Shown: positions 1 to 64,000 of the stretch, piece after piece
Numbering within the stretch: the first letter of the stretch is position 1
Layout: every line of letters begins with the position of its first letter
Source of the DNA: Ferruginibacter sp.
GTDB taxonomy: Bacteria; Bacteroidota; Bacteroidia; Chitinophagales; Chitinophagaceae
Reading direction: 5' to 3'
Assembly: GCA_025963635.1 (NCBI GenBank)
Contig: JAOQAK010000060.1
Location: forward strand, 23,575 to 87,574
DNA length: 64,000 nucleotides
The notes under the pieces: generated by a model
Told to the model about the DNA's origin: nothing
Seen by the model: only the letters and a program-made list of their open reading frames with translations
The model's database searches: none
Made by a program: the position numbers and the translations under genes

Positions 1-574
1 TCACTGTTGCATGGATATCTTCATTGTAGGTGATCTGTTTTCCAATGATGTCCGCAGCCGGAACTGAAGGAAAGTATTGACGGGCCCTGCTTTCAGTAAG
101 CACTACAGAAAAGGGATCTTTCAATGAAGCTGCGGGAGAACCAACTACCCATTTATAGGGCAGCATATAAAAATAGTGCTGGTTGGCGAAAACAATATTG
201 GGTTGTTTTTTATAGATTGTCAGGTTATCCGCCTTCGCAGCAGCGATGCTAACCTTTGCAGTACCATCACCCTGGAACTTGAATACCGGCACCGTATGTT
301 CAACCCCTGTTACTTCATTTTCTATCGCAGCTCCTAAGGGTGCAGGCACGGCTGCGCTATGCCCTTCGGTGCCGGAAAATTTTGCATCCAGCACTACCCG
401 GTAAATCCTGTCACCATCGGGTTCAAATTTATCATAACTGAATTCATAATAAACTATCATGAAGATCACCAACGCGGCACTGATCCCAATGGAAAGGCCA
501 AGCACATTAATGACCGAGAATGTTTTATTGCGCCAGAAATTTCTGAGGGCAACGGTGAGATGATTTTTGAACAT
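1..574 (-). CDS. ABC transporter permease (MacB/FtsX-like, Bacteroidetes ~800-aa type), 5' part; runs off the window
   Basis: Manual translation from ATG at 574 gives MFKNHLTVALRNFWRNKTFSVINVLGLSIGISAALVIFMIVYYEFSYDKF..DRIYRV, the same N-terminus as the three neighbouring permeases. It is absent from the ORF track because it is truncated. Confidence 0.9.
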   Translation of the reverse strand, partial: MFKNHLTVALRNFWRNKTFSVINVLGLSIGISAALVIFMIVYYEFSYDKFEPDGDRIYRVVLDAKFSGTEGHSAAVPAPLGAAIENEVTGVEHTVPVFKFQGDGTAKVSIAAAKADNLTIYKKQPNIVFANQHYFYMLPYKWVVGSPAASLKDPFSVVLTESRARQYFPSVPAADIIGKQITYNEDIHATV

Positions 575-580
575 GGCGGT

Positions 581-712
581 GATGGTTGATGAAGGTTGAA
601 GGTTGATGGTTAAAGGTTAAAGCTTGATCTTTGATCTTTGATGGTTGAAATGCCATCTTAGATGCACTAATTCTTATTCTCAATTTAATTTTCAATTCTT
701 AATTTTTAATTT
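581..712. repeat. Degenerate 7-bp tandem repeats (GGTTGAW, then TTTTAAT) filling the intergenic space
   Basis: gatggttgatgaaggttgaaggttgatggttaaaggttaa at 581-620 and aattttcaattcttaatttttaattt at 687-712. Confidence 0.8.
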
Positions 713-717
713 CCTCA

Positions 718-3114
718 TTACTCCGTTCGAAGGCTTTTCACCGGGTTGGCGATAGCAGCTTTAATGGCCTGGAAACTTACCGTTATGAATGCTATCCCTA
801 CTGCCACTGCGCCTGCCAGGGCAAAAGGCTTCCAATCAATATTGATGTGGTAAGCGAAGTTTTGCAGCCACTTGCTCATGGCAAGCCACGCAACCGGTAA
901 AGCAATGCATGCTGCTACCAATACAAGTTTCAAAAAATCTGCGGAGAGCATGCTAACAATTCCCATGATACTTGCGCCCAATACTTTGCGGATACCTATT
1001 TCTTTTGTTCGTTGTTGTGCGGTAAATGTGGCGAGACCAAAAAGTCCGAGGCAGGCAATCAATATTGCGAGTAAAGTAAATACCAATGCCACCTGGCCCT
1101 GTTTTTCCTCTGCGCTATACTGCTTCGCAAAATTTGCATCGAGGAAATGGTACTCTGCAGGATTCGTTTTGTCAAAGCTGCGATAAACTTTATCGATGTA
1201 GCCTAAGGCTTCTTTCACCCTTCCCCTGGCTATTTTTACATAGAGATTATCTCCCATGGAGGCTACCGGCGGCATCACCATCACTAATGGTTCTACAAGA
1301 TGTTGCAATGAATAAGTATGAAAATCTTTTACCACCCCTACCACGGTTCTTTCGCCAAAGCCGGTACTATCATCAATCGGGAATCTTAACTTTTTACCAA
1401 TGGGATTCTTCCACCCCGATTTTTTTACCAGGGTCTCATTGACCAGGGCAGATCCGTATTGATCTGATGGCATGGTGGTTGAAAAGTTTCTGCCGTTCAG
1501 GATCTTAATTTCCATTGCAGGAACATAGTCTGCATCTACCATTAACTCCTGAGCCATGGTGGTACTTGTGGAAAAATCACCGGATTCTGACTGTAACTTA
1601 TAGCCCAGTCCGCCCAGGTTGTTATTTCCAATCGGGTTGCCTGCGACGGCTACCCCTTCAATCACCGGATTTTGTAACAACTGCTCCTTCAAGGCGCTTG
1701 TGTTGTTGCGTACTTTGCGGTCATCGATATGGAATGTAAGCAGTTGATCTTTGTTAAATCCAAGGTCTTTATGCCGGGCAAATTGCAGCTGGCGATAAAC
1801 CACCAGCGAAGCGGAGATCATCACCACAGTAATTACAAACTGGAAAATCACCAGCGACCTGCGAAACAAAATATTTGCCGAAAGATTGCCCATCTGCCCC
1901 TTTAAAGCAGGAATTGTTTTGAAACGTGATAAAAATAGAGACGGGTATATACCGCTAATGATGCCTGTCAAAATAGTAAAGCCGGCCAGCAGTATCAAGG
2001 TAGTCAACTTTCCAAACTGCCATATAACCAGTTGCTTTTGCACGAGTTGATTAAATAAAGGCATGGTAATTTGCATCATTAAAATACCGATGCATGCAGC
2101 CAGTAAGGTCACCAGCACCGATTCTGTTATGAACATGGCCGCAAGTTGCTTTTTACCAGAGCCAACTACTTTCCGGACTCCAATCTCTTTTAACCTCATC
2201 GATGAACGGGCAGTACTTAAATTGATATAATTGATGATCGCAATGATCAATATCAGTGTGGCAATGGCTATGAACAAATAAACACGGTTCATACTACCAT
2301 TTGGACTGATTTCAAACCGGAGATCAGAATGCAGGTGAATAGAAGTTAATGGCTGCAACTCCATTTTGTAGTCATCCACTTTCATTAATTTTTGGATGCT
2401 GTTGGCGGCAAAATTTGGTAGTTTGGCTTCAAGGCTTTTAATAGTAGTTCCTTTTTTGAGCAACAGGTAAGTATACACATCAAAATTTTGCCAGGCTCCG
2501 CTATATCCCTGCGGAAGGGACCGAAGTGCAGAAAACCGGAAGTGAGCATTTTGCGGGATATTTTTTATAACACCGGTTGTTCTATTGGGATAGTTGTTCT
2601 CAAAATAAATGGTTTCATTAAGTGCCTTTTGCGGATCACCAAATAACTTAACAGCAAGGCTTTCAGTAATGACCATCGACTGGGGTGCAGTTAGTGCAGT
2701 AGTTGCATCGCCGTACAAAAAAGGAAAAGTGAATACCTGGAAAATATTGCTATCTGTAAAAAAGATATCGTCTGTTGTAAGGCGTTTATCCTTGTAATTG
2801 ATTATACCACCACCTTCCGTGAGTATCCTGGTAGCCTCCTGCACTTCGGGGAATGCTGCTTTCATTGCAGGCGCAAATGGCGCAGAAGTGGGTGCTTCGT
2901 GCATATCATTTTCACCCCAGCGGGCATGTTGTATCACGCGGACAATCCTATCCGCATTTACATTAAACCGATCGTAACTCAGTTCATCGGCAATATAAAG
3001 TACAATCATCCAAAACGCGGCCAGTCCAAATGCCAGCCCGAAGATATTGATACCAGCGTATGCCTTATGCTGTGAGAGATTGCGAATGGCTATTTTTATA
3101 TAATTTTTAAACAT
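718..3114 (-). CDS. ABC transporter permease (MacB_PCD + FtsX domains)
   Basis: 798 aa. MFKNYIKIAIRNL start, two FtsX halves with KEIGVRKVVG / KEIGIRKVLGAS, and a C-terminal ANPVKSLRTE. Confidence 0.95.
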   Translation of the reverse strand: MFKNYIKIAIRNLSQHKAYAGINIFGLAFGLAAFWMIVLYIADELSYDRFNVNADRIVRVIQHARWGENDMHEAPTSAPFAPAMKAAFPEVQEATRILTEGGGIINYKDKRLTTDDIFFTDSNIFQVFTFPFLYGDATTALTAPQSMVITESLAVKLFGDPQKALNETIYFENNYPNRTTGVIKNIPQNAHFRFSALRSLPQGYSGAWQNFDVYTYLLLKKGTTIKSLEAKLPNFAANSIQKLMKVDDYKMELQPLTSIHLHSDLRFEISPNGSMNRVYLFIAIATLILIIAIINYINLSTARSSMRLKEIGVRKVVGSGKKQLAAMFITESVLVTLLAACIGILMMQITMPLFNQLVQKQLVIWQFGKLTTLILLAGFTILTGIISGIYPSLFLSRFKTIPALKGQMGNLSANILFRRSLVIFQFVITVVMISASLVVYRQLQFARHKDLGFNKDQLLTFHIDDRKVRNNTSALKEQLLQNPVIEGVAVAGNPIGNNNLGGLGYKLQSESGDFSTSTTMAQELMVDADYVPAMEIKILNGRNFSTTMPSDQYGSALVNETLVKKSGWKNPIGKKLRFPIDDSTGFGERTVVGVVKDFHTYSLQHLVEPLVMVMPPVASMGDNLYVKIARGRVKEALGYIDKVYRSFDKTNPAEYHFLDANFAKQYSAEEKQGQVALVFTLLAILIACLGLFGLATFTAQQRTKEIGIRKVLGASIMGIVSMLSADFLKLVLVAACIALPVAWLAMSKWLQNFAYHINIDWKPFALAGAVAVGIAFITVSFQAIKAAIANPVKSLRTE

Positions 3115-3120
3115 ATCAGA

Positions 3121-3460
3121 AAGGTTAAAGGTTGATGGTTGATGATTGAAGGTTTATGGTGGTTGTTGATGGTTGGTCGTTGATGGTTGACGGTTGAAAC
3201 TTGTTTGCTAATAACTCTCACTTTCTACCTCTCACCTTCTACCTTTTGCCTTTTTGCCCGTTGCCAATAGCTTTAACAGCACAATAGGGCGATGCAACGA
3301 TGCTCATCTTTAATCTATCGCCTGGTCATAGTTTTTTTTTACATTTTCTTTTCTACAACTTTCAACGAATGCAATCTTTAACTTTCGAATTTTCACATTT
3401 TCGAATTTTCACATTGGCTAATTTGCACATTAGCTAATTAGCATATTAGCTAATTGAATT
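3121..3460. repeat. Intergenic composite: 7-mer arrays, a conserved ~130-bp core and 8-mer arrays (copy 1; copy 2 at 7321-7659)
   Basis: GGTTGAW array 3121-3200, CCTTCTA-type array 3215-3265, core ttgccaatagctt..gggcgatgcaa..atgctcat..taatctatcg at 3261-3320, and TTTCGAAT/CACATTAG 8-mers at 3385-3460. Confidence 0.8.
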
Positions 3461-3461
3461 T

Positions 3462-5888
3462 CTATTCTGTTCTCAAACTTTTTACGGGATTAGCAACAGC
3501 TGCTTTAATTGCCTGGAAACTTACCGTGATCAACGCGATCATTAATGCTGCAACTCCTGCAACTACAAATACCCACCAGTTAATGGTGATCCGGTAGGCG
3601 AAATCGTGCAGCCATTGCGTCATCGCCCACCAGGCCACAGGAAATGCAATCACCGCTGCGATCAACACCAGCCTGAGAAAATCTTTCGACAACATTGTTA
3701 CGATACTGCCCACACTTGCACCCAACACTTTGCGCACACCAATTTCTTTGATGCGCTGTTCGGCCGCATAAGTAGCTAACCCAAACAAACCCAGACAAGC
3801 GATGAGGATGGTAAGCATTGCCACCATTAAAAATATGGTTTCCCTAATCCTGTCTTCCCGGTAAAACAAATCCCATTGCTTATCCAGGAAATGATATTCA
3901 AACAAATGTTTTGGATCGATGCTATGCAGAATTGCATCCATTTTACTGAGTGTTTCACTCATGTTGTTTGGGGTAACTCTTACCGTAAAGTAATCGATGC
4001 TTTGGATGGGATTTTTTTGAAAACCAAGCACCATGGGGGCCAGCGGTTGGCGCAATGATTGAAAATTGAAATCTTTTACAATCCCAATCACTCTTGCTTT
4101 GTATGGAAGCGGCTCGCTGTTATCGCCTGAAGGAAATTCAACCGGTTGTTCTGACGGTTCTGTTATGCCCAACTCTTTTGCCGCGGTTTCGTTTATAATA
4201 GCCGAAAGAGAATCAGCAAGGCTGCCGCTTTGAAAGTTTCTTCCTTTGGCAAGGGTAAGCTGGTATGTTTTTAAAAACTGGTCATCCACACCGAGGAAGT
4301 ACATATCCTGGCCATTTTTCGTTTGTATGTTCTCATTCTTTACTTTCAGTTTTGGCAGGTCTTTCCATTCACCGGGCACCCTTGAACTTACGGATACATC
4401 CTGCACCTGGCTCAATTTTGCGAATTCAGTTTTGATCGTTTCCGCACCGCGGCGAACCTTGCCGCTATTGATGTCTACTACCAGCAACTGCTCTTTATTA
4501 AAACCCATGTTCTTATTGTTGATGTACTTCATCTGCATATAAATGATCATAGTGGCAACAATCATTACAATTGAAATGGCAAATTGAAATACCACCAATG
4601 AGCGCCGAAGGGAAAGATTTCCTTTACCAATATTGATCTTGCTTTTAAGTAGTGATAGCGGCTTAAATCCCGACTGAAATAATGCAGGGTAAATGCCGGA
4701 TAGCAGCCCTGCGATTACAACAATCAAAACAATTCCTAACCAGATGCGGTAATCAGTATCTAAACCCAATACCAATTGCTTTTCAGTAAAACCATTGAAT
4801 GCCGGTAATAAAATCTTCACGAGAATCAAGGAGAAAATCAATGCGAGTAAGGTTACTAAAAAAGCTTCTGAAAGAAATTGCCCTGTAAGGTTTGTGCGGG
4901 AAGCGCCGGCTACTTTTCTCACCGCAATTTCCTTTGACCTGGCGGCGAACCCGGCGGTAGTGATGTTCATATAGTTGATGCAGGCAATCAACAATACGAA
5001 TAAACCAAGGATTGAAAAAACATAGATATACGTGATATTGCCCTTCTTGCCCGAGTTGCCTTCGATGTCATCGGAGTAAAAGTGAATGTCTTGTAGAGGT
5101 TGCAGCATATAACTGCTTTTGCCTTTAACTTCCTTGCTTTGATTGGTTGCAACCAACTGGTTAATTTTTGCTGCGGTTGACTGGGCGGAAGTTTTGTCAT
5201 CTAATAATAAATAAGTTATAAAACTATCGGAAGTCCAGTCGGAATTGATAAACTTTTTAAAGCTTTCACCGGTGATGCTTGATTCTGACAAAAGAAGGTT
5301 GAAAGAGAGATGAGAATTAACGGGGAAATTTTTTAATACCGCTGTGATCTTAAATGGTGTGCTATCCCTGTCAACCATTATCATTTTGCCGATAACACTG
5401 GTAGTACTGAAAAATTTTCGCGCTGTTTCTTCGGTAACAATTAGCGAATGAGGAGCCATTAACGCCGTGTTGCGATCTCCTTCCAGCAGTTTAAAATCGA
5501 AAGCGGTTAAAAAACCAGGATTGGCAACGGTGTAATCTTCATAAAAAACATTTGTATTCTCAACATTCGACACATTTATTCTTCCAAATGTAGTGATGCG
5601 GGCTACGTCCTTTATACCCGGCAGGTCGGCTTTTGCTTTTTCAGAGACGAGCCAACCAGCGCCAGCCACCTTGGTTTCTTTTCCTTCAGCAGATGTTTTC
5701 CGGTCAACCACCCGGTAAATATTATTTCCGTTTTTATGAAAACCATCAAAGGTCAGCTCATCAAAAATATACAGCGCAATCAACAAAAAGCTTGTGAGCC
5801 CAATGGTTAATCCAATGACATTGATGGATGAAAACATTTTATGTTTCATCATGTTGCGCCAGGAGATTTTGAAATAGTTTTTTATCAT
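3462..5888 (-). CDS. ABC transporter permease (MacB_PCD + FtsX domains)
   Basis: 808 aa with the same motif set (KEIAVRKVAGAS, KEIGVRKVLGAS, ANPVKSLRTE). Confidence 0.95.
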   Translation of the reverse strand: MIKNYFKISWRNMMKHKMFSSINVIGLTIGLTSFLLIALYIFDELTFDGFHKNGNNIYRVVDRKTSAEGKETKVAGAGWLVSEKAKADLPGIKDVARITTFGRINVSNVENTNVFYEDYTVANPGFLTAFDFKLLEGDRNTALMAPHSLIVTEETARKFFSTTSVIGKMIMVDRDSTPFKITAVLKNFPVNSHLSFNLLLSESSITGESFKKFINSDWTSDSFITYLLLDDKTSAQSTAAKINQLVATNQSKEVKGKSSYMLQPLQDIHFYSDDIEGNSGKKGNITYIYVFSILGLFVLLIACINYMNITTAGFAARSKEIAVRKVAGASRTNLTGQFLSEAFLVTLLALIFSLILVKILLPAFNGFTEKQLVLGLDTDYRIWLGIVLIVVIAGLLSGIYPALFQSGFKPLSLLKSKINIGKGNLSLRRSLVVFQFAISIVMIVATMIIYMQMKYINNKNMGFNKEQLLVVDINSGKVRRGAETIKTEFAKLSQVQDVSVSSRVPGEWKDLPKLKVKNENIQTKNGQDMYFLGVDDQFLKTYQLTLAKGRNFQSGSLADSLSAIINETAAKELGITEPSEQPVEFPSGDNSEPLPYKARVIGIVKDFNFQSLRQPLAPMVLGFQKNPIQSIDYFTVRVTPNNMSETLSKMDAILHSIDPKHLFEYHFLDKQWDLFYREDRIRETIFLMVAMLTILIACLGLFGLATYAAEQRIKEIGVRKVLGASVGSIVTMLSKDFLRLVLIAAVIAFPVAWWAMTQWLHDFAYRITINWWVFVVAGVAALMIALITVSFQAIKAAVANPVKSLRTE

Positions 5889-6001
5889 TGGTTGAGACGG
5901 TTGAAGGTTGATGGTTGAAGGCTGAAGGTTGAAGGTTGAAGGTTGAAGGCGTATAGGCTGTAGTTTTTAATTTATAATTTTTAACTTTTAATTTTTAATT
6001 C
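5889..6001. repeat. 7-bp tandem repeats (GGTTGAA, then TTTTAAT)
   Basis: ggttgaaggttgatggttgaaggctgaaggttgaaggttgaaggttgaagg followed by tttttaatttataatttttaacttttaatttttaatt. Confidence 0.85.
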
Positions 6002-7309
6002 TTAATTCTTAACTCGAACTTCCTCCAGGCAATACACTGTCCCATCTGTACTGGTGATGATTAAAGAGTTCTTTGCAATTGCGGGTGATGAAAATATCGC
6101 TCCCCATTTCAGCTGTGCATTGATGTAGTCCACATTATTCCTTATAACCCTAAAAAAGTCATCGCTGAATGAATCATCCGCTTTAAAATATTTATCATGA
6201 TTTTGCTTGTAGCCATCGGTAACAAATGTCCACCGGATGGCGCCGGTTTTGCTATCAATGCCAAAAACTTTCCCCATTAGGTTGCCGGTGTAAAGCATTG
6301 TTTCGGAGAAAGCACAAGGTGAAAAAATATTAAATTTTACGTCCGTTCTCCACAGTTCCTTTCCCGTTGCAGGATTTAGGGCGGCAATTATTTTATCTTC
6401 TGATGTACCCACAAAAAGTATTGAATCTTTAATACTAGTTGCCAGTACCCAACCCTTGGGAAATTTTTGGTTCCAATGGCAGTAGCCGCCATCTGCGTTG
6501 ATGGCGTATAAATTATAATCGCGGCTGCCAATGTATACCAGTCCATTGAACACCACCGGCGCACCCTGCATTTCGCCTTTGGGAAAATATTCGTGTCCAA
6601 CAGATTTAAATTTCCACACCAATGTTCCGGTCTTGCTGTTAAGTGCATATACATTGCCATCAAAGGAGCCTGCAATAAGTTTATCCTTGTAGATTACCGG
6701 TGTGGCGTGAATGATATCGTCAGTTTTAAAACTCCAAAGCAGGTCGCCGTTGTCTGCATTCAGTGCATTGATCTTTCCGTCTCCCGATCCAAAATAAATT
6801 GTATGATTTTGTATCACCGGTGATGCATTGAAATAATCTGCAATGTCATATTTTCTCTCGCCCAGGAATACAGCGGTTTTATTGAAAACCCATTTCCACA
6901 CCTGCTTCCCGCTAACTTTATCGATCGAATAGATGGTACCATCACCGCCCACCAGGAATAGCCGGGCTCCGTCTACCAGTACATTTGAGCGTATTTCCCC
7001 GCCCGTGCGGAATTTCCAACGCGTATTGCCTGTGGAGATATCGAAGGCGTACAGAATGCTGTCCAGTCCGCCCACATACACTGTATTTTCATCAATAACC
7101 GGTGAAGCCATAATGGGCTGGCTGCTGTGAAACTTCCATTTTACAGCAGGCATATTTTTGATGTCGGGTGAAGGATCCTGGTTGATGGGAAGTTGTTTGC
7201 CCTGTGGATACGAAGCGATGCAATAAACCGGAAATAAAATTGCCAGCAGAAGCCAGCTAAATAGCACCAAGAGAATTGGCTTTGCAAAAAAAACAGATCG
7301 CTTTATCAT
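6002..7309 (-). CDS. PQQ-binding-like beta-propeller repeat protein (BamB-like repeats), secreted
   Basis: 435 aa with a hydrophobic N-terminus and repeated YAxDxxTGxxxWKF motifs (YAFDISTGNTRWKF, YALNSKTGTLVWKF). Confidence 0.9.
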   Translation of the reverse strand: MIKRSVFFAKPILLVLFSWLLLAILFPVYCIASYPQGKQLPINQDPSPDIKNMPAVKWKFHSSQPIMASPVIDENTVYVGGLDSILYAFDISTGNTRWKFRTGGEIRSNVLVDGARLFLVGGDGTIYSIDKVSGKQVWKWVFNKTAVFLGERKYDIADYFNASPVIQNHTIYFGSGDGKINALNADNGDLLWSFKTDDIIHATPVIYKDKLIAGSFDGNVYALNSKTGTLVWKFKSVGHEYFPKGEMQGAPVVFNGLVYIGSRDYNLYAINADGGYCHWNQKFPKGWVLATSIKDSILFVGTSEDKIIAALNPATGKELWRTDVKFNIFSPCAFSETMLYTGNLMGKVFGIDSKTGAIRWTFVTDGYKQNHDKYFKADDSFSDDFFRVIRNNVDYINAQLKWGAIFSSPAIAKNSLIITSTDGTVYCLEEVRVKN

Positions 7310-7320
7310 CGTGTTTTAAT

Positions 7321-7659
7321 TTGATGGTTGATAGTTGATGGTTGAAGGTTGCTCGTTGGTTATTAATGCCTCGTGTCTTTTGCCTTTTACCTTTTACCTC
7401 TTGCCTTCTACCTTCCACCTTCTACCTTTTTACCCTTTGTCCGTCTCCTGTTGCCAATAGCTTCAATAGTACAAGAGGGCGATGCAAGAATGCTCATTTG
7501 TAATCTATCGTTTGGCCCATAATTTTTTTTGCATTTTTTTCATTTTCCCTTGCCACAACTTTCAATGACTTCGGTCTTTAATTTTCGAATTTTCGCATTG
7601 TCGAATTTTCACATTCGCATATTAGCATATTAGCACATCAGCACATTAGCTAATTAAAT
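7321..7659. repeat. Intergenic composite element, copy 2 of 3121-3460
   Basis: Same order: GGTTGAW array, CCTTCTA/CCTTTTA array 7378-7440, core ttgccaatagcttcaatagtacaagagggcgatgcaagaatgctcatttgtaatctatcg at 7451-7510, and 8-mer arrays at 7583-7659. Confidence 0.8.
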
Positions 7660-10095
7660 TTATTCCGTTCTCAAACTTTTTACCGGATTCGCCATTGCTG
7701 CTTTAATTGCCTGGAAACTCACCGTAGCCAGTGCGATCAGTAATGCAATGAATCCTGCAAAGGCAAAGATCCACCAACTCATGTCTACCCGGAAAGCGAA
7801 ATCTTCCAGCCATTTGTGCATACTGTACCATGCGATGGGAAAAGCGATTAAAGCGCCCACGAAAACCAGTTTTAAGAAATCTTTCGATAACATGGAAACC
7901 ACATTTTGGATGGACGCCCCAAGCACTTTGCGTACGCCGATTTCCTTTGTCCTTTGCTCAGCCATGTAAGTAGCAAGACCGAATAATCCCAGGCAGGCGA
8001 TCAGGATAGTGAGTATGGCAAAGGCTAACGCGATTTTGCCTACCCGTTGTTCGCTCCTGTACATGTTATCAAACGCGTCATCCAAAAACTGGTAACTGAA
8101 AGGCATACCCGGTGCCATTGCCTTCCATTTATTTTCGATATTTTTCAGCAACCCCGTTACATCTGTCGCAGATACTTTAAAAGCAGTGGACCAGCTATTG
8201 TTGCCCATACGGAAACATAGCGGGCCAATGTTCTGGTGAAGTGATTCAAAATTAAAGTTCTTTACCACCCCGATGATTGTGTACGAAATACTTTTGGGCG
8301 GCATCACCCCATCGAAAGTATATAACTTTTTTCCGATCGGGTTATCATAGCCAATGATCTTTGCGGTGGTTTCATTGATGAGTATGGCGGAGGAATCGCT
8401 GCCGAATTCCCGCGAAAAATTGCGCCCCTTTACAATCTCCATTCCCAGCGTATTCAGGTAATCATAGTCAATATTCCACGTCTGCATGTTGAACCCGCTT
8501 TTGGTATCCATCACCGCCTGGGTAGAGTAGGTATTGTCGTTGCGGGCAGAATTGCTTACAGGCAGGTAACCACTGAATGAAGCGCTTTTTACGCCACTCA
8601 TTTTGGCCACTTCATTTTTGAAAGATTCCGCACTTTTGCCCAGTGCACTTGTGCCATTTAAGATCAGTACCTGGTCTTTATTGTATCCCAGCTTTTTATT
8701 TTGTATATAATCGAGTTGCCGGTAAATGATTGTTACCCCGATGATTAAAAAGATGGAAATAAAAAATTGAAAAACTACCAACCCACTGCGCAGTGTGCTT
8801 TTCTTAAACCCTGCATTTGTTCTTCCTTTTAGTACCACAATGGGTTGAAAAGAAGAAAGAAAAAATGCAGGATAACTGCCAGCAAGTGTACCTACCACGA
8901 ATGGCAGCAACAAAAGAAATGGCAATGTTTTATAACTGAAGAAGGTGGCAAATGTGAGCGTCTTGGTAGAGACAGAATTGAAGAATGGCAGAATTGCCCA
9001 GGCGATCAGCAGGGCGACTACCAGGGCAATAAAAACCATCAGTGTCGACTCGGTAAGAAACTGCCAGATCAATGCATTTTTATCGGTGCCCAATACCTTG
9101 CGGATGCCTACTTCCTTTGAACGGCTCGCTGAACGGGCGGTTGATAAATTCATAAAGTTGATGCAGGCAATCAACAATATGAATAATGCGACCGCTGAAA
9201 AAATATATACGTATTGGATGTTGCCATTGACGCCGAGTTCAGGCGTACGGTCTGACCTTAGGTGTATATCCGTGAGCGGCATCAAATGATACTCGAGGCT
9301 ATTGCCATTCTTCCTGAAATCATCCATGGTGTTGATCTGCATAAACTGCTTGGCCTGTGGCAACACATATTTATCAACCACCTGCGGGAAGTTTTTTTCA
9401 AAGGCCTTGTAATCCATGCCCTTCTTTAATAAAATATACGTTTGAAAATTATGGCTGAGGTAGTTACCGAAATCATATTCCACATTGTCCATGGAGAAAA
9501 TGAAGTCGAAATTGAAATGTGAGTTATGGGGAATATCCTTAATCACCGCCGTCACTTTGTAAAGATTGTTCCTGCTTGAGTTGGTTTCAACGGTTTTGCC
9601 CACAGCATTGGTGGTACCAAAATATTTTTTTGCAGTTGATTCGGTGATCACCACGGTATTGGGTTCATTCAAAGCATTCTTGGTGTCCCCTTCAATCGCA
9701 GGTAAAGTAAATACATTGAACAATGTAGAATCTGCGTGGGCTACCCGCTGCTCATCAATAAATTCATTCCCTTTTTTAATTAGCTTAGAGCCGCTGGAGT
9801 TATAAATACGAACATATTCCTCTACCTGTGGATAGTCTCTCTTGAGGGTGGCACCCATGGGATCGCTGCAAACGGCAAGTCTTAAATCGGTTCCTCCAAA
9901 CCTTATGTCAGAATTAACGCGGTAGATCCGGTCGGCCTTATCATTGTACCGGTCATAATTTAACTCATCAGCAACATATAGCGCAATTAATAGGAAGCTG
10001 CACAACCCAATTGCCAGGCCCGCAATGTTGATTAGGGAGAAGGTCTTATTCTTCAGTAAATTTCGCCAGGCAATCTTTAAATAGTTTTTTATCAT
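7660..10095 (-). CDS. ABC transporter permease (MacB_PCD + FtsX domains)
   Basis: 811 aa. MIKNYLKIAWRNLLKNKTFSLINIAGL, KEVGIRKVLG, KEIGVRKVLGAS, ANPVKSLRTE. Confidence 0.95.
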   Translation of the reverse strand: MIKNYLKIAWRNLLKNKTFSLINIAGLAIGLCSFLLIALYVADELNYDRYNDKADRIYRVNSDIRFGGTDLRLAVCSDPMGATLKRDYPQVEEYVRIYNSSGSKLIKKGNEFIDEQRVAHADSTLFNVFTLPAIEGDTKNALNEPNTVVITESTAKKYFGTTNAVGKTVETNSSRNNLYKVTAVIKDIPHNSHFNFDFIFSMDNVEYDFGNYLSHNFQTYILLKKGMDYKAFEKNFPQVVDKYVLPQAKQFMQINTMDDFRKNGNSLEYHLMPLTDIHLRSDRTPELGVNGNIQYVYIFSAVALFILLIACINFMNLSTARSASRSKEVGIRKVLGTDKNALIWQFLTESTLMVFIALVVALLIAWAILPFFNSVSTKTLTFATFFSYKTLPFLLLLPFVVGTLAGSYPAFFLSSFQPIVVLKGRTNAGFKKSTLRSGLVVFQFFISIFLIIGVTIIYRQLDYIQNKKLGYNKDQVLILNGTSALGKSAESFKNEVAKMSGVKSASFSGYLPVSNSARNDNTYSTQAVMDTKSGFNMQTWNIDYDYLNTLGMEIVKGRNFSREFGSDSSAILINETTAKIIGYDNPIGKKLYTFDGVMPPKSISYTIIGVVKNFNFESLHQNIGPLCFRMGNNSWSTAFKVSATDVTGLLKNIENKWKAMAPGMPFSYQFLDDAFDNMYRSEQRVGKIALAFAILTILIACLGLFGLATYMAEQRTKEIGVRKVLGASIQNVVSMLSKDFLKLVFVGALIAFPIAWYSMHKWLEDFAFRVDMSWWIFAFAGFIALLIALATVSFQAIKAAMANPVKSLRTE

Positions 10096-10522
10096 GGCAA
10101 TTATAATGAGTAATGAGTAGGGAATGATCAGTTTTCTTTATTTCGTCCCACTTGTTTTTTCAAAGATTGTTAAGAGTTGTTTTGAAATAATTTTGAGAAT
10201 CCCCTTAAAAATATATGAGTTGATTGTTACAATTTTTTTGATGGGGAACCGGGCTTGGCTTCCAGCCAGGTTTCCGCCGGGGCAAAGCTTCGCCCGGCAG
10301 AATGTAGACCCGCAAATCGAAGTCCCAAGAAAACAAAATCAGAAAACCGGATCCACCCGGAGAAGTATATCATTGCACAAGTTTAAATATAGCAGTGCAG
10401 TTTTGTATCCGGATGGTTTTTATATTTCAGCCTATGAAGGATAAGTTGGAAAGGTTTTACCGGGATCACAAAGTTTCATTGAATGGATGATCCCGGTTTG
10501 GTATCCTGGTAAGCAATTGTGC

Positions 10523-11200
10523 TTATACCAATATATTTTCTGTAACCGTCTGCCCATCCAGCATACGAATAATGCGGTGGCTATATCTTGCATCATGTTC
10601 ACTGTGGGTAACCATTATCACGGTGGTACCTTGTTCATTGAGATCGGTTAATAATTGCATCACTTCGTTACCATTGCTGCTATCGAGGTTACCGGTAGGC
10701 TCATCCGCTAAAATCAGTTTGGGATTGTTGACCACGGCCCTTGCCACAGCTACACGTTGTTGTTGTCCCCCGCTAAGCTGTTGTGGGTAGTGATTTCTGC
10801 GGTGCATGATTTGCATCTTGTCTAACACTTCTTCCACCCTCTTCTTTCGATCAGCGGGTTTAACTCCTGTATAGATCAGCGGCAACTCAACATTTTCAAA
10901 TACTGTCAATTCATCGATGAGGTTAAAACTCTGGAATACAAAGCCGATATTGCGTTTGCGCAGGTCGGCCCTTTTGCGTTCGTTGAACTTTGCTACCTCA
11001 ATGCCATTGAATATAAAACTCCCTTCATCCTGGTCATCGAGCAAACCCAATATGTTCAGCAGGGTACTTTTGCCACAGCCGGAAGGTCCCATGATTGCTA
11101 CAAACTCGCCTTCTTTAATGTCGATGGAAAGATTGTTGAGTGCAACAGTTTCAACTTCTTCAGTCCGATAAATTTTTTCAAGATTTTGAATGTGTATCAT
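10523..11200 (-). CDS. ABC transporter ATP-binding protein (MacB/LolD-like)
   Basis: Walker A GPSGCGKST, signature LSGGQQQRV, Walker B ILADEPTGNLD and H-loop VTH. Confidence 0.97.
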   Translation of the reverse strand: MIHIQNLEKIYRTEEVETVALNNLSIDIKEGEFVAIMGPSGCGKSTLLNILGLLDDQDEGSFIFNGIEVAKFNERKRADLRKRNIGFVFQSFNLIDELTVFENVELPLIYTGVKPADRKKRVEEVLDKMQIMHRRNHYPQQLSGGQQQRVAVARAVVNNPKLILADEPTGNLDSSNGNEVMQLLTDLNEQGTTVIMVTHSEHDARYSHRIIRMLDGQTVTENILV

Positions 11201-11237
11201 TTTTTTCTGGTTGATGATTATTTATTTTGAAAGGATT

Positions 11238-11504
11238 TTATTGTAACAGTATAAAACGGCTGATAGGTGAAATTGGCACTTCAAGATCTGCGGACCGTGT
11301 AACGGACGACTCTTCTTCTTTTTTCTGCACAACGGATGTCTTTTTAGCACATGTTATATTAATAGCATAGTCATTCTTAGAATGCAGGCAGGCCTGCTCT
11401 GCAATGGATGAGGTGCATGATTTTTTGGCACCAACATTTTCCCTGGATGAAGTTAATACACTCATCGTTACAAAGAGGATTGATAGTTTTATTATATCTT
11501 TCAT
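11238..11504 (-). CDS. Small hypothetical secreted protein within the efflux operon
   Basis: 88 aa with a signal-like N-terminus. It fills the gap between the adaptor and ATPase genes in the same orientation. Confidence 0.6.
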   Translation of the reverse strand: MKDIIKLSILFVTMSVLTSSRENVGAKKSCTSSIAEQACLHSKNDYAINITCAKKTSVVQKKEEESSVTRSADLEVPISPISRFILLQ

Positions 11505-11533
11505 AAAATCCTTTTTAATTGTTAGTTTTTAAC

Positions 11534-11567
11534 CTCAGCCCGCCCTCACGAAGAAAGCGGGCCGGAG
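11534..11567 (-). terminator. GC-rich hairpin between the adaptor gene and the 88-aa ORF (attenuator or mRNA-stabilising stem)
   Basis: ctcagcccgc...gcgggccggag inverted repeat; there is no clear U-tract on the coding strand. Confidence 0.4.
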
Positions 11568-11599
11568 TTTTCTGGTATAAATTCCTTTTTATTATCCTA

Positions 11600-12856
11600 T
11601 TAAGGTCCCTTCAAAACGAGTTCCTGGATATTTCCATAGTTTTCATAACTGCTGGTGATTACCTTATCGCCTGCTTTCAATCCCTGCAACACTTCATAAT
11701 AATCAGGATTTTGGCTACCAAGCTGAATATCTACTTTATAAGCCATCGTGCCATTATCGTTTACTTTGAATATCCAGTTACCGCCGGTTTGCTGGTAAAA
11801 ACCGCCCTTACTTACCAATAATGCATTTCTTTCATCACTTAAAGCAAGATGGATCTGGAGGGTTTGCCCCCGCCTGAGGCCTGATGGGATGCTATCATTG
11901 AACTCCATATCTACCTGGAACCTGCCGCCGGTAACTTGTGTAAACACTTTCTTAATGGTAAGTTTATAATTTTTGCCGGCAATGGGACAATCCCCTACAA
12001 GGCCAATGAAAACACGTGAAATATAATGTTCATCTACGTTAACTCTTGCCTTGAACCCACTCATCACATCAATCTGCCCGAGGCGTTCGCCTTTGTTTTT
12101 ATTCTGGCCGATCTCCACGTCAAGCGAGGTTAGTTGCCCGTCAACCGGTGAGCGTACGATCAGGTCGCCCACCTTTTTGCGCATTAGTTGCAACGTATTT
12201 TGCATGCGTTCGTAAGACTCCCTGGCTTGTGCCACCTGCAATTTCATTGAGCTTCCATCCTGTTTCAAAATATCTTCTGCTAATTTTTTTCTGCCTACCT
12301 GGTAATTGTACAGGTTAAGACTGGATTCATATTCCTGTTTACCGATCACTTTTTGAGCGTATAACTTTTTATTTACATTATATACTCTTTCTGCTTCTTT
12401 TAAGGCATTGTCCACATCTGCCATCTGCGTTTGCCGGTTCATTGAGTTTTGTTCCGCCACATTTTTAGTGTTCTGCATTTGTGTCAACACATCAAACACG
12501 GCAGTTTCCTGGTTGGCCAAACTTAATTCGAGATCGGTATTGCTTAACCGTAAAATCGGTTGGCCTTTTTTCATGATGGCGCCATCCTCTACGTATTTTT
12601 CTTCTACTCTGCCGCCTTCCATTGCATCCAGGTAAATAGTAGTAACGGGAAGCACCACCCCATCCACCGGTATAAATTCCTGGAAAGGACCCTGCTTCAC
12701 TTCGCTGATGGTAATACGGTCAGTTACTACGTTCAGTTTTGATTTGCCCGAAGAAAAATATACGCTGGCCGTTAACAATGCTACCAGCGCTACAGACCCG
12801 CCAATCATCATGATCCGTTTACTATTCCAAAGTTTTTTTTCTATTACCCTGTCCAT
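11600..12856 (-). CDS. Efflux RND/ABC transporter periplasmic adaptor subunit (HlyD/MacA family)
   Basis: 418 aa. MDRVIEKK start with an N-terminal TM, lipoyl halves GGRVEEKYVEDGAIMKKGQPI and RSPVDGQLTSL, a coiled-coil hairpin, and C-terminal GLKAGDKVITS. Confidence 0.93.
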   Translation of the reverse strand: MDRVIEKKLWNSKRIMMIGGSVALVALLTASVYFSSGKSKLNVVTDRITISEVKQGPFQEFIPVDGVVLPVTTIYLDAMEGGRVEEKYVEDGAIMKKGQPILRLSNTDLELSLANQETAVFDVLTQMQNTKNVAEQNSMNRQTQMADVDNALKEAERVYNVNKKLYAQKVIGKQEYESSLNLYNYQVGRKKLAEDILKQDGSSMKLQVAQARESYERMQNTLQLMRKKVGDLIVRSPVDGQLTSLDVEIGQNKNKGERLGQIDVMSGFKARVNVDEHYISRVFIGLVGDCPIAGKNYKLTIKKVFTQVTGGRFQVDMEFNDSIPSGLRRGQTLQIHLALSDERNALLVSKGGFYQQTGGNWIFKVNDNGTMAYKVDIQLGSQNPDYYEVLQGLKAGDKVITSSYENYGNIQELVLKGP

Positions 12857-12944
12857 TTTTTTATCGTGTTACTTTTGTTTTAATCTGGTACGGCGGTCTT
12901 CTGTACAACTGTTCATCAACCCACCGATTTTTCTTACTTCATTA

Positions 12945-12960
12945 TACAAAGCCATGCCAA
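12945..12960 (-). promoter_or_regulatory. Putative sigma54-type promoter of the efflux operon
   Basis: Minus strand reads TTGGCATGGCTTTGTA. The -24 TGGCA element is good. The -12 element is non-canonical (TTGT, one nt closer than TGGCAC-N5-TTGC). Confidence 0.5.
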
Positions 12961-13010
12961 ATCATAACCAGTTGAATTTCATTTATTTATAGATCAAAGT
13001 TAACTTTTAC

Positions 13011-13049
13011 TGTACGCTATCGATACAACAAGTGTACGGTTTTGATACA
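13011..13049. promoter_or_regulatory. Pair of TGT-N11-ACA operator/enhancer sites, 22-bp period
   Basis: tgtacgctatcgataca (13011-13027) and tgtacggttttgataca (13033-13049). Confidence 0.7.
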
Positions 13050-13124
13050 GTTTCTTTTGCCGGGGTTATGCAGGTAATTTTCATTGCTTTTTTTGCGATC
13101 GCTACCAATGCTTAATGGGTGTTT

Positions 13125-13313
13125 TTAAAAAGAAAAACTTCTTAGCGCAATGCCCTTTTTCCGGCGCTGAATATTCCAGAGATCTGCGACACTGAAAGTT
13201 TTTTGACGGGGCAGATCCATACCGCTTGCCAGGCTTTCCTTCACTTCTGCGGTAAGGTTTGCCAGCGAGCCGGAGCTTAATCTGGAAAACAAAATGTTTG
13301 ACTGCTTTTTCAT
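13125..13313 (-). CDS. Small hypothetical peptide, paralog 2 (MKKQSN...LWNxQR family)
   Basis: 62 aa that align without gaps to 13347-13532 at roughly half identity. Confidence 0.8.
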   Translation of the reverse strand: MKKQSNILFSRLSSGSLANLTAEVKESLASGMDLPRQKTFSVADLWNIQRRKKGIALRSFSF

Positions 13314-13346
13314 GACTATAATTTTTAATTTATTTAATATTTTTTG

Positions 13347-13532
13347 TTACAGGAATCTTCTTTGCGGGATAGGTTTCTTTTGGCGTTGAACGTTCCATAA
13401 TTCTGCTGCTGTAAAAACTTTGGGTCTGGATGATATCAACCCGAATGCGATTGTTTCTTCAACCTCTTTTGTAAGGTTTGCCATGTCACGATTACTTAAG
13501 GAAGTAAATAACATGTTTGATTGTTTTTTCAT
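13347..13532 (-). CDS. Small hypothetical peptide, paralog 1 (MKKQSN...LWNxQR family)
   Basis: 61 aa. Shares MKKQSNxLF..LS....ANLT.EV.E..A.G......K.F..A.LWN.QR.KK with 13125-13313. Confidence 0.8.
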   Translation of the reverse strand: MKKQSNMLFTSLSNRDMANLTKEVEETIAFGLISSRPKVFTAAELWNVQRQKKPIPQRRFL

Positions 13533-13601
13533 GATGCAAATATTTTTTTTGTTGATAATTTTTTTTGTTTTTTTTAAAAGATCTTTTCTGTTACATCTTT
13601 A

Positions 13602-13617
13602 TATAAAGACGTGCCAA
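13602..13617 (-). promoter_or_regulatory. Putative sigma54-type promoter of the peptide pair
   Basis: Minus strand reads TTGGCACGTCTTTATA, at the same distance to its upstream operator pair as the 12945-12960 promoter. Confidence 0.5.
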
Positions 13618-13667
13618 TTCATAACATGCTTGTTTTCAGATATTTATAAAAGCCTTGTAAAATCTAC

Positions 13668-13706
13668 TGTTCGCTTTCGATACAATCACTATCCGCTTTT
13701 GATACA
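13668..13706. promoter_or_regulatory. Second pair of TGT-N11-ACA operator/enhancer sites, 22-bp period
   Basis: tgttcgctttcgataca (13668-13684) and tatccgcttttgataca (13690-13706), matching 13011-13049. Confidence 0.7.
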
Positions 13707-13862
13707 GGGGGGCATGGAGAAGGCAAAAATGTATGGAGTTTATGTTGATGGCTTAGAATAAGCCCGCTGGCTATCAACGCGGTAATATTTTACTATTCAG
13801 TGAAAGCCAGGAATAAAGTGGACATTGGTTAGTGCGACTGATAACTGAAGAAGACATTCATT

Positions 13863-14549
13863 TTATGGGCGCTTTTGGATATTCCAAAAGCTAATCTTTC
13901 GTCTTGTAGTAAATCCCAATTTTTCGTATAGTTGAATTGCTCCGTAATTATCTTCAACTACGTGTAAATAAGGTTTTACATTTTGATCGAAGATATTATT
14001 TACAGTATGAGCAATTAGTTGTTTGGCATATCCTTGTCCTGTTTGGCTGGGATGTGTAACGATAGCACTTACTTCAACAAACCCATCCATCTTCATGCGT
14101 TCTCCGGTAACAGCAATAAGTTCATCATTTTTAAATATTCCAAAGTAATTACCTAACAAAGCTGTTTTCCTTCTGAAATAGCCAGGTTGCACTAAATTAA
14201 TTAATTGGAATAACGAATCTGTGTGGTCGCTGGTAAGTTTTATAATCCTGTCCTTTATTTCAATTTCAATCCTGTGTGTAATAATCATTTGAAGACATAC
14301 TGATTCTTTTCTCAACACTAATTGATTTGAAAGCCCAGGTTTTTCACCAACGATAAAAAAATTGTCAACGCTTGCTGAATATTCATCCAGAGGCTTTGCA
14401 ATGCTCTTCACTTTTTCAAAACCACCAAATGGACAGTAGTCGGGATGATAGAATTTTATATGATTATAGTCGATCGAAAAATTCCGGTGAGTCTCGGACA
14501 GCGAAAACCAAACAGGATTGTCTAATTTTTTGTCAGTTTGTGTTTTCAT
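13863..14549 (-). CDS. GNAT family N-acetyltransferase (FR47-like)
   Basis: KLDNPVWFSL N-terminus, AVTGERMK, SAIVTHPSQTGQGYAKQL acetyl-CoA motif and AIQLYEKLGF. Start taken at ATG 14549. Confidence 0.9.
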   Translation of the reverse strand: MKTQTDKKLDNPVWFSLSETHRNFSIDYNHIKFYHPDYCPFGGFEKVKSIAKPLDEYSASVDNFFIVGEKPGLSNQLVLRKESVCLQMIITHRIEIEIKDRIIKLTSDHTDSLFQLINLVQPGYFRRKTALLGNYFGIFKNDELIAVTGERMKMDGFVEVSAIVTHPSQTGQGYAKQLIAHTVNNIFDQNVKPYLHVVEDNYGAIQLYEKLGFTTRRKISFWNIQKRP

Positions 14550-14580
14550 CTTTTGCAACCTGTCTGAACATGAATAAAAA

Positions 14581-14700
14581 AACTTGTAGCAAAAATAAAT
14601 TTGAACAAAAAAATGCTACCAACCTGTAGCAAAAATAAAAATTTCGAAAAAAATGCTACAAACTTGTAGCAACGAAACAAAATAGATAAAAAATGCTACA
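14581..14700. repeat. Three tandem 40-bp repeats, each with TGTAGCA and its reverse complement TGCTAC(A)
   Basis: aacttgtagcaaaaataaatttgaacaaaaaaatgctacc / aacctgtagcaaaaataaaaatttcgaaaaaaatgctaca / aacttgtagcaacgaaacaaaatagataaaaaatgctaca. Confidence 0.9.
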
Positions 14701-14825
14701 CCTGTTATTAAAAGTATTGCAACCAAAGCCATTTAAATGATTACACTTACCTTATTTACCGACGGAATTTTTTAAAAAGAAATAAATCGTTTTTGCAAGG
14801 AAAATTTCACAGGGAATTTTCATTT

Positions 14826-15268
14826 TTATTCAAAAATGCGGCGGAGATAATTTACCTGCCCGAGGTGATAATTTAGATGCAGTAACAACTGCAGCAGTAC
14901 ATAGGTGGTAGAAGGTTTCATATCGTCGAACATAAGCGGGTACTCTGCTTCCGTGTGCTCCGCCGTGAGATCGTTGATCGTTTTGTTGATCATCGGAATA
15001 AGTTCTTCCAGTTTAACCAAGAGCTCTTTTCTTTCAGCGCCTTTGCTGGTAAATTCCTTGTTACGTTCGCGAACATAGCCGGTTTGTGCAAGTGTAGCTC
15101 CAATAAAATGATTCAGTCCCCCAATGATATGTAATACAAGATTGCCAGCCGGGTTCTTCACAGATCCCTGGGTTCGCCACAGGTCTTCTTCATTTCTAAA
15201 TAGGTGACTTCTTCGATCATCTTACGGATGTCTCGCTCGTAAAAAGTTGCTAATATACTATTCAAAAT
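14826..15268 (-). pseudogene. DinB/DUF1572-family protein, frameshifted
   Basis: The upstream frame LNSILATFYERDIRKMIEEV continues after a 1-nt loss near 15205 into LFRNEEDLWRTQGSVKNPAGNLVLHIIGGLNHFIG...LLHLNYHLGQVNY. The shift could also be a sequencing error. Confidence 0.7.
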
Positions 15269-15349
15269 AACAAAAATATTTACCGGTAAAACTATTTAAT
15301 CTGAATTCATGAAACATTACAAGATTAGTGGTTCGTGTTTTTTTTGCGA

Positions 15350-16432
15350 CTAATGCTTTTCCATTTGGTAGTGTTTTTTTAATACATCTTCTCCATATTC
15401 ATTACCTTTTTCCCGCCATATCGCATGAATATGATTTGCACTGTTTCTCGGCCCGCCGTTATTATCAAATTCGATAATGAAGGTTGGGCCATTTAAAACA
15501 TAGTAATGTGGCTTTTTTTCGTCGTATTCTCCAATCCATCCAAAATAGATTTTATCAATCCCTGCTTTCATGATTTTTTCATATTCAATATCTGCCTTTT
15601 GGTACTCAAGGTTAAATACAAATTCCCGAATGATGTATTTCAAAACTGCTTTTTGTCTATCATTCATTTCAGCCCCTAAGATGCCCCAATTGTCAACCAG
15701 GCGCTTCCCACTTTCTGCGGCAGTGATGATATCTCGTGGCACGGCGGTACTCATTGTTGCTTTCTTTTGTTGACCAGGTGAAAAGAGATTTACTAACTTA
15801 ATGCCTAAATCTTCCTCTTGCCCCAGAACCCGCCAGCCTGCATACTCAGCGTTAGGATATTCGGCCGGGTCTGTACCCATGAAAAACGGAGTCACTGAGA
15901 GTTTGTCATTAACAAATGTAAAATTCACTGATAAGTGATGACCTTCCAGTTTATAGCCCCAAACGCTATCTGCCGGCCGGCCAAAAAAGGCAAAAAAATA
16001 ATTTTTGTGCGACCATAATAGCGACCGTATGAATGTATAGGTAGTATCGTTGATTTCTTTCCTGAAATAAAGGCTATCGTAAAACCGATTCAGCAAATCA
16101 TCGAGGTGCATGATACCGGTAGCTTTTAGATAGCCCTGTGAACTTAGTGAAACAGAAAGAATTCGATGAACAAGCTTTCGTTGGTCATCATTCATGTTTC
16201 CTATACTTGTTCCTGCTCTTGCCCGCAGGCCAACCGGAAGATTGTTCCATTTAAGCCGTGCAGTATCATCAAAGCTTAACTCGCCGGAACGTTGTTGCAC
16301 TTTGTCAAATGAATTGTAGAGTGCGACTGCCACCTTTTTTATTTCATTGTTATAAGTTGCCTGGCTGTTCGCGGCGCATGTAAAAAACAGCATGAGAATA
16401 AAAGCGCAAAATGGGCGGGTTCTGTTTTTCAA
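15350..16432 (-). CDS. DUF3500 domain-containing secreted protein
   Basis: WNNLPV, WGYKLEGHHLSVNF, PFFMGTDP, YYVLNGPTFIIEFDN, NHIHAIWRE, YGEDVLKKHY. The ORF-track start (16561) overlaps the upstream gene, so the start is more likely TTG 16432 or ATG 16393. Confidence 0.85.
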   Translation of the reverse strand: MKNRTRPFCAFILMLFFTCAANSQATYNNEIKKVAVALYNSFDKVQQRSGELSFDDTARLKWNNLPVGLRARAGTSIGNMNDDQRKLVHRILSVSLSSQGYLKATGIMHLDDLLNRFYDSLYFRKEINDTTYTFIRSLLWSHKNYFFAFFGRPADSVWGYKLEGHHLSVNFTFVNDKLSVTPFFMGTDPAEYPNAEYAGWRVLGQEEDLGIKLVNLFSPGQQKKATMSTAVPRDIITAAESGKRLVDNWGILGAEMNDRQKAVLKYIIREFVFNLEYQKADIEYEKIMKAGIDKIYFGWIGEYDEKKPHYYVLNGPTFIIEFDNNGGPRNSANHIHAIWREKGNEYGEDVLKKHYQMEKH

Positions 16433-16478
16433 AATGAATGAGTTTAAGTGTATGTTCCGGCATTTCCAGTGGCTGGCA

Positions 16479-16961
16479 TTACCTGATGATGTCTGTGTCA
16501 ACCGGTATGTATCCAAGGTGCCGGCTAATAGAAAGGATTTGGCCTTTATGATGAAATTCATGGGTTATTACATGAGTAAATAGCTTCAGCCTGCTGATAC
16601 TGTTGCTTGTTCCATTTTTTTCATAATTGATTTGCTCAGTTCCTGCAAACTGGAATGATTTTATGAACTCATACATAAAGATGTCAACAGATTCAAATAA
16701 GTCGATTATGTCACTTATATTTTTCATAGTTTGATAATCAGTAAAAGAGATATTCTTATTTAATCCATTTTTAGCAATCCAAACTTCATACACATTGGCA
16801 ATATGCACTAACAAATTCCTGACACTACCTCCTCTCCCAAATGAACTATTTTCATTTATGAAGTCAGTCTCAAAAATTGTTTCGCAATATTCCAGCAGCA
16901 CTTGTCTTGATGCTCTCACAGCTTCGTACTGTTCTGTGACGTATTTGAAAAGAGATTCCAT
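16479..16961 (-). CDS. DinB family protein (metal-dependent four-helix bundle)
   Basis: GSVRNLLVHIANV and FTHVITHEFHHKGQIL His triad. Confidence 0.88.
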   Translation of the reverse strand: MESLFKYVTEQYEAVRASRQVLLEYCETIFETDFINENSSFGRGGSVRNLLVHIANVYEVWIAKNGLNKNISFTDYQTMKNISDIIDLFESVDIFMYEFIKSFQFAGTEQINYEKNGTSNSISRLKLFTHVITHEFHHKGQILSISRHLGYIPVDTDIIR

Positions 16962-17090
16962 TCGAATTGTTTAAGCTTACCTGCAATATTATTTTGGTTG
17001 GATCCTGAAGTTGGAGTAGGAATTTAAATGTGTGTACTACTTTTTCAGAGAGGATATGGGATATGCACTAATGTCGATGACAAAAAGTTC

Positions 17091-18533
17091 TCAATGCGCT
17101 GCAAAGTAAATGTTTAACCAGTGATACCATACCGGGCCTGTTGTTTCAATTCCTTCCCAAAAACCTGCAGTTCCAGTTGAAGGACCGTCTCCATTGGAGT
17201 CCCCTAAAAAACTATCATCCTCATAAGAAGTAAATACAACGCCCAGTCCATTGTAGTTTTGAATTTGAGAAGTACCCTGTGGTACAAAAAGCGTAAATCC
17301 GGGGTTGGTATAGCGGGCAAACTTCAGTACAACGCCATCGCCCAGGACCAAAATTTTTCCGGGGTCGAATGCCCAGGAATTACCACTCCAGCCGCCCAAT
17401 ACATAAGGAACCTGTTTGTTGGTCCATGTTAACGTAAGCGCCTGGTCAATATCTACACAATCAACATAAATGGCATTGGATTGATTAAAACTAAATTCAT
17501 TGCTGTTATCAAAATCAGTCGCTATTCCGATAAGAACGGGATGGCCGGAGTTGGAAAAGAACAGGTTCTGTTTTGCAATGGAACTCTGAGGGCACCTGGA
17601 CATGTCCAATGTTGCAGTTGTTTGATTGAGAGTTCCGGAGTTATATTCAAAAATTACTTTCGTAACGGTATTGTTTATTCCGGAACCCATGTTTAATGCC
17701 CGCTCGTGATTGAGCGATGCATAGCCGGCATACTGGATAGCGCCCCCGGTAATACTATTGCCGGAGGAAGTACCAAAGGAAATGTTAGCCCAATCACCAT
17801 ATTTTTTAGCGCCTGCAGAAGATGTAAATACCGCGTTTCGGGAAATGAGTTTTCCTCCACCCTGAACAATCATACCTTTTTGCGCATCAAAAGTTACGGT
17901 TGCACCCTCAATGGTAAGCGGCGCATTTACCGAGACATAATATTTGCAGTGATAAATATGACATTGATCCCAGACTGTTGGCGTATCAATGGTAGGGCCA
18001 ACTTCTACAATCTGCGGCACGCAAGAAAGGCCGATATATTGTGAGTCCACAGCTATTCCCCCAGGTCCGGTTGCTGTCAACTTTACGATTGTATTTGTTA
18101 AGTAAGGGGCAAGTGTTTTATAAAGATGTGTTGGATTGACAGCAGTTGAAGTATTATTGACCCCACTTGCGGTGTCACCAAAATTCCACAAATAACTTGT
18201 TGCGTGGGTGGATGTATTCGTAAATGTAACAGTTGCCGGAACTGTAAATGGTCCAGCAAACGTAAAATTCGCAACCGGTGCCGCAACTCCAGCAACATCA
18301 AAAGTATTCCCGACATCTACGGTAACACGATGCCCGTTTGCGTTTAAAGATTTACAGGAAGCATTTATGTCTATATGAATGTCGTAGTTTAAAATAATGT
18401 TCGTTGTATTGGTGGGGATAATATTGTTGCTCCACATGGCCTGGTCGCTCCATGCTCCTGATTTTACATTCGTTACTTGTCCAAAACTTAGATTAGTTAA
18501 CAGAAAAAGTAAAGTGGTAAAATGTAATTTCAT
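17091..18533 (-). CDS. Secreted PKD-domain protein with a G8-like N-terminus and beta-helix-like C-terminus
   Basis: Signal peptide MKLHFTTLLFLLTNLSFG, SGAWSDQAMWSNNIIP, and a PKD repeat VTFTNTSTHATSYLWNFGD...NPTHLY. Start taken at ATG 18533. Confidence 0.7.
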   Translation of the reverse strand: MKLHFTTLLFLLTNLSFGQVTNVKSGAWSDQAMWSNNIIPTNTTNIILNYDIHIDINASCKSLNANGHRVTVDVGNTFDVAGVAAPVANFTFAGPFTVPATVTFTNTSTHATSYLWNFGDTASGVNNTSTAVNPTHLYKTLAPYLTNTIVKLTATGPGGIAVDSQYIGLSCVPQIVEVGPTIDTPTVWDQCHIYHCKYYVSVNAPLTIEGATVTFDAQKGMIVQGGGKLISRNAVFTSSAGAKKYGDWANISFGTSSGNSITGGAIQYAGYASLNHERALNMGSGINNTVTKVIFEYNSGTLNQTTATLDMSRCPQSSIAKQNLFFSNSGHPVLIGIATDFDNSNEFSFNQSNAIYVDCVDIDQALTLTWTNKQVPYVLGGWSGNSWAFDPGKILVLGDGVVLKFARYTNPGFTLFVPQGTSQIQNYNGLGVVFTSYEDDSFLGDSNGDGPSTGTAGFWEGIETTGPVWYHWLNIYFAAH

Positions 18534-18711
18534 TAATTGAATATACTCAATGCAAAAGAATTTTCGGGTTATTTTCTTGTTTTGAAGAAGAGGCACCCTC
18601 CTTTGTTTCAATCCAGATTCAGAATCACCCCTGGGTAACCGGGGACAGGTGTTGCCGCAGGCGGCCAGAATTGCAGCTTATTTGTTTTAAAAGTGAAGAT
18701 TAGCCGCCTTT

Positions 18712-19280
<569 letters not shown>

Positions 19281-19434
19281 CTTGCGAAGTTAAAGATTTA
19301 CCGGCGTTGTTATTGGTGTGTTAGATTAAATTCGCTGGTGATGATCGTATTGAGTAAAAGAATTAATTTATTGCGGCAAGCTTTCGAATACAGATAGATT
19401 TTTTACGAAATCCACCGGTTGGCTTCCAAAATAA

Positions 19435-20565
19435 CTAATTGACTTTTATGAGAGTATAGATAGCCTGGAATGTTTTCCTGGTAACCGGTGAGCCTTCAAT
19501 ATTGATTGAATCAATTAAACGGTCCTGGTCGGAAACGGCAAACATTACATCTTTTGAAATAAAGGTTATGCCTTCGATTTTATGATTGAATTTAATGATT
19601 GTACCGTTTTTGTTTCTTAATAATTCCGGGCGCTCATTTTGATAAAATTTTGCAATGGGGATGCTCCATAAATATGCACTTAACCGAATGCTGTCGGTAT
19701 TTGAAAACTCTTCTACCGAAGAACTGAAAAAAATCTCCTTCCGAAATTTGTTATAAGCAATTCCAGATAAGCCAACGTTAATGCCTAAAAATTTTGTAGG
19801 ATCTATTTCATAACACTTCTTAAAGTTATTATCCAGGATTACTTTGCCATTAACCAAATGGTATTTGGATGAAAGAACAATAAATGTATATTCGGGATCT
19901 TCGAAAGATTTTCCGATTTCCCGAATGCCAAACAATATGACAGAATCAGGCAAGGCACAAATGCCCTCAATCTTAAAATAAGGAGGGCCATTGGGGTAGT
20001 CTGATGTTTTAAGCGCATTTAAAAACAGTTTCCGCAGTCTTTTTGAGCTTTTTATTCCATCGTCAATAACCTCATCAATATAGTGTAGTGAGTTATAATC
20101 CCCATCTTTCCAATACAAAATTGAATTGTAGGCATCTGCTTCATTCGGTTTACCAGTAATCCATTCAAAATCTGTGGTGGCAAAGCAAATATCCCCGAAG
20201 GGCTCTTTAGTCATGTCTTCAATTTTCCGTACATTGATAAAACTTTCTGAAGTTAAATAGGTGACAGCACTTGCAGGGATGATATATGGAAATTTTTCGG
20301 TTAATGGAATTGAAAAAACAGGTGACAGGCCTGCCTGCATAATCTCTTTATCTTCTGCTATGATCAGCGAATTGTTGGCTAAAAAAACTGCTGATGCTTC
20401 GCAGTTTATTGGTTTATTCTTTTTGTCAACGATTTCGTTAGCGAAACAATTAATGAAGCCTTCGTGAATAATTTCGCCATAACTAATCGGGGTCGCAATC
20501 TTTTTTGATGAGGCGCATGAGCAAAATGTGTATATGCAAATTGCACCAAACAAGAAATGTTTCAT
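19435..20565 (-). CDS. Hypothetical lipoprotein, probable beta-propeller (DUF3616/phytase-like esterase-like)
   Basis: Lipobox-like FCSC and repeated blade-like motifs (CEASAV, KIEDMT, KIEGI, LSGIAY, KIEGIT). Confidence 0.5.
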   Translation of the reverse strand: MKHFLFGAICIYTFCSCASSKKIATPISYGEIIHEGFINCFANEIVDKKNKPINCEASAVFLANNSLIIAEDKEIMQAGLSPVFSIPLTEKFPYIIPASAVTYLTSESFINVRKIEDMTKEPFGDICFATTDFEWITGKPNEADAYNSILYWKDGDYNSLHYIDEVIDDGIKSSKRLRKLFLNALKTSDYPNGPPYFKIEGICALPDSVILFGIREIGKSFEDPEYTFIVLSSKYHLVNGKVILDNNFKKCYEIDPTKFLGINVGLSGIAYNKFRKEIFFSSSVEEFSNTDSIRLSAYLWSIPIAKFYQNERPELLRNKNGTIIKFNHKIEGITFISKDVMFAVSDQDRLIDSINIEGSPVTRKTFQAIYTLIKVN

Positions 20566-20750
20566 GATAGTTTATCTTACATAAATTATTAATAAACTGG
20601 CATCCATAAAATTATAGCCATATATAAGCGCAGCGTTTACTATGCAGCGGCGCAAGGTGCCTGGCGGAGATGCTGCTTGTAAATTGACACCCTGTGCTTT
20701 GTCTTTTGAGAGCAACCGGTGATAGCAGGTGAATGTGGTAAAGAATTCAA

Positions 20751-21563
20751 TCACTTTCCTCCTGGTTTAAGCGTTGAAATTTTATTCAAAATATCAAGCC
20801 AAAAAGGCGTACCCAGAATGATTGCAAAGATAGTTATTGCCATTCCCATTAATTTAGTAATAATAATATTGAATAATTGGAATGCGTTCTTATCACGGAA
20901 CTCATCCCCCTTCCAACCAAAAGGAAGATTATTATGTAACATTTCATCAAACTGTTTAGCAGCTGTAAGTTTTGATTTTAATTCTTTTTCAACTTGAATA
21001 TAAACCGATTTCAAACTATCGCTTGTACTGCCTTGTGTTAGATGTGAAAGTGCTGCTATTTTTTTGTACAATGTATCATTTTTAACGGCAGCATCTGTTT
21101 CTGAAATTACTTTAGCGTTTGCTTCAGGATTTGTATATAAGAATTTAGAGATAGCTATCGTATCGGCGTTTAAAAATATTGTAATCAAAATGGCGATATA
21201 CAAAATGAACTTGCTGGCATATTTTGAAACCACCTCTTCTTTTAGATTCTCAACGCTGTTTTCAAACCAACGCTGAATATGTTTTTTAAACAGTTCAGTT
21301 TCGCTGGAAGATTTTTCTGACAATGATTGGTAGACCTCTTTAGCTTCAAAACCATATTGAAGCAATATTCTTTTCATTTCAGAACTTAAACTATTAGAAC
21401 GCTCGATGCCATCTATTATCTCTTCAAGGTATTTAGCTACCCTATGAGGGTACTTACTATCATACGTGACCGCTTCAATTAAGGCGTTTGCAAAGTTTAC
21501 AGAAGTAATATGAGTTGATGCACTGCCAGGTTTTGACATTCCCGTTATTAAAGTATGATCCAT
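20751..21563 (-). CDS. Hypothetical membrane protein, probably 5'-truncated
   Basis: 270 aa with TM segments, LNADTIAISKFLY and GMAITIFAIILGTPFWLDILNKI. It starts 22 bp after the stop of the upstream peptidase. Confidence 0.55.
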   Translation of the reverse strand: MDHTLITGMSKPGSASTHITSVNFANALIEAVTYDSKYPHRVAKYLEEIIDGIERSNSLSSEMKRILLQYGFEAKEVYQSLSEKSSSETELFKKHIQRWFENSVENLKEEVVSKYASKFILYIAILITIFLNADTIAISKFLYTNPEANAKVISETDAAVKNDTLYKKIAALSHLTQGSTSDSLKSVYIQVEKELKSKLTAAKQFDEMLHNNLPFGWKGDEFRDKNAFQLFNIIITKLMGMAITIFAIILGTPFWLDILNKISTLKPGGK

Positions 21564-21585
21564 TAAAACTCTCGATACATCCGAT

Positions 21586-24174
21586 TTATTCTTTCACAAA
21601 TTTGTTGCGGCTTAAAACAGTGCCATCCCTTGCTGTTACTTTAATTATATAGAGCCCAGATGGTAATGTGCTGATGCGTAAGGCTTTATCATCCTGCATG
21701 ACTCTTTCTGAAAGTAAACGTTTGCCTTTGAGGTCAAATACCTCAATTATTTTCTCCTTATTGTAACCTCTTATAGAAATATTCACTACCCCGTTTGCCG
21801 GGTTCGGAAATAATTTAGTAGCTATAACCCCTGTGTTTGCCGTAATAAAGGCACTCCTGCTGGCCGTACCTGTGGTTATTTTTAAAGTATAACATACCGC
21901 AGCGTTATTGGCAGTTCCGGACGGATACACTTGTGCATAATAATCACCGGCAGCCACCGTTGCATTAATAGTTTCGTTGCCGGTGCCGCTATTATTAGAC
22001 CTTCCAATTCTTTTTCCGGAAGAATTTAGTAAGTCAAGATTATAGTTGGCGGGCAATGTTTGTAAGGTAACAGTTATGGTACCTCCTATTGTAATATGAA
22101 AACGATAATGGTCTATATCATTTGCCGGGCTGATAGTGCCTTTGATATCAGTATTCAACGGTATAATAGCCGCACCAACTGTTGTTCCATTTGAAGAAAC
22201 ATCGTATGCACCCGGACAGGAAGAAGCAGCACTGGTAGTAAACTGCGCCGATACATAATTGCCCGTAGGAGCTGTACAATTTGGTTTTACTCTCCAGTCG
22301 TATAACGAATTGGCCGTTAATCCGGTAAGGTTTACAGAAAGGGAGGTAGTAGCAGTGGCCGCATTTGTCCAGGTTGATGATGAAGCGGGTTTATACTCAA
22401 CATCGTAATTATTAGCGCCACTTGCTGCCGACCAACTGATAGTTGCAGTTGTTGATGTGATGGCAGAACTTGTTAAGTTACTAACAGTGCCGCAGGTAGG
22501 CAGTTTGGTGCTTGTGTTGTTTTTGGTGATCAGCCACGCTTCCGGGTCGATAACAACAGCATCTGCAACAAAACCTATTGACTTAGTAAATACTTCACCA
22601 TTGCTTGTATTGTTCACTATTACTGTTGCGGATTGTGTTGCATTGCTAAATTTAAGGGCGACAGGCAATTCAAAAAATGGAACTGATGTATGAGAAGTAA
22701 CCTGGTTCATTTTTATCCAAACATTGCCGGAACCGGAATTTGACCATTGTACATTGTAGGTGGGATAACCCTGTCCACTGTACCATTGATTAAAAAAGTT
22801 GGTTAAGTTTTGACCGCTCGCTTGTTCAAGGTGTTTTTTTAAGTCAGCTGTTCGGGCAAAGCCATAAACAATTGCCGGATCTGTTTGATAATTACGAAGT
22901 GCATTAAAAAAAATAACGTCACCCAGTTTCCAGCGTAACATGTACAACAAATGACTGCCTTTGGTATAACTCAGGCGTGAATCAAAGATGCGGTTCACAT
23001 CGTTGGTATCACTCACTTCAACAGAACCACCGGTTTGTGAAGTAATGTTATTTATTTCGCTTTGCCTGGTACTGATGATGTTGGCGGGGTATTTCTTTTC
23101 CATATACATGCTGGCCAGGTGTGTGGCGAAACCTTCATTGAGCCAGATATCTTTCCAACTGCCACAGGTAATTTTATCACCAAACCACTGGTGCCCCAAT
23201 TCGTGTGCACACAAACTTTCGCCAATGTTTACAACAAAGGTGGATGTTTGATATTCCATACCACCACCCCATCCAAACTGTACATGACCATATTTTTCAT
23301 TCATAAAAGGATAGGGGCCAAAAGTGGTATCGTAGAGTTGCATGGCATTTAAAGTATTAATGGTGCCGGTTTGAAAACTACTTAAGCTTTCGGGATAACA
23401 ATAGGTTTGCATCGGTAAAATGCCTGTACTCAATTGCACGGTATTATTGAAAACACTGTAGTTGGTAACGGCAAAGCAAATAAGATAAGTGGCAATGGCA
23501 TAACGGTGTTTCCAATGTGCTGTAATTTTTGTTCCGCCTGCGTTAATGGTTTCGCTTTGCAAAATGCCATTCCCCGCCGCTCTATAACCGATGGGATTGG
23601 TAACTAAAATATCTATTGAATCGGCTTTATCATCCAGCCCGTTTTTACAGGGCCACCAGTCGCGGCTTCCGTATGGTTCGCTGAGGCTCCACATTACAGG
23701 CGTATTTGAATGGGTGGATTGTATAAAGGAACCAAAGCCCGTATTTGGAGGAACTCCCTGGTAAAAAATGCTAACCGAATCTAACGTGCCGGCATTTACC
23801 ACAACAGGAAAATTAATAGTGAGTGTATTATTTGCCTGCGATTTTCCCAGCAATGCATTGTGTTGTTTTACGCTGTCCGCAACCAGCGGGCTCATCAGGT
23901 CAAATGAAATATTATTAGTTGCTGAGGTAATGGTATAATATGCCGTCACCTTCCCTTTGATATAGCGGATGGCAGGGTCAACTTCCCACTCACAGCGGTA
24001 ATACTTTACATCAAAATTACCGGAGGCCATGGTTAGTGTTTCCGTGCTGCTAATCCGTTGATGGGCGAGGCGTTCCATCGTGGCGATATCGCTTATGCTT
24101 TTACAACTTTCTCCAGGGATTTGGGCATGAGCAATTAGTGATACCAGCAGTAAAAATGTAAAAAGCAAGCGCAT
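21586..24174 (-). CDS. M1 family aminopeptidase with FN3, PPC and T9SS C-terminal sorting domains
   Basis: GGMEYQ exopeptidase motif, HELGHQWFGD...WLNEGFA zinc motif, FN3 (WSAASGANNYDVEYK) and CTD (LFPNPANG...LPSGLYIIKV...KFVKE). Confidence 0.95.
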   Translation of the reverse strand: MRLLFTFLLLVSLIAHAQIPGESCKSISDIATMERLAHQRISSTETLTMASGNFDVKYYRCEWEVDPAIRYIKGKVTAYYTITSATNNISFDLMSPLVADSVKQHNALLGKSQANNTLTINFPVVVNAGTLDSVSIFYQGVPPNTGFGSFIQSTHSNTPVMWSLSEPYGSRDWWPCKNGLDDKADSIDILVTNPIGYRAAGNGILQSETINAGGTKITAHWKHRYAIATYLICFAVTNYSVFNNTVQLSTGILPMQTYCYPESLSSFQTGTINTLNAMQLYDTTFGPYPFMNEKYGHVQFGWGGGMEYQTSTFVVNIGESLCAHELGHQWFGDKITCGSWKDIWLNEGFATHLASMYMEKKYPANIISTRQSEINNITSQTGGSVEVSDTNDVNRIFDSRLSYTKGSHLLYMLRWKLGDVIFFNALRNYQTDPAIVYGFARTADLKKHLEQASGQNLTNFFNQWYSGQGYPTYNVQWSNSGSGNVWIKMNQVTSHTSVPFFELPVALKFSNATQSATVIVNNTSNGEVFTKSIGFVADAVVIDPEAWLITKNNTSTKLPTCGTVSNLTSSAITSTTATISWSAASGANNYDVEYKPASSSTWTNAATATTSLSVNLTGLTANSLYDWRVKPNCTAPTGNYVSAQFTTSAASSCPGAYDVSSNGTTVGAAIIPLNTDIKGTISPANDIDHYRFHITIGGTITVTLQTLPANYNLDLLNSSGKRIGRSNNSGTGNETINATVAAGDYYAQVYPSGTANNAAVCYTLKITTGTASRSAFITANTGVIATKLFPNPANGVVNISIRGYNKEKIIEVFDLKGKRLLSERVMQDDKALRISTLPSGLYIIKVTARDGTVLSRNKFVKE

Positions 24175-24537
24175 AAAATTAGTTTTGGGTGATATAATGG
24201 TGTTTAAAATTAATAATAATTCACATGTATAGGGGAAAACTTTCTGGAATATCGCTGTAAGCGGCGGAAGTATTTTCTATAGAAAAATTGCATTGATCCT
24301 AAGTGCAGTTCGCCCGGCCAATACAATCGGTTATTGCTTTTATGGATACTATCGAAGCACTTTGCGGACGCATGCTGAATGAATCCTTGCTGCTCCCGCC
24401 CTAAAATATATTGCTCCACGAAATCTACCTAGTTGGCTTAAAAGAGTGAGCACTTCAATTTGCAAACAATAATAATACAATAAGAAACCGCATTTTTGTG
24501 ATACCTCATTAATAAAAGCTTTCTGTTGGGTTATCCC

Positions 24538-24545
24538 TACTTTTG
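24538..24545 (+). promoter_or_regulatory. Bacteroidetes -7 promoter box
   Basis: TACTTTTG matches TAnnTTTG, 23 bp upstream of the 24569 start. Confidence 0.6.
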
Positions 24546-24568
24546 CGTAATTTTTAAAGCATTCGAAT

Positions 24569-25123
24569 GTGATAAGTGTACAATTAAATGAACGTTGCCA
24601 GGGTACTTGTGAATTGTGCAATAGTGTACCTGCTGTGCATGAATATACCGTAAGTCCAAAAAAAGATGGCCTCACTGAAAACGAGGTTGCTCTGTGTGAT
24701 ACTTGTTTAAGTGCAATGGGTGCAAAAGACAAGGGTAATTACTGGCGCTGCCTTGAAGGGAGTATTTGGAATGCAGAGCCCTCGATACAGGCATTAAGTT
24801 ATAGATTGCTTCAAACATATAAAAACGAGGACTGGGCAAATGATGTCATCAACTCGATTGACCTGGATGAAAATACCATACAATGGGCGATGAGTGCTTT
24901 TGAAGTGGCTGATGTTCATAAGGATTCATTTGGAAACCTGCTTGAAAATGGTGATACGGTTGTTTTAACACAAGGGCTGAATGTTAAAGGCACGAGTTTT
25001 ACCGCTGCCAAAGGTACAGTGGTAAAAAAGATAAGATTAGTCACCGATAATACAGAGCAAATTGAAGGAAAGATCAACGATCAAACTATCGTCATTCTTA
25101 CCAGGTTTGTAAAAAAAGGATAA
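24569..25123 (+). CDS. phnA: PhnA/YjdM-family zinc-ribbon protein
   Basis: CELC...CDTC zinc ribbon and the C-terminal PhnA domain KDSFGNLLENGDTVVLTQGLNVKG...KGTVVKKIRL. Confidence 0.85.
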   Translation: MISVQLNERCQGTCELCNSVPAVHEYTVSPKKDGLTENEVALCDTCLSAMGAKDKGNYWRCLEGSIWNAEPSIQALSYRLLQTYKNEDWANDVINSIDLDENTIQWAMSAFEVADVHKDSFGNLLENGDTVVLTQGLNVKGTSFTAAKGTVVKKIRLVTDNTEQIEGKINDQTIVILTRFVKKG

Positions 25124-25267
25124 GAATTTATCTGGGATAATTCCTCTTAGAACTTCATTTATCAGCATGTTAAGTACCAAAGGAAATCAGGTGATTGATC
25201 AAATAGAAGTCTGTCCATTAACCACCTGCATTTTTCAAAATTATTTCATTTGCTGCCGGCGAAAAGT

Positions 25268-25834
<567 letters not shown>

Positions 25835-25868
25835 ACTTTTGTATTTATTGCTGTTGAAATCGAAAATA

Positions 25869-26447
25869 CTAATCATTTAATCCCTTCCCATTCAGAATTT
25901 GCTGCATACATTTCTCAATCCTCGATTCCCGGGTTTTGGACTGTTTGGGGGCAGAAAAATAAAGAAGGTATCCTCTCTGACGTCCTGGCGTCAGAGCTTT
26001 GAAAGCTGTTCTCAAGGCGGAAATTTTATCTAATTTATTTTGAAACTCTTCGGGGATGGAGAATTCGGCGGTCTTTTTTAAATCCACTTTGAAACCGGCT
26101 TTTTCCACTTCGATGGCTTCATAAATATAAACTTTCAGGATGGCTTGCATTTGAACTATTTCCCGAACATTCGTAAACCTGATCTGCCGCGCTGCCTGCA
26201 CACGCTCCGTTTGTTGAATTAGAATACCATTGACATCCTTCAATAAGGCACCCTTGAAAAACAAAAGCGCACAGTACTCTTTAAACACATGTATTAGAAC
26301 GATGTTACTTTTCTGCAACGTGTAACAAGGAACACCCCATTTCAATTCTTCTGTGAGCCCACAGCCAAGAACGATGATTCTTAATTGCTCCAGTTCCTCC
26401 TGCCAGCTTTTGGCTTTAGTAAAATAAAAATCAACTTTAGAATTCAT
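25869..26447 (-). CDS. YdeI family protein (DUF1801 + OmdA domain)
   Basis: LTEELKWGVPCY, HVFKEYCALLFFKG, AFKALTPGRQRGY...AKQSKTRESRIEK. Confidence 0.9.
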   Translation of the reverse strand: MNSKVDFYFTKAKSWQEELEQLRIIVLGCGLTEELKWGVPCYTLQKSNIVLIHVFKEYCALLFFKGALLKDVNGILIQQTERVQAARQIRFTNVREIVQMQAILKVYIYEAIEVEKAGFKVDLKKTAEFSIPEEFQNKLDKISALRTAFKALTPGRQRGYLLYFSAPKQSKTRESRIEKCMQQILNGKGLND

Positions 26448-26464
26448 TTTATTTGTTTTTGTAA

Positions 26465-26854
26465 TTAAACTGCCTGGATATTTACCATGGTTCTATTTGC
26501 AGGTCTGAAATACCAGGACAAAATAATAAAAACAGTCTGCATAAATGGTCCAATAATTCCCTTTGCTGCATAATCGCCGCTTGCCAAATGCGAAACAATC
26601 GCCCCGGTCATGATAAAAAAGAAACCTGCATAGGCCCATTCTTTAACAAGTGTAAATCGCGGGATTAAAATAGCGGCTACGCCAAGTATTTTCCACACAC
26701 CAATGATGTAGAGGAAATATAATGGATATCCTAAAGGAACAACTAAATCAACCATCGCTTTTGTTTGAAATATTTGCGCCAGGCCACTTCCCAACATGCC
26801 AACGGCCATCAAAGCTGTTGCAATCCAGTAGACAATTAATTTTCTCTTTTCCAT
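26465..26854 (-). CDS. DoxX-like family membrane protein
   Basis: LGYPLYFLYIIGVWKILG...KEWAYAGFFF. Confidence 0.88.
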   Translation of the reverse strand: MEKRKLIVYWIATALMAVGMLGSGLAQIFQTKAMVDLVVPLGYPLYFLYIIGVWKILGVAAILIPRFTLVKEWAYAGFFFIMTGAIVSHLASGDYAAKGIIGPFMQTVFIILSWYFRPANRTMVNIQAV

Positions 26855-26860
26855 AGAATG

Positions 26861-27325
26861 TTATTTTAATTTGCTTACTATGTTTTGTAACCGGTCATGC
26901 GCCATATTAATGCCCTGGGCAAAAGGTAGCTGCAGTATTTGGTCCCGGTAGGCGACTGATCTATATACTACATGCATAATGATTTTACTGGTGTCCTCAG
27001 TAAGTTCTTCAAATTCCAGGAATTCAAGCTGCACGCCAAATGGCGTATTCTCCATTTCAAACGTCCGCGTGATTTTCCGGTTCGGAACAAACTCATGGAT
27101 TACCCCATTGAACCCGTATTTGTTTCCCTTGGGATCGGTTGTTTCAAATTGATAACTGCCGTGCTTTTTATTTTCGAGTTTCAGCACTTTCGTTCCCATC
27201 CATTGCTCAATAATTTCCGGCGCTTCATAAGCTTTGAAAAGTAATTCCAGCGGCAAATCAAATTCTCTTGTTATCATCAATTCCTGTTTGCCGTCCTCGG
27301 CATGAATCTTTGTTTTCTGTTCCAT
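26861..27325 (-). CDS. SRPBCC (AHSA1/START-like) domain protein
   Basis: ELMITREFDLPLELLFKAY, FVPNRKITRTFEME, GINMAHDRL. Confidence 0.88.
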   Translation of the reverse strand: MEQKTKIHAEDGKQELMITREFDLPLELLFKAYEAPEIIEQWMGTKVLKLENKKHGSYQFETTDPKGNKYGFNGVIHEFVPNRKITRTFEMENTPFGVQLEFLEFEELTEDTSKIIMHVVYRSVAYRDQILQLPFAQGINMAHDRLQNIVSKLK

Positions 27326-27326
27326 A

Positions 27327-27647
27327 TTATTTGCTTTTATACTTTTTCATGATTGTTTCTAATTTGTTGAACCGGTCTTCCCACATGTTACGGAATGGCT
27401 CAATGAAGTCAGCTACTTCTTTCATTTTTTTTGCATTGATATGATAGTATATTTCCCTGCCGTTTTGCGCCGGCTCAAGTAATTCGCACTCGGTGAGTAT
27501 TTGCAGGTGTTTGGAAATGGTCGGTCTTGCAGTGTCAAAGTTTGACGCTATTGCACCCGCTGTCATGGTTTGTGAGGCTAACAATAGCAGTATCGCCCTC
27601 CTGGTGGGGTCTGCGATGGCCTGGAAAACATCTCGTCGTAAATTCAT
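27327..27647 (-). CDS. ArsR/SmtB family transcriptional regulator
   Basis: [35 protein letters not shown]. Confidence 0.93.
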
Positions 27648-27649
27648 TA

Positions 27650-27691
27650 GTAGCTATTTGACTACAAATTCACGTGTAGCTATTTAACTAC
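27650..27691. promoter_or_regulatory. Tandem GTAG-N8-CTAC operators upstream of the ArsR gene
   Basis: gtagctatttgactac (27650-27665) and gtagctatttaactac (27676-27691), immediately 5' of the start codon. Confidence 0.7.
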
Positions 27692-27875
27692 GCAAATTTT
27701 TCTATGATTTTTTTCAGGACATTTTTTTCAGGACCGTTCGTTCTTAATCTGAAAAATGCCGGCGGATATTTTCCAAAAAGCCAGCAAAGGATTGCCTCGC
27801 TAAAATTGATTGAGAGATTGAAATGTAGTCAGTTTTACGTTTACGAAATGATAGCCGTTCGTTGCTTTCGTTGTG

Positions 27876-28454
27876 TTACTTCTTGTATTTATTGTCCTTC
27901 CATTTGTTAGTTCCATTTTCGCTGTCCGCTATAAGTTCGTTTAGTCGCTTTATTCTGGTAGTTGCTTGTTTTGCACGCATTACCCAGTGCGTTGAAAGTT
28001 TTCTGTACGAAGGTGCAAGTGATTGAAAATAATCCCACGCTTTTTTATTTTCCTTAAATTGTTTTTCAAATTTTTGGGTAAGTTTTACTTCTTCATTCTC
28101 GTGAGTATATATTTTAGATTTCTCTTCCTTTCTTTTTTCAAAACTTGCAAGCCCTGCTGGTTGCATAAGTCCTTTTCTTGTTAATTCTTCAATTTTTTTG
28201 ATGTTGATTGCGCTCCAAATGCTTGTCGGTTTCCGCTGAGTGAAACGAATCTGGTAGCTATCCTGATCAATAGATTTCCGAACCCCATCTATCCACCCAA
28301 AGCAAAGTGCTTCGTCAACCGCCTGAGACCAGGTCATGCTGAGTTTTCCGCTGCCAACTTTATGAAAGCCAACTACTAATTCAGTTTCTTTTTTATGGTT
28401 TTTCTTTAACCACTTTTGAAAATCAGATTGAGTTGCAAAAAATATTGGTGTCAT
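27876..28454 (-). CDS. YdeI/OmpD-associated family protein
   Basis: WLKKNH, AVDEALCFGWIDG, FTQRKPTSIWSAIN, WVMRAKQATTRIKRL. Confidence 0.9.
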   Translation of the reverse strand: MTPIFFATQSDFQKWLKKNHKKETELVVGFHKVGSGKLSMTWSQAVDEALCFGWIDGVRKSIDQDSYQIRFTQRKPTSIWSAINIKKIEELTRKGLMQPAGLASFEKRKEEKSKIYTHENEEVKLTQKFEKQFKENKKAWDYFQSLAPSYRKLSTHWVMRAKQATTRIKRLNELIADSENGTNKWKDNKYKK

Positions 28455-28478
28455 TAGTTATCTTTTTTAAACATAAGT

Positions 28479-29051
28479 CTACCCGATCTCAATATCGTAT
28501 TTATCCAATAATCCAATAATGCCCGGCATAGAAAATTTTGCTTTTTTGATTTTATTTCTCTCCGGATTTATCGAATAATTAAATGAAGTGCGGAAGTCGG
28601 CTTTCTCCAGGACAGTATTTTCGAAAGTTGCCCTTGTTAAATCGCAATTATCAAAGAGCGATCCTGTTAAGTCGGTTTCAGTAAAATCTACTCCCTGCAT
28701 ACTCGAATTTTTAAAGTTCGTTTTTTTTAATTTTCGTTTGTAAAAGGAAGAAAGATTGAGAACACAATTGTCAAAATCAACAGTAAAGCGGAATTCGCTG
28801 CAATTATCAAAATGTAAGCCCAATAATTTGCAGTCTTTAAATTGAATGTCCTGGAAGCCCGTCTTTGCCAGGTCTGCCAAACTCATATTGCAACTAAAGA
28901 ATTTGCACTGTGAAAAATTGAATTTAGATAAGTTTAGGTTTGAGAAATTGCAGTTTGTAAAGATGCAGTTTTCATACTCCCCGTCTGCGAATCCGGTTGT
29001 GGTATAGTCTACGTTCTGAAATTCCTTGTCTTCGATGTAAGTCTTTTCCAT
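28479..29051 (-). CDS. Pentapeptide repeat-containing protein
   Basis: Continuous A(D/N)LxX-type pentapeptides (CNFSNLNLS, TDLTGSLFDNCDLTRATFENTVLEKADF). Confidence 0.92.
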   Translation of the reverse strand: MEKTYIEDKEFQNVDYTTTGFADGEYENCIFTNCNFSNLNLSKFNFSQCKFFSCNMSLADLAKTGFQDIQFKDCKLLGLHFDNCSEFRFTVDFDNCVLNLSSFYKRKLKKTNFKNSSMQGVDFTETDLTGSLFDNCDLTRATFENTVLEKADFRTSFNYSINPERNKIKKAKFSMPGIIGLLDKYDIEIG

Positions 29052-29084
29052 TCTATGTAAATATTTTAGCAGGTTTTTTTAGCG

Positions 29085-29170
29085 TTGCGCTAACGTTGTG
29101 TGGTAGTGGGCTTTGTTTTGTTCACTATTCAATTAGTTGAAAGATTGCCTAAACTCCACCGGCGAAAGGT
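29085..29170. repeat. Degenerate attC-like element (left arm only)
   Basis: ttgcgctaacgttg at 29085-29098, the same start as the element at 29171. The right arm is not recognisable. Confidence 0.35.
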
Positions 29171-29361
29171 GAGCGCTAACGTTGGCACCACTGAAGAGCA
29201 GGAATTGATGCAGATACTTTCCGGTTAAGATGCTAAATCAATGTGGATTACAAACCGAAGAATAAAGTCTTCATATCAAAATCCTGGCCCTGTTAAAGAC
29301 GATAGAAAGTTAATGTCCAATGCCCGGTCCCGAGTTTTGGCAATACATTATTGGCAGCAGC
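29171..29361. repeat. attC-like imperfect palindromic element A
   Basis: Left arm gcgctaacgttggcaccactgaagagcagga and right arm tcccgagttttggcaatacattattggcagcagc (29328-29361). Confidence 0.65.
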
Positions 29362-29390
29362 ATTTGTTCCTGGTGTTATTAGTCTTTCCG

Positions 29391-29756
29391 TTAAGCATTT
29401 CTCAATATCTTCTCCATCTTTTTGCCTTTCGCCAATTCATCCACCAACTTGTCTAAATACCTTATTTGCTGGGTTAAGGGATTTTCAATTTCTTCCACCC
29501 TGTAGCCGCAAATCACCCCGGTAATGAGGTGTGCATTTGGATTTAGTGTAGCTTTTTGAAAAAGTGTTTTGAAAGTCGCTTTCTCGTCAATCAGCTTTTG
29601 CAGCTTCTTTTCATCAAAACCGGTCAGCCACTCTATTACCTGGTGCAATTCTTCTTTTGTTCTGCCTTTACTCTCAACTTTTTTGATATAGAGCGGATAA
29701 ACTGAAGCGAATACAAGTGCTGCTATTCGCTCATCGTGTTCGGGTGTCGTGTTCAT
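29391..29756 (-). CDS. DUF2200 domain-containing protein
   Basis: FASVYPLYIKKVESKGRTKEEL..VIEWLTG, ITGVICGYRVEEIE, IRYLDKLVDELAKGK. Start taken at ATG 29756. Confidence 0.9.
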   Translation of the reverse strand: MNTTPEHDERIAALVFASVYPLYIKKVESKGRTKEELHQVIEWLTGFDEKKLQKLIDEKATFKTLFQKATLNPNAHLITGVICGYRVEEIENPLTQQIRYLDKLVDELAKGKKMEKILRNA

Positions 29757-29842
29757 AACTGATGATTTATTTGTAACGTTAATTCGCTTCAAATTGCCCT
29801 GTCGGCCAATGTAAAACGTGTTTGAAATGAAAGTAATTTTGC

Positions 29843-30532
29843 TCAAAATTGTCTTGTCACACTAAATAATGCTGTAGTAAATGAAACTCCTTCACTTCCT
29901 CTTGAATAGACAATGTTTGGAGTTGCTTTAATTTTACTATTGATGATTGATATCAAAATGTCCCCTCCTATATTTAGATATAAGTGTTTTGAAAGTTCAA
30001 AAGATACAGATAAAGAAGCTCCATATCCGAAACCTGATCCGGATAATTCATTTTTTTGGGTATTAACGTGTAATTCATTTTTGAATTGAGCATAGCCAAT
30101 AGAAAGATCAAGTTTAAGACTAACATTTGCTGATTTTGTAATTGCATATGAACCTCCCTGAACGATACCAATATAATAAAGAGAAATATTTTCAGAAAAT
30201 CTATGGCTACTTTTAGCATTCATATTATAGTAATCTCCACGTATACCGCTATTAAGTTTATTTAAAATAAAATCATCATCAGTTGAAGTAAGTGAAACCT
30301 GCAATCCCATTTTATATCCGTTGTAGTGTATCGCTTCCGTACCATTTCTAAGCGTATTTAAATATGTTTTCGAATTGTCGATTGTTCTTGTAGAATAGCC
30401 AGCATTTGCCGATATAGCTAATTTGTTTTCTTTCCAAAAACTACTTCGGTTATAATTTGAATGAGACTGACCAATAGATGAGAACGAATGCGCCACGCAT
30501 AAGAAAAATAACAAACTGTGTAACTTTCTCAT
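29843..30532 (-). CDS. Hypothetical secreted protein, probable outer-membrane beta-barrel
   Basis: Signal peptide, alternating amphipathic strands and terminal Phe. Very AT-rich. Confidence 0.55.
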   Translation of the reverse strand: MRKLHSLLFFLCVAHSFSSIGQSHSNYNRSSFWKENKLAISANAGYSTRTIDNSKTYLNTLRNGTEAIHYNGYKMGLQVSLTSTDDDFILNKLNSGIRGDYYNMNAKSSHRFSENISLYYIGIVQGGSYAITKSANVSLKLDLSIGYAQFKNELHVNTQKNELSGSGFGYGASLSVSFELSKHLYLNIGGDILISIINSKIKATPNIVYSRGSEGVSFTTALFSVTRQF

Positions 30533-30590
30533 AATGCGGCAACTTTTTTTTAAATGTGTAATGAATGACGACTACTCTCAAAAAAAATAT

Positions 30591-30798
30591 CTGCTAACGT
30601 TTTGCATTGCTGAAGGGCAGGGAAATAGAATTACTGAAGCACGGGCGACTGAAGCTGCTCATGGCTTTTAAAGTACAAGTTAGATAAAATGATCCATTAT
30701 CATCGTCTGTTAGACCAGGCCTGAAGCCAAATTATTAACCGCGGCTGAAACACAGGATTGTCAAGCCCGTATTTTGGCAATGCATTGTTAGCTGCAAT
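30591..30798. repeat. attC-like imperfect palindromic element B (most intact copy)
   Basis: GCTAAC (30593) gtttt GCATTGC...GCAATGC att GTTAGC (30787-30792), with asymmetric spacers between the inner and outer boxes. Confidence 0.75.
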
Positions 30799-30855
30799 GT
30801 GCTTTTTAAGTTAATGTTCTTACTTTTTGTCTTGTTGTAATTTCAAAAAAAATAT

Positions 30856-31593
30856 CTACGTCAATGGTAATGAGACAAACCATTTCGCAAATGATTCCAG
30901 CCCAATGTGAACTTGAAATATCCATACTATATAAGTAATAAAATATAGGCAAAGAACAAATGGGAATACCCATGTTCCCTTTTTCTGTTTTCTTTCTTTT
31001 ATTATTAGTCCAATAAGCAATGAAAAAATAACTGAAATTGTAATTATGCTTGCGAAATAGAAGAAGTACTCAGAGGTTTCAAATACGTTAAATAGAGCAA
31101 ATAAATTTAGCACCAATCTTGTTAAAGCAGGTTCAATAATTGAAACGCCTGTTGCAATCATTGCTCTTGCATGAATATTGACATTATGCCGATATTTTAT
31201 TGCAATAAAATAAGCCGTCATAAAAACTATAAAGGGTCTGAACTGACCAAATAAATGAAGGTCTAAATCTTTTTCATCAATAGCAGGGCGCCCTTGATGA
31301 ATTATCAAAATAATTGAAATAAGCATCACTGGAAATAATAAATAAGACAACTTACCGATGAATCTGTGAAGTGATAATTTCTTATTTCTTATTAATATAG
31401 GTTGGATGATGAGCATAAGAATCCAAAGTATCATCATAGTAGCATGGAAATGAAAATAAAAATTAAAATCTGCGGTGCCATTAAAGAATTTGGCAAAGTA
31501 AGAAGGCCAAAAACCTAATATGGCAAGTGCAAATAGCCCTACAAAATAATAGCCTGAAATATCAAAGCGCAATTTTGGTGTAATCTTTTCCAT
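30856..31593 (-). CDS. Hypothetical multi-pass membrane protein
   Basis: 245 aa with about 7 TM segments and conserved-looking HFHATMMILWILMLIIQPILI, HRFIGKLS and HARAMIAT. Confidence 0.75.
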   Translation of the reverse strand: MEKITPKLRFDISGYYFVGLFALAILGFWPSYFAKFFNGTADFNFYFHFHATMMILWILMLIIQPILIRNKKLSLHRFIGKLSYLLFPVMLISIILIIHQGRPAIDEKDLDLHLFGQFRPFIVFMTAYFIAIKYRHNVNIHARAMIATGVSIIEPALTRLVLNLFALFNVFETSEYFFYFASIITISVIFSLLIGLIIKERKQKKGTWVFPFVLCLYFITYIVWIFQVHIGLESFAKWFVSLPLT

Positions 31594-31678
31594 TTTGTGT
31601 TTATGATGGTTATTTCATTTTGTATTTGTGTTTCATCTAAAATTTTGAAAGATTGAATTTGCCATAGTTGGAAATGCA

Positions 31679-31983
31679 TTGCAGCTAACATTCATGTTGA
31701 CGCACACTAAAGTAATCTATTACAGCAAGCAACCCAAATACAAACGCTTTAAGGAAAGCGCTCTGTTCGGATACTGGCGGACACAAGAAGTACTGCAATT
31801 TGTAAACAGATGACGACATTTTACGAGGGCCTCATGTTTGGTATTATTTGCAATCATTCAAATGCAAAAATAAAACAAACAAATGACAGAGTCGGGCTCC
31901 CTGGCGGACGAACACCCGCGATTTGGTTTGCAAGCGGATATTGAAGCATTCCTGACTTTTAGCAATGCATTACCAGTGGCAGT
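31679..31983. repeat. attC-like element C (possibly chimeric)
   Basis: Left ttgcagctaac (31679-31689) and right arm tcctgacttttagcaatgcattaccagtggcagt (31950-31983), abutting the stop of 31985-32422. Confidence 0.55.
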
Positions 31984-31984
31984 T

Positions 31985-32422
31985 TTATTTAACAGTTTTG
32001 TTTGTGCTAATTGCAATTCGATTCCACGCATTTATTACCACAACAGCCATTATGATTTGGGCAATGTAATTTTTGTCAAAGTGTTTTTCTGCCTGTTGAT
32101 AGGTTTTGTCTGACAGACCGTTTTTATGAATCAGCGTTATTTCTTCGGTTATTGCTAAAATAACTTTTTCTTCCTCGGTAAATAATTCTGTCTCTTTCCA
32201 GGCGTTGAGTAAGAAAATCCGTTGAGCCGTTTCTCCTTGTTTCAATGCGTCAGTAGTGTGCATATTGATACAAAAGGCACAACCGTTCATTTGAGAGGCA
32301 CGGATTTTTATCAGTTCGTAATGGGTTGCAGAAAGTTGAGCGTTTTGCAGATAGTTTTCTAAAGCAAACATTTGCTTGTATGCAGTAGGTTCCAGTTTTT
32401 GAATGTCTATTCGATTTTCCAT
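31985..32422 (-). CDS. Carboxymuconolactone decarboxylase / AhpD family protein
   Basis: ELIKIRASQMNGCAFCINMH CxxC motif and INAWNRIAI. Confidence 0.92.
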   Translation of the reverse strand: MENRIDIQKLEPTAYKQMFALENYLQNAQLSATHYELIKIRASQMNGCAFCINMHTTDALKQGETAQRIFLLNAWKETELFTEEEKVILAITEEITLIHKNGLSDKTYQQAEKHFDKNYIAQIIMAVVVINAWNRIAISTNKTVK

Positions 32423-32445
32423 ATTACTTCGATTTTTACTTTTGG

Positions 32446-32490
32446 CAAAGATAAAACCCCGGTTTGTGGAAAATCTTAAACTGGTTTAAG
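32446..32490 (-). promoter_or_regulatory. -7 promoter box plus a palindromic operator for the CMD gene
   Basis: TATCTTTG on the minus strand (32446-32453) and the palindrome CTTAAAC-TG-GTTTAAG (32475-32490) overlapping the Crp stop codon. Confidence 0.6.
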
Positions 32491-33061
32491 AGCGTAATTT
32501 CTTTTTTATTTCACTCAGATATTCTGGTGTCATATTAAGGTATGAAGCCAATAAGTGTTGTGGGATTCTTTTCGCAAATTCCGGATAGTTTTCATAAAAA
32601 TGCTGATAAATTTCTTCTCCCGAAAAATCGTAAAGATATTTTGTCCGAAGCAGCGATGCAGCATATGCCCTTTGATTAATCAATCTAAAATAGCGTTCGA
32701 GTTGGGGAAACTTTCCGAGTAGTTCTTCCTGGTGTTGATAGTCGATTGCCAAAACATTGGTTGCTTCGACTGCCTGGATGGTAAATTCGGTTTTAGTTTG
32801 GCTTTCAAAAGCGAAATAATCGGTTATCCACCAATTTTCAATGGCAAATTGAATAGTTTGTTCTACCCCTTTTTGGTTCACAAAAAACATTCTCAAGCAT
32901 CCTTCGGTTATGAAAAAATTGAGTTTACAATAGGTGTTTTCGTTGATGAGGTTGGCTTTTTTTGAGAAAGTTTTTGGCTGGAAGAAATTCAGGATTTCAG
33001 TTTCGTGTTGTGTATCAATTGCAACGTATTTTTTAAAATGTTCGATAAGCTTTTCAGACAT
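32486..33061 (-). CDS. Crp/Fnr family transcriptional regulator
   Basis: FITEGCLRMFFVNQKGVEQTIQFAIENWW cNMP-binding domain and IPQHLLASYLNMTPEYLSEI HTH. Start taken at ATG 33061. Confidence 0.92.
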   Translation of the reverse strand: MSEKLIEHFKKYVAIDTQHETEILNFFQPKTFSKKANLINENTYCKLNFFITEGCLRMFFVNQKGVEQTIQFAIENWWITDYFAFESQTKTEFTIQAVEATNVLAIDYQHQEELLGKFPQLERYFRLINQRAYAASLLRTKYLYDFSGEEIYQHFYENYPEFAKRIPQHLLASYLNMTPEYLSEIKKKLRS

Positions 33062-33070
33062 AACTTCGAT

Positions 33071-33332
33071 GCTTAACGTTGTTTGGGTAAATGCGACTGA
33101 CACTCGTAATCATGCAGGCTAAACTAACCTATTACGGCAAGCGACGCAAATATAAACTACTTCCCCAATCTCTATAATGGCTAAAAGGCATTCCGCCGCA
33201 ACAAGAGATATTTTATGCAACAAATAAACAGCTATCGGCGAGAAGAGCACTGGAGCTAAAACCGGACGAAGAACAATTAGAAAAACAAATCGAAAATTAC
33301 CGATGCAGTATTGCCTAAGTTTCAACTAAACT
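33071..33332. repeat. Possible attC-like element D (degenerate)
   Basis: Left GCTTAAC gttg at 33071 (fits RYYYAAC). The right arm is not convincingly recognisable. It occupies the intergenic gap downstream of 33338-33823. Confidence 0.3.
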
Positions 33333-33337
33333 GCTGG

Positions 33338-33823
33338 CTAAATATTATTCCCAGGCTGGTCGTATTGGATTTTATTAGAACTGAAATATTCAATTGCTGC
33401 CTGTATTTCCTCGACGGACTTATCTAATGTCGGCGAAAGAGAAATTTCAACGCTGTCTGCTATTCCTGTCTCGATGCGATAGTATTCAATGTATAACGAA
33501 AACTTAACTTCAAAGCCTTGCTCCGGGTCAACCTCTTCAGTGTAGGCCTGTATAAATCGATCCGAGGAAGTTATCAATTTTTTGTAATAAAATATACCAC
33601 CCTCATCAATCCTGAAAACTTCAGTACGACGAGTACCCGCATAAATAGCGCCAATGCTGGGTACTAAATAAAGTGCAATGAATGTAATGTAGTCAGGAAT
33701 GTCAAATATCTTCTGGCCCCTTATTGTAATTATTACCCCAACGAAAATTGATAAAAAAATTGCCGCGAATAATAAATTAAAGAAAAGAGACTGTCTTACG
33801 ATGAGACTATTGTTGCTTTTCAT
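33338..33823 (-). CDS. Hypothetical membrane protein (two N-terminal TMs)
   Basis: 161-aa ORF with TM segments followed by a soluble PH-like tail. Confidence 0.6.
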   Translation of the reverse strand: MKSNNSLIVRQSLFFNLLFAAIFLSIFVGVIITIRGQKIFDIPDYITFIALYLVPSIGAIYAGTRRTEVFRIDEGGIFYYKKLITSSDRFIQAYTEEVDPEQGFEVKFSLYIEYYRIETGIADSVEISLSPTLDKSVEEIQAAIEYFSSNKIQYDQPGNNI

Positions 33824-33910
33824 GAAAAATCTGCGTGGGCAGGTATAGGTTTTAATTATGGCTAATCAAGATTTCTGATCACTTACTAAACTTCGGGGTA
33901 ACAATTCCAG

Positions 33911-33943
33911 TCCTGGCTTCGACAATGCATTTTTAGTGATAGT
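33911..33943. repeat. attC-like element E, right arm only
   Basis: tcctggcttcgacaatgcatttttagtgatagt aligns with the 34-bp right arms at 29328, 30765 and 31950. Confidence 0.55.
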
Positions 33944-33985
33944 TTTATAACCTTTCATAATAGCTATTTTTTAGTTTGGCTGTAT

Positions 33986-34552
33986 TTACTTTGTTTTAAT
34001 GAAGTTGTTGTATTTGTTTACAATTTGGATAATATGCACTTCGTTATAAACATTGTGTTTGATCTTACTCGCCAATTCCGGATAATCCTTTAAGTATTCG
34101 CTTAATTTTCGTCTGAATGGAAAGAAAAAGTTACCAACATCATAAATAAAAAGCTGGTCAGTATCCTCTTTTTGAAGAAGCACTTTATAAGAACTTCCTG
34201 CCTGGGGACCTCCATAAGACTCCATTTCGTAATAAGATAGAAACCCCTTAATTTTTATTTGAAAGAACCCCTTCCTTTCCTTCTTATCCGAGAGATATTT
34301 AGATTCATATATTTCTTTTCCAATAACAAACCCTTTTATTTCGGCAGGTGGAAATGGCTGTGGCTGTGCTTCTTCGGTTTGCCTGAACAGAACACTTTCG
34401 TGTACTCTGTATGGGAAGGTATTTCTTAATTTAAGCAAGCCATATATTGTATCATTTTTGTTTGTAACAACAAAGCCGCTGTTATAACCCGTTAGCACTT
34501 GTGATGTCATGCACATTGGAAAGAAGGTAAATGCAATAATTAAAAGTTTCAT
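33986..34552 (-). CDS. Hypothetical secreted protein
   Basis: Signal peptide, GFVVTNKNDTIYGLLK and FRRKLSEYLKDYPELASKI..IVNKYN, typical of small Bacteroidetes exported proteins. Confidence 0.7.
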   Translation of the reverse strand: MKLLIIAFTFFPMCMTSQVLTGYNSGFVVTNKNDTIYGLLKLRNTFPYRVHESVLFRQTEEAQPQPFPPAEIKGFVIGKEIYESKYLSDKKERKGFFQIKIKGFLSYYEMESYGGPQAGSSYKVLLQKEDTDQLFIYDVGNFFFPFRRKLSEYLKDYPELASKIKHNVYNEVHIIQIVNKYNNFIKTK

Positions 34553-34597
34553 TGTGTATATTCTTTTGTATGCTTTGTTAATTTCATCCTCATTTAC

Positions 34598-34804
34598 CTA
34601 TTTTGCCACCACTAATTTTTTCAACTGACTAAATCTAGCCAGGTTATTGCCAGGCTTTATTACAACAGAAAGATAAATGCCGCCTTTTGTTCTGTTAAAT
34701 GAAGTTGAAGAAAAATTTAATTGAGTCGTTACATCTTTCGGAGTTAGTATATACATACTCCCGGTTGTAGCATCAACTGCAATTCCTATTAACACCGAAA
34801 ACAA
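34598..34804 (-). pseudogene. C-terminal fragment of a PEGA-type lipoprotein
   Basis: LIGIAVDATTGSMYILTP matches my recollection of the C-terminal GxxVDxxTGAMYKL motif. The N-terminus is missing. Confidence 0.45.
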
Positions 34805-35204
34805 TTATCCGGCACTGTATACCAGTGATGAACTTAATGATTACGGAAATCAGCGGCCCAGGCATCAGCTTCAAATAATTTTCGCAAAGTAAGCATTTAA
34901 CGGTTTCAAAAACGCCCTGCTATTGTCGAAGTGAAAATAATTAGTGCCTTCGGTTAATAATGCCACATTTTTTGGATGGATTTATACTTCTTTTGCTCCC
35001 GGCTGCTTTTTGAAGGATATTACCGGAGGCAACCATGTAAATGACGTGTTCTTTTTTAACCCGCACAAATAACGCAGCAGTAATTCAACGCTTTTTTGAA
35101 CAGCTGGTGCAGAAGATATCGTAAAGACCTTCCTACAAAAATTTTTCAAAAAATTTTTCAAAAAAAATTACCATTTTTTATTTCGCGAAAGTTTTGTTTA
35201 AGGG

Positions 35205-35297
35205 TGTAAACAAAAACATGTTTACATGCATCTTGTTTACACTATTGTAAACAAAGCATGTGTAAACAAAAAAATGTTTACAAGGGTTTTGTTTACA
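35205..35297. repeat. Array of seven TGTAAACA/TGTTTACA boxes with a 56-bp super-period
   Basis: Boxes at 35205(F), 35219(R), 35234(R), 35246(F), 35261(F), 35275(R) and 35290(R). Confidence 0.9.
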
Positions 35298-35441
35298 CTT
35301 TTATTTTTTGCAACGCTATAAAAATGTGTATTCTAAGGGCAAAAAACAAACGGTGGTGGGTGTTTTTTATGGATCAATACCGGTATTAACTTTCGCGGCC
35401 AGCCATTTTTTGGAGATGAGCCCTACCCTGCTTCACCTGCA

Positions 35442-35494
35442 CACAGCCAACACGGCAGTCTCCGATCGCATGCAATACTGCCGTTAGCGCTGTG
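35442..35494. repeat. 53-nt imperfect hairpin with GCCAAC...GTTAGC ends
   Basis: cacagc caac acggcagt (17-nt loop) actgccgt tagc gctgtg. Confidence 0.6.
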
Positions 35495-36053
35495 ACAAAC
35501 ATTATTCTAAAAAACAAGCAAAAGCCTTACCAGTAGCTAAATACAGCCAATTCAAACCTGCGACCGGTAGCGTAAGTTTTATAAAGCAGGGGCAAAACGG
35601 CGCCTCGCCAGGTGCAGGCCGCGGGAAAAGAAACCAGCTATCATTAAAGAAAAATACCGGCAGGGAACTGCTACCGAACGCTTGTTGCAAACCCTGGCGG
35701 GTTTACCCGTGAACCAAACAAGAAAACAACAACGCTGGAATGAGGAGCAGCGTCACCACACATAGAAAAAAATGGAAACCAAACATTGGATGCTGCAAAA
35801 AAAATCAGAAGCCGCCACCGGATTTTTGCCATACGAAGCAATTTTTTGGGGAAATTCAATAAAAGAAAAATGCCTGCCGGCAACCCTTTAACATCGATGG
35901 CACGTTGGTTTATTAGGGGGAGAAGCTAAAGATAGCAACCACCGCGCCAGCGTTGGCAAACCCCCGCGGCGGTTATCGCTAGATTTATAGCGATTTTAAT
36001 GTTGTCCGGATGCAACGGGTTATTTTTTTTAACATTTCCCATTTTCCTGAATA

Positions 36054-36136
36054 TTCAAGCCCGTCAGGGTTGAGGGCTGCACCATTAGAACCATTGGTTT
36101 CACCAACGGCTATTCATATTGAAGGCCTTTGGGTTT
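36054..36136. repeat. REP-like three-hairpin element, copy 1
   Basis: The 30-bp core ccattggtttcaccaacggctattcatatt (36091-36120) is identical to 47226-47255 and is flanked by CCC..GGG hairpins. Confidence 0.85.
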
Positions 36137-36255
36137 GCTTGGGCAATTCAAATAACAATTGTTTGACCAGGAGCTTCAGGAAAACCGCAGAAATGAATAA
36201 TGTTACTCAATGTTATAGCCGAACCGAATGCATAAATCACTGCATAACTAAATCT

Positions 36256-36360
36256 CAATTTGTGTAATTCGTTCTTTCGAATTCGTGCAATGATGTTTCT
36301 CAATTCGTGTAATTCGTGCCATATAATTTGTGTAATTCTTTTTTAATTCGTGTAATAAAG
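36256..36360. repeat. Degenerate 9-bp tandem repeats (AATTCGTGT)
   Basis: caatttgtgtaattcgtt..caattcgtgtaattcgtgcc..aatttgtgtaattc..aattcgtgtaat. Confidence 0.8.
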
Positions 36361-36624
36361 TTTCTAAAAACTCGTCTAATAGAATTATTTTCTGTTTCCT
36401 TCCCCACCATTCTCACGACCAATAAAAAGGAAAATCTATTTCTCTCCTCCGCGAACCACGCATGGCAACTTACCAGGCATCTCCATCTGCCTGTCGAGAA
36501 TACTGTATTGAAAAAAATTTACCCAAAAATCTGCTTTCTTCGATCCTCTACCTGTATAAAAATCACCCGGTCATTCCTGCAATGAACCCGCTATCAAGTC
36601 AATTTAATCCATAAACAAAACACC

Positions 36625-36885
36625 ATGAAACGGATATCCACCCTGCTGGCAGCGATCGCAATTTTCACTTCCTGCAATACAACACAATACCTGCACCAAT
36701 CAGGCACTTACACTATTAAAGAAAGAAACGGAGACGTAACCGAATTTTATGAAGTGAAAGGAAGATACAATGTGATGTCAGATACATTGAAACCCAATGA
36801 CAAAATAGTGATCAACCTAATCAAAGCAAGGCCGTTTAAGCAAAGCGCTAAAAGGAAGAGGTATGATTTTGCTAAAAATTTTTGA
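36625..36885 (+). CDS. Small hypothetical lipoprotein
   Basis: MKRISTLLAAIAIFTSC lipobox; 86 aa. Confidence 0.7.
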   Translation: MKRISTLLAAIAIFTSCNTTQYLHQSGTYTIKERNGDVTEFYEVKGRYNVMSDTLKPNDKIVINLIKARPFKQSAKRKRYDFAKNF

Positions 36886-36892
36886 GGTTATT

Positions 36893-36918
36893 CTCAGTAC
36901 TAAGTATTAAGTACTGAG
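36893..36918. terminator. Hairpin between convergent genes (possible bidirectional terminator)
   Basis: ctcagtact-aagtatta-agtactgag, built from AGTACTN heptamers. Confidence 0.5.
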
Positions 36919-36921
36919 TAC

Positions 36922-38532
36922 TCAACGTACAGCGGTCTCCGCATCCAGCACTTCAATTGTTTTTTCGTACAATGAATAGGCTTCTTCCGGTGAAGCCCCG
37001 ATGCAAACGATGCCCATTTTCCCGTACTGGGACAAAGCCCCGATCATGTGGAACATCACTCCTTTTTGTGTGGCTCCATCAAAATGTAATCCATGGAACA
37101 TAGCTATATTGATAAGGTCTTGCGGCACCAGGCCTTTGTAAGCTTCACTTTGCAAATTATCTGATGTGTAATAGTACCTGTTCTCTTTGTTGGGCGTTTC
37201 AAACAAGCCGCTTTCTTCATCGTAATGTCCGTTGGTTAAAAACTGCAACATCAAAAAAGGATGGGTGGTGCCACCCTTTCGGATATTTATTTCGATGGCA
37301 TAATGTTGCCAGACCCCATTCACTTTTACAGAAATAAAGTCGATACTAAAGCGCCCCAAAACTCCCTGTTTTTTTAAAACCAATGCAATCGCCCTGCCCA
37401 TTGCGCTAATTTCTGCACGATATGCTGCATTTGCGGGAAAATGTGCGCCGATAAAAACCTGGCCGCTCTCCCCACCCAATACCTGGTCGTGGGTAGAAAT
37501 TACTGTTACTTCTCCCCTGGGGTTAATTCTGCATTGAACCGATGGAGAAACCTTTGTTTCGCCGTCAATGAATGCTTCCGCAACTCCTTCCATCAACTTA
37601 AACTTTCTCAGGAACAGATCGATACTCATATCTTTTGCCGCCGGGATAATTTCTTTATAAAGATTATGATGGATCCAGTCGAAGAGTTCTTTCTTTTCCA
37701 GGTGATCGGGATATTTTAATATTGCATTGCCCTCTCCGGAAAAACCCTCGTTTAATTTTATAACCGTTTTTTTCAATTTCGGATACATGTCTTTGATAGC
37801 GGCAACTGCCCGAACAATGTCTTCATAATTTTTCAAATCTCCGGCACCGGGAGCCATTGGCACACCGGCCTGTAAAAAAATTCTTCTGCTGCCACTTTTG
37901 GTTCCCTGGTAATTCAATAAAGGGTCACAGCCATAAACTGGTATACCTAATCTTACAGCGAGTGTTCTTTCATAAGGTGTTGTGTTGAAACAAGCGATAT
38001 GTGCTACGTGGTTTGGCGGAATAAATTGTTTTATACGCTCAATGAGCCGTGGGCGCTGTAAGATTTTTTCGGTAAGCGAAACCATTGAGGCATCATAACA
38101 ACTCAGTAACTTCAATCTCTCCCTCGCATGAAAACCGGTGATGCCGGGCAGCGAATGCAAATAATAATCAATAATAAAAGGGTCAATCGGCATACTGCTT
38201 ACATAAATCACATGGGCTCGCGGCATACGCAGCAACATAAGCAGGCACAATAGCCTCTCCTCATAATGCAGTGCGCCTTCTAATTTTGCCAATACTTCCT
38301 GGTCGAGTGTAAGACTCGGAATGACGACAATGGTTTTAGCGGCAAGATTATCCGGGAAAAAGAGTTCAAACTGGTTGGAAAACCCCTTCTGTATTTTGTG
38401 AAATTGATGCAGTTCTTCGGGCGATCCCGCTATCGGCCCGCAGGAAGTACAATGATTGTTTAAAAGTTGACCAGGTGAGAATACCTGTTGTTTAATGGCT
38501 TCCATTGTTTGCGCATATATATCTATACACAA
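36922..38532 (-). CDS. PGM1-related ATP-grasp peptide ligase
   Basis: HYEERLLCLLMLLRMPRAHVIYVSS pre-ATP-grasp region, VIKLNEGFSGEGNA, SPSVQCRI, STHDQVLGG and AIEINIRKGGTTHPF. Confidence 0.85.
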   Translation of the reverse strand: MCIDIYAQTMEAIKQQVFSPGQLLNNHCTSCGPIAGSPEELHQFHKIQKGFSNQFELFFPDNLAAKTIVVIPSLTLDQEVLAKLEGALHYEERLLCLLMLLRMPRAHVIYVSSMPIDPFIIDYYLHSLPGITGFHARERLKLLSCYDASMVSLTEKILQRPRLIERIKQFIPPNHVAHIACFNTTPYERTLAVRLGIPVYGCDPLLNYQGTKSGSRRIFLQAGVPMAPGAGDLKNYEDIVRAVAAIKDMYPKLKKTVIKLNEGFSGEGNAILKYPDHLEKKELFDWIHHNLYKEIIPAAKDMSIDLFLRKFKLMEGVAEAFIDGETKVSPSVQCRINPRGEVTVISTHDQVLGGESGQVFIGAHFPANAAYRAEISAMGRAIALVLKKQGVLGRFSIDFISVKVNGVWQHYAIEINIRKGGTTHPFLMLQFLTNGHYDEESGLFETPNKENRYYYTSDNLQSEAYKGLVPQDLINIAMFHGLHFDGATQKGVMFHMIGALSQYGKMGIVCIGASPEEAYSLYEKTIEVLDAETAVR

Positions 38533-38676
38533 TATGATTAAAAATATCTGTCAGAACACTGAGTTTCGTCATGAGAAACAAGGAGCAATATCAGTGCGCA
38601 GGTTTGGGAAAATACAGGGTTGATGTTTCGTTCGCTTGCAACTGCGGGCAATGAATGGCATGCCCACGCCTGAGCA

Positions 38677-39792
38677 CTATAATTTGAAGAATATTTTTTT
38701 CCGGTAAAGAAAGTAACAAAGCAGCCATTCCGGTAAAAAAATACATAGACAGGAAAAAATAAATTTTAGCGGATCACCAATATTAATCCATCCTAATACC
38801 CCGTTCGAAATAGAGGAGATATAGCCGTTGAACCATCGTGCGCCTACAATTTCAAAAAATACATACAGAAAGATGGAGTTCATCCCTACAATGGTAAAAA
38901 ACGCAAGGTTTTTGCGATGGCCCAGGGTATCAATCCACCAATAACTTACCGCTAAAAACCAAAGGCAATATCCTAACGACGCAATGGTGAAAGAACTTGT
39001 GGCAATTCTTTTTATGATGGGAGTAATGCCGGTCCAATCCAATGCGACACCAACTACAAGGCAAACTAACCCCCATGCCAATAACATTTTGATTTTATCT
39101 TTCCGCCCACTCAACAAAAGCTTTCCTGCCAGTGCACCGGCGATGGTATGAACCGCAGTAGGGATACAATTAATGGCTACCCATCCGCCTTTATTGATCT
39201 TGTGCATCAGCACCATATCCATATAATTGCCAAAATTGTGCTGATCAGTAAACGGCTGATCAAATCCGGGTATATGGGTGAAGCGGTATAAAACTTCAGT
39301 CAACAACAATAAACCAATACATACCCCGATTTGTGCAATGGTGTTCCAACGGAAAATAAGAAAGGCGACCATTGTGGTAAATGAAAGCTGCGTCAACACA
39401 TCCCACAATTCAAACGATAATCCCGTTGGCCTTACCGCGTAATCCAGCACGCCCCAAAAAAATAACCAGCAACAACGCTTTAAAATCTTTTTAAAAGAGT
39501 TTGTCCAGCTAACACCCTGCGACCATTGCTTGTTTAATGAAAAAGCCATTGCCGTGCCCGCCATAAACATAAATGCAGGCTGTACCAAGTCCCAAAAACG
39601 TAAGCCATTCCAGGGATGATGAACAAATTGGCGACAAAAAACATTCACCGGCTCACCTTCCGAATGATCATACAAATAATCATACAGCCCGGTGGACGAA
39701 AGGGCGAGCAGCACCATGATCAATCCACGCAAAAAGTCAAGGGAAAGTAATCTTTGTGCAGGTGAAACGGGGGTTGGTTGAGTTTCGGCCAT
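38677..39792 (-). CDS. HGSNAT-like (DUF5009) membrane acyltransferase
   Basis: RLLSLDFLRG, HHPWNGLRFWDLVQPAFMFMAG, PIIKRIATSSF, VGMNSIFLYV. Confidence 0.9.
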   Translation of the reverse strand: MAETQPTPVSPAQRLLSLDFLRGLIMVLLALSSTGLYDYLYDHSEGEPVNVFCRQFVHHPWNGLRFWDLVQPAFMFMAGTAMAFSLNKQWSQGVSWTNSFKKILKRCCWLFFWGVLDYAVRPTGLSFELWDVLTQLSFTTMVAFLIFRWNTIAQIGVCIGLLLLTEVLYRFTHIPGFDQPFTDQHNFGNYMDMVLMHKINKGGWVAINCIPTAVHTIAGALAGKLLLSGRKDKIKMLLAWGLVCLVVGVALDWTGITPIIKRIATSSFTIASLGYCLWFLAVSYWWIDTLGHRKNLAFFTIVGMNSIFLYVFFEIVGARWFNGYISSISNGVLGWINIGDPLKFIFSCLCIFLPEWLLCYFLYRKKIFFKL

Positions 39793-39801
39793 AGGAAAAC
39801 G

Positions 39802-40653
39802 CTACTTCTTTTTTAGATCCGCATAGCTGATGAGTTGGATATTTTTCTTTTTGATGGCTTCCACTACCAGCGGATTGATCCACACATCTGTTACACCCTG
39901 GCGGTCTTCCGCAACATTTTCATAACCGATATGATAAACAGCCCGCATCTCCGGACCATCCAGCGCCGGATGATCTACAAATAAATAAGTTTGTCCGGGT
40001 TCAAGGCTATCCAGCATGTTTAAAAAACTTTTCAGTTTTTGTTCCATGGTTCCATTGGGGCCTTTGTAACCGGTGTATTTTACTCCTGCTTCTTTGAGAT
40101 CGATATCAATATTATATTCCACCATTAATTTTTTTACCAGCGCACTTACTTCTTTATTAAGATCGGTGCACCCCATGTGAGAAGAAATATGACTGAGCCG
40201 TGGAATCTTTCTTTTGGCTAACTCTATTTGTGCCCTGAATTCCTTTTCGATGTCTGCCAGTTTCCATTGATTTTCGCTAATGGATTTACCGGGATAATTT
40301 TTATTGGGATACACCATGGGAAAAAAATAACCGTTGCGGTCTTTCAGGCTCGGACAATCTGTTAAGGGCCGCCATTTAATATTTTCCCATTCACTCGTAA
40401 GCGCCAGGTGTACGCCTACGTCGATGCCGGGGTTTTGCGCTAATAGTTTTACTGCTTCGGGAAACCAGGGCGAAGCAACGATCACTTCGATGGAAGTTTC
40501 TATACCGCTTTTGTACACTTTTATCAATGCTTCGTTGCCCGCATGTGAAAAGCCCATATCATCTCCCCGAACAATCAGGCGTGCTTTTTTTTCCTGTGCA
40601 GTTGAGACATTACAGATCGATAATAAGAGAAGGAAGTACACTATTTTTTTCAT
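39802..40653 (-). CDS. ChbG/YdjC family carbohydrate deacetylase, secreted
   Basis: LIVRGDDMG, VGVHLALTSEW, SHISSHMG, FVDHP. Confidence 0.9.
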   Translation of the reverse strand: MKKIVYFLLLLSICNVSTAQEKKARLIVRGDDMGFSHAGNEALIKVYKSGIETSIEVIVASPWFPEAVKLLAQNPGIDVGVHLALTSEWENIKWRPLTDCPSLKDRNGYFFPMVYPNKNYPGKSISENQWKLADIEKEFRAQIELAKRKIPRLSHISSHMGCTDLNKEVSALVKKLMVEYNIDIDLKEAGVKYTGYKGPNGTMEQKLKSFLNMLDSLEPGQTYLFVDHPALDGPEMRAVYHIGYENVAEDRQGVTDVWINPLVVEAIKKKNIQLISYADLKKK

Positions 40654-40721
40654 GGCTGCGATTTTCGTTTTAGCTTTTAAAGATAATTGTATAATGTTAA
40701 TTCAGCGCAACCTAATATAAC

Positions 40722-40756
40722 CAGACCTCACAGGTTTTAGAAACCTGTGAGGTCTG
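40722..40756. repeat. REP-like perfect 16-bp inverted repeat
   Basis: cagacctcacaggttt-tag-aaacctgtgaggtctg. Confidence 0.9.
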
Positions 40757-40841
40757 CCGCCCATGAGGTGTTTCGAATTTATAACATCAAAATCTTACGG
40801 AGAGCAAATCAAATATAATTGTGAATTTTCAGGGTCAAGCT

Positions 40842-40874
40842 CCCCTCTCCTTTGGAGAGGGGTTGGGGGTGAGG
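40842..40874. repeat. REP-like CCCCTCTCC-N3-GGAGAGGGG element with a GGTTGGGGGTGAGG tail
   Basis: cccctctcc-ttt-ggagagggg-ttgggggtgagg, directly after the GH78 stop. A relative (cccccc-ttt-ggggg-cagggggg) follows the LytTR stop at 47414-47436. Confidence 0.8.
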
Positions 40875-43619
40875 TCACAACTCACTTTTAAATAAATACT
40901 CCCCCGACCCCACCTCCACAACAGCATATCCTTTTGCATACAGCGATACCGGTAAATTATTCCCGCTTTCAGTAATCTGCCTGTTTTGTTTGGAAGGGAT
41001 ATAAATGGTTGCCCTGGTATTTGGCGGAATAGAAACATCCAATTGAAAATGTCCATCCATTATTTTCCAATCACTTTTGATATTCCCTCTTACTGACTGG
41101 TAATTTCCTTTGGCCCAGCTAAGATCGCCCGTTGGCTGGGGTTTTATAATGATCTTTTCGAAACCGGGCGCTGCGGGATTAATGCCCAGGAGTGAACGGT
41201 AAAACCATTCGTCAACAGAACCAAACATCGGGTGATTTTGTGAAGGGCCGCTTTCAGGATACGCCCATGTTTCCCATAAAGTGGTAGCGCCATTTGCCAA
41301 CATATTGCCCCAGCCGGGATAATCGCGTTGATTGGCGATGCGGTAGGCAACTGCGTTCAGATCGTTTTCCCTCAATACATCAAACATCATCTTCGTAGAA
41401 AAAATACCTGTTGATAAATGCCAGTTGTGCCTTGCAAATTCATTTATCAATATTTGAATCGCCGAATCTTTTTGCACTGCCATATCATACCATAAAGCCA
41501 GCACTTGTGCACTTTGCGTGGCATTATCAAAGCGGCCGGTATTTTTAACGTAGTACCTGTTTTGTATAGCCGATTTAATCTTCATCGCCAGCTTTGCATA
41601 ACCAGCTGAGTCTTGTTTTTTACCTAAAATTCTGGCAAACTCTTCCGCCAGTTTTGCATGGTGGTAATAAAAAAGCGCCGCACTAAATGCTTCGGGTTTG
41701 GTATCCAGCGCTTCATGATCACTGATGTCCCAAAAAAATAAATTATCCACTGCCTTTGATTGCAGGAAATCCATTTGCTTTTTAAAAGCGTTGTAATGAG
41801 TGGCAATGATTCTCTTGTCACCATAAAAATCATACAATTGCTTTTGCAAAAATGAAAATCCCAACTCCCAGCCCAGTGGACCGGATTCGCCGCCATAACC
41901 ACGATCTGCAATACCAGTATGAGGCGCTATTTCCGTGATGCCGCCATCCGGCTGCTGCTCGTTGGCAAAGTCGTTTACAGCTTTATTGTAAAAGCCGCTC
42001 ATATCATAATTGTAAATAAACGCATTGGAACTCACGACCATATCCGCACCATAGCCCATTTTTTCACGCCCCGGGCAATCCGACTGAACGCTGAACACAT
42101 TGCTTAGGAAAGTCCATTGGATCACCTCGTGCAGTTTGGTAAACATTTCATTGGAGCAGGAAAATTCGCCATTCAGCGGCAGGTCGCTGTTCATGCGCAA
42201 TCCTTCAATATCTTCTGTAGTAGGCCTTCCCGGCCAACCCGTAATTTCTACATACCGGAAACCGTGAAAAGTAAATTGAGGATTCCATGTTTCAATGTCA
42301 CCTCCTTTTAAAATATATCCATCTTCCTGCCAGGCTGTTTCGGGCGCACCCGGACCGCCCTTAATACCACCTTTTTTAATTTGTGTGGCAACGGTGGTCA
42401 TGTAATTTAACGAGCCGTTTTTCCAAAGGTCTTCTCCATACCGGAGGTTGATCTTTGTGCCTGCCGCTCCTTTTACTTTAATGCGGGTAACCCCTGCAAA
42501 ATTTTGCCCCATGTCAACAATGAAGGTATCTTTTGCCGGCTCGGTAATTTTAACCGGGTGGAGGATCTTTGTAATCTTGATAGCAGGCAACATTTGAGCG
42601 GTCATAATTCCCGACGGGCCGGTAACTGTTACCGCATGCTTCCAGGTGCTTTCATCAGCACCCAATGTATTCCAGTTTTTTTGTTCGAGTCTTGCATCAT
42701 ATTTTTCACCCAGATAAACATTATTATGCATTATAGGACCAGCAGTTGTTAACCAGCTTTCGTTGGTTAGGATGTTTTCAGAAGAGCCATCCGTATAGTC
42801 GATATGTATCTCCGCTTTTACACAAGGCCTGCCGGTTTCCTGTATTTTTCTAAGATCGTACCTGCCGAAGATGCGCAGAGGCAAAGGGTTCCACCATCCA
42901 CTCCCTAACATCAGCCCGGCAATATTGTCGCCTTTTTTTATCAGGGAGGAAATATCATACACACTGTACAACACCTGCTTCCTGTAAGTGGTAAAACCGG
43001 GATCCAAAACATGGTCGCCGATTTTTTTGCCGTTTAGAAATGCCTCGTAATAACCAAGTCCACTAATATATAATCTTGCGGCAGTCACTTTCTTATTTGC
43101 TGAAAACGTTTTCCTTAGTAAGGGCATCCTGTCTTCCTTATAATAGTCTTCGTCCTTATCGGGGTTCCGGCTGCCATCACTGATCCATTTTGCTTTCCAG
43201 TCATTTTGATCCAGCATGGCTATTACAAACCAGTTGATCTCACTCCATGAGGATGCGTTATTGTCCTGGTCAAAAACTTTTATCCTCCAGTAATATTTGG
43301 TAAAAGGTTTTAGCGGGCTGCCGGCATACTCAACCTGTATATTTTGAGAAGAAACGGTTTTACCAATCGACCATACATTTCCTCTGCCGTTCTGCACCTG
43401 CTTCAAATTATCCCCGACAATGATTTCATAACCCGATTGAAACTGGTTTCTCTGGTTACTGGTAAATGCCCAGCCAAACCGGGGAATCTTTAAATCAATA
43501 CCAAGGGGATTAGTAAGATATTCGCAGGTGAGCTTCGCCGGCTGCAAAGCAGCATCGCAACTTAATACAAGAAATAAAATGAGGCCAGATAAGGCGAATA
43601 CTTTTTTCAATGAAAGCAA
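40875..43619 (-). CDS. Alpha-L-rhamnosidase, glycoside hydrolase family 78
   Basis: LTCEYLTNPLGID, YISGLGYYEAFLNG, DMGQNFAG, FTFHGFRYVEI, SDCPGREKMGYGAD, GATTLWETW, SQNHPMFG. Confidence 0.95.
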   Translation of the reverse strand: MLSLKKVFALSGLILFLVLSCDAALQPAKLTCEYLTNPLGIDLKIPRFGWAFTSNQRNQFQSGYEIIVGDNLKQVQNGRGNVWSIGKTVSSQNIQVEYAGSPLKPFTKYYWRIKVFDQDNNASSWSEINWFVIAMLDQNDWKAKWISDGSRNPDKDEDYYKEDRMPLLRKTFSANKKVTAARLYISGLGYYEAFLNGKKIGDHVLDPGFTTYRKQVLYSVYDISSLIKKGDNIAGLMLGSGWWNPLPLRIFGRYDLRKIQETGRPCVKAEIHIDYTDGSSENILTNESWLTTAGPIMHNNVYLGEKYDARLEQKNWNTLGADESTWKHAVTVTGPSGIMTAQMLPAIKITKILHPVKITEPAKDTFIVDMGQNFAGVTRIKVKGAAGTKINLRYGEDLWKNGSLNYMTTVATQIKKGGIKGGPGAPETAWQEDGYILKGGDIETWNPQFTFHGFRYVEITGWPGRPTTEDIEGLRMNSDLPLNGEFSCSNEMFTKLHEVIQWTFLSNVFSVQSDCPGREKMGYGADMVVSSNAFIYNYDMSGFYNKAVNDFANEQQPDGGITEIAPHTGIADRGYGGESGPLGWELGFSFLQKQLYDFYGDKRIIATHYNAFKKQMDFLQSKAVDNLFFWDISDHEALDTKPEAFSAALFYYHHAKLAEEFARILGKKQDSAGYAKLAMKIKSAIQNRYYVKNTGRFDNATQSAQVLALWYDMAVQKDSAIQILINEFARHNWHLSTGIFSTKMMFDVLRENDLNAVAYRIANQRDYPGWGNMLANGATTLWETWAYPESGPSQNHPMFGSVDEWFYRSLLGINPAAPGFEKIIIKPQPTGDLSWAKGNYQSVRGNIKSDWKIMDGHFQLDVSIPPNTRATIYIPSKQNRQITESGNNLPVSLYAKGYAVVEVGSGEYLFKSEL

Positions 43620-43637
43620 TTTTTTGATTGTTGAATT

Positions 43638-43756
43638 CGAGATATTGAAATGGAGATATTGCGATATTGAAGGAACGATATTAGAATATTGAAAACAGGG
43701 TTGAGATACTAGGTTTCAATGTCCCAATGCAAACATACCAGTATCTCAACATCTCG
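43638..43756. repeat. 8-bp tandem repeats (GATATTGA) with an inverted counterpart
   Basis: gagatattgaaatggagatattgcgatattga...; gttgagatact (43700-43710) pairs with agtatctcaac (43740-43750). Confidence 0.75.
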
Positions 43757-43763
43757 GTAACTA

Positions 43764-44099
43764 TTATGCATGGCAATCGCAATCACCACCGCATTGTGTA
43801 GGAGAAACTGCCAACGCGTATCCTAACAATACTTCCTCGTTGGTTGCTGCACGCACTTCATCGATTATTACTTCAAAAATAAAATCTTCACCCGTTAACC
43901 CGGAAGATGTATTTAAGGAAACCAATTTGCGGTCACCCGTTTTCAATCCTTCTAATTGCTCCTGTAGTTGGGGCAAAATTCCACCCGAACCATGCAAGTA
44001 ATATACGGCTACACTATCCACCGTGTTTTCGAGTATTTCATCCTTCGCATTCTTCATGATGTAACGGATAGATACAACGCTGTTGTTTGAAATGATCAT
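43764..44099 (-). CDS. Minimal SlyD-like FKBP-type protein
   Basis: VVSIRYIMKNAKDEILE..YLHGSGGILPQLQEQLEGLKTGD..FEVIIDEVRAATNEEV. It lacks the insert-in-flap domain and has a Cys/His tail CGGDCDCHA. Confidence 0.75.
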   Translation of the reverse strand: MIISNNSVVSIRYIMKNAKDEILENTVDSVAVYYLHGSGGILPQLQEQLEGLKTGDRKLVSLNTSSGLTGEDFIFEVIIDEVRAATNEEVLLGYALAVSPTQCGGDCDCHA

Positions 44100-46723
44100 A
44101 TCGTTACCTGTTTACCGCTGACAAATGTTTTATTTACTTCAATGGACCCGTAAACGATTACCAGGCTATGTCTCCCCCCTTTCAGACTCACGTTCCCAAA
44201 ACCGGTTGCTGTAGAAAGAAAGCTGGTAAAGTCGCCCATTTTTGAATCGATGTACAATGTTTTGTCCACCGCATCATAACGAACTCCTGTAAGCGCCTGC
44301 AGGTATCCATAACTCGACAAAGCCCTCGCATACCAGTGGCCGCACTCATATTCATTAAATGGATTCCGTATCCGCCCGTCGTAACGGTTGCGTGAAACCC
44401 GCAAAATATCAAGACCTTCTTTTACATGGCCCGCAAGCATTAAATGCGAGGCTACCTGGTGTTCTATACCCGTCCACACTTCATCGCTGTACACAAATGG
44501 TAAAGAAAGTTTGCCGCCTTTTGGCCAGGAGCACAATAATAAACCGCCTTCATCACCGAGTGCAAAGGAGGGCCGTTGCGGGTTGGCGTGCTCGCTTAAG
44601 TTTTCTTTGAGATTGTATTTATACACGGCGAGCAAATGACTTGCAATTTTTGCAGGATCGATTATATCCGGCAAACCACACATGCGGGCAATCCATGCGC
44701 CCAATACACCATCTGATAGACAACCTTTTCCGTACTGGTATTTCGGACCTTCTTTTTCAAGCAAATCTTTTGCTTCTTTGGAATATTCGCCCCCGAAGGA
44801 TTGTACCGTAGCCGGATTTTGAGCGGTTAAACCATCCACTTTTATCTTTTGAATAAAATATTCACCATCGTACAATTCTGTCTCGATCACTTTTTTTGCG
44901 GCCGCAAGTAGTTGCTGGTATTTTGAAATATCTGCACCCACAAATTTGCCCATGGCGCTGATAGCATCCAATGCGCCAATATAAAAACTACTGTGCATCC
45001 CATCGGGACCCCAGAATTCTATGTCATAGGTATTATGATGCGGCTCTTCAATTACCCCTTTGTGCCTCGGGTCCCATGTAGCGATGCAATAATCCATACT
45101 CGTTTTTACCATCGGAAACATCTTTCTCAACCATTCGTTGTCACCGCTGATGCGCCATTCTCGATAAACTTTCATGATACCGCCTAACTGGCCATCGGCT
45201 GCGGAATGAAAGTCGTGGCTCGCTGGTTGTATCGGTAAATTTGCCCTGAAATTCTGGTGCCCCGCGATATCCTGGTTTTCACAAAACTCTGTATGGCGCA
45301 GGCTTCTTTCCAGCGCCGGAAACAAATGGGGAATGGCCTGTGCATAGTTCCATACGTGCGTACAGGAACCATGACAGCAGCCCCAGTTATCGCCACAACC
45401 TTCAAAATTCCAGAGCCGCCCATCATATTGCCGCATCACTGTGGGTGATTTCAAAATGGTGAGGTTTGCCGCTACTGCTTCAATCACTTCAGGCGGTAAG
45501 CTACTGGCATAAAAAGCATTTGTAAACAGCAACGAATTTTTCCTGAGGAGATTATATTGCTCTTTCCAATAACCCGTAACTTCCTCCACACTTTTAAAAC
45601 GGCTGCTGTACCAGGGTTTATAAAATTTGCCATCAAAATTCTTGTCATATTTATCAAGCGCCAGGTCAGAAGGTGAACTGCAGCACCCGGATGCCGGATC
45701 GCATTGTTCTTTTCTGACGCCCATTTTACCATAGGTTTGCTCAGAATCCGGTGAGTACCACGACATCATCACCTTTACTATTTTTTCTTTGCCGGGCGCA
45801 ATTGTAAGCTGAACAAACAATGAGGCACCTGGCGCATCCTTTTCTACGGGCGCACTTGATTTCATTTCACCATTTTTCACTTTATTCCACGCCATCGTGA
45901 CCGGATCCCACCATCCGCCCCGGAACCAGCAATGATCCACTACGGTAGCAGCATCATCGGTACAAATTGCGAAGTCGGTTGCATAAGGTTTTTCATTTGT
46001 TCCGGCTTCTGATAAAATAAAACCGTTTTGAATGGAACGAATTGAATTCCTGCCCTTTTCAACCTTTAAAAAATTTTTTGAATTGAAGGAAAATACCGCT
46101 TCAAGCGTTGATTTACCTGTGTTGGTAAACTTATATTCCATTGCGCCCGTTGGCAAACCAGAATTGTTTTCATCAGTTGGTATAAAGGGGCTCCAGCCGG
46201 TTACCTGCACTTTCATTGGCAGGTCGGCATCGCTGAGATCAAGATATGCGAAAGGAAATTTTACTTTAAAAGATGCATTGCGAAAATGCGGCAAGCCGGT
46301 AGTAGCGCCGCCTGAACCATTTCCTGCATCATGCTGACCAAATTTTTTCCAACCCGGAACAGGCCCTTCCAGCAATTTAGCGCCATTTATTTTTCCTTTT
46401 ACGGAGATGGCTGCAAACATGCCCGGCTCGTTAAAAATTTCAGGTTTATTGCGAACAGATATATGCGAGATAGCGCCGGTACCTTCCATGCAAAACATAC
46501 CTGCACCAAGCCCGCCAATGGGGAAGGCCACCCTGTTGAGGTGGTCGCCTGTATAGGCTGTGTTATAAGGCCGCTTGCTTTTTACAGCTGAAGGTTGCTC
46601 CGGGTTTGAAGGATTTTCCACAGTTCCTGTTGCATTTGCAATATCTACAGGAAGTATGGCAGCACTAATGGTTCCGATACCAATGTTCCTGATAAAGGAT
46701 CGCCGGCCGGCAGTTTTTTTCAT
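44096..46723 (-). CDS. Glycoside hydrolase family 116 with a TAT-like signal
   Basis: RRSFIRN, FPIGGLGAG, CCHGSCTHVWNY, AADGQLG, HHNTYDIEFWG, YSDEVWTGIE, PFNEYECGHWYARA. Start taken at ATG 46723. Confidence 0.92.
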   Translation of the reverse strand: MKKTAGRRSFIRNIGIGTISAAILPVDIANATGTVENPSNPEQPSAVKSKRPYNTAYTGDHLNRVAFPIGGLGAGMFCMEGTGAISHISVRNKPEIFNEPGMFAAISVKGKINGAKLLEGPVPGWKKFGQHDAGNGSGGATTGLPHFRNASFKVKFPFAYLDLSDADLPMKVQVTGWSPFIPTDENNSGLPTGAMEYKFTNTGKSTLEAVFSFNSKNFLKVEKGRNSIRSIQNGFILSEAGTNEKPYATDFAICTDDAATVVDHCWFRGGWWDPVTMAWNKVKNGEMKSSAPVEKDAPGASLFVQLTIAPGKEKIVKVMMSWYSPDSEQTYGKMGVRKEQCDPASGCCSSPSDLALDKYDKNFDGKFYKPWYSSRFKSVEEVTGYWKEQYNLLRKNSLLFTNAFYASSLPPEVIEAVAANLTILKSPTVMRQYDGRLWNFEGCGDNWGCCHGSCTHVWNYAQAIPHLFPALERSLRHTEFCENQDIAGHQNFRANLPIQPASHDFHSAADGQLGGIMKVYREWRISGDNEWLRKMFPMVKTSMDYCIATWDPRHKGVIEEPHHNTYDIEFWGPDGMHSSFYIGALDAISAMGKFVGADISKYQQLLAAAKKVIETELYDGEYFIQKIKVDGLTAQNPATVQSFGGEYSKEAKDLLEKEGPKYQYGKGCLSDGVLGAWIARMCGLPDIIDPAKIASHLLAVYKYNLKENLSEHANPQRPSFALGDEGGLLLCSWPKGGKLSLPFVYSDEVWTGIEHQVASHLMLAGHVKEGLDILRVSRNRYDGRIRNPFNEYECGHWYARALSSYGYLQALTGVRYDAVDKTLYIDSKMGDFTSFLSTATGFGNVSLKGGRHSLVIVYGSIEVNKTFVSGKQVTI

Positions 46724-46880
46724 ATAGAAGTTGTTAAAAGCCTCCCTGCCCTTCAAAGGAGGGTTCCTGGAGAATGAGAATTTCTTTTAAAGCTAACAAT
46801 CTTTTATTGTACTGAAAATTCTGGCCAGGGATATTCATGTTCTATTCGATCGTTTGGTATCACTCGTATTAGCACCACGC

Positions 46881-46942
46881 GTTCCTATGGAACCTTGTTC
46901 CATTTCGGTTTTTTCTACCCACCAAATGTTCCAATGGAACAT
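46881..46942. repeat. Pair of short REP-like palindromes GTTCC-N3-GGAAC
   Basis: gttcctatggaac (46881-46893) and atgttccaatggaacat (46926-46942). Confidence 0.7.
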
Positions 46943-47029
46943 AAAGCAATAAACGACGTTGATTCGTCTATCGTGAAACATTCAATGTCCCCGCAAAAGA
47001 TGCAATGTCGAATTTGGATTTACTTAGCG

Positions 47030-47058
47030 GCTTTGCTCCTTTGCGTCTTTGCGTGAAC
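47030..47058. repeat. Short tandem repeat CTTTGCNN..CTTTGCGTGAA (second copy at 50339-50367)
   Basis: ctttgctcctttgcgtctttgcgtgaa versus ctttgcccctttgcacctttgcgtgaa. Confidence 0.7.
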
Positions 47059-47188
47059 CACAAAATAATTTGAAAACTGATCATACACATGTGCCTCGTT
47101 GCTGCGATGATGAATTTTTTTAAATGGATTTCTATTTCTCGTAATAAACGCAGTACTCAATCTTAGCAAAAAATATCGCCGAAAAAAA

Positions 47189-47272
47189 TTCAACCCTGTT
47201 AGGGTTGAGGCAGGAATCATTAAATCCATTGGTTTCACCAACGGCTATTCATATTAAAGCCCTTCGGGCTTG
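47189..47272. repeat. REP-like three-hairpin element, copy 2
   Basis: tcaaccct-gtt-agggttga, the core identical to 36091-36120, and aagccc-ttc-gggctt. Confidence 0.85.
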
Positions 47273-47436
47273 GATTAGTACATTCACCGATATCTTTTTG
47301 TTAAGAAAATAGAACGTGAAGAAGATGATTCATCGCTTGGCTCCGTTACATTTAAGGGGAGTTCCTGTGCCTCCGTTTTCAGAAAAGCTATTGGCAACGC
47401 TAGACTCCAAGAACCCCCCTTTGGGGGCAGGGGGGC

Positions 47437-48216
47437 TTATTTCCCCATCCATTTTTTAAAATCTGTAACTTTCTCGCGGCTTACCAATGCCTCTTTATCT
47501 ACGGCTGGTTTTAAATTGAGCAACAGGCGGTTGCCAAAATAATCATGTATCTGGTCTACACTGGCTATTGAAACATAAAAGGAACGGCTGATGCGAAAAT
47601 AAATCTCAGGATTGAGCATTTCTTCCAGTTCGTCCATTGTATAATCTACCACATATTTTTTGTTGTCGTTGGTTTTGAAAAAGTTCAACCGTCCATCGCT
47701 GTAGAAATAGGCAATATCTTCTACTTCAATGCTCACCAGCTTTTGCGCATGTTTTACGAGGAAACGCCTACGGTATTCTTTCGGTTGTAATTTTAATTGT
47801 AATTCTTTTACCAGATTGTCCACATTCAAAGCAGGAACTCCATTAGAACCCCCGTAAATATTTTTCATTTTTTTAAACTTATCCAGGGCAGCTTCCAGGT
47901 CTTCTTTCTGGATGGGCTTCAACAGGTAATCCACACTGTTTACCTTAAATGCCTTTAGGGCAAATTCATCATAAGAGGTGGTAAAGATGACGGTACTCTT
48001 CACTTCTGTTTTTTCAAAAATTTCAAAACTCTGCCCGTCGGCCAGTTCAATGTCCATCAGGATCAGATCGGGCGCCGGATTAGATTCGAGCCAATTTACA
48101 GAGGAACGGATGCTGTCTGCAACTCCTACTACTTCTGCAGTGCTGTCTACACAGCACAATGTTTTCTGCAGTTTTTTCACTGCGAGTTCTTCGTCCTCAA
48201 TAATTAAAACTTTCAT
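47437..48216 (-). CDS. LytTR family two-component response regulator
   Basis: Receiver domain (IIEDE, DLILMDIELADG, DYLLKP) plus LytTR domain (IAYFYS, YFRISRSFYV). Confidence 0.96.
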   Translation of the reverse strand: MKVLIIEDEELAVKKLQKTLCCVDSTAEVVGVADSIRSSVNWLESNPAPDLILMDIELADGQSFEIFEKTEVKSTVIFTTSYDEFALKAFKVNSVDYLLKPIQKEDLEAALDKFKKMKNIYGGSNGVPALNVDNLVKELQLKLQPKEYRRRFLVKHAQKLVSIEVEDIAYFYSDGRLNFFKTNDNKKYVVDYTMDELEEMLNPEIYFRISRSFYVSIASVDQIHDYFGNRLLLNLKPAVDKEALVSREKVTDFKKWMGK

Positions 48217-48244
48217 AAGAAATGGTTTAGGTAATCGATATGAT

Positions 48245-48336
48245 TAAATTTAATGAAACGCCATTTTAAGTGCCGGTTTAAATGCATCAACTGTTGAATA
48301 CTTTGCATGAATTGTTGTTTTTCGGGATGAATTGTT
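48245..48336 (-). promoter_or_regulatory. Promoter with three LytTR direct repeats
   Basis: -7-like TAAATTTA at 48245-48252 and boxes atcaactgt (48286), atgaattgt (48307) and atgaattgt (48327). Confidence 0.75.
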
Positions 48337-48400
48337 GTTGCGACCGTCACAGCACTGAGCTACGTTTTCACCCGGGTTTTCATCTCTCTATTCATGAAGT

Positions 48401-48472
48401 CAAAGTTAGCGCTGGTCTTTTTTTCGTTTCTCCCTATTTGTATTGAATTGGTGATAATACAGTATGAACTGT
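48401..48472 (-). promoter_or_regulatory. Second promoter with a LytTR repeat pair
   Basis: Perfect TAACTTTG on the minus strand (48401-48408) and boxes ttgaattgg (48443) and atgaactgt (48464), 21-bp period. Confidence 0.7.
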
Positions 48473-48597
48473 TGGTAACCGATTGATGGTTTACTTGAAC
48501 GAGGCCGGTTAATATTAGCTGTGTACACCCAACTGGTGACATTAGATATTCAGCGATTCAGTTTTTGGTCACAAATCTATCATTTTCGGCGGACAGT

Positions 48598-48909
48598 CTA
48601 TTGTTTTAAACGTTGTGCTTTCTTTCTTTCCCTTTGCAGTTGCGCTTTGATGACGGATAAATCACTGCGACCGAGTTCCTCATCGCTTAGCATGGAAATG
48701 AACTCATACAGATCCAGTTTGTAAAACTCGCAGATCCTTAGCGCCATAAGAAAGCTCAATTCACGGTGACCGCGTTCTGTTTTGAGGTAAGTTGTATAAG
48801 AGGTGTGTAAGGCTTCTGACAACGCTTTGCTATCCGGCTGGTAAATTTGCCGTAGCCGGGCCAGTAATTGCCCGATAGAAAGTGCCTGGTCCGAAAGTGG
48901 TTGCTGCAT
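48598..48909 (-). CDS. XRE-family helix-turn-helix protein
   Basis: IGQLLARLRQ...LSEALHTSYTTYLKTERGHRELSFLMALRICEFYKLDL. Confidence 0.75.
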   Translation of the reverse strand: MQQPLSDQALSIGQLLARLRQIYQPDSKALSEALHTSYTTYLKTERGHRELSFLMALRICEFYKLDLYEFISMLSDEELGRSDLSVIKAQLQRERKKAQRLKQ

Positions 48910-49041
48910 AAACTAAAAAGTCATTGATACCCAAAGATCGTATTTTCATATATGCCGTTGAAACGAAATATCCCGGAAGTCAACAGCAGTTGGCCGTCAT
49001 CCTGAAGTTGAGCCGTGTATAATATAATCGCCACGAATTGG

Positions 49042-50097
49042 TCATCCGGGCTGTATTAAGGGAACGGCCACGGAAAACTCTTTTCCATCATCCTGCACGG
49101 CAATTTCATCCTCTTTCATCAACTCGTATTTTTTGGCGATATTATTAAGGCCTATTTTATTGGAGATTACATTACGGCCCTTTCGCTGCAGGTTGTTACT
49201 AACGATCAGCTTGCCGCTATTGGTAGTCATTATTAAAATTTGCAAAGGGCTATCTTTTAAGATCATATTGTGCTTAACGGCATTTTCTACCAGCATTTGT
49301 AAGGTTAGCGGCGGCAACAGGTAACTAAGGTAATGTTCATTGATCCTGACTTCCATTTCCAGTCCATCGCCGTACCTTGTTTTCAGCATGTGAAAATAAG
49401 ATTGAATAAACTGCATTTCCGTATCCAGCGTAGCCAGTCCTTCTTCGTTATTGCGGAGCAGGTAACGGTATACTTTACTCATTTCATCCAAAAATTTTTC
49501 CGCTTTTTCAGGTTCATCTGCAATCAGCGACGACAATGAATTGAGACTATTGAACAAGAAGTGGGGATTCACCTGGCCTTTTAATCCTTCCAGCTGGCTC
49601 TGCAGGTTTTCCTTTTTGAGGTTTTCGGCTTCATCCACCATCACCCGCCACTTTTCATAAAAAGAAGCGCCTTCATTAAGACTTGTGGCAAGTACATTGC
49701 AGGCCACCCCTACTAGTAATACTTTGATGTAAGTGTTCCAATTAATTTCGTATCCCAGAAAACCGATATAATCATATCCCAGGAAAATAATCGTCACCGC
49801 GGCGATCATGATAATGATATACGCAAGTAAACTGATGCCGATCCTTTTGAAAGTTTGATGGTATTTGGGAAACCTGTTCAACAAAACAGCTGCTACCATG
49901 CCGCAGGAAATATATACCAACACCAGTACGGATAAGGTAAGCAGCGTAGCGAGTATGAAAGTGCGGGTATCAAGAAAGTATTGCTTCCCAAATAAAAGAT
50001 AGTTTAGCAATAAAGCAATCGGAGGCATAATGATCACCATTATCAGCAACTCTTTGGTGGAGTAAGTTAATGGTTTTACTAGTTTTAAAATGCGCAT
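49042..50097 (-). CDS. LytS/YehU-type sensor histidine kinase
   Basis: Four N-terminal TMs, LKGQVNPHFLFNSLNSL, PPLTLQMLVENAVKHN, KIGLNNI. Confidence 0.95.
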   Translation of the reverse strand: MRILKLVKPLTYSTKELLIMVIIMPPIALLLNYLLFGKQYFLDTRTFILATLLTLSVLVLVYISCGMVAAVLLNRFPKYHQTFKRIGISLLAYIIIMIAAVTIIFLGYDYIGFLGYEINWNTYIKVLLVGVACNVLATSLNEGASFYEKWRVMVDEAENLKKENLQSQLEGLKGQVNPHFLFNSLNSLSSLIADEPEKAEKFLDEMSKVYRYLLRNNEEGLATLDTEMQFIQSYFHMLKTRYGDGLEMEVRINEHYLSYLLPPLTLQMLVENAVKHNMILKDSPLQILIMTTNSGKLIVSNNLQRKGRNVISNKIGLNNIAKKYELMKEDEIAVQDDGKEFSVAVPLIQPG

Positions 50098-50113
50098 CCG
50101 GTAGCCTTTACAC

Positions 50114-50204
50114 TCAAATTATTGATACTCCCTAAGCCAAATAATGGAGCCTGCATGAACTGTGTTAAATATGTATGAATTGTCGTTTTATGCGAATGAA
50201 TTGT
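50114..50204 (-). promoter_or_regulatory. Promoter of the kinase with three LytTR direct repeats
   Basis: -7-like TAATTTGA (50114-50121) and boxes atgaactgt (50155), atgaattgt (50175) and atgaattgt (50196). Confidence 0.75.
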
Positions 50205-50381
50205 AAGTCGGCATTTTGTGTATCGAACTATTATTTGGTAGGACAATGGTGATTCATATTTCCTCCATGAAAATGTTGAAGATTGTTATTGAGCATCTTC
50301 TTAAAGGAAGGTTAAAAACCGAAGATTTTCCTGATCTTCTTTGCCCCTTTGCACCTTTGCGTGAAAACACCGGATAAGCAC

Positions 50382-50519
50382 TCACCGGTAGTTATAAAAC
50401 AAACTGTAATTACCGCATGCATTTCGTATTTGCGTCTTCTTATAAAAGCTAAAGAATGCCATGAGTACACAAAATGTAACAAAGAGAACGATCTGCACTT
50501 TTTTGTTCATCAGTGACAT
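50382..50519 (-). CDS. Unannotated 45-aa single-TM peptide
   Basis: MSLMNKKVQIVLFVTFCVLMAFFSFYKKTQIRNACGNYSLFYNYR*, lying directly below a LytTR-box promoter. Confidence 0.5.
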   Translation of the reverse strand: MSLMNKKVQIVLFVTFCVLMAFFSFYKKTQIRNACGNYSLFYNYR

Positions 50520-50545
50520 ATTTTAAGAGACGCTTACACCATAGT

Positions 50546-50617
50546 CAAAGATAAATTCTGCAGTACCAGGATAAAAGGGCCGCCTGTGCGAACTGCGGGA
50601 AAAGCTACATGAATTGT
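50546..50617 (-). promoter_or_regulatory. Promoter with a LytTR repeat pair
   Basis: TATCTTTG on the minus strand (50546-50553) and boxes gcgaactgc (50588) and atgaattgt (50609). Confidence 0.7.
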
Positions 50618-50909
50618 GTAGAATAACTAACCATTCAAAAAAGCCATCAAGCAATCTCTTTAGTAAAACACCAACCCGCATTGCACTAGTGTTATGTCAA
50701 GCGTGAATTGTCTGTGAACAATCACCCAATAATAACGGTTTACCGATGACAATTCAAGGAGTAAAGCGTCACTTTAACTTGACATACACCTGGCATTAAA
50801 AAACTTACTTATGAACCATAAACAGCTCCCACCACCAAACTTAAAAAGCCAATGATATTTACAACTTGTCTTTTTGCAAACACAGATATCCACCGCTCCT
50901 AATATGAAG

Positions 50910-50966
50910 GGCTGCAAACCTTTAATAAAAGCGGGATACCATGGTAGCCCACAAGGTTTGCAACCC
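50910..50966 (-). terminator. Stem-loop after the OmpA operon
   Basis: gggctgcaaacct...aggtttgcaaccc inverted repeat, about 25 bp downstream of the 50992 stop. Confidence 0.45.
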
Positions 50967-50991
50967 TAAGTTGTAAGCATTTATCGTTGTT

Positions 50992-51618
50992 TTATTTATT
51001 GAGAATGTGAAATTTTGAAACCCATGAGGGGTCTATGGTGGAGGGCTGATTGATATCTGCCCCGGGATGTGCATCCAGATCCACCATTAATAAGTAGGTA
51101 TTTTCCGGGTCATCCTTAAGATTCGTTTGCTCCCACAGGTATGTGTTGGAATGCTGATCTCTTAATTCATTTTCAGGAATGGCTCTTGTTGAAATGGAAC
51201 CATTTCTAACGATCCGGTACACTCCCTTTTCTGCCCTGGTGGTGAATATTGGTTGGCCTTTTGCGTCCTTCGAGAAAATGACAGATCCGTTTACCTGCGT
51301 CCAGGTTTCAGTATCAGTTCCGTAGCTATTGGCCTGGATATACAATAGAAATTCAAACCGGTTGTCGGGTAAAAATTTAAACTTTACAATCATACCGCCG
51401 CCACTTCTGTAGGTGTTGTAATTGCTTCCCGGTGTTGTGTTTACATACCTGATGGTTGAAACCGTGGAGATCGTCCAATAAACATCGGTGGCTGTTAGTA
51501 ACGCCGGCGGAACCTCAGTAGCAGCAACGTTCATCATGATATTTTTTAAAGACCCCGTTGATTGGCCCTGAGAATAAAGGGCCAATCCAATGCTTAAAAT
51601 AAAGAATATCTTTTTCAT
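50992..51618 (-). CDS. Hypothetical secreted protein
   Basis: 208 aa with signal peptide MKKIFFILSIGLALYSQG and a beta-rich body. Confidence 0.75.
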   Translation of the reverse strand: MKKIFFILSIGLALYSQGQSTGSLKNIMMNVAATEVPPALLTATDVYWTISTVSTIRYVNTTPGSNYNTYRSGGGMIVKFKFLPDNRFEFLLYIQANSYGTDTETWTQVNGSVIFSKDAKGQPIFTTRAEKGVYRIVRNGSISTRAIPENELRDQHSNTYLWEQTNLKDDPENTYLLMVDLDAHPGADINQPSTIDPSWVSKFHILNK

Positions 51619-51642
51619 AAAAGTGATTTAATGATGGATGTT

Positions 51643-52038
51643 TTACAATAATTGTTCAGGTTTCGACAGCAGGTAACGGGTCATAAAAATGCCTACTCCG
51701 CCGCCGTCAGCAGGACTTAGCGTGAAAGAAGTTACCTGGTCTATTTTCCAGCCTTCATCGGTATACGATTTGAGGGCTTTCAGCACCTGTTCTTCATTTG
51801 ATTTAATGTTCTTAAAATTGATACCCACCATACTGAAAAGGTTTTCGAGATCAGATTCCTTCTGCGATCCATCCGGATTGGTGACGATCATTTTAGAGCG
51901 GCCCAGCCCGCCGCTTACAACGGATTCAATGGTGTTGATCTGCATAAATTTTTTATTACCGGCAGATTTATTTTCCTGCGCAAAGGCACTGCTACAAAAT
52001 GCTACTGCGATAAAAAGGGCTATATACATCTTCTTCAT
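51643..52038 (-). CDS. Hypothetical secreted protein
   Basis: 131 aa with a signal peptide, INTIESVVSGGLGRSKMI, LENLFSMVGINFKNI and GIFMTRYLLSK. Confidence 0.8.
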   Translation of the reverse strand: MKKMYIALFIAVAFCSSAFAQENKSAGNKKFMQINTIESVVSGGLGRSKMIVTNPDGSQKESDLENLFSMVGINFKNIKSNEEQVLKALKSYTDEGWKIDQVTSFTLSPADGGGVGIFMTRYLLSKPEQLL

Positions 52039-52128
52039 AATAACTGTTTTTTGATTGTTGTTTATATGTGTGTTTGAGTGTTGATTATATTATTTTTTGT
52101 TTATTGGCTAATTTGCCAATTGAATTCC

Positions 52129-53400
52129 CTATTGCTTAATAAACTCCACTCGCCGATTCTGCGCCTTTCCTTCTTTGGTTTTATTGTCGCCGGCCGGCAC
52201 AGTTTCTCCTTTACCATCAGTTTCGATCCTTGAGGCATCAATGGTGAAATCATTTACCAGCGCATCCTTTACAGCAGCAGCTCTTTTCTTTGACAATGCC
52301 AGGTTTGTAGCATCACTGCCATCGCTATCGGTATGGCCAATGATATTCACTTTAATATCCTTGTATTGCGTTAGAACACCCGCAATCTCCTTCAGTACGC
52401 CACCGGATTCGGGGCGAATGGTAGCTTCATTTACATCAAATAAAATAGCGGTGGTACTAAACTTGCCTTCTTCTACGAGTTTATGGCGTGTGTCCGGCAG
52501 TCCCTGTGCAATTTTGATATTGCTGATATACATTGCGTATTGGTCATCCTTATAATTGGTGTTGCCCACCTGGAACAATAACTGGTTCATCTTATAACCC
52601 AGGGCAACTCCTTTAGGTACATCAAAGGCCTTGGTTTCATTGACCCAGATACGGTATCTTTCCTTTTGCACCTGGATGGCGATATGCGCCGGCTTGTTAT
52701 AATATTTCTCGAGTGCTTCTATCGGCTTTGCATCACTGTTAAAATAAGATTTGTTGTCGTTGTAAGACTCGAGTTTGATCTTGCTGCTCTTGTATTCGCC
52801 TGGATACAAAGTTGAAATGATGGCAGCGTACTTTTTAAACCCTTTGAGGAAATCATTTCCTGTGGCGGGTTCACCATTGGTTCCAAAAATGCCGATCGAA
52901 AATGTAGGGTACATCCAGCCATTATTTTTCAGTTGCATGATCACATCAAATTCAACTGTGAAATTTTCGCCCAATTGTTTTTCATTACTCGTTAAATAAT
53001 TGAATGGCTGATGTAGCCGAAGCCATTTACCCGGAAAATTATCAAGGGTAACCACTTCTCCGGTTCCATTCGTGTTCCAACCTGTGGGTAGCTCGGCAAT
53101 GGCATCCTGCTCAAAATTGTCGTAGTAAACGACCTGTTCACCGGCAATAAAATCGTATTTAGAAAAGCTGGTAACGGTGGGCTCTTCTTTGGCCGGAGTA
53201 GCCTCGCCGCCGGTGGATGAATTGTCACCGGTTTCTTTACCTTCCGCTTTGTCAAGCGTTTCATCGATGGCTTTGTCGATCTTATTATCAACCCGCTGGT
53301 TTACCTTGTTTTTAACTTTATTAAATACTCCCCCGATTTGTGCGTTGGAAATAAAGGGAACGGCGGCGATAAAAGCAAGCAGTAAAAATTTTTGTTTCAT
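52129..53400 (-). CDS. OmpA family protein
   Basis: C-terminal OmpA-like domain: ILFDVNEATIRPES, IIGHTDSDG, NLALSKKRAAAVK, NRRVEF. Confidence 0.93.
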   Translation of the reverse strand: MKQKFLLLAFIAAVPFISNAQIGGVFNKVKNKVNQRVDNKIDKAIDETLDKAEGKETGDNSSTGGEATPAKEEPTVTSFSKYDFIAGEQVVYYDNFEQDAIAELPTGWNTNGTGEVVTLDNFPGKWLRLHQPFNYLTSNEKQLGENFTVEFDVIMQLKNNGWMYPTFSIGIFGTNGEPATGNDFLKGFKKYAAIISTLYPGEYKSSKIKLESYNDNKSYFNSDAKPIEALEKYYNKPAHIAIQVQKERYRIWVNETKAFDVPKGVALGYKMNQLLFQVGNTNYKDDQYAMYISNIKIAQGLPDTRHKLVEEGKFSTTAILFDVNEATIRPESGGVLKEIAGVLTQYKDIKVNIIGHTDSDGSDATNLALSKKRAAAVKDALVNDFTIDASRIETDGKGETVPAGDNKTKEGKAQNRRVEFIKQ

Positions 53401-53422
53401 AATAATTTTCGTTATTTGAAAA

Positions 53423-53494
53423 CAAAACTATTATCCGGAACATGATTTGTAAAAGACAAGCAGCATGAATTGAGGGAATATTGAGACCAATTGA
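53423..53494 (-). promoter_or_regulatory. Promoter of the OmpA operon with a LytTR repeat pair
   Basis: TAGTTTTG on the minus strand (53423-53430) and boxes atgaattga (53465) and accaattga (53486). Confidence 0.7.
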
Positions 53495-53521
53495 AATATC
53501 CTGTCAAGTTAAGGGTAACTT

Positions 53522-54260
53522 TTGAACGGCTTACCGAATATTATCAATCCATCTTTGATCTTTCAAAGGAAGATTTATGAATCAGACCCTTTCAGTTTTG
53601 CTGATTTTGAAAAAGATTATATCCATAATAATAATCTTTTCCGGCAAAGAAAATTAAAACCTGAAGTGCTTTCACAAAGTACAAATGAGTTCGACTACTC
53701 TCCCTTTTACAAAAAGTTTCCGATACTACTTGAAGAGTATAAAAAGCCCGGTACCATTTCAATCTCTTACCAGGCATTTATAAAAAAGGTTTTAGGAAAG
53801 GCCGTATCTGTACTGGCATAAATTATCATTGCAGCTATGTATCATTAAAAAAAAATCGTGGGGATGTCCGCTTTTCAGAAATAACTGTCTCTTATCTTAA
53901 TGAATATGAAAGTTGGTTAAAAAAAGCAAAGCATTTCTGAAACCACTGTGGGTATGTATCTCAGGCCGCTGCGTTCTATTTTCAATAATGCAATCGAAGA
54001 GGGTATTATAAGAGAACAGTGTTATCCCTTTGGAAGGCGTAGGTATTGCATACCAGCTTCGAAAAACACAAAGAAGGCACTTGACTTAAACGACCTTAAA
54101 AAGATATCCTATTATAAATGCGCACCAGAAATGGAAAGTGAAGAAAGAGCAAGGGAATATTGGTTGTTCAGTTATTTTGGAAAATGGGATGAATGCAAAA
54201 GATATTGCCTGCCTGAAGAACAAAAACATCAATGACAGCTATGTAATTGCTACGCATAGC
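53522..54260 (+). pseudogene. Tyrosine recombinase (phage-integrase SAM-like domain) remnant
   Basis: EITVSYLNEYESWL..ISETTVGMYLRPLRSIFNNAI..YPFGRRRYCIPASKNTKKAL..WLFSYFG(N)GMNAKDI. There are stops and frameshifts, and the catalytic C-terminus is missing. Confidence 0.85.
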
Positions 54261-54396
54261 TCTTTTCTGTTTTTGAACGTTCAAAAGAAACAACATGAAA
54301 GCGAATAAAAATGTGCCGACTTTAAATACACTGAAAATCTGGCAACCACTATTAGGTTTCACCTTTGGTCGGAAATAGGAACTACTGGTTATCTTT

Positions 54397-55135
54397 TTAA
54401 TACTTTACTTCATCAGCAAGTGTAAAACTGCTTTTTAGTTTTATATCATCTGATGCAGTACCTATCATCAATTCAAAAGTGCCGGGTTCAGCGATCCAAT
54501 CAAGCCCGCTATTGAAGAAGGATAAGGTTTCTTGTAATGATGAATTTTATTAGCCTGGTTTGCCGGTTTGGAGTGTAACTTTTTTAAAGTCTTTTAATCC
54601 TTAAACAGGGCGAACTACAGATGACACATTATCCCGGAGGTACAACTGTACTGTTTCTTCACCCTTATATTTACCCGTATTCCTGATTTTGAATTTAACA
54701 ATGATTGAGTCATTGCCGGCCATGGATATTTTGTTCAGTTGCAGATCGCTCAATTCGAACCTGGTGTAGCTAAGTCCATGGCCAAATGCATACCTGGGAC
54801 TATTTCTGCTGTCAATATATGCCGAAACATAGCCGGTTCTCCCTTCCTCTGTTAGCGGACGGCCGGTATTGGTATGCGCATAATAAATCGGCACCTGGCC
54901 AACAGAGCGAGGGAAACTCATGGGTAGCTTCCCGGAAGGATTATATTGTCCAAACAATACATCCGTTATGGCAGGAGCAGCTTCCTGACCCAGCCAAAAT
55001 GCAGATAAAATAGCCTGTGCACTATCAGCAATGTAGTTGAACACCATTGGGCGTCCAGACATCAATACCACTATTACGGGCTTGCCTGTTGCAGTCACTG
55101 CTTTAAAAAGCGCTTCCTGTACACCACATGTCGGG
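54397..55135 (-). pseudogene. GH3 beta-glucosidase, C-terminal remnant
   Basis: VIVVLMSGRP, GQEAAPAITDVLFGQYNPSGKLPMSFPRSVGQVP, YAFGHGLSYT, then a premature stop and frameshift before WIAEPGTFELMIG. Confidence 0.9.
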
Positions 55136-55149
55136 GAGGCTGCAGAATT

Positions 55150-55405
55150 ATAATCAGCCGGGCGCAGGTGCCGAAACCATTTTAACCAATATAAAATCAA
55201 CTCCTAATGGCGCTTACCCGGTTATGAACCGGGATGAGTCAGCATCAGGAAACCTTAATTTCCAGAATAATATATACAGCCAGGTATTCAGAAGCGGTTA
55301 CCTTCTTTCCCATGGCAGGGATTTTAAACTGGACGGCAGCCTGAAATTAAAAATGGATGACCTGGTGAAAGGGATGTGGGTAAAAGGCCTAGTAGCCTTT
55401 AAAAG
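55150..55405 (+). pseudogene. Internal fragment of a SusC/RagA TonB-dependent receptor
   Basis: STPNGAYPVMNRD...RSGY...LKMDDLVKGMWVKGLVAF resembles SusC barrel segments. It has no start or end. Confidence 0.55.
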
Positions 55406-55409
55406 CTAC

Positions 55410-55996
55410 AACCTCGAAGATATTGAAATAAGCATATCCCATTTATAATGCTTACCGCAAAAAATGCACTACAGGCCAGGAAGGACGGCATCGGTGGTGG
55501 TGCAGATCACTATTTCAGTAAACCTGTTAGTATGAAATTGCTGCAACTTACAATCCATAACTTGTTTGAACACCGGCAAAAAATAAAAGAACGCTATTCA
55601 CGCGATTATACGGTTGAAGTAAGAGAGCTGGTACACTCCACAAAAGATAAGGAGTTTATGAACAGCCTGCTTGCACTGATGAAACTTCAACTGGAAAATA
55701 CTGATCTCAATGTGGATTACATTTGCCAGCAAATCGGAATGAGCAAAACGAAACTGTATAAAAAAATCAGGGAGATTTCAGGGCAAACGATCAATGAATT
55801 TGTACGGGCTTTCCGCTTAAAAAAGGCAATGGAGATAATGACACATGAAGATATAACTGTTACCGAGGTAATGTATCGTATCGGTATCCAGTCGCATTCT
55901 TACTTTACAACCATTTTTAAAAAAGAATTCGGCAAAACTCCCTCACATTTCATGCAGGAGATGGAAGCAAATAGAAAGGCGAATGAGCGTAAATAG
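55410..55996 (+). pseudogene. C-terminal receiver-AraC fragment of a hybrid two-component regulator
   Basis: HIPFIMLTAK..GADHYFSKP..DKEFM..GMSKTKLYKKIREISGQTINEFVRAFRLKKA..SYFTTIFKKEFGKTP. The sensor and kinase parts are absent. Confidence 0.85.
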
Positions 55997-56196
55997 GCTC
56001 CGGCGCGCCGGCATTGCTGCCTTTTGATAAAATGAAAAATTGAGCATCTGGAGAAAATTGCTGTGATGGATGATAGCAACGAATTACAAGCGGCATCATA
56101 AATTGTATATCGCTGGTTTTTACATTTGTGGCAAGCGCCACATTTGGCCAGCGATAGGCACCCTAAATGCAGCGTAGGTAGGAAGGCAAGGTTTTA

Positions 56197-56358
56197 TAGA
56201 AACCAAATACCGGTAAAGCCATACTTAAGCGCAAAACAAGCAGCAAGAAGTTGAGTGCGTCATTGAAGCGGATGGATGAGTGGATAAAGGAGAATAGACA
56301 TGTTCCTATAAAAGAGTTAATATCGAAGTTGAATGAAAAGCTAGGGGGGCACTATGGT
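56197..56358 (+). pseudogene. Group II intron reverse transcriptase/maturase remnant (X/thumb domain)
   Basis: GKAILKRKTSSKKLSASLKRMDEWIKENRHVPIKELISKLNEKLGGHYG matches the maturase pattern RKTSxKK...WxKxNRH...LNxKLRGHYxYYG. Confidence 0.75.
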
Positions 56359-56418
56359 AATAATGATAGCATAAACGCCGTCAGTAAAAGCTTCCACCCT
56401 ATTTTTATTCATTGTAAT

Positions 56419-56989
56419 TTAATTGGGTTTACTAATACCCAGGTTCTCTTTATTATGCAATTCAGGATTTTGAACAAGGGTTGCTACAAACGCAGCAATA
56501 CTTTTTCTTGAAATGGCTGAACCTTTTTCCGGCGTGCCTTTTTGAGTAATTGCATAATCAACTTCATTAGCATTGGTAAACCACTCGGGGCGAAGAATAG
56601 TGTAATCCAATCCAGAATTTTCTATCACATCTGCTAACTTTCGGTAAGGAGTTAAAAACGATTTTAAGTTATATAAATACCAATTGAACTGATGGAATTA
56701 CTCTTTTCACGCCGGTCTCATGCATTGCTTTTACAATATTTCTGGTCATTGCTTCCAAGTTCCCTGCAAGATTGATATAGACAATATCCTGACCTTCTAT
56801 TGCATTTCTAAGCTTGACATAATCCATTATATCAGCTTCTACAACCGTGCAGTTGGTGGTAGTGTAATTTGCCATGTTCTTTCTGTTTCTTGCTAATAAA
56901 GTGAGGTGAACATCGGGCACATTTTGCAAGGTGTCAATTACATATTTTGCAAGGCTTCCGCTTGCACCGATTACTAAAACTCTTTTCAT
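56419..56989 (-). pseudogene. NAD(P)H-binding (NmrA/SDR-like) protein, frameshifted near 56670
   Basis: RVLVIGASGSLA GxxGxxA motif in one frame and IENSGLDYTILRPEWFT..ISRKSIAAFV in another. Confidence 0.85.
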
Positions 56990-57053
56990 ATTCTAAAATA
57001 AGCTGACGAGAATTATTGTTAATAGCGTATTCTTCGTCTAAAAAACAACCATT

Positions 57054-57302
57054 TCAAAACTCTTGTTTTTCCCGTTCTATGTGAATTGTGCATTCACCAA
57101 TCAATGCTGCCATTGCTCCAATCGCAGCTAATACAGGTGCAAATACCGCTCCCACTACGCCAATTGTCAATGGAAAGCTCACCAGTTCCTTGCCTGCCTT
57201 ATCAGTAACGGTAATCTTTCTTACATTACCTTCTTCAATAAGTTCCTTTACCTTTTTTACCAGGTTTTCTCCTTCTATCAAAAATGATTCTTTGATTGTC
57301 AT
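57054..57302 (-). CDS. DUF4342 domain-containing protein
   Basis: LVKKVKELIEEGNVRKITV...PLTIGVVGAVFAPVLAAIGAMAALIGECTIHIER. Confidence 0.88.
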   Translation of the reverse strand: MTIKESFLIEGENLVKKVKELIEEGNVRKITVTDKAGKELVSFPLTIGVVGAVFAPVLAAIGAMAALIGECTIHIEREKQEF

Positions 57303-57618
57303 CGGTTTTATATTTAGCGTTTAAGATGTGTAAACAAGATGTAAAGTAATAATTTTATAAAAGCAAACAGCAGCCGCGTTGGTGGCATGCTGGCAATACA
57401 GCCGGCACCCTTGTATCAATGGCCACTTCAAGTGCTGAAAACAACAGCCAGGATACCAGCAAACACAGCAATAGGAGCACAACTAAAATCGATATCATCA
57501 ATAAAGTTGCTTCATAAAAAAGCGTGGACAAATGACTCTTATCAATCATTTTATTGAGAGGGGTCAGTTAGTTTATAAACATACCGGCAGGTATGATGCG
57601 CAGTGTTGTTGTAGGTAT

Positions 57619-58092
57619 TCATTCAATACCGGGAGCGCTGATTTTATCAACCAGCTCCGTTAATAATGGCAGCTGGCCCTCCAGCAGTTTGGTTTTGGCT
57701 TCTTCAATACCGAACCATGCCACTTTATCAACTTCCGGAAATTCTTTCTTCTTACCGGATTTAGGCGGCCATTCCATTTCGAAAGTATTGCTTTTACATT
57801 CTGAAGTATCAATATCGGCTTTCAATGCCCATGCCAGTATCAACTTACCGGCTTTTTGTTTTACAGGCGTCAATTCGATAAACTGGCCGGTAATTTTTAG
57901 TCCTGTTTCTTCTTCAAATTCCCTTATCGCAGCAACCAATGGTTCCTCACCACCAGTAAATTCCCCTTTTGGAATTGACCATGCGCCCAGGTCTTTTTTA
58001 GCCCAGAACGGTCCGCCGGGGTGCACTAAAAACACTTCCGCTATATTTTTTCGGAAGCGGTATAAAAGGATTCCCGCACTTTGTTTTTGCAT
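57619..58092 (-). CDS. NUDIX hydrolase
   Basis: VFLVHPGGPFW, WSIPKGE, AAIREFEEETG Nudix box, FEMEWPPKSG, FPEVDK. Confidence 0.93.
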   Translation of the reverse strand: MQKQSAGILLYRFRKNIAEVFLVHPGGPFWAKKDLGAWSIPKGEFTGGEEPLVAAIREFEEETGLKITGQFIELTPVKQKAGKLILAWALKADIDTSECKSNTFEMEWPPKSGKKKEFPEVDKVAWFGIEEAKTKLLEGQLPLLTELVDKISAPGIE

Positions 58093-58199
58093 ATATGAAT
58101 TTTGGAGAGGTGCCTAAAGGAATATCAATTTCGTGCTGGTTGCATGGATGAGGCTTTTTGTTTAGAAAGTCGATCACTAATAGCTAGCCCCTCAAAACA

Positions 58200-59417
58200 C
58201 TACTCAAACTTTGCACCATCGATAAAAATCCGCTTAACATCTTTTTCATCTGAAATAATATTGAAAAAAGCATCCAGGTATTTCAGCATCTCCTTTCTAT
58301 GACCTGGTAAAAGAGGCTCGAAGTTGCTGATCAATGAATCCATTGCTTTTCTTTGTGTAAGAAATATTTGTAGCGCTTCCTGAAGTTCTTCCATCGTTCT
58401 CGGAAAGCCCCGATATAGTCGCTCCCTCACCGAATTGATGTTAAGTTCGGGAATGGGAATTGCATAGCCCGCATTCACGAGGCCACAGTAATCAAAATCA
58501 TAAGGCACTACAAAAGGCCATTGTGAACTATCGTTTTCACTACGCATTAGCTTTACATTCCTGTAAATAGGAACTGCCCAGTCTGTGTTACCGATCATGT
58601 ATTCGAATAGGGCAACTATGGTGGTTAGCTTGCGATCAGTTCGTTCGGTGTGGAAACTTTGATCTTTTACTTCCATACAATCGTTGCGCTTTGCCATTGC
58701 TTCTACATCTTCAATAAAGAAGGCAAACTGTGTCCTTGATTTTATTCTTTTTTCTATATCCTGGTAGGTGATTTTTACCAGGCGAACCCGGAAACTTTTT
58801 TGAGTTAACAGGTTGTACATTTTATACACCAGGTATTCCTTCAACACGAGTTGCTCGTTAACATAATTCGCTGCACATGGCCACACTAATTTAAGGTGCC
58901 CCAGCTTTTTTAAACCAACGGCCTTATCGGTTTTAAAATTAACCATCAAAGGAGGGATATAACATTCAGATCTCCGAAACTGGCCACGGGCTTTCACTTG
59001 AATCTCTTCAGTAAGTTTTGATCCATCCGCAAAAATGCAGGTAATGGTAGCAGGCTGATACTTTTGCAGGTCCGCTTTTTTAAGCTTTTCACTGACGAGT
59101 TTCTTAAAGTCTGAGACAAGCGTCATGGTAATCAAATCATCCTCTTTAAAAAACTTTTTTTGAGTTACTACCGGTTGTCCGATACCGTCGCTTGTTACAA
59201 CTAAACACAAAAGGATGGTCATAATATTGATTGCTTTTCCGAGAAGCCTGGTAAATTCCTGCGCTCCTGGCCTTGCCATGCCCCGTCGGATAAAACACCT
59301 TGGCCCATTTGACAAATGCCCTGTAATATAAAAGCCATCTGCATTTTTTATAAACTGCTGGTTAATAAAGTTCATGATTTCAATTTTAGCCCGGTGAAGG
59401 ATGTTGCAATAATTCAT
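58200..59417 (-). CDS. Conserved hypothetical protein, possible CotH/atypical kinase-like fold; true start probably further downstream
   Basis: ARGQFRR, LKLVWPC, VLKEYLVYKMYN, FFIED, FEYMIGNTDW, VPYDFD. Confidence 0.55.
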   Translation of the reverse strand: MNYCNILHRAKIEIMNFINQQFIKNADGFYITGHLSNGPRCFIRRGMARPGAQEFTRLLGKAINIMTILLCLVVTSDGIGQPVVTQKKFFKEDDLITMTLVSDFKKLVSEKLKKADLQKYQPATITCIFADGSKLTEEIQVKARGQFRRSECYIPPLMVNFKTDKAVGLKKLGHLKLVWPCAANYVNEQLVLKEYLVYKMYNLLTQKSFRVRLVKITYQDIEKRIKSRTQFAFFIEDVEAMAKRNDCMEVKDQSFHTERTDRKLTTIVALFEYMIGNTDWAVPIYRNVKLMRSENDSSQWPFVVPYDFDYCGLVNAGYAIPIPELNINSVRERLYRGFPRTMEELQEALQIFLTQRKAMDSLISNFEPLLPGHRKEMLKYLDAFFNIISDEKDVKRIFIDGAKFE

Positions 59418-59534
59418 TAAAAAAGATACACAAATTTTTTAAAATTTTATTGAACCAGATTTGAGGAACCTTACTATTGATCCATAAAGTTCAACACGTG
59501 AAAGCTTTGTGATCATAATTGCACATTCATTGCC

Positions 59535-59736
59535 TGACCACACTCAATGCTTCTACTGACGGTGGTCTTCAAATGTGAGTACATCGGAAGGTACATTTGA
59601 TATGTAAATAATTACGACTATTTAAATCAAAAGCTTTGCTTACCACCGGATCAAATGTATGCTCATTATTAAACTTTCAGCAAGAAAAGTCATCCTTGTC
59701 ATTGATTAGAATCAGCATTTCCGATGATCTAAATTC
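59535..59736. promoter_or_regulatory. Two tandem pairs of Crp/Fnr-like TGAY-N4-RTCA boxes
   Basis: 59535 TGAC-caca-CTCA with 59557 TGAC-ggtg-GTCT, and 59703 TGAT-taga-ATCA with 59725 TGAT-ctaa-ATTC; both pairs have a 22-bp period. Confidence 0.45.
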
Positions 59737-59798
59737 TCATTCCAACCTTTTCACAACGATACCTTTACACGCAGCAGCTTCTTTTAAAATTCAGTCCT

Positions 59799-60221
59799 AT
59801 GCAAAGTATGCTAACCAATTATAAATGTCCGATGACCAATTATATACCTGAGTTGAAGTTAAAGCAACTGCGGTACGAAATAGATACCTGGAAAAGATTG
59901 CTTGCCTTTATGATGGAGGAAAATGTACATCTTAAAAACAGGATATCGGAAATACTTAAAGATAAATTTGATAAAAATTGGCTTGAAAAAGTGGAATATT
60001 TTCAAAGCAGTTTTATAACCCAGGATCAACTGATCGGTATTCTACGAAATGATGTTGCAATAGTGGAAAAACTACTAATGTTAGAGCAATATGAAGACGA
60101 CAGAATTATCAGTCAAATTGGTGCCAGGCTGAAAAAGATAAGGGGCAATATAATTGCCGCAGAAAGGCAATTCGGCATTTTAAAGATGGAATTCAACAGT
60201 TATCTCTTAGAAAACAGGTAA
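59799..60221 (+). CDS. Hypothetical coiled-coil protein
   Basis: LKQLRYEIDTWKRLLAFMMEENVHLKNRISEILK, helical; start probably ATG 59832. Confidence 0.7.
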   Translation: MQSMLTNYKCPMTNYIPELKLKQLRYEIDTWKRLLAFMMEENVHLKNRISEILKDKFDKNWLEKVEYFQSSFITQDQLIGILRNDVAIVEKLLMLEQYEDDRIISQIGARLKKIRGNIIAAERQFGILKMEFNSYLLENR

Positions 60222-60370
60222 GGGGCTATGCAACTTTCAACTCACTGTTCCGCAAACGGGTTGGGCCCAGTTCTGCAAATTTAATTTCGGGTAAGACAAC
60301 GAAAATATACTACAGACCACTACATAACAGGTCTGCATCATCACGTACATTGAATAGATATTGTAGCCGC

Positions 60371-61429
60371 TCAGTTGAGCAGGTGTTCCAGTTTTTTGGG
60401 ATTGATTATCGTGATCCTGCTGTCCTGGATGTCGATGAGTTTTTCATTGCGGAAGTCACCCAACGTGCGGATAAGGGATTCGGTTGCCGTACCGGCAATC
60501 GCCGCAAGGCTTTCGCGACCGATGCTGATGGCAAATTCCGGTTCATCTGCCACCTGGTATTTTTTTTGCAAAAGCAGCAGCGCTTCGGCCACTTTTTTCC
60601 GGAGGGAATTATAAGCAAGGCCTAATAACTGGCTCTCTTTTGCGGACACATTATTAGCCAGCATGCGAATAAACTTCTGCGCAACTTCTCTGTTTGAGTA
60701 CACCAGTTCTTCGAAATCTTCGACAGGTATTACTGCCAGTTCAGTTAATTCCAAAGCCACTGCCGTATCCTGGTAAACGGTCCCTTCCATCAGGGCCACA
60801 TATCCCAGGAAATCGCCCGGGCTGAAAAGATCGGTCACGAGTTCCTTACCATCGTCATTTCTTTTGTAACCCTTTACTTTCCCTTTTAACACATAATACA
60901 GCCTGTTGGGATGATTTCCCTCTGAATATACTATTTGTTTTTTTTTGTAAACATTAATATTGCGCCCGTCTGTAAGGGATTGCAGTACATTTTTCCCAAG
61001 AGGAAATTCAATCAACTGCTGCAGTTTGTCGATACCAGGATACATTTGCTCTTTAAGCAATTCAATCTTTTTGAGGCGGCTGTCCACGGCATTCAGTAAT
61101 TCGGTACCACTAAATGGCTTGGTAATATAATCGTCGGCCCCCAATTCCATGCCTTTGCGAAAATCACTCCTTTCCGCTTTCGCGGTTAAAAAGATAAAAG
61201 GCGTATTTTTTATCCCTTCATTTTTATGTACCGCATGGAGTACTCCGTATCCATCCAGCACGGGCATCATAATATCGCAAATGATCAGGTCTGGCCCGTT
61301 CTCTATGGCTTTTTCCACGCCAATTTTACCATTTTCTGCCTCTATCACCTGGTAACTCGACAATGCCAGTATCTCCGCCGTGTTGCTGCGGATATCATCG
61401 TTGTCTTCTATTAGCAAGATCTTTTTCAT
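60371..61429 (-). CDS. Response regulator with receiver, cNMP-binding and Crp HTH domains
   Basis: ILLIEDN, DLIICDIMMP, DDYITKP; YVLKGKVKGY..GDFLGY; ISIGRESLAAIAGTATESLIRTLGDF. Confidence 0.93.
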   Translation of the reverse strand: MKKILLIEDNDDIRSNTAEILALSSYQVIEAENGKIGVEKAIENGPDLIICDIMMPVLDGYGVLHAVHKNEGIKNTPFIFLTAKAERSDFRKGMELGADDYITKPFSGTELLNAVDSRLKKIELLKEQMYPGIDKLQQLIEFPLGKNVLQSLTDGRNINVYKKKQIVYSEGNHPNRLYYVLKGKVKGYKRNDDGKELVTDLFSPGDFLGYVALMEGTVYQDTAVALELTELAVIPVEDFEELVYSNREVAQKFIRMLANNVSAKESQLLGLAYNSLRKKVAEALLLLQKKYQVADEPEFAISIGRESLAAIAGTATESLIRTLGDFRNEKLIDIQDSRITIINPKKLEHLLN

Positions 61430-61430
61430 A

Positions 61431-63071
61431 TCAAAAATTTTTGGGTGTAAATGTTATAATAAATTGGGTTCCCTTTCCCAGTTCGCTGTAACACTCCAGG
61501 GTTCCATTCATCAATTCTGCATATTTGGATATTATGTGCAAACCAAGGCCGGTACCCTGTATGCTGCAGGCATTGGTACCACGAAAGAAGCGCTCCATAA
61601 GGTGTTTTTGATCTTCCTTCGAAATACCCATACCATGATCTTTAACCGACAGCTGAAAAATGCCATCACCGATGGTAGTATTTATCTCGATATTGCTGGC
61701 TTTCGGTGAAAATTTACTCGCATTGGAAACCAGGTTCATAATGATATGTTTCAACAATGAGCTATCAAGGCATACCTGCTGGTCGCCTTTATGTTGATAA
61801 CGGATCTTCTGTTTGCTTCTCAACGAATTTTTCATCTCGTCTATAACCAACTTCACCTGCTCACAAATATTGCAATTTGTAAACTTCACCTGCATTTTAC
61901 CTTCTTCTATCTTACCAAGACTTAAAAAATCATTGAGAATATCTGTGAGCATGGTTACAGAAGAAACGATTCGCTGCAAATGTTTCTCCCGCTTCAATTG
62001 GTCGTTTGAAGAAGTGTATTTCTGTACAAGGTATGCGGAGGAAAGTACCGTGCTCAATGGTGTGCGAAATTCGTGGGAAGCCATTGAAACAAATCTCGAC
62101 TTCAATTCATTTAGATCCTTTTCCTTTTTAAGCGAATCCCTCAAGGCTTCCTCCGCCATTTGTCTTTTATAAATGTCTATGGCAATCCCCATAAAGCCGG
62201 TAATAATGCCGGCTTCATCCCTTATGGCAGTTACGGACAATAAAACGGGAAACGACGTGCCGTTTTGCCGTAGATAGGTATATTGCTCCTCTCCATGAAT
62301 ATTGCGTTTTGCTTTTTCAACCAATACATCAAAATCGCCGGGAACAACCAGGCCAAATTCCTGGGATAATTCCTGGCGCTTCTTTTTTATTTCTGTTCTA
62401 TCATGAAGGTCTACAACATTTTTTTGATCAATCACGTCAGATTCTCTATACCCTAAATTGATAGCCGCCTCCGGGTTGAAAAGCTTTACCAGTCCGGTTG
62501 TATCTGTCGCAATGATCATTGCGCCGGCATTATCGAGCAACGCTTTCTGGAAGGCCTGAATATCGGCGAGTTTATCTTTTGATTTCTTCAATTCCTGTAA
62601 CGTCTCCTGCAGGTCGCTGGTACGCTTTTCTACGGTTGCTTCCAGTTCAGCCTTCAGTTTTTCAAAGGCTGTTTCTACTTTTCTGCATTTAGAAATATTC
62701 TTGATGAATGCAATCACATAATTTTTATCATTATCCTGGTAATTGGCCAGGCTAATTTCCATTGCGATCTCTGAGCCGTTTTTATGTAATCCAAACACTT
62801 CTATGCCTTTGCCCATCGACCACCTGCCAGGACTGTCCATATATTTGTCACAGTGGTACCTATGACCGAGGTGAAACCTTTCCGGGATTATTACTTCAAT
62901 GCTGTTGCCTTGTAATTCGCCTTCGGAGTATCCAAATTCATTAAGCGCATGGGAGTTAATAGCAATAATTTTCCCGTCGCTGCCCATGATCAGGATGCCC
63001 ATGGTTGCATTCTGAAAAAACGCTTCAAAAGGCGCTGAACTGTCAATTTTATCGGGAGCTTGCTGCAGCAT
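61431..63071 (-). CDS. PAS-domain sensor histidine kinase
   Basis: Two PAS domains, FVSMASHEFRTPL H-box, NLVSNASKFS, VKDHGMGI, GTGLGL. Confidence 0.95.
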   Translation of the reverse strand: MLQQAPDKIDSSAPFEAFFQNATMGILIMGSDGKIIAINSHALNEFGYSEGELQGNSIEVIIPERFHLGHRYHCDKYMDSPGRWSMGKGIEVFGLHKNGSEIAMEISLANYQDNDKNYVIAFIKNISKCRKVETAFEKLKAELEATVEKRTSDLQETLQELKKSKDKLADIQAFQKALLDNAGAMIIATDTTGLVKLFNPEAAINLGYRESDVIDQKNVVDLHDRTEIKKKRQELSQEFGLVVPGDFDVLVEKAKRNIHGEEQYTYLRQNGTSFPVLLSVTAIRDEAGIITGFMGIAIDIYKRQMAEEALRDSLKKEKDLNELKSRFVSMASHEFRTPLSTVLSSAYLVQKYTSSNDQLKREKHLQRIVSSVTMLTDILNDFLSLGKIEEGKMQVKFTNCNICEQVKLVIDEMKNSLRSKQKIRYQHKGDQQVCLDSSLLKHIIMNLVSNASKFSPKASNIEINTTIGDGIFQLSVKDHGMGISKEDQKHLMERFFRGTNACSIQGTGLGLHIISKYAELMNGTLECYSELGKGTQFIITFTPKNF

Positions 63072-63126
63072 ACATCGTCTTGAAATAACGGTCTACTAAG
63101 CTCCTTAAAGCTGAGCTGGTTATTGC

Positions 63127-63160
63127 TGACTATTGTCATAATCCAACATGATAAATCGCA
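63127..63160. promoter_or_regulatory. Tandem Crp/Fnr-like boxes upstream of the PAS kinase
   Basis: TGAC-tatt-GTCA (63127-63138) and TGAT-aaat-CGCA (63149-63160), 22-bp period. Confidence 0.5.
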
Positions 63161-63227
63161 TAACCTCTTTGACCAGCTACCTTGACATGCAGCTTTTATA
63201 CTATGTGTATTTTTATAAATAATCCTT

Positions 63228-63707
63228 TTAAGTTTCAAACCTGCCAGAGAGCTCGTTTACTACAATCCGGTAAATCACGGGTTTAATATGGGATGATTGG
63301 CGTGAGTGGCCGGGCTTTTCATGGATAACGGGCGGAAGTGCTGTTTCGCTAATTTTGATATGCATCATCCTGTCTACAAATAGCTTTATCGCATAATATC
63401 TCTCCCTTTCAGCCTGTAGTTCCTGGTATTCGCCCCATGCAATAACACTTTTCCATTGTGTAAAGCTTTTCATTTCATCCACCTCAAAACATACCTGTGG
63501 ATTGTTTCGCATAATTTCTATTTTCATACCCATTGAAGAATGGGCTATGATATATTTTCCATCAAACACATAGTTTACAGGTACCACATAGGTTTTTTTA
63601 CCATCATTACAACCTATACGGCCCAATACATTCTCCCGGAGCACCTGGTTAATTTGTTCGTTTGTTAATATACCAATCATGTAATCTTGTTTACAAATTT
63701 TCCTCAT
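63228..63707 (-). CDS. Pyridoxamine 5'-phosphate oxidase-like (NimA-like) flavin-binding protein
   Basis: LGRIGCNDGKKTYVVPVNYVFDG, GMKIEIMRNNPQVCFEVD, WKSVIAWG. Confidence 0.92.
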   Translation of the reverse strand: MRKICKQDYMIGILTNEQINQVLRENVLGRIGCNDGKKTYVVPVNYVFDGKYIIAHSSMGMKIEIMRNNPQVCFEVDEMKSFTQWKSVIAWGEYQELQAERERYYAIKLFVDRMMHIKISETALPPVIHEKPGHSRQSSHIKPVIYRIVVNELSGRFET

Positions 63708-63784
63708 GAATCAGTTTCACACGCTGTGATGTTTGGTGCTACCCAATGATCATTTTTCTTTCCTACCCGCCTGCCGTTACACCT

Positions 63785-64000
63785 TTATAAATGTGCAATA
63801 AAGATCGGTTTCATGATGGTTTGGATCAGCAAATCAGCATTACGGTTTTTGAAGTAATGTGCCAGCGGGAAGTGTTCGTAAGCGCCCATTACCAGGAAGA
63901 TATTTTTTTTGTTTAGAAGGTAGGAAATCAATCCTGATTCGGTTTCTTCATGCAAGGATTGGAAATCGACGGCGTAATAATGTGCATTTAGCCATTCTTT
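63785..64000 (-). CDS. Universal stress protein, 3' part; runs off the window
   Basis: Manual translation: KEWLNAHY...NIFLVMGAY...NADLLIQTIMKPIFIAHL*, matching the C-terminal UspA pattern. Confidence 0.7.
   Translation of the reverse strand, partial: KEWLNAHYYAVDFQSLHEETESGLISYLLNKKNIFLVMGAYEHFPLAHYFKNRNADLLIQTIMKPIFIAHL

Follow-up and report, generated by a model that had tools for sequence, protein, structure and literature searches.

A short cassette array without a recombinase in Ferruginibacter and its likely place in an integron-like system of Chitinophagaceae

Between 29.05 and 33.99 kb of the window (the whole 64,000-nt stretch of a Ferruginibacter contig that was analysed), palindromic elements follow the genes of the minus strand, and the question arises whether these elements are recombination sites of gene cassettes or repeats of some other kind. 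An earlier note, made from the sequence alone, had read them as a decaying integron-like array served by a recombinase encoded elsewhere, and had proposed a custom covariance model as a check. We built such a model from 17 copies in other genomes, with the window copies left out of training. The elements of the segment are listed below.

30586-30798, minus strand: intact attC-like site (IG2); covariance model 70.8 bits, E 5e-18; closing stem folds intact
29168-29361, minus strand: full-length but decayed attC-like site (IG1); covariance model 51.9 bits, E 6e-13
29089-29097, minus strand: orphan second R' end (AACGTTAGC); exact match to GCTAACGTT, 86 nt downstream of the first R' end
31660-31983, minus strand: decayed and expanded site (IG3); repeat family D1; covariance model E 0.2
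33063-33337, minus strand: remnant (IG4); from blastn, an AACGTT match and alignment
33815-33943, minus strand: truncated remnant (IG5); repeat D18; covariance model 10.1 bits, E 0.13, not significant alone

The model thus recovered two window copies independently, while 33815-33943 and 31926-31983 scored just E 0.1-0.2. We therefore regard the window as holding two solid copies and three intergenic remnants. All five lie on the minus strand, directly after stop codons. Every sequence quoted in the earlier note was found where it had been placed, and the distances from stop codon to arm (29, 57, 1 and 42 nt) fall within the range of 1-57 nt given there. That four arms of 33-34 nt align was borne out for three, which form one repeat family with 100, 81 and 71% identity (D1); the fourth, at 33911, is weaker and matches the copy at 31963 with 81% identity over 26 nt (D18). 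Among the proposed partner arms, those at 29089, 29175 and 30593 match GCTAACGTT (3 occurrences versus 0.47 expected), while those at 31684 and 33071 are present but degenerate. With as many as 3 mismatches allowed, two occurrences of the 21-nt core TTTTGGCAATGCATTGTTAGC were found versus 0.01 expected. In the source soil metagenome, the word depth of the arms of the intact copy was about 3450 versus about 12 for its flanks, that is, about 290 times higher.

The intact copy consists of R'' ATTGCAGCTAAC (AAC at 30789-30787), L'' TGCATTGCC, a variable centre, L' GCAATGCA and R' GTTAGC (G at 30598). Folding recovered the closing stem that had been described for it, GCTAAC/GTTAGC together with TGCATTGC/GCAATGCA. 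The full stem is kept in just one of the five window copies, in line with the decay that had been claimed. In IG1, R'' is mutated to ..GCC AAT, the L box no longer pairs with its partner at 29175-29200, the covariance model marks non-pairs in the L box, and the minimum-energy fold has no closing stem. When IG1 was extended to 29080, folding restored a long-range stem; the orphan R' end is explained either by a longer form of IG1, whose 3' end it would be, or by a lost cassette, of which it would be the relic. IG3 has kept its 5' arm (31950-31983), to which the nhmmer match was restricted (E 0.0016), and its R' GTTAGC (31689-31684), which with its flank fits the consensus GTTRNNTGCAA; the site no longer has an L' arm, and its centre measures about 290 nt. 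The 3' end of IG4 is kept (..CCCAAACAACGTT|AAGC, 33080-33072) and its 5' arm is unrecognisable, and blastn aligned 39 nt of it (33157-33119) with IG3 (31707-31745) at 85% identity. IG5 retains a 5' arm (33911-33943), and its 3' part ..CCTGCCCACGCAG reads into the next start codon.

The cassettes and cargo genes that these elements separate are as follows.

30598-31688, minus strand: complete cassette, from a TT AGCTGCAAT start after the G of the preceding R' through its own attC-like site up to the G of GTT
30856-31593, minus strand: ORF of a 245-aa membrane protein, cargo of cassette 30598-31688
29843-30532, minus strand: outer-membrane beta-barrel protein (Pfam), cassette cargo of 29391-30532
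29391-29756, minus strand: DUF2200 protein (Pfam), cassette cargo of 29391-30532
32486-33061, minus strand: Crp-like cNMP-binding regulator (Pfam), cassette cargo of 31985-33061
31985-32422, minus strand: CMD-family protein (Pfam), cassette cargo of 31985-33061
33338-33823, minus strand: ORF of 161 aa (ORF list), in cargo 33338-34552
33986-34552, minus strand: ORF of 188 aa (ORF list), in cargo 33338-34552

When reverse-complemented, the start of the complete cassette, GTT|AGCTGCAAT (31689-31678), is identical to ATTGCAGCT|AAC (30798-30787), with 12 of 12 positions matching. Within the window, matching ends together with an intact site are left only in this cassette; the other sites lack one arm or the stem. 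Two of the units contain two genes each (outer-membrane protein and DUF2200; Crp-like and CMD), and a 191-aa gene call in the matching Logan contig is evidence for the Crp-like/CMD cargo. The two ORFs of 161 and 188 aa matched no Pfam family. The AT-richness that had been noted for the genes was borne out, the G+C content of the array being 0.34-0.37 versus about 0.41 for the window. Their co-orientation is real but not distinctive, because the minus strand holds nearly every gene of the 64 kb. The 86-nt spacer between the outer-membrane protein and DUF2200 genes holds a possible relic, ..GGGCAAT..AACGTTAC, with AACGTT at 29780-29775. We found no relatives near enough for cassette turnover to be followed in this genome; homologues of the membrane-protein cargo stand in ordinary contexts without repeats in three other genomes.

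The element is common in Chitinophagaceae and present in other Bacteroidota. An exact-pattern search gave 51 loci that align over about 205 nt. About 28 of these belong to Chitinophagales, Cytophagales, Saprospiraceae or Flavobacteriales and the rest are near chance level, about 17 chance matches being our own rough estimate rather than the output of a tool; this agrees with the claim of a Bacteroidota-specific family. The covariance model detected 71 copies across 35 sources, as many as 8 of them standing co-oriented within 10 kb. The orientation bias relative to stop codons is strong: 49 of 61 copies follow an ORF on the same strand, the median distance to its stop being 18 nt, and 3 follow one on the opposite strand. 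The copies measure about 205 nt in most cases and about 140 nt in one locus (L148), so that the range of 140-210 nt is, as had been supposed, longer than the attC length of about 57-141 nt.

With regard to structure, pairing reaches 90% of cells versus 72% in shuffles and 30-50% on sliding, and compensatory changes were seen in 20 of 27 stem pairs; these counts are inflated by an alignment (A3) fitted to the model's own structure, although the swaps of G-C to C-G are hard to explain otherwise. The AAC/GTT at the base of the stem is nearly invariant (57-59 of about 63 copies). From the base, the predicted stem runs through AAC/GTT, an unpaired spacer of 2/4 nt, a 9-bp L box and further pairs. 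The copies share with attC sites an imperfect palindrome, R''/R' boxes with an L box, and structure conserved above sequence, and 30586-30798 has both boxes. In contrast, the predicted consensus fold contains three 1x1 mismatches (A.C, A.C, T.C) and no single-base bulges, and thus lacks the extrahelical bases and the unpaired central spacer of 5-6 nt of a folded attC.

The flanks tell how one unit is bounded. The 8 nt that precede AAC agree with the first bases of their own cassette at 5.7 of 8 positions, mostly 7 of 8, versus 3.3 of 8 for their own downstream flank, which equals the random value (3.3). Among 32 comparisons of neighbouring copies, the cassette start was favoured over the downstream flank in 25. 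Since the pairing partner of these 8 nt is the opening of their own cassette rather than the downstream flank, each unit appears to close into a circle at G|TT. Such complementary ends occur in the related loci as well as in window cassette 30598-31688. A duplication of 964 bp with 99% identity also ends at GTT sites.

A tyrosine recombinase is encoded beside the elements in other genomes. It is co-oriented and upstream of the first copy in four loci (L016, L020, L044, L049), and a search that started from the protein found copies solely downstream in every lineage with downstream sequence (L053, L056, L057-L059, L148, L153). The protein has about 370 aa (about 590 aa in one subgroup), and its RKHRHY catalytic residues are invariant in 44 homologues. 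A putative attI (GCGTAnATTTAnGTGTT) lies about 105 nt past its stop codon, the motif being conserved in five lineages. Six contigs that share an identical recombinase and upstream flank stay the same as far as ..TATGTGTT, after which four different gene sets follow; that is, strain divergence begins exactly after the conserved attI ...GTGTT. An attI next to the recombinase gene, with cassettes inserted at G|TT, is thus found in the related loci and not in the window. These results uphold the proposal of a recombination-site family; cassette content varies among strains, which are not syntenic downstream of the recombinase. The layout of a complete locus is the recombinase gene, attI and then co-oriented cassettes, and the plan of a cassette is a TT-RNNTGCAA start, usually one ORF, TTGCNNNY-AAC, about 140-200 nt and then G.

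We considered whether these loci are remnants of a classical integron, with ordinary attC sites, a true IntI mis-aligned or elsewhere in the genomes, and an adjacent Xer-like recombinase that is incidental. The AAC/GTT boxes, G|TT boundaries, attI and arrays are classical features. TIGR02249 (integron integrase) is the best NCBIfam match for the recombinase of L044, but it scores 206 and 170 bits, in two separate pieces, against a cut-off of 265. The C-terminal ..SPLD tail aligns to ..SPLS of IntI4, and a tail of this type presumably also ends IntI1. In contrast, at the position of the IntI-specific additional domain near patch III the recombinase has 33 residues versus 73 in IntI4 (2A3V) and aligns to XerA without gaps; structure prediction placed no additional helix at this point. 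At its N-terminus the protein bears an extra beta-beta-alpha domain of about 85 aa. Whether a co-occurring recombinase would carry the IntI-specific insertion had been left open by the earlier note. The fixed distance between recombinase and attI in five lineages indicates that the recombinase is not incidental, and the bulge-free sites of 140-210 nt with their 2/4 spacer also differ from ordinary attC. We therefore think a classical remnant highly improbable. In the passage of PMC4889954 that cites Messier and Roy (2001), the IntI insertion is treated as necessary for integron activity; since the recombinase here has none, the chemistry may differ from that of integrons.

The elements could instead be palindromic repeats between genes (of a REP/BIME-like or MITE-like kind, or acting as terminators or mRNA stabilisers) that spread or are retained for transcription rather than as recombination sites. 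Their positions after stop codons and their long hairpins fit this, as does a T run after the intact window copy, although most copies have none. One copy has at its base a group II intron, of a type with a known preference for terminators. However, a hairpin acting in place would not need flanks that pair with their own cassette start instead of the adjacent flank. Nor were target-site duplications found, and strain-specific content starts exactly at GTT beside the recombinase. Terminator-like sites numbered 8 versus 5.0 +/- 2.5 expected, with none at the arms, and the folding energy of the whole intact element was no better than that of shuffles (z = -0.35). This explanation is very unlikely.

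Still less credible is a structured non-coding RNA or 3'-UTR element carried on mobile genes, with a secondary link to the recombinase. The arms are highly conserved in sequence across genera and stem pairs covary, but the central 140 nt fall into at least three unrelated subfamilies without conserved structure, and what is conserved is the crossover site (the invariant AAC/GTT, with the boundaries of duplication and strain divergence at GTT). A search of the window against Rfam 15 gave no match at the gathering score, and one chance-level ctRNA match (E 0.95) lay outside the elements. A MITE is rejected because the flanks of neighbouring units are related as inverse complements rather than as direct repeats and the copies form ordered arrays after ORFs, and an intrinsic terminator because the elements are about 200 nt long, mostly without a T run, with no enrichment of terminator-like sites; the doubts that the earlier note had raised on both counts find no support.

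We consequently hold it very probable that the segment is a short, partly degraded cassette array, without a recombinase nearby, of an integron-like system in Chitinophagaceae and some other Bacteroidota. Pfam and further searches found no tyrosine recombinase in the whole 64-kb window, so that the absence of an integrase claimed for the neighbourhood holds throughout and the array is a CALIN-like remnant. For the same reason its cassettes probably no longer move, unless they are served by a recombinase encoded elsewhere in the genome. By analogy with integrons, the attC-like site would act as a folded single strand, and the recombinase would cut at G|TT, its exact cut within GTT being placed by the same analogy. 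Cassettes would be excised as circles and then reinserted at attI, which would shuffle strain-specific accessory genes, including restriction-modification systems. No recombination joints or excised circles were seen in the contigs of the one run that holds the window.

Among known systems, the sedentary chromosomal integrons, such as the Vibrio cholerae superintegron with its VCR attC of about 120 nt, are alike in having one recombinase gene with an adjacent attI, long co-oriented arrays of mostly single-ORF cassettes, lineage-specific and similar attC sequences with AAC...GTT at the base of an imperfect hairpin, a G|TT crossover with cassette ends that match on circularisation, and strain-variable content that includes restriction-modification systems. 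They differ in the IntI insertion, the absence of the N-terminal domain, the site length, the spacer and the extrahelical bases, which the mismatches replace here. CALINs (2016, PMC4889954), defined by at least two nearby attC sites with no integrase close, resemble the window, where two significant copies lie 1.2 kb apart among remnants with no recombinase within 29 kb on either side; CALINs, however, are defined with the canonical attC model and the sites here with a family-specific one. In a Treponema integron, the array and the recombinase gene point the same way, with attI on the downstream side of the gene (PMC3607928). Compared by description only, the related loci share this arrangement. 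The Treponema IntI is canonical, and its attC sites are of ordinary length. The pdif modules of Acinetobacter plasmids likewise carry accessory genes bounded by sites of Xer-type recombinases without an IntI domain. The pdif sites are double-stranded, 28 bp long, of alternating orientation and served by the housekeeping XerC/XerD; we know of no attI, hairpin or ordered array in these modules.

Almost no integrons have been reported in the host phylum (PMC9024848), and we found no description in the literature of this integron-like system of soil and freshwater Chitinophagaceae. What sets it apart from classical integrons is a recombinase without the IntI insertion and with an extra N-terminal domain, sites of 140-210 nt, and mismatches instead of bulges; the closing of each unit at G|TT follows integron logic. 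We lean towards the view that these loci form a separate integron lineage in Chitinophagaceae and some Bacteroidota, with an IntI/Xer-related recombinase that bears an arm-type N-terminal domain and no IntI insertion, and with bulge-free folded sites of about 200 nt recombined at G|TT. If so, neither the IntI-specific domain nor bulged bases would be prerequisites for cassette capture, and current software such as IntegronFinder would overlook a very large pool of cassettes in soil and freshwater. The cassettes found elsewhere carry restriction-modification genes and ANT(6)-like, metallo-beta-lactamase-fold and MerT-like domains; for some of their genes the Pfam families suggest resistance functions.

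The array occupies a block of low G+C (0.34-0.37), in which eight small genes on the minus strand (window 28.4-34.6 kb) are parted by five long intergenic gaps, IG1 to IG5. The genes and gaps are as follows.

28479-29051, minus strand, pentapeptide-repeat protein
29052-29390, gap IG1
29391-29756, minus strand, DUF2200 protein
29843-30532, minus strand, outer-membrane beta-barrel protein (OMP)
30533-30855, gap IG2
30856-31593, minus strand, membrane protein of 245 aa
31594-31984, gap IG3
31985-32422, minus strand, CMD family protein
32486-33061, minus strand, Crp-like regulator
33062-33337, gap IG4
33338-33823, minus strand, ORF without family
33824-33985, gap IG5
33986-34552, minus strand, ORF without family

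The earlier note had described arms shared among these gaps, and on the coding strand four gaps indeed open with ..GC.GCTAAC AATGCATTGCCAAAA..CGGG, 1-57 nt past the stop. The matching partner arm GCAATGCAAAACGTTAGC closes IG2. The 21-nt arm core occurs twice in the window against 0.01 expected, and GCTAACGTT three times against 0.47 expected. The co-orientation of the cassette genes, to which the note also pointed, stood only in part. That is, all of them lie on the minus strand, but this is uninformative because the minus strand carries almost all genes of the window.

In order to see how widely the site occurs, we scanned 185,579 species genomes for the exact pattern AATGCATTGCYAAAANNCRGG and obtained 51 loci, many of them at contig ends. 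About 28 are in Bacteroidota, namely in Ferruginibacter, Ginsengibacter, other Chitinophagaceae and Chitinophagales, Algoriphagus, Cytophagales, Saprospiraceae and Flavobacteriales; the remaining loci are about at chance level, since by our rough estimate, made without a tool, some 17 chance matches are expected. The Bacteroidota copies align over about 205 nt with both arms nearly invariant, and at least three subfamilies can be told apart by the central ~140 nt. From 17 copies, none of them from the window, we then built a profile and a covariance model, which found 71 copies in 35 sources. Rfam, searched at gathering and E-value thresholds, holds no family matching the site. One lineage has a shorter variant of about 140 nt (L148, 12085-16322).

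In the related loci the copies form co-oriented arrays with a spacing of 0.7-1.5 kb (four copies in L005, five in L018, eight each in L056 and L057). An orientation bias relative to stop codons, whose absence the earlier note would have held against its reading, was clear: a same-strand ORF of at least 60 aa precedes 49 of 61 copies, at a median of 18 nt from its stop, and an opposite-strand ORF precedes 3. Isolated extra 3' ends, consisting of the R' box (GTT..) only, were seen shortly after full copies, at L018 5901-5930 as at window 29089-29097. They may be mini-cassettes without an ORF, or deletion scars.

If the sites bound mobile cassettes, the two ends of a cassette should belong together. 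The 8 nt that precede AAC were compared with two possible partners in 32 pairs of neighbouring copies. With the start of their own cassette, which is the 8 nt behind the GTT of the previous copy, they are complementary at a mean of 5.7/8 and mostly at 7/8; against their own downstream flank they score 3.3/8, which is random pairing. The cassette start was favoured in 25 of the 32 comparisons. Because it is the cassette starts and not the downstream flanks that are matched, this test separates the integron model from all models of a hairpin acting in place. For first cassettes the rule holds with the bases that follow attI, a site about 105 nt past the recombinase stop. A Lacibacter array contains a 964-bp duplication (99% identical) whose limits are CGTT, immediately before its first base, and CCGTTAG, at its end.

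A reading of the sites as plain terminators was rejected, since the terminator scan of the window showed no enrichment of terminator-like sites. The consensus fold from RNAalifold has a closing stem of YAAC/GTTR, an unpaired 2/4-nt spacer (AA / AAAC) and a 9-bp L box (TGCATTGCC/GGCAATGCA); beyond it come AA/TT, G/C and CAGGG/CCCTG, parted by A.C, A.C and T.C mismatches. Over the 71 copies, 90% of the cells in this stem are paired, compared with 72% in shuffles and 30-50% with the partners slid, counts that lean towards structure because the alignment was fitted to the model. Both sides change in 20 of 27 stem pairs (for example, CG 29, GC 21 and UA 10 at one pair), and AAC and GTT hardly vary. 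The folding energy of the whole element, as RNA or as DNA, was no better than that of shuffles. The whole element is not unusually stable; it is the closing stem alone that matters.

At one related locus (L009, ~2917-4812, plus strand) a group II intron, oriented antisense to the cassettes, has taken the place of the AAC box and sits precisely at the base of one attC-like hairpin (..GGCAATGCATT|GTGTG..). Such a placement is reminiscent of group IIC-attC introns in classical integrons. The parts of the intron are as follows.

3474-4715, RT and maturase ORF
2946-3047 and 4733-4808, Rfam domains

A tyrosine recombinase gene lies upstream of the first copy, co-oriented with it, in four of the related loci (L016, L020, L044 and L049). 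Its homologues, each of about 370 aa, form at least 120 clusters at 58% identity or more, in Lacibacter, Panacibacter, Parafilimonas and Ferruginibacter. In the reverse test, which started from the recombinase, copies were found downstream only and in the same orientation in every lineage with downstream sequence (L053, L056, L057-L059, L148 and L153). The attI motif is kept in five lineages. Three contigs of one recombinase lineage (P0062) stop less than 300 nt from the gene; assemblers break contigs at polymorphic junctions, and we read these ends in that way.

Strain variation was seen directly in another lineage (P0011). Six contigs with an identical recombinase and the same upstream genes are identical as far as ..GCGTATATTTATGTGTT and then continue into four different gene sets: set 1, a BsuBI/PstI restriction-modification pair; set 2, an MmeI-like enzyme; set 3, a ribonucleotide reductase with a MamI restriction-modification system; and set 4, a D12 methylase with an HNH protein. 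The variable parts all start with RNNYGC.., like the post-GTT flank of the repeats.

Restriction-modification systems hold the first cassette positions among Lacibacter strains and differ from strain to strain (L057, L058, L059 and L062, 11200-19500). Their types are BsuBI/PstI with a C5 methylase, MmeI-like, MamI with an N4/N6 methylase, and D12 methylase with HNH; some of these cassettes hold two genes in reverse orientation. A small HTH_3 (XRE-type) gene, which may be a regulator, lies directly upstream of the recombinase and co-oriented with it in three lineages (L057 9506-9889, L148 9590-9985 and L150 9529-9897), and is absent in L053, L056 and L153. A second recombinase subgroup of ~590 aa (L044 3900-5663; L016) has an N-terminal extension of ~300 aa and starts with the same HRG..RI..F motif; the sequence past its stop differs, with tandem GAGCGAAGTCGAAGGATGG repeats.

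The recombinase is not a canonical IntI. TIGR02249, the integron integrase model, is the top NCBIfam match of the L044 protein (206 bits) and the second match of the L020 protein (170 bits, after XerA_Arch at 196 bits). Both matches are under the cut-off of 265 and split in two, and similar scores were obtained with the XerA, XerC and XerD models. IntI4 of V. cholerae (2A3V) has 73 residues (180-252) in the region of the IntI-specific domain, whereas the recombinase has 33 there; with XerA its alignment is free of gaps. The AlphaFold model (mean pLDDT 81, pTM only 0.51; Foldseek TM-scores 0.40-0.55) gives equally good E-values against XerA and IntI4 (2e-14 and 3e-14). In this model a single helix separates the beta-hairpin from the HxLRH helix, and there is an extra N-terminal beta-beta-alpha-beta-beta-alpha domain of ~60-85 aa, which we read as a putative arm-type domain. 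Across 44 homologues there is no variation at the residues R, K, H, R, H and Y, nor in a C-terminal SPLD motif; the latter lines up with the SPLS tail of IntI4. The operational definition used in the field requires the IntI-specific region, and attC-adjacent recombinases without it are not counted as IntI (PMC4889954). A recombinase gene co-oriented with its cassettes is known from Treponema (PMC3607928).

In the window, the covariance model, from which the window's own copies had been excluded, found 30586-30798 (70.8 bits, E 5e-18) and 29168-29361 (51.9 bits, E 6e-13), and gave E of only 0.1-0.2 for IG3 and IG5. Since recombinase-adjacent copies elsewhere score 22-115 bits, these two copies are within the score range of presumably active arrays. 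The earlier note had spoken of a decaying array, and only the IG2 site is intact. The IG1 site is full-length, with R'' (the ..AAC box) reading ..GCCAAT and the pairing of the L box lost; a second AACGTTAGC sits 86 nt beyond it. The IG3 site keeps the 5' arm and R', has lost L', and has a centre of ~290 nt. All that remains at IG4 is the 3' end and 39 nt common to IG3, and the IG5 site is truncated. GTT|AGCTGCAAT, at the end of IG3, and ATTGCAGCT|AAC, at the start of IG2, are complementary at every position (12/12), and 30598-31688 is therefore a complete cassette. The ends of the Crp-CMD unit, read by eye, are mismatched (2/8). Between the OMP and DUF2200 genes, the spacer of 86 nt (29757-29842) holds ..GGGCAATTTGAAGCGAATTAACGTTAC.., perhaps all that is left of a site by which two cassettes were formerly parted.

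The same note had seen no integrase nearby, and the 64-kb window holds no recombinase. Six-frame reading, tblastn with 14 recombinases and a regex for tyrosine-recombinase motifs revealed no decayed one, either in 34553-36921 or in the whole window; the sole weak tblastn match (24908-25084, E 0.2) is a PhnA/YjdM gene. The attI motif gave only chance-level matches in the 64 kb. From the decay of IG1, IG3, IG4 and IG5, together with the lack of a recombinase and attI, we conclude that the window array is a decaying CALIN-like remnant, that is, a degraded member of the attC-like cassette system. The low-G+C block of unrelated small genes is thus explained as captured cassettes, now decaying.

The window sequence was found in one soil run only. 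In that metagenome the word depth of the IG2 arms is ~3450, compared with ~12 for the flanks, and many contigs enter the arms from other sequence; the site family is therefore very abundant in the sample. Eighty metagenome loci with the neighbouring ATP-grasp gene (up to 77% identity) have no other gene in common with the window and no repeats, and three homologues of the membrane-protein cargo have differing neighbours and no repeats around them. The best named matches of one cargo gene are from Flavihumibacter and Ferruginibacter, and a neighbouring gene carries a T9SS sorting domain, by which the window is assigned to Bacteroidota.

Integrons are the textbook system of gene capture, and their definition and detection software rest on the IntI-specific domain and the canonical attC model. 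Judging from the sequences, the present system would work like a sedentary chromosomal integron, and we consider an integron-like origin of the array very probable. It shares with such integrons the attC boxes, attI, the G|TT boundaries, circularisable cassettes and strain-variable arrays, but it lacks the IntI domain, has longer sites and, by fold prediction, no extrahelical bases. The IntegronFinder 2.0 survey reported a single complete integron in Bacteroidetes, that of Salinibacter, and otherwise just In0 elements (PMC9024848); in a preprint of 2024, Bacteroidota are still counted with the clades that lack integrons (10.1101/2024.07.02.601686). We found no account of integrons or attC-like arrays in Chitinophagaceae in the literature covered, which leaves out most subscription journals, where an earlier description may exist. 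A cassette system that works with a recombinase and a site of another build would broaden what counts as an integron. It would also offer a natural experiment on how a tyrosine recombinase recognizes folded DNA and chooses the strand without extrahelical bases, and would bring to light an unsurveyed pool of mobile accessory genes in bacteria that are abundant in soil and water.

Some cargo of the related arrays suggests possible resistance functions, as judged from Pfam families alone:

L010 3444-4325, streptomycin adenylyltransferase-family gene (PF04439, E 3e-107), with a copy immediately after it
L053 12193-12951, metallo-beta-lactamase-fold gene just past the first cassette, in Lacibacter sp. 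MH-610
L148 12322-13292, ArsR-like and MerT/HMA pair as array cargo

Immediately downstream of the window array, seven small minus-strand genes are tightly packed in 25268-29051 with no repeats between them: DUF4256, DUF1801/YdeI, DoxX-like, AHSA1-like, ArsR, YdeI-like and pentapeptide. The DUF4256-DUF1801 pair also occurs in Algoriphagus (L042; 66% and 35% identity), ~5 kb from an attC-like copy. A tRNA scan of the window gave none. Directly upstream of the array, 34553-36921 is a 2.4-kb stretch of higher G+C with no convincing ORF, where Rfam gave nothing beyond a chance-level ctRNA match. In this stretch, TGTAAACA/TGTTTACA palindromic boxes are clustered at 35204-35302 in two 43-nt direct repeats, and five iteron-like AATTCGTGTAAT repeats lie at 36253-36368.
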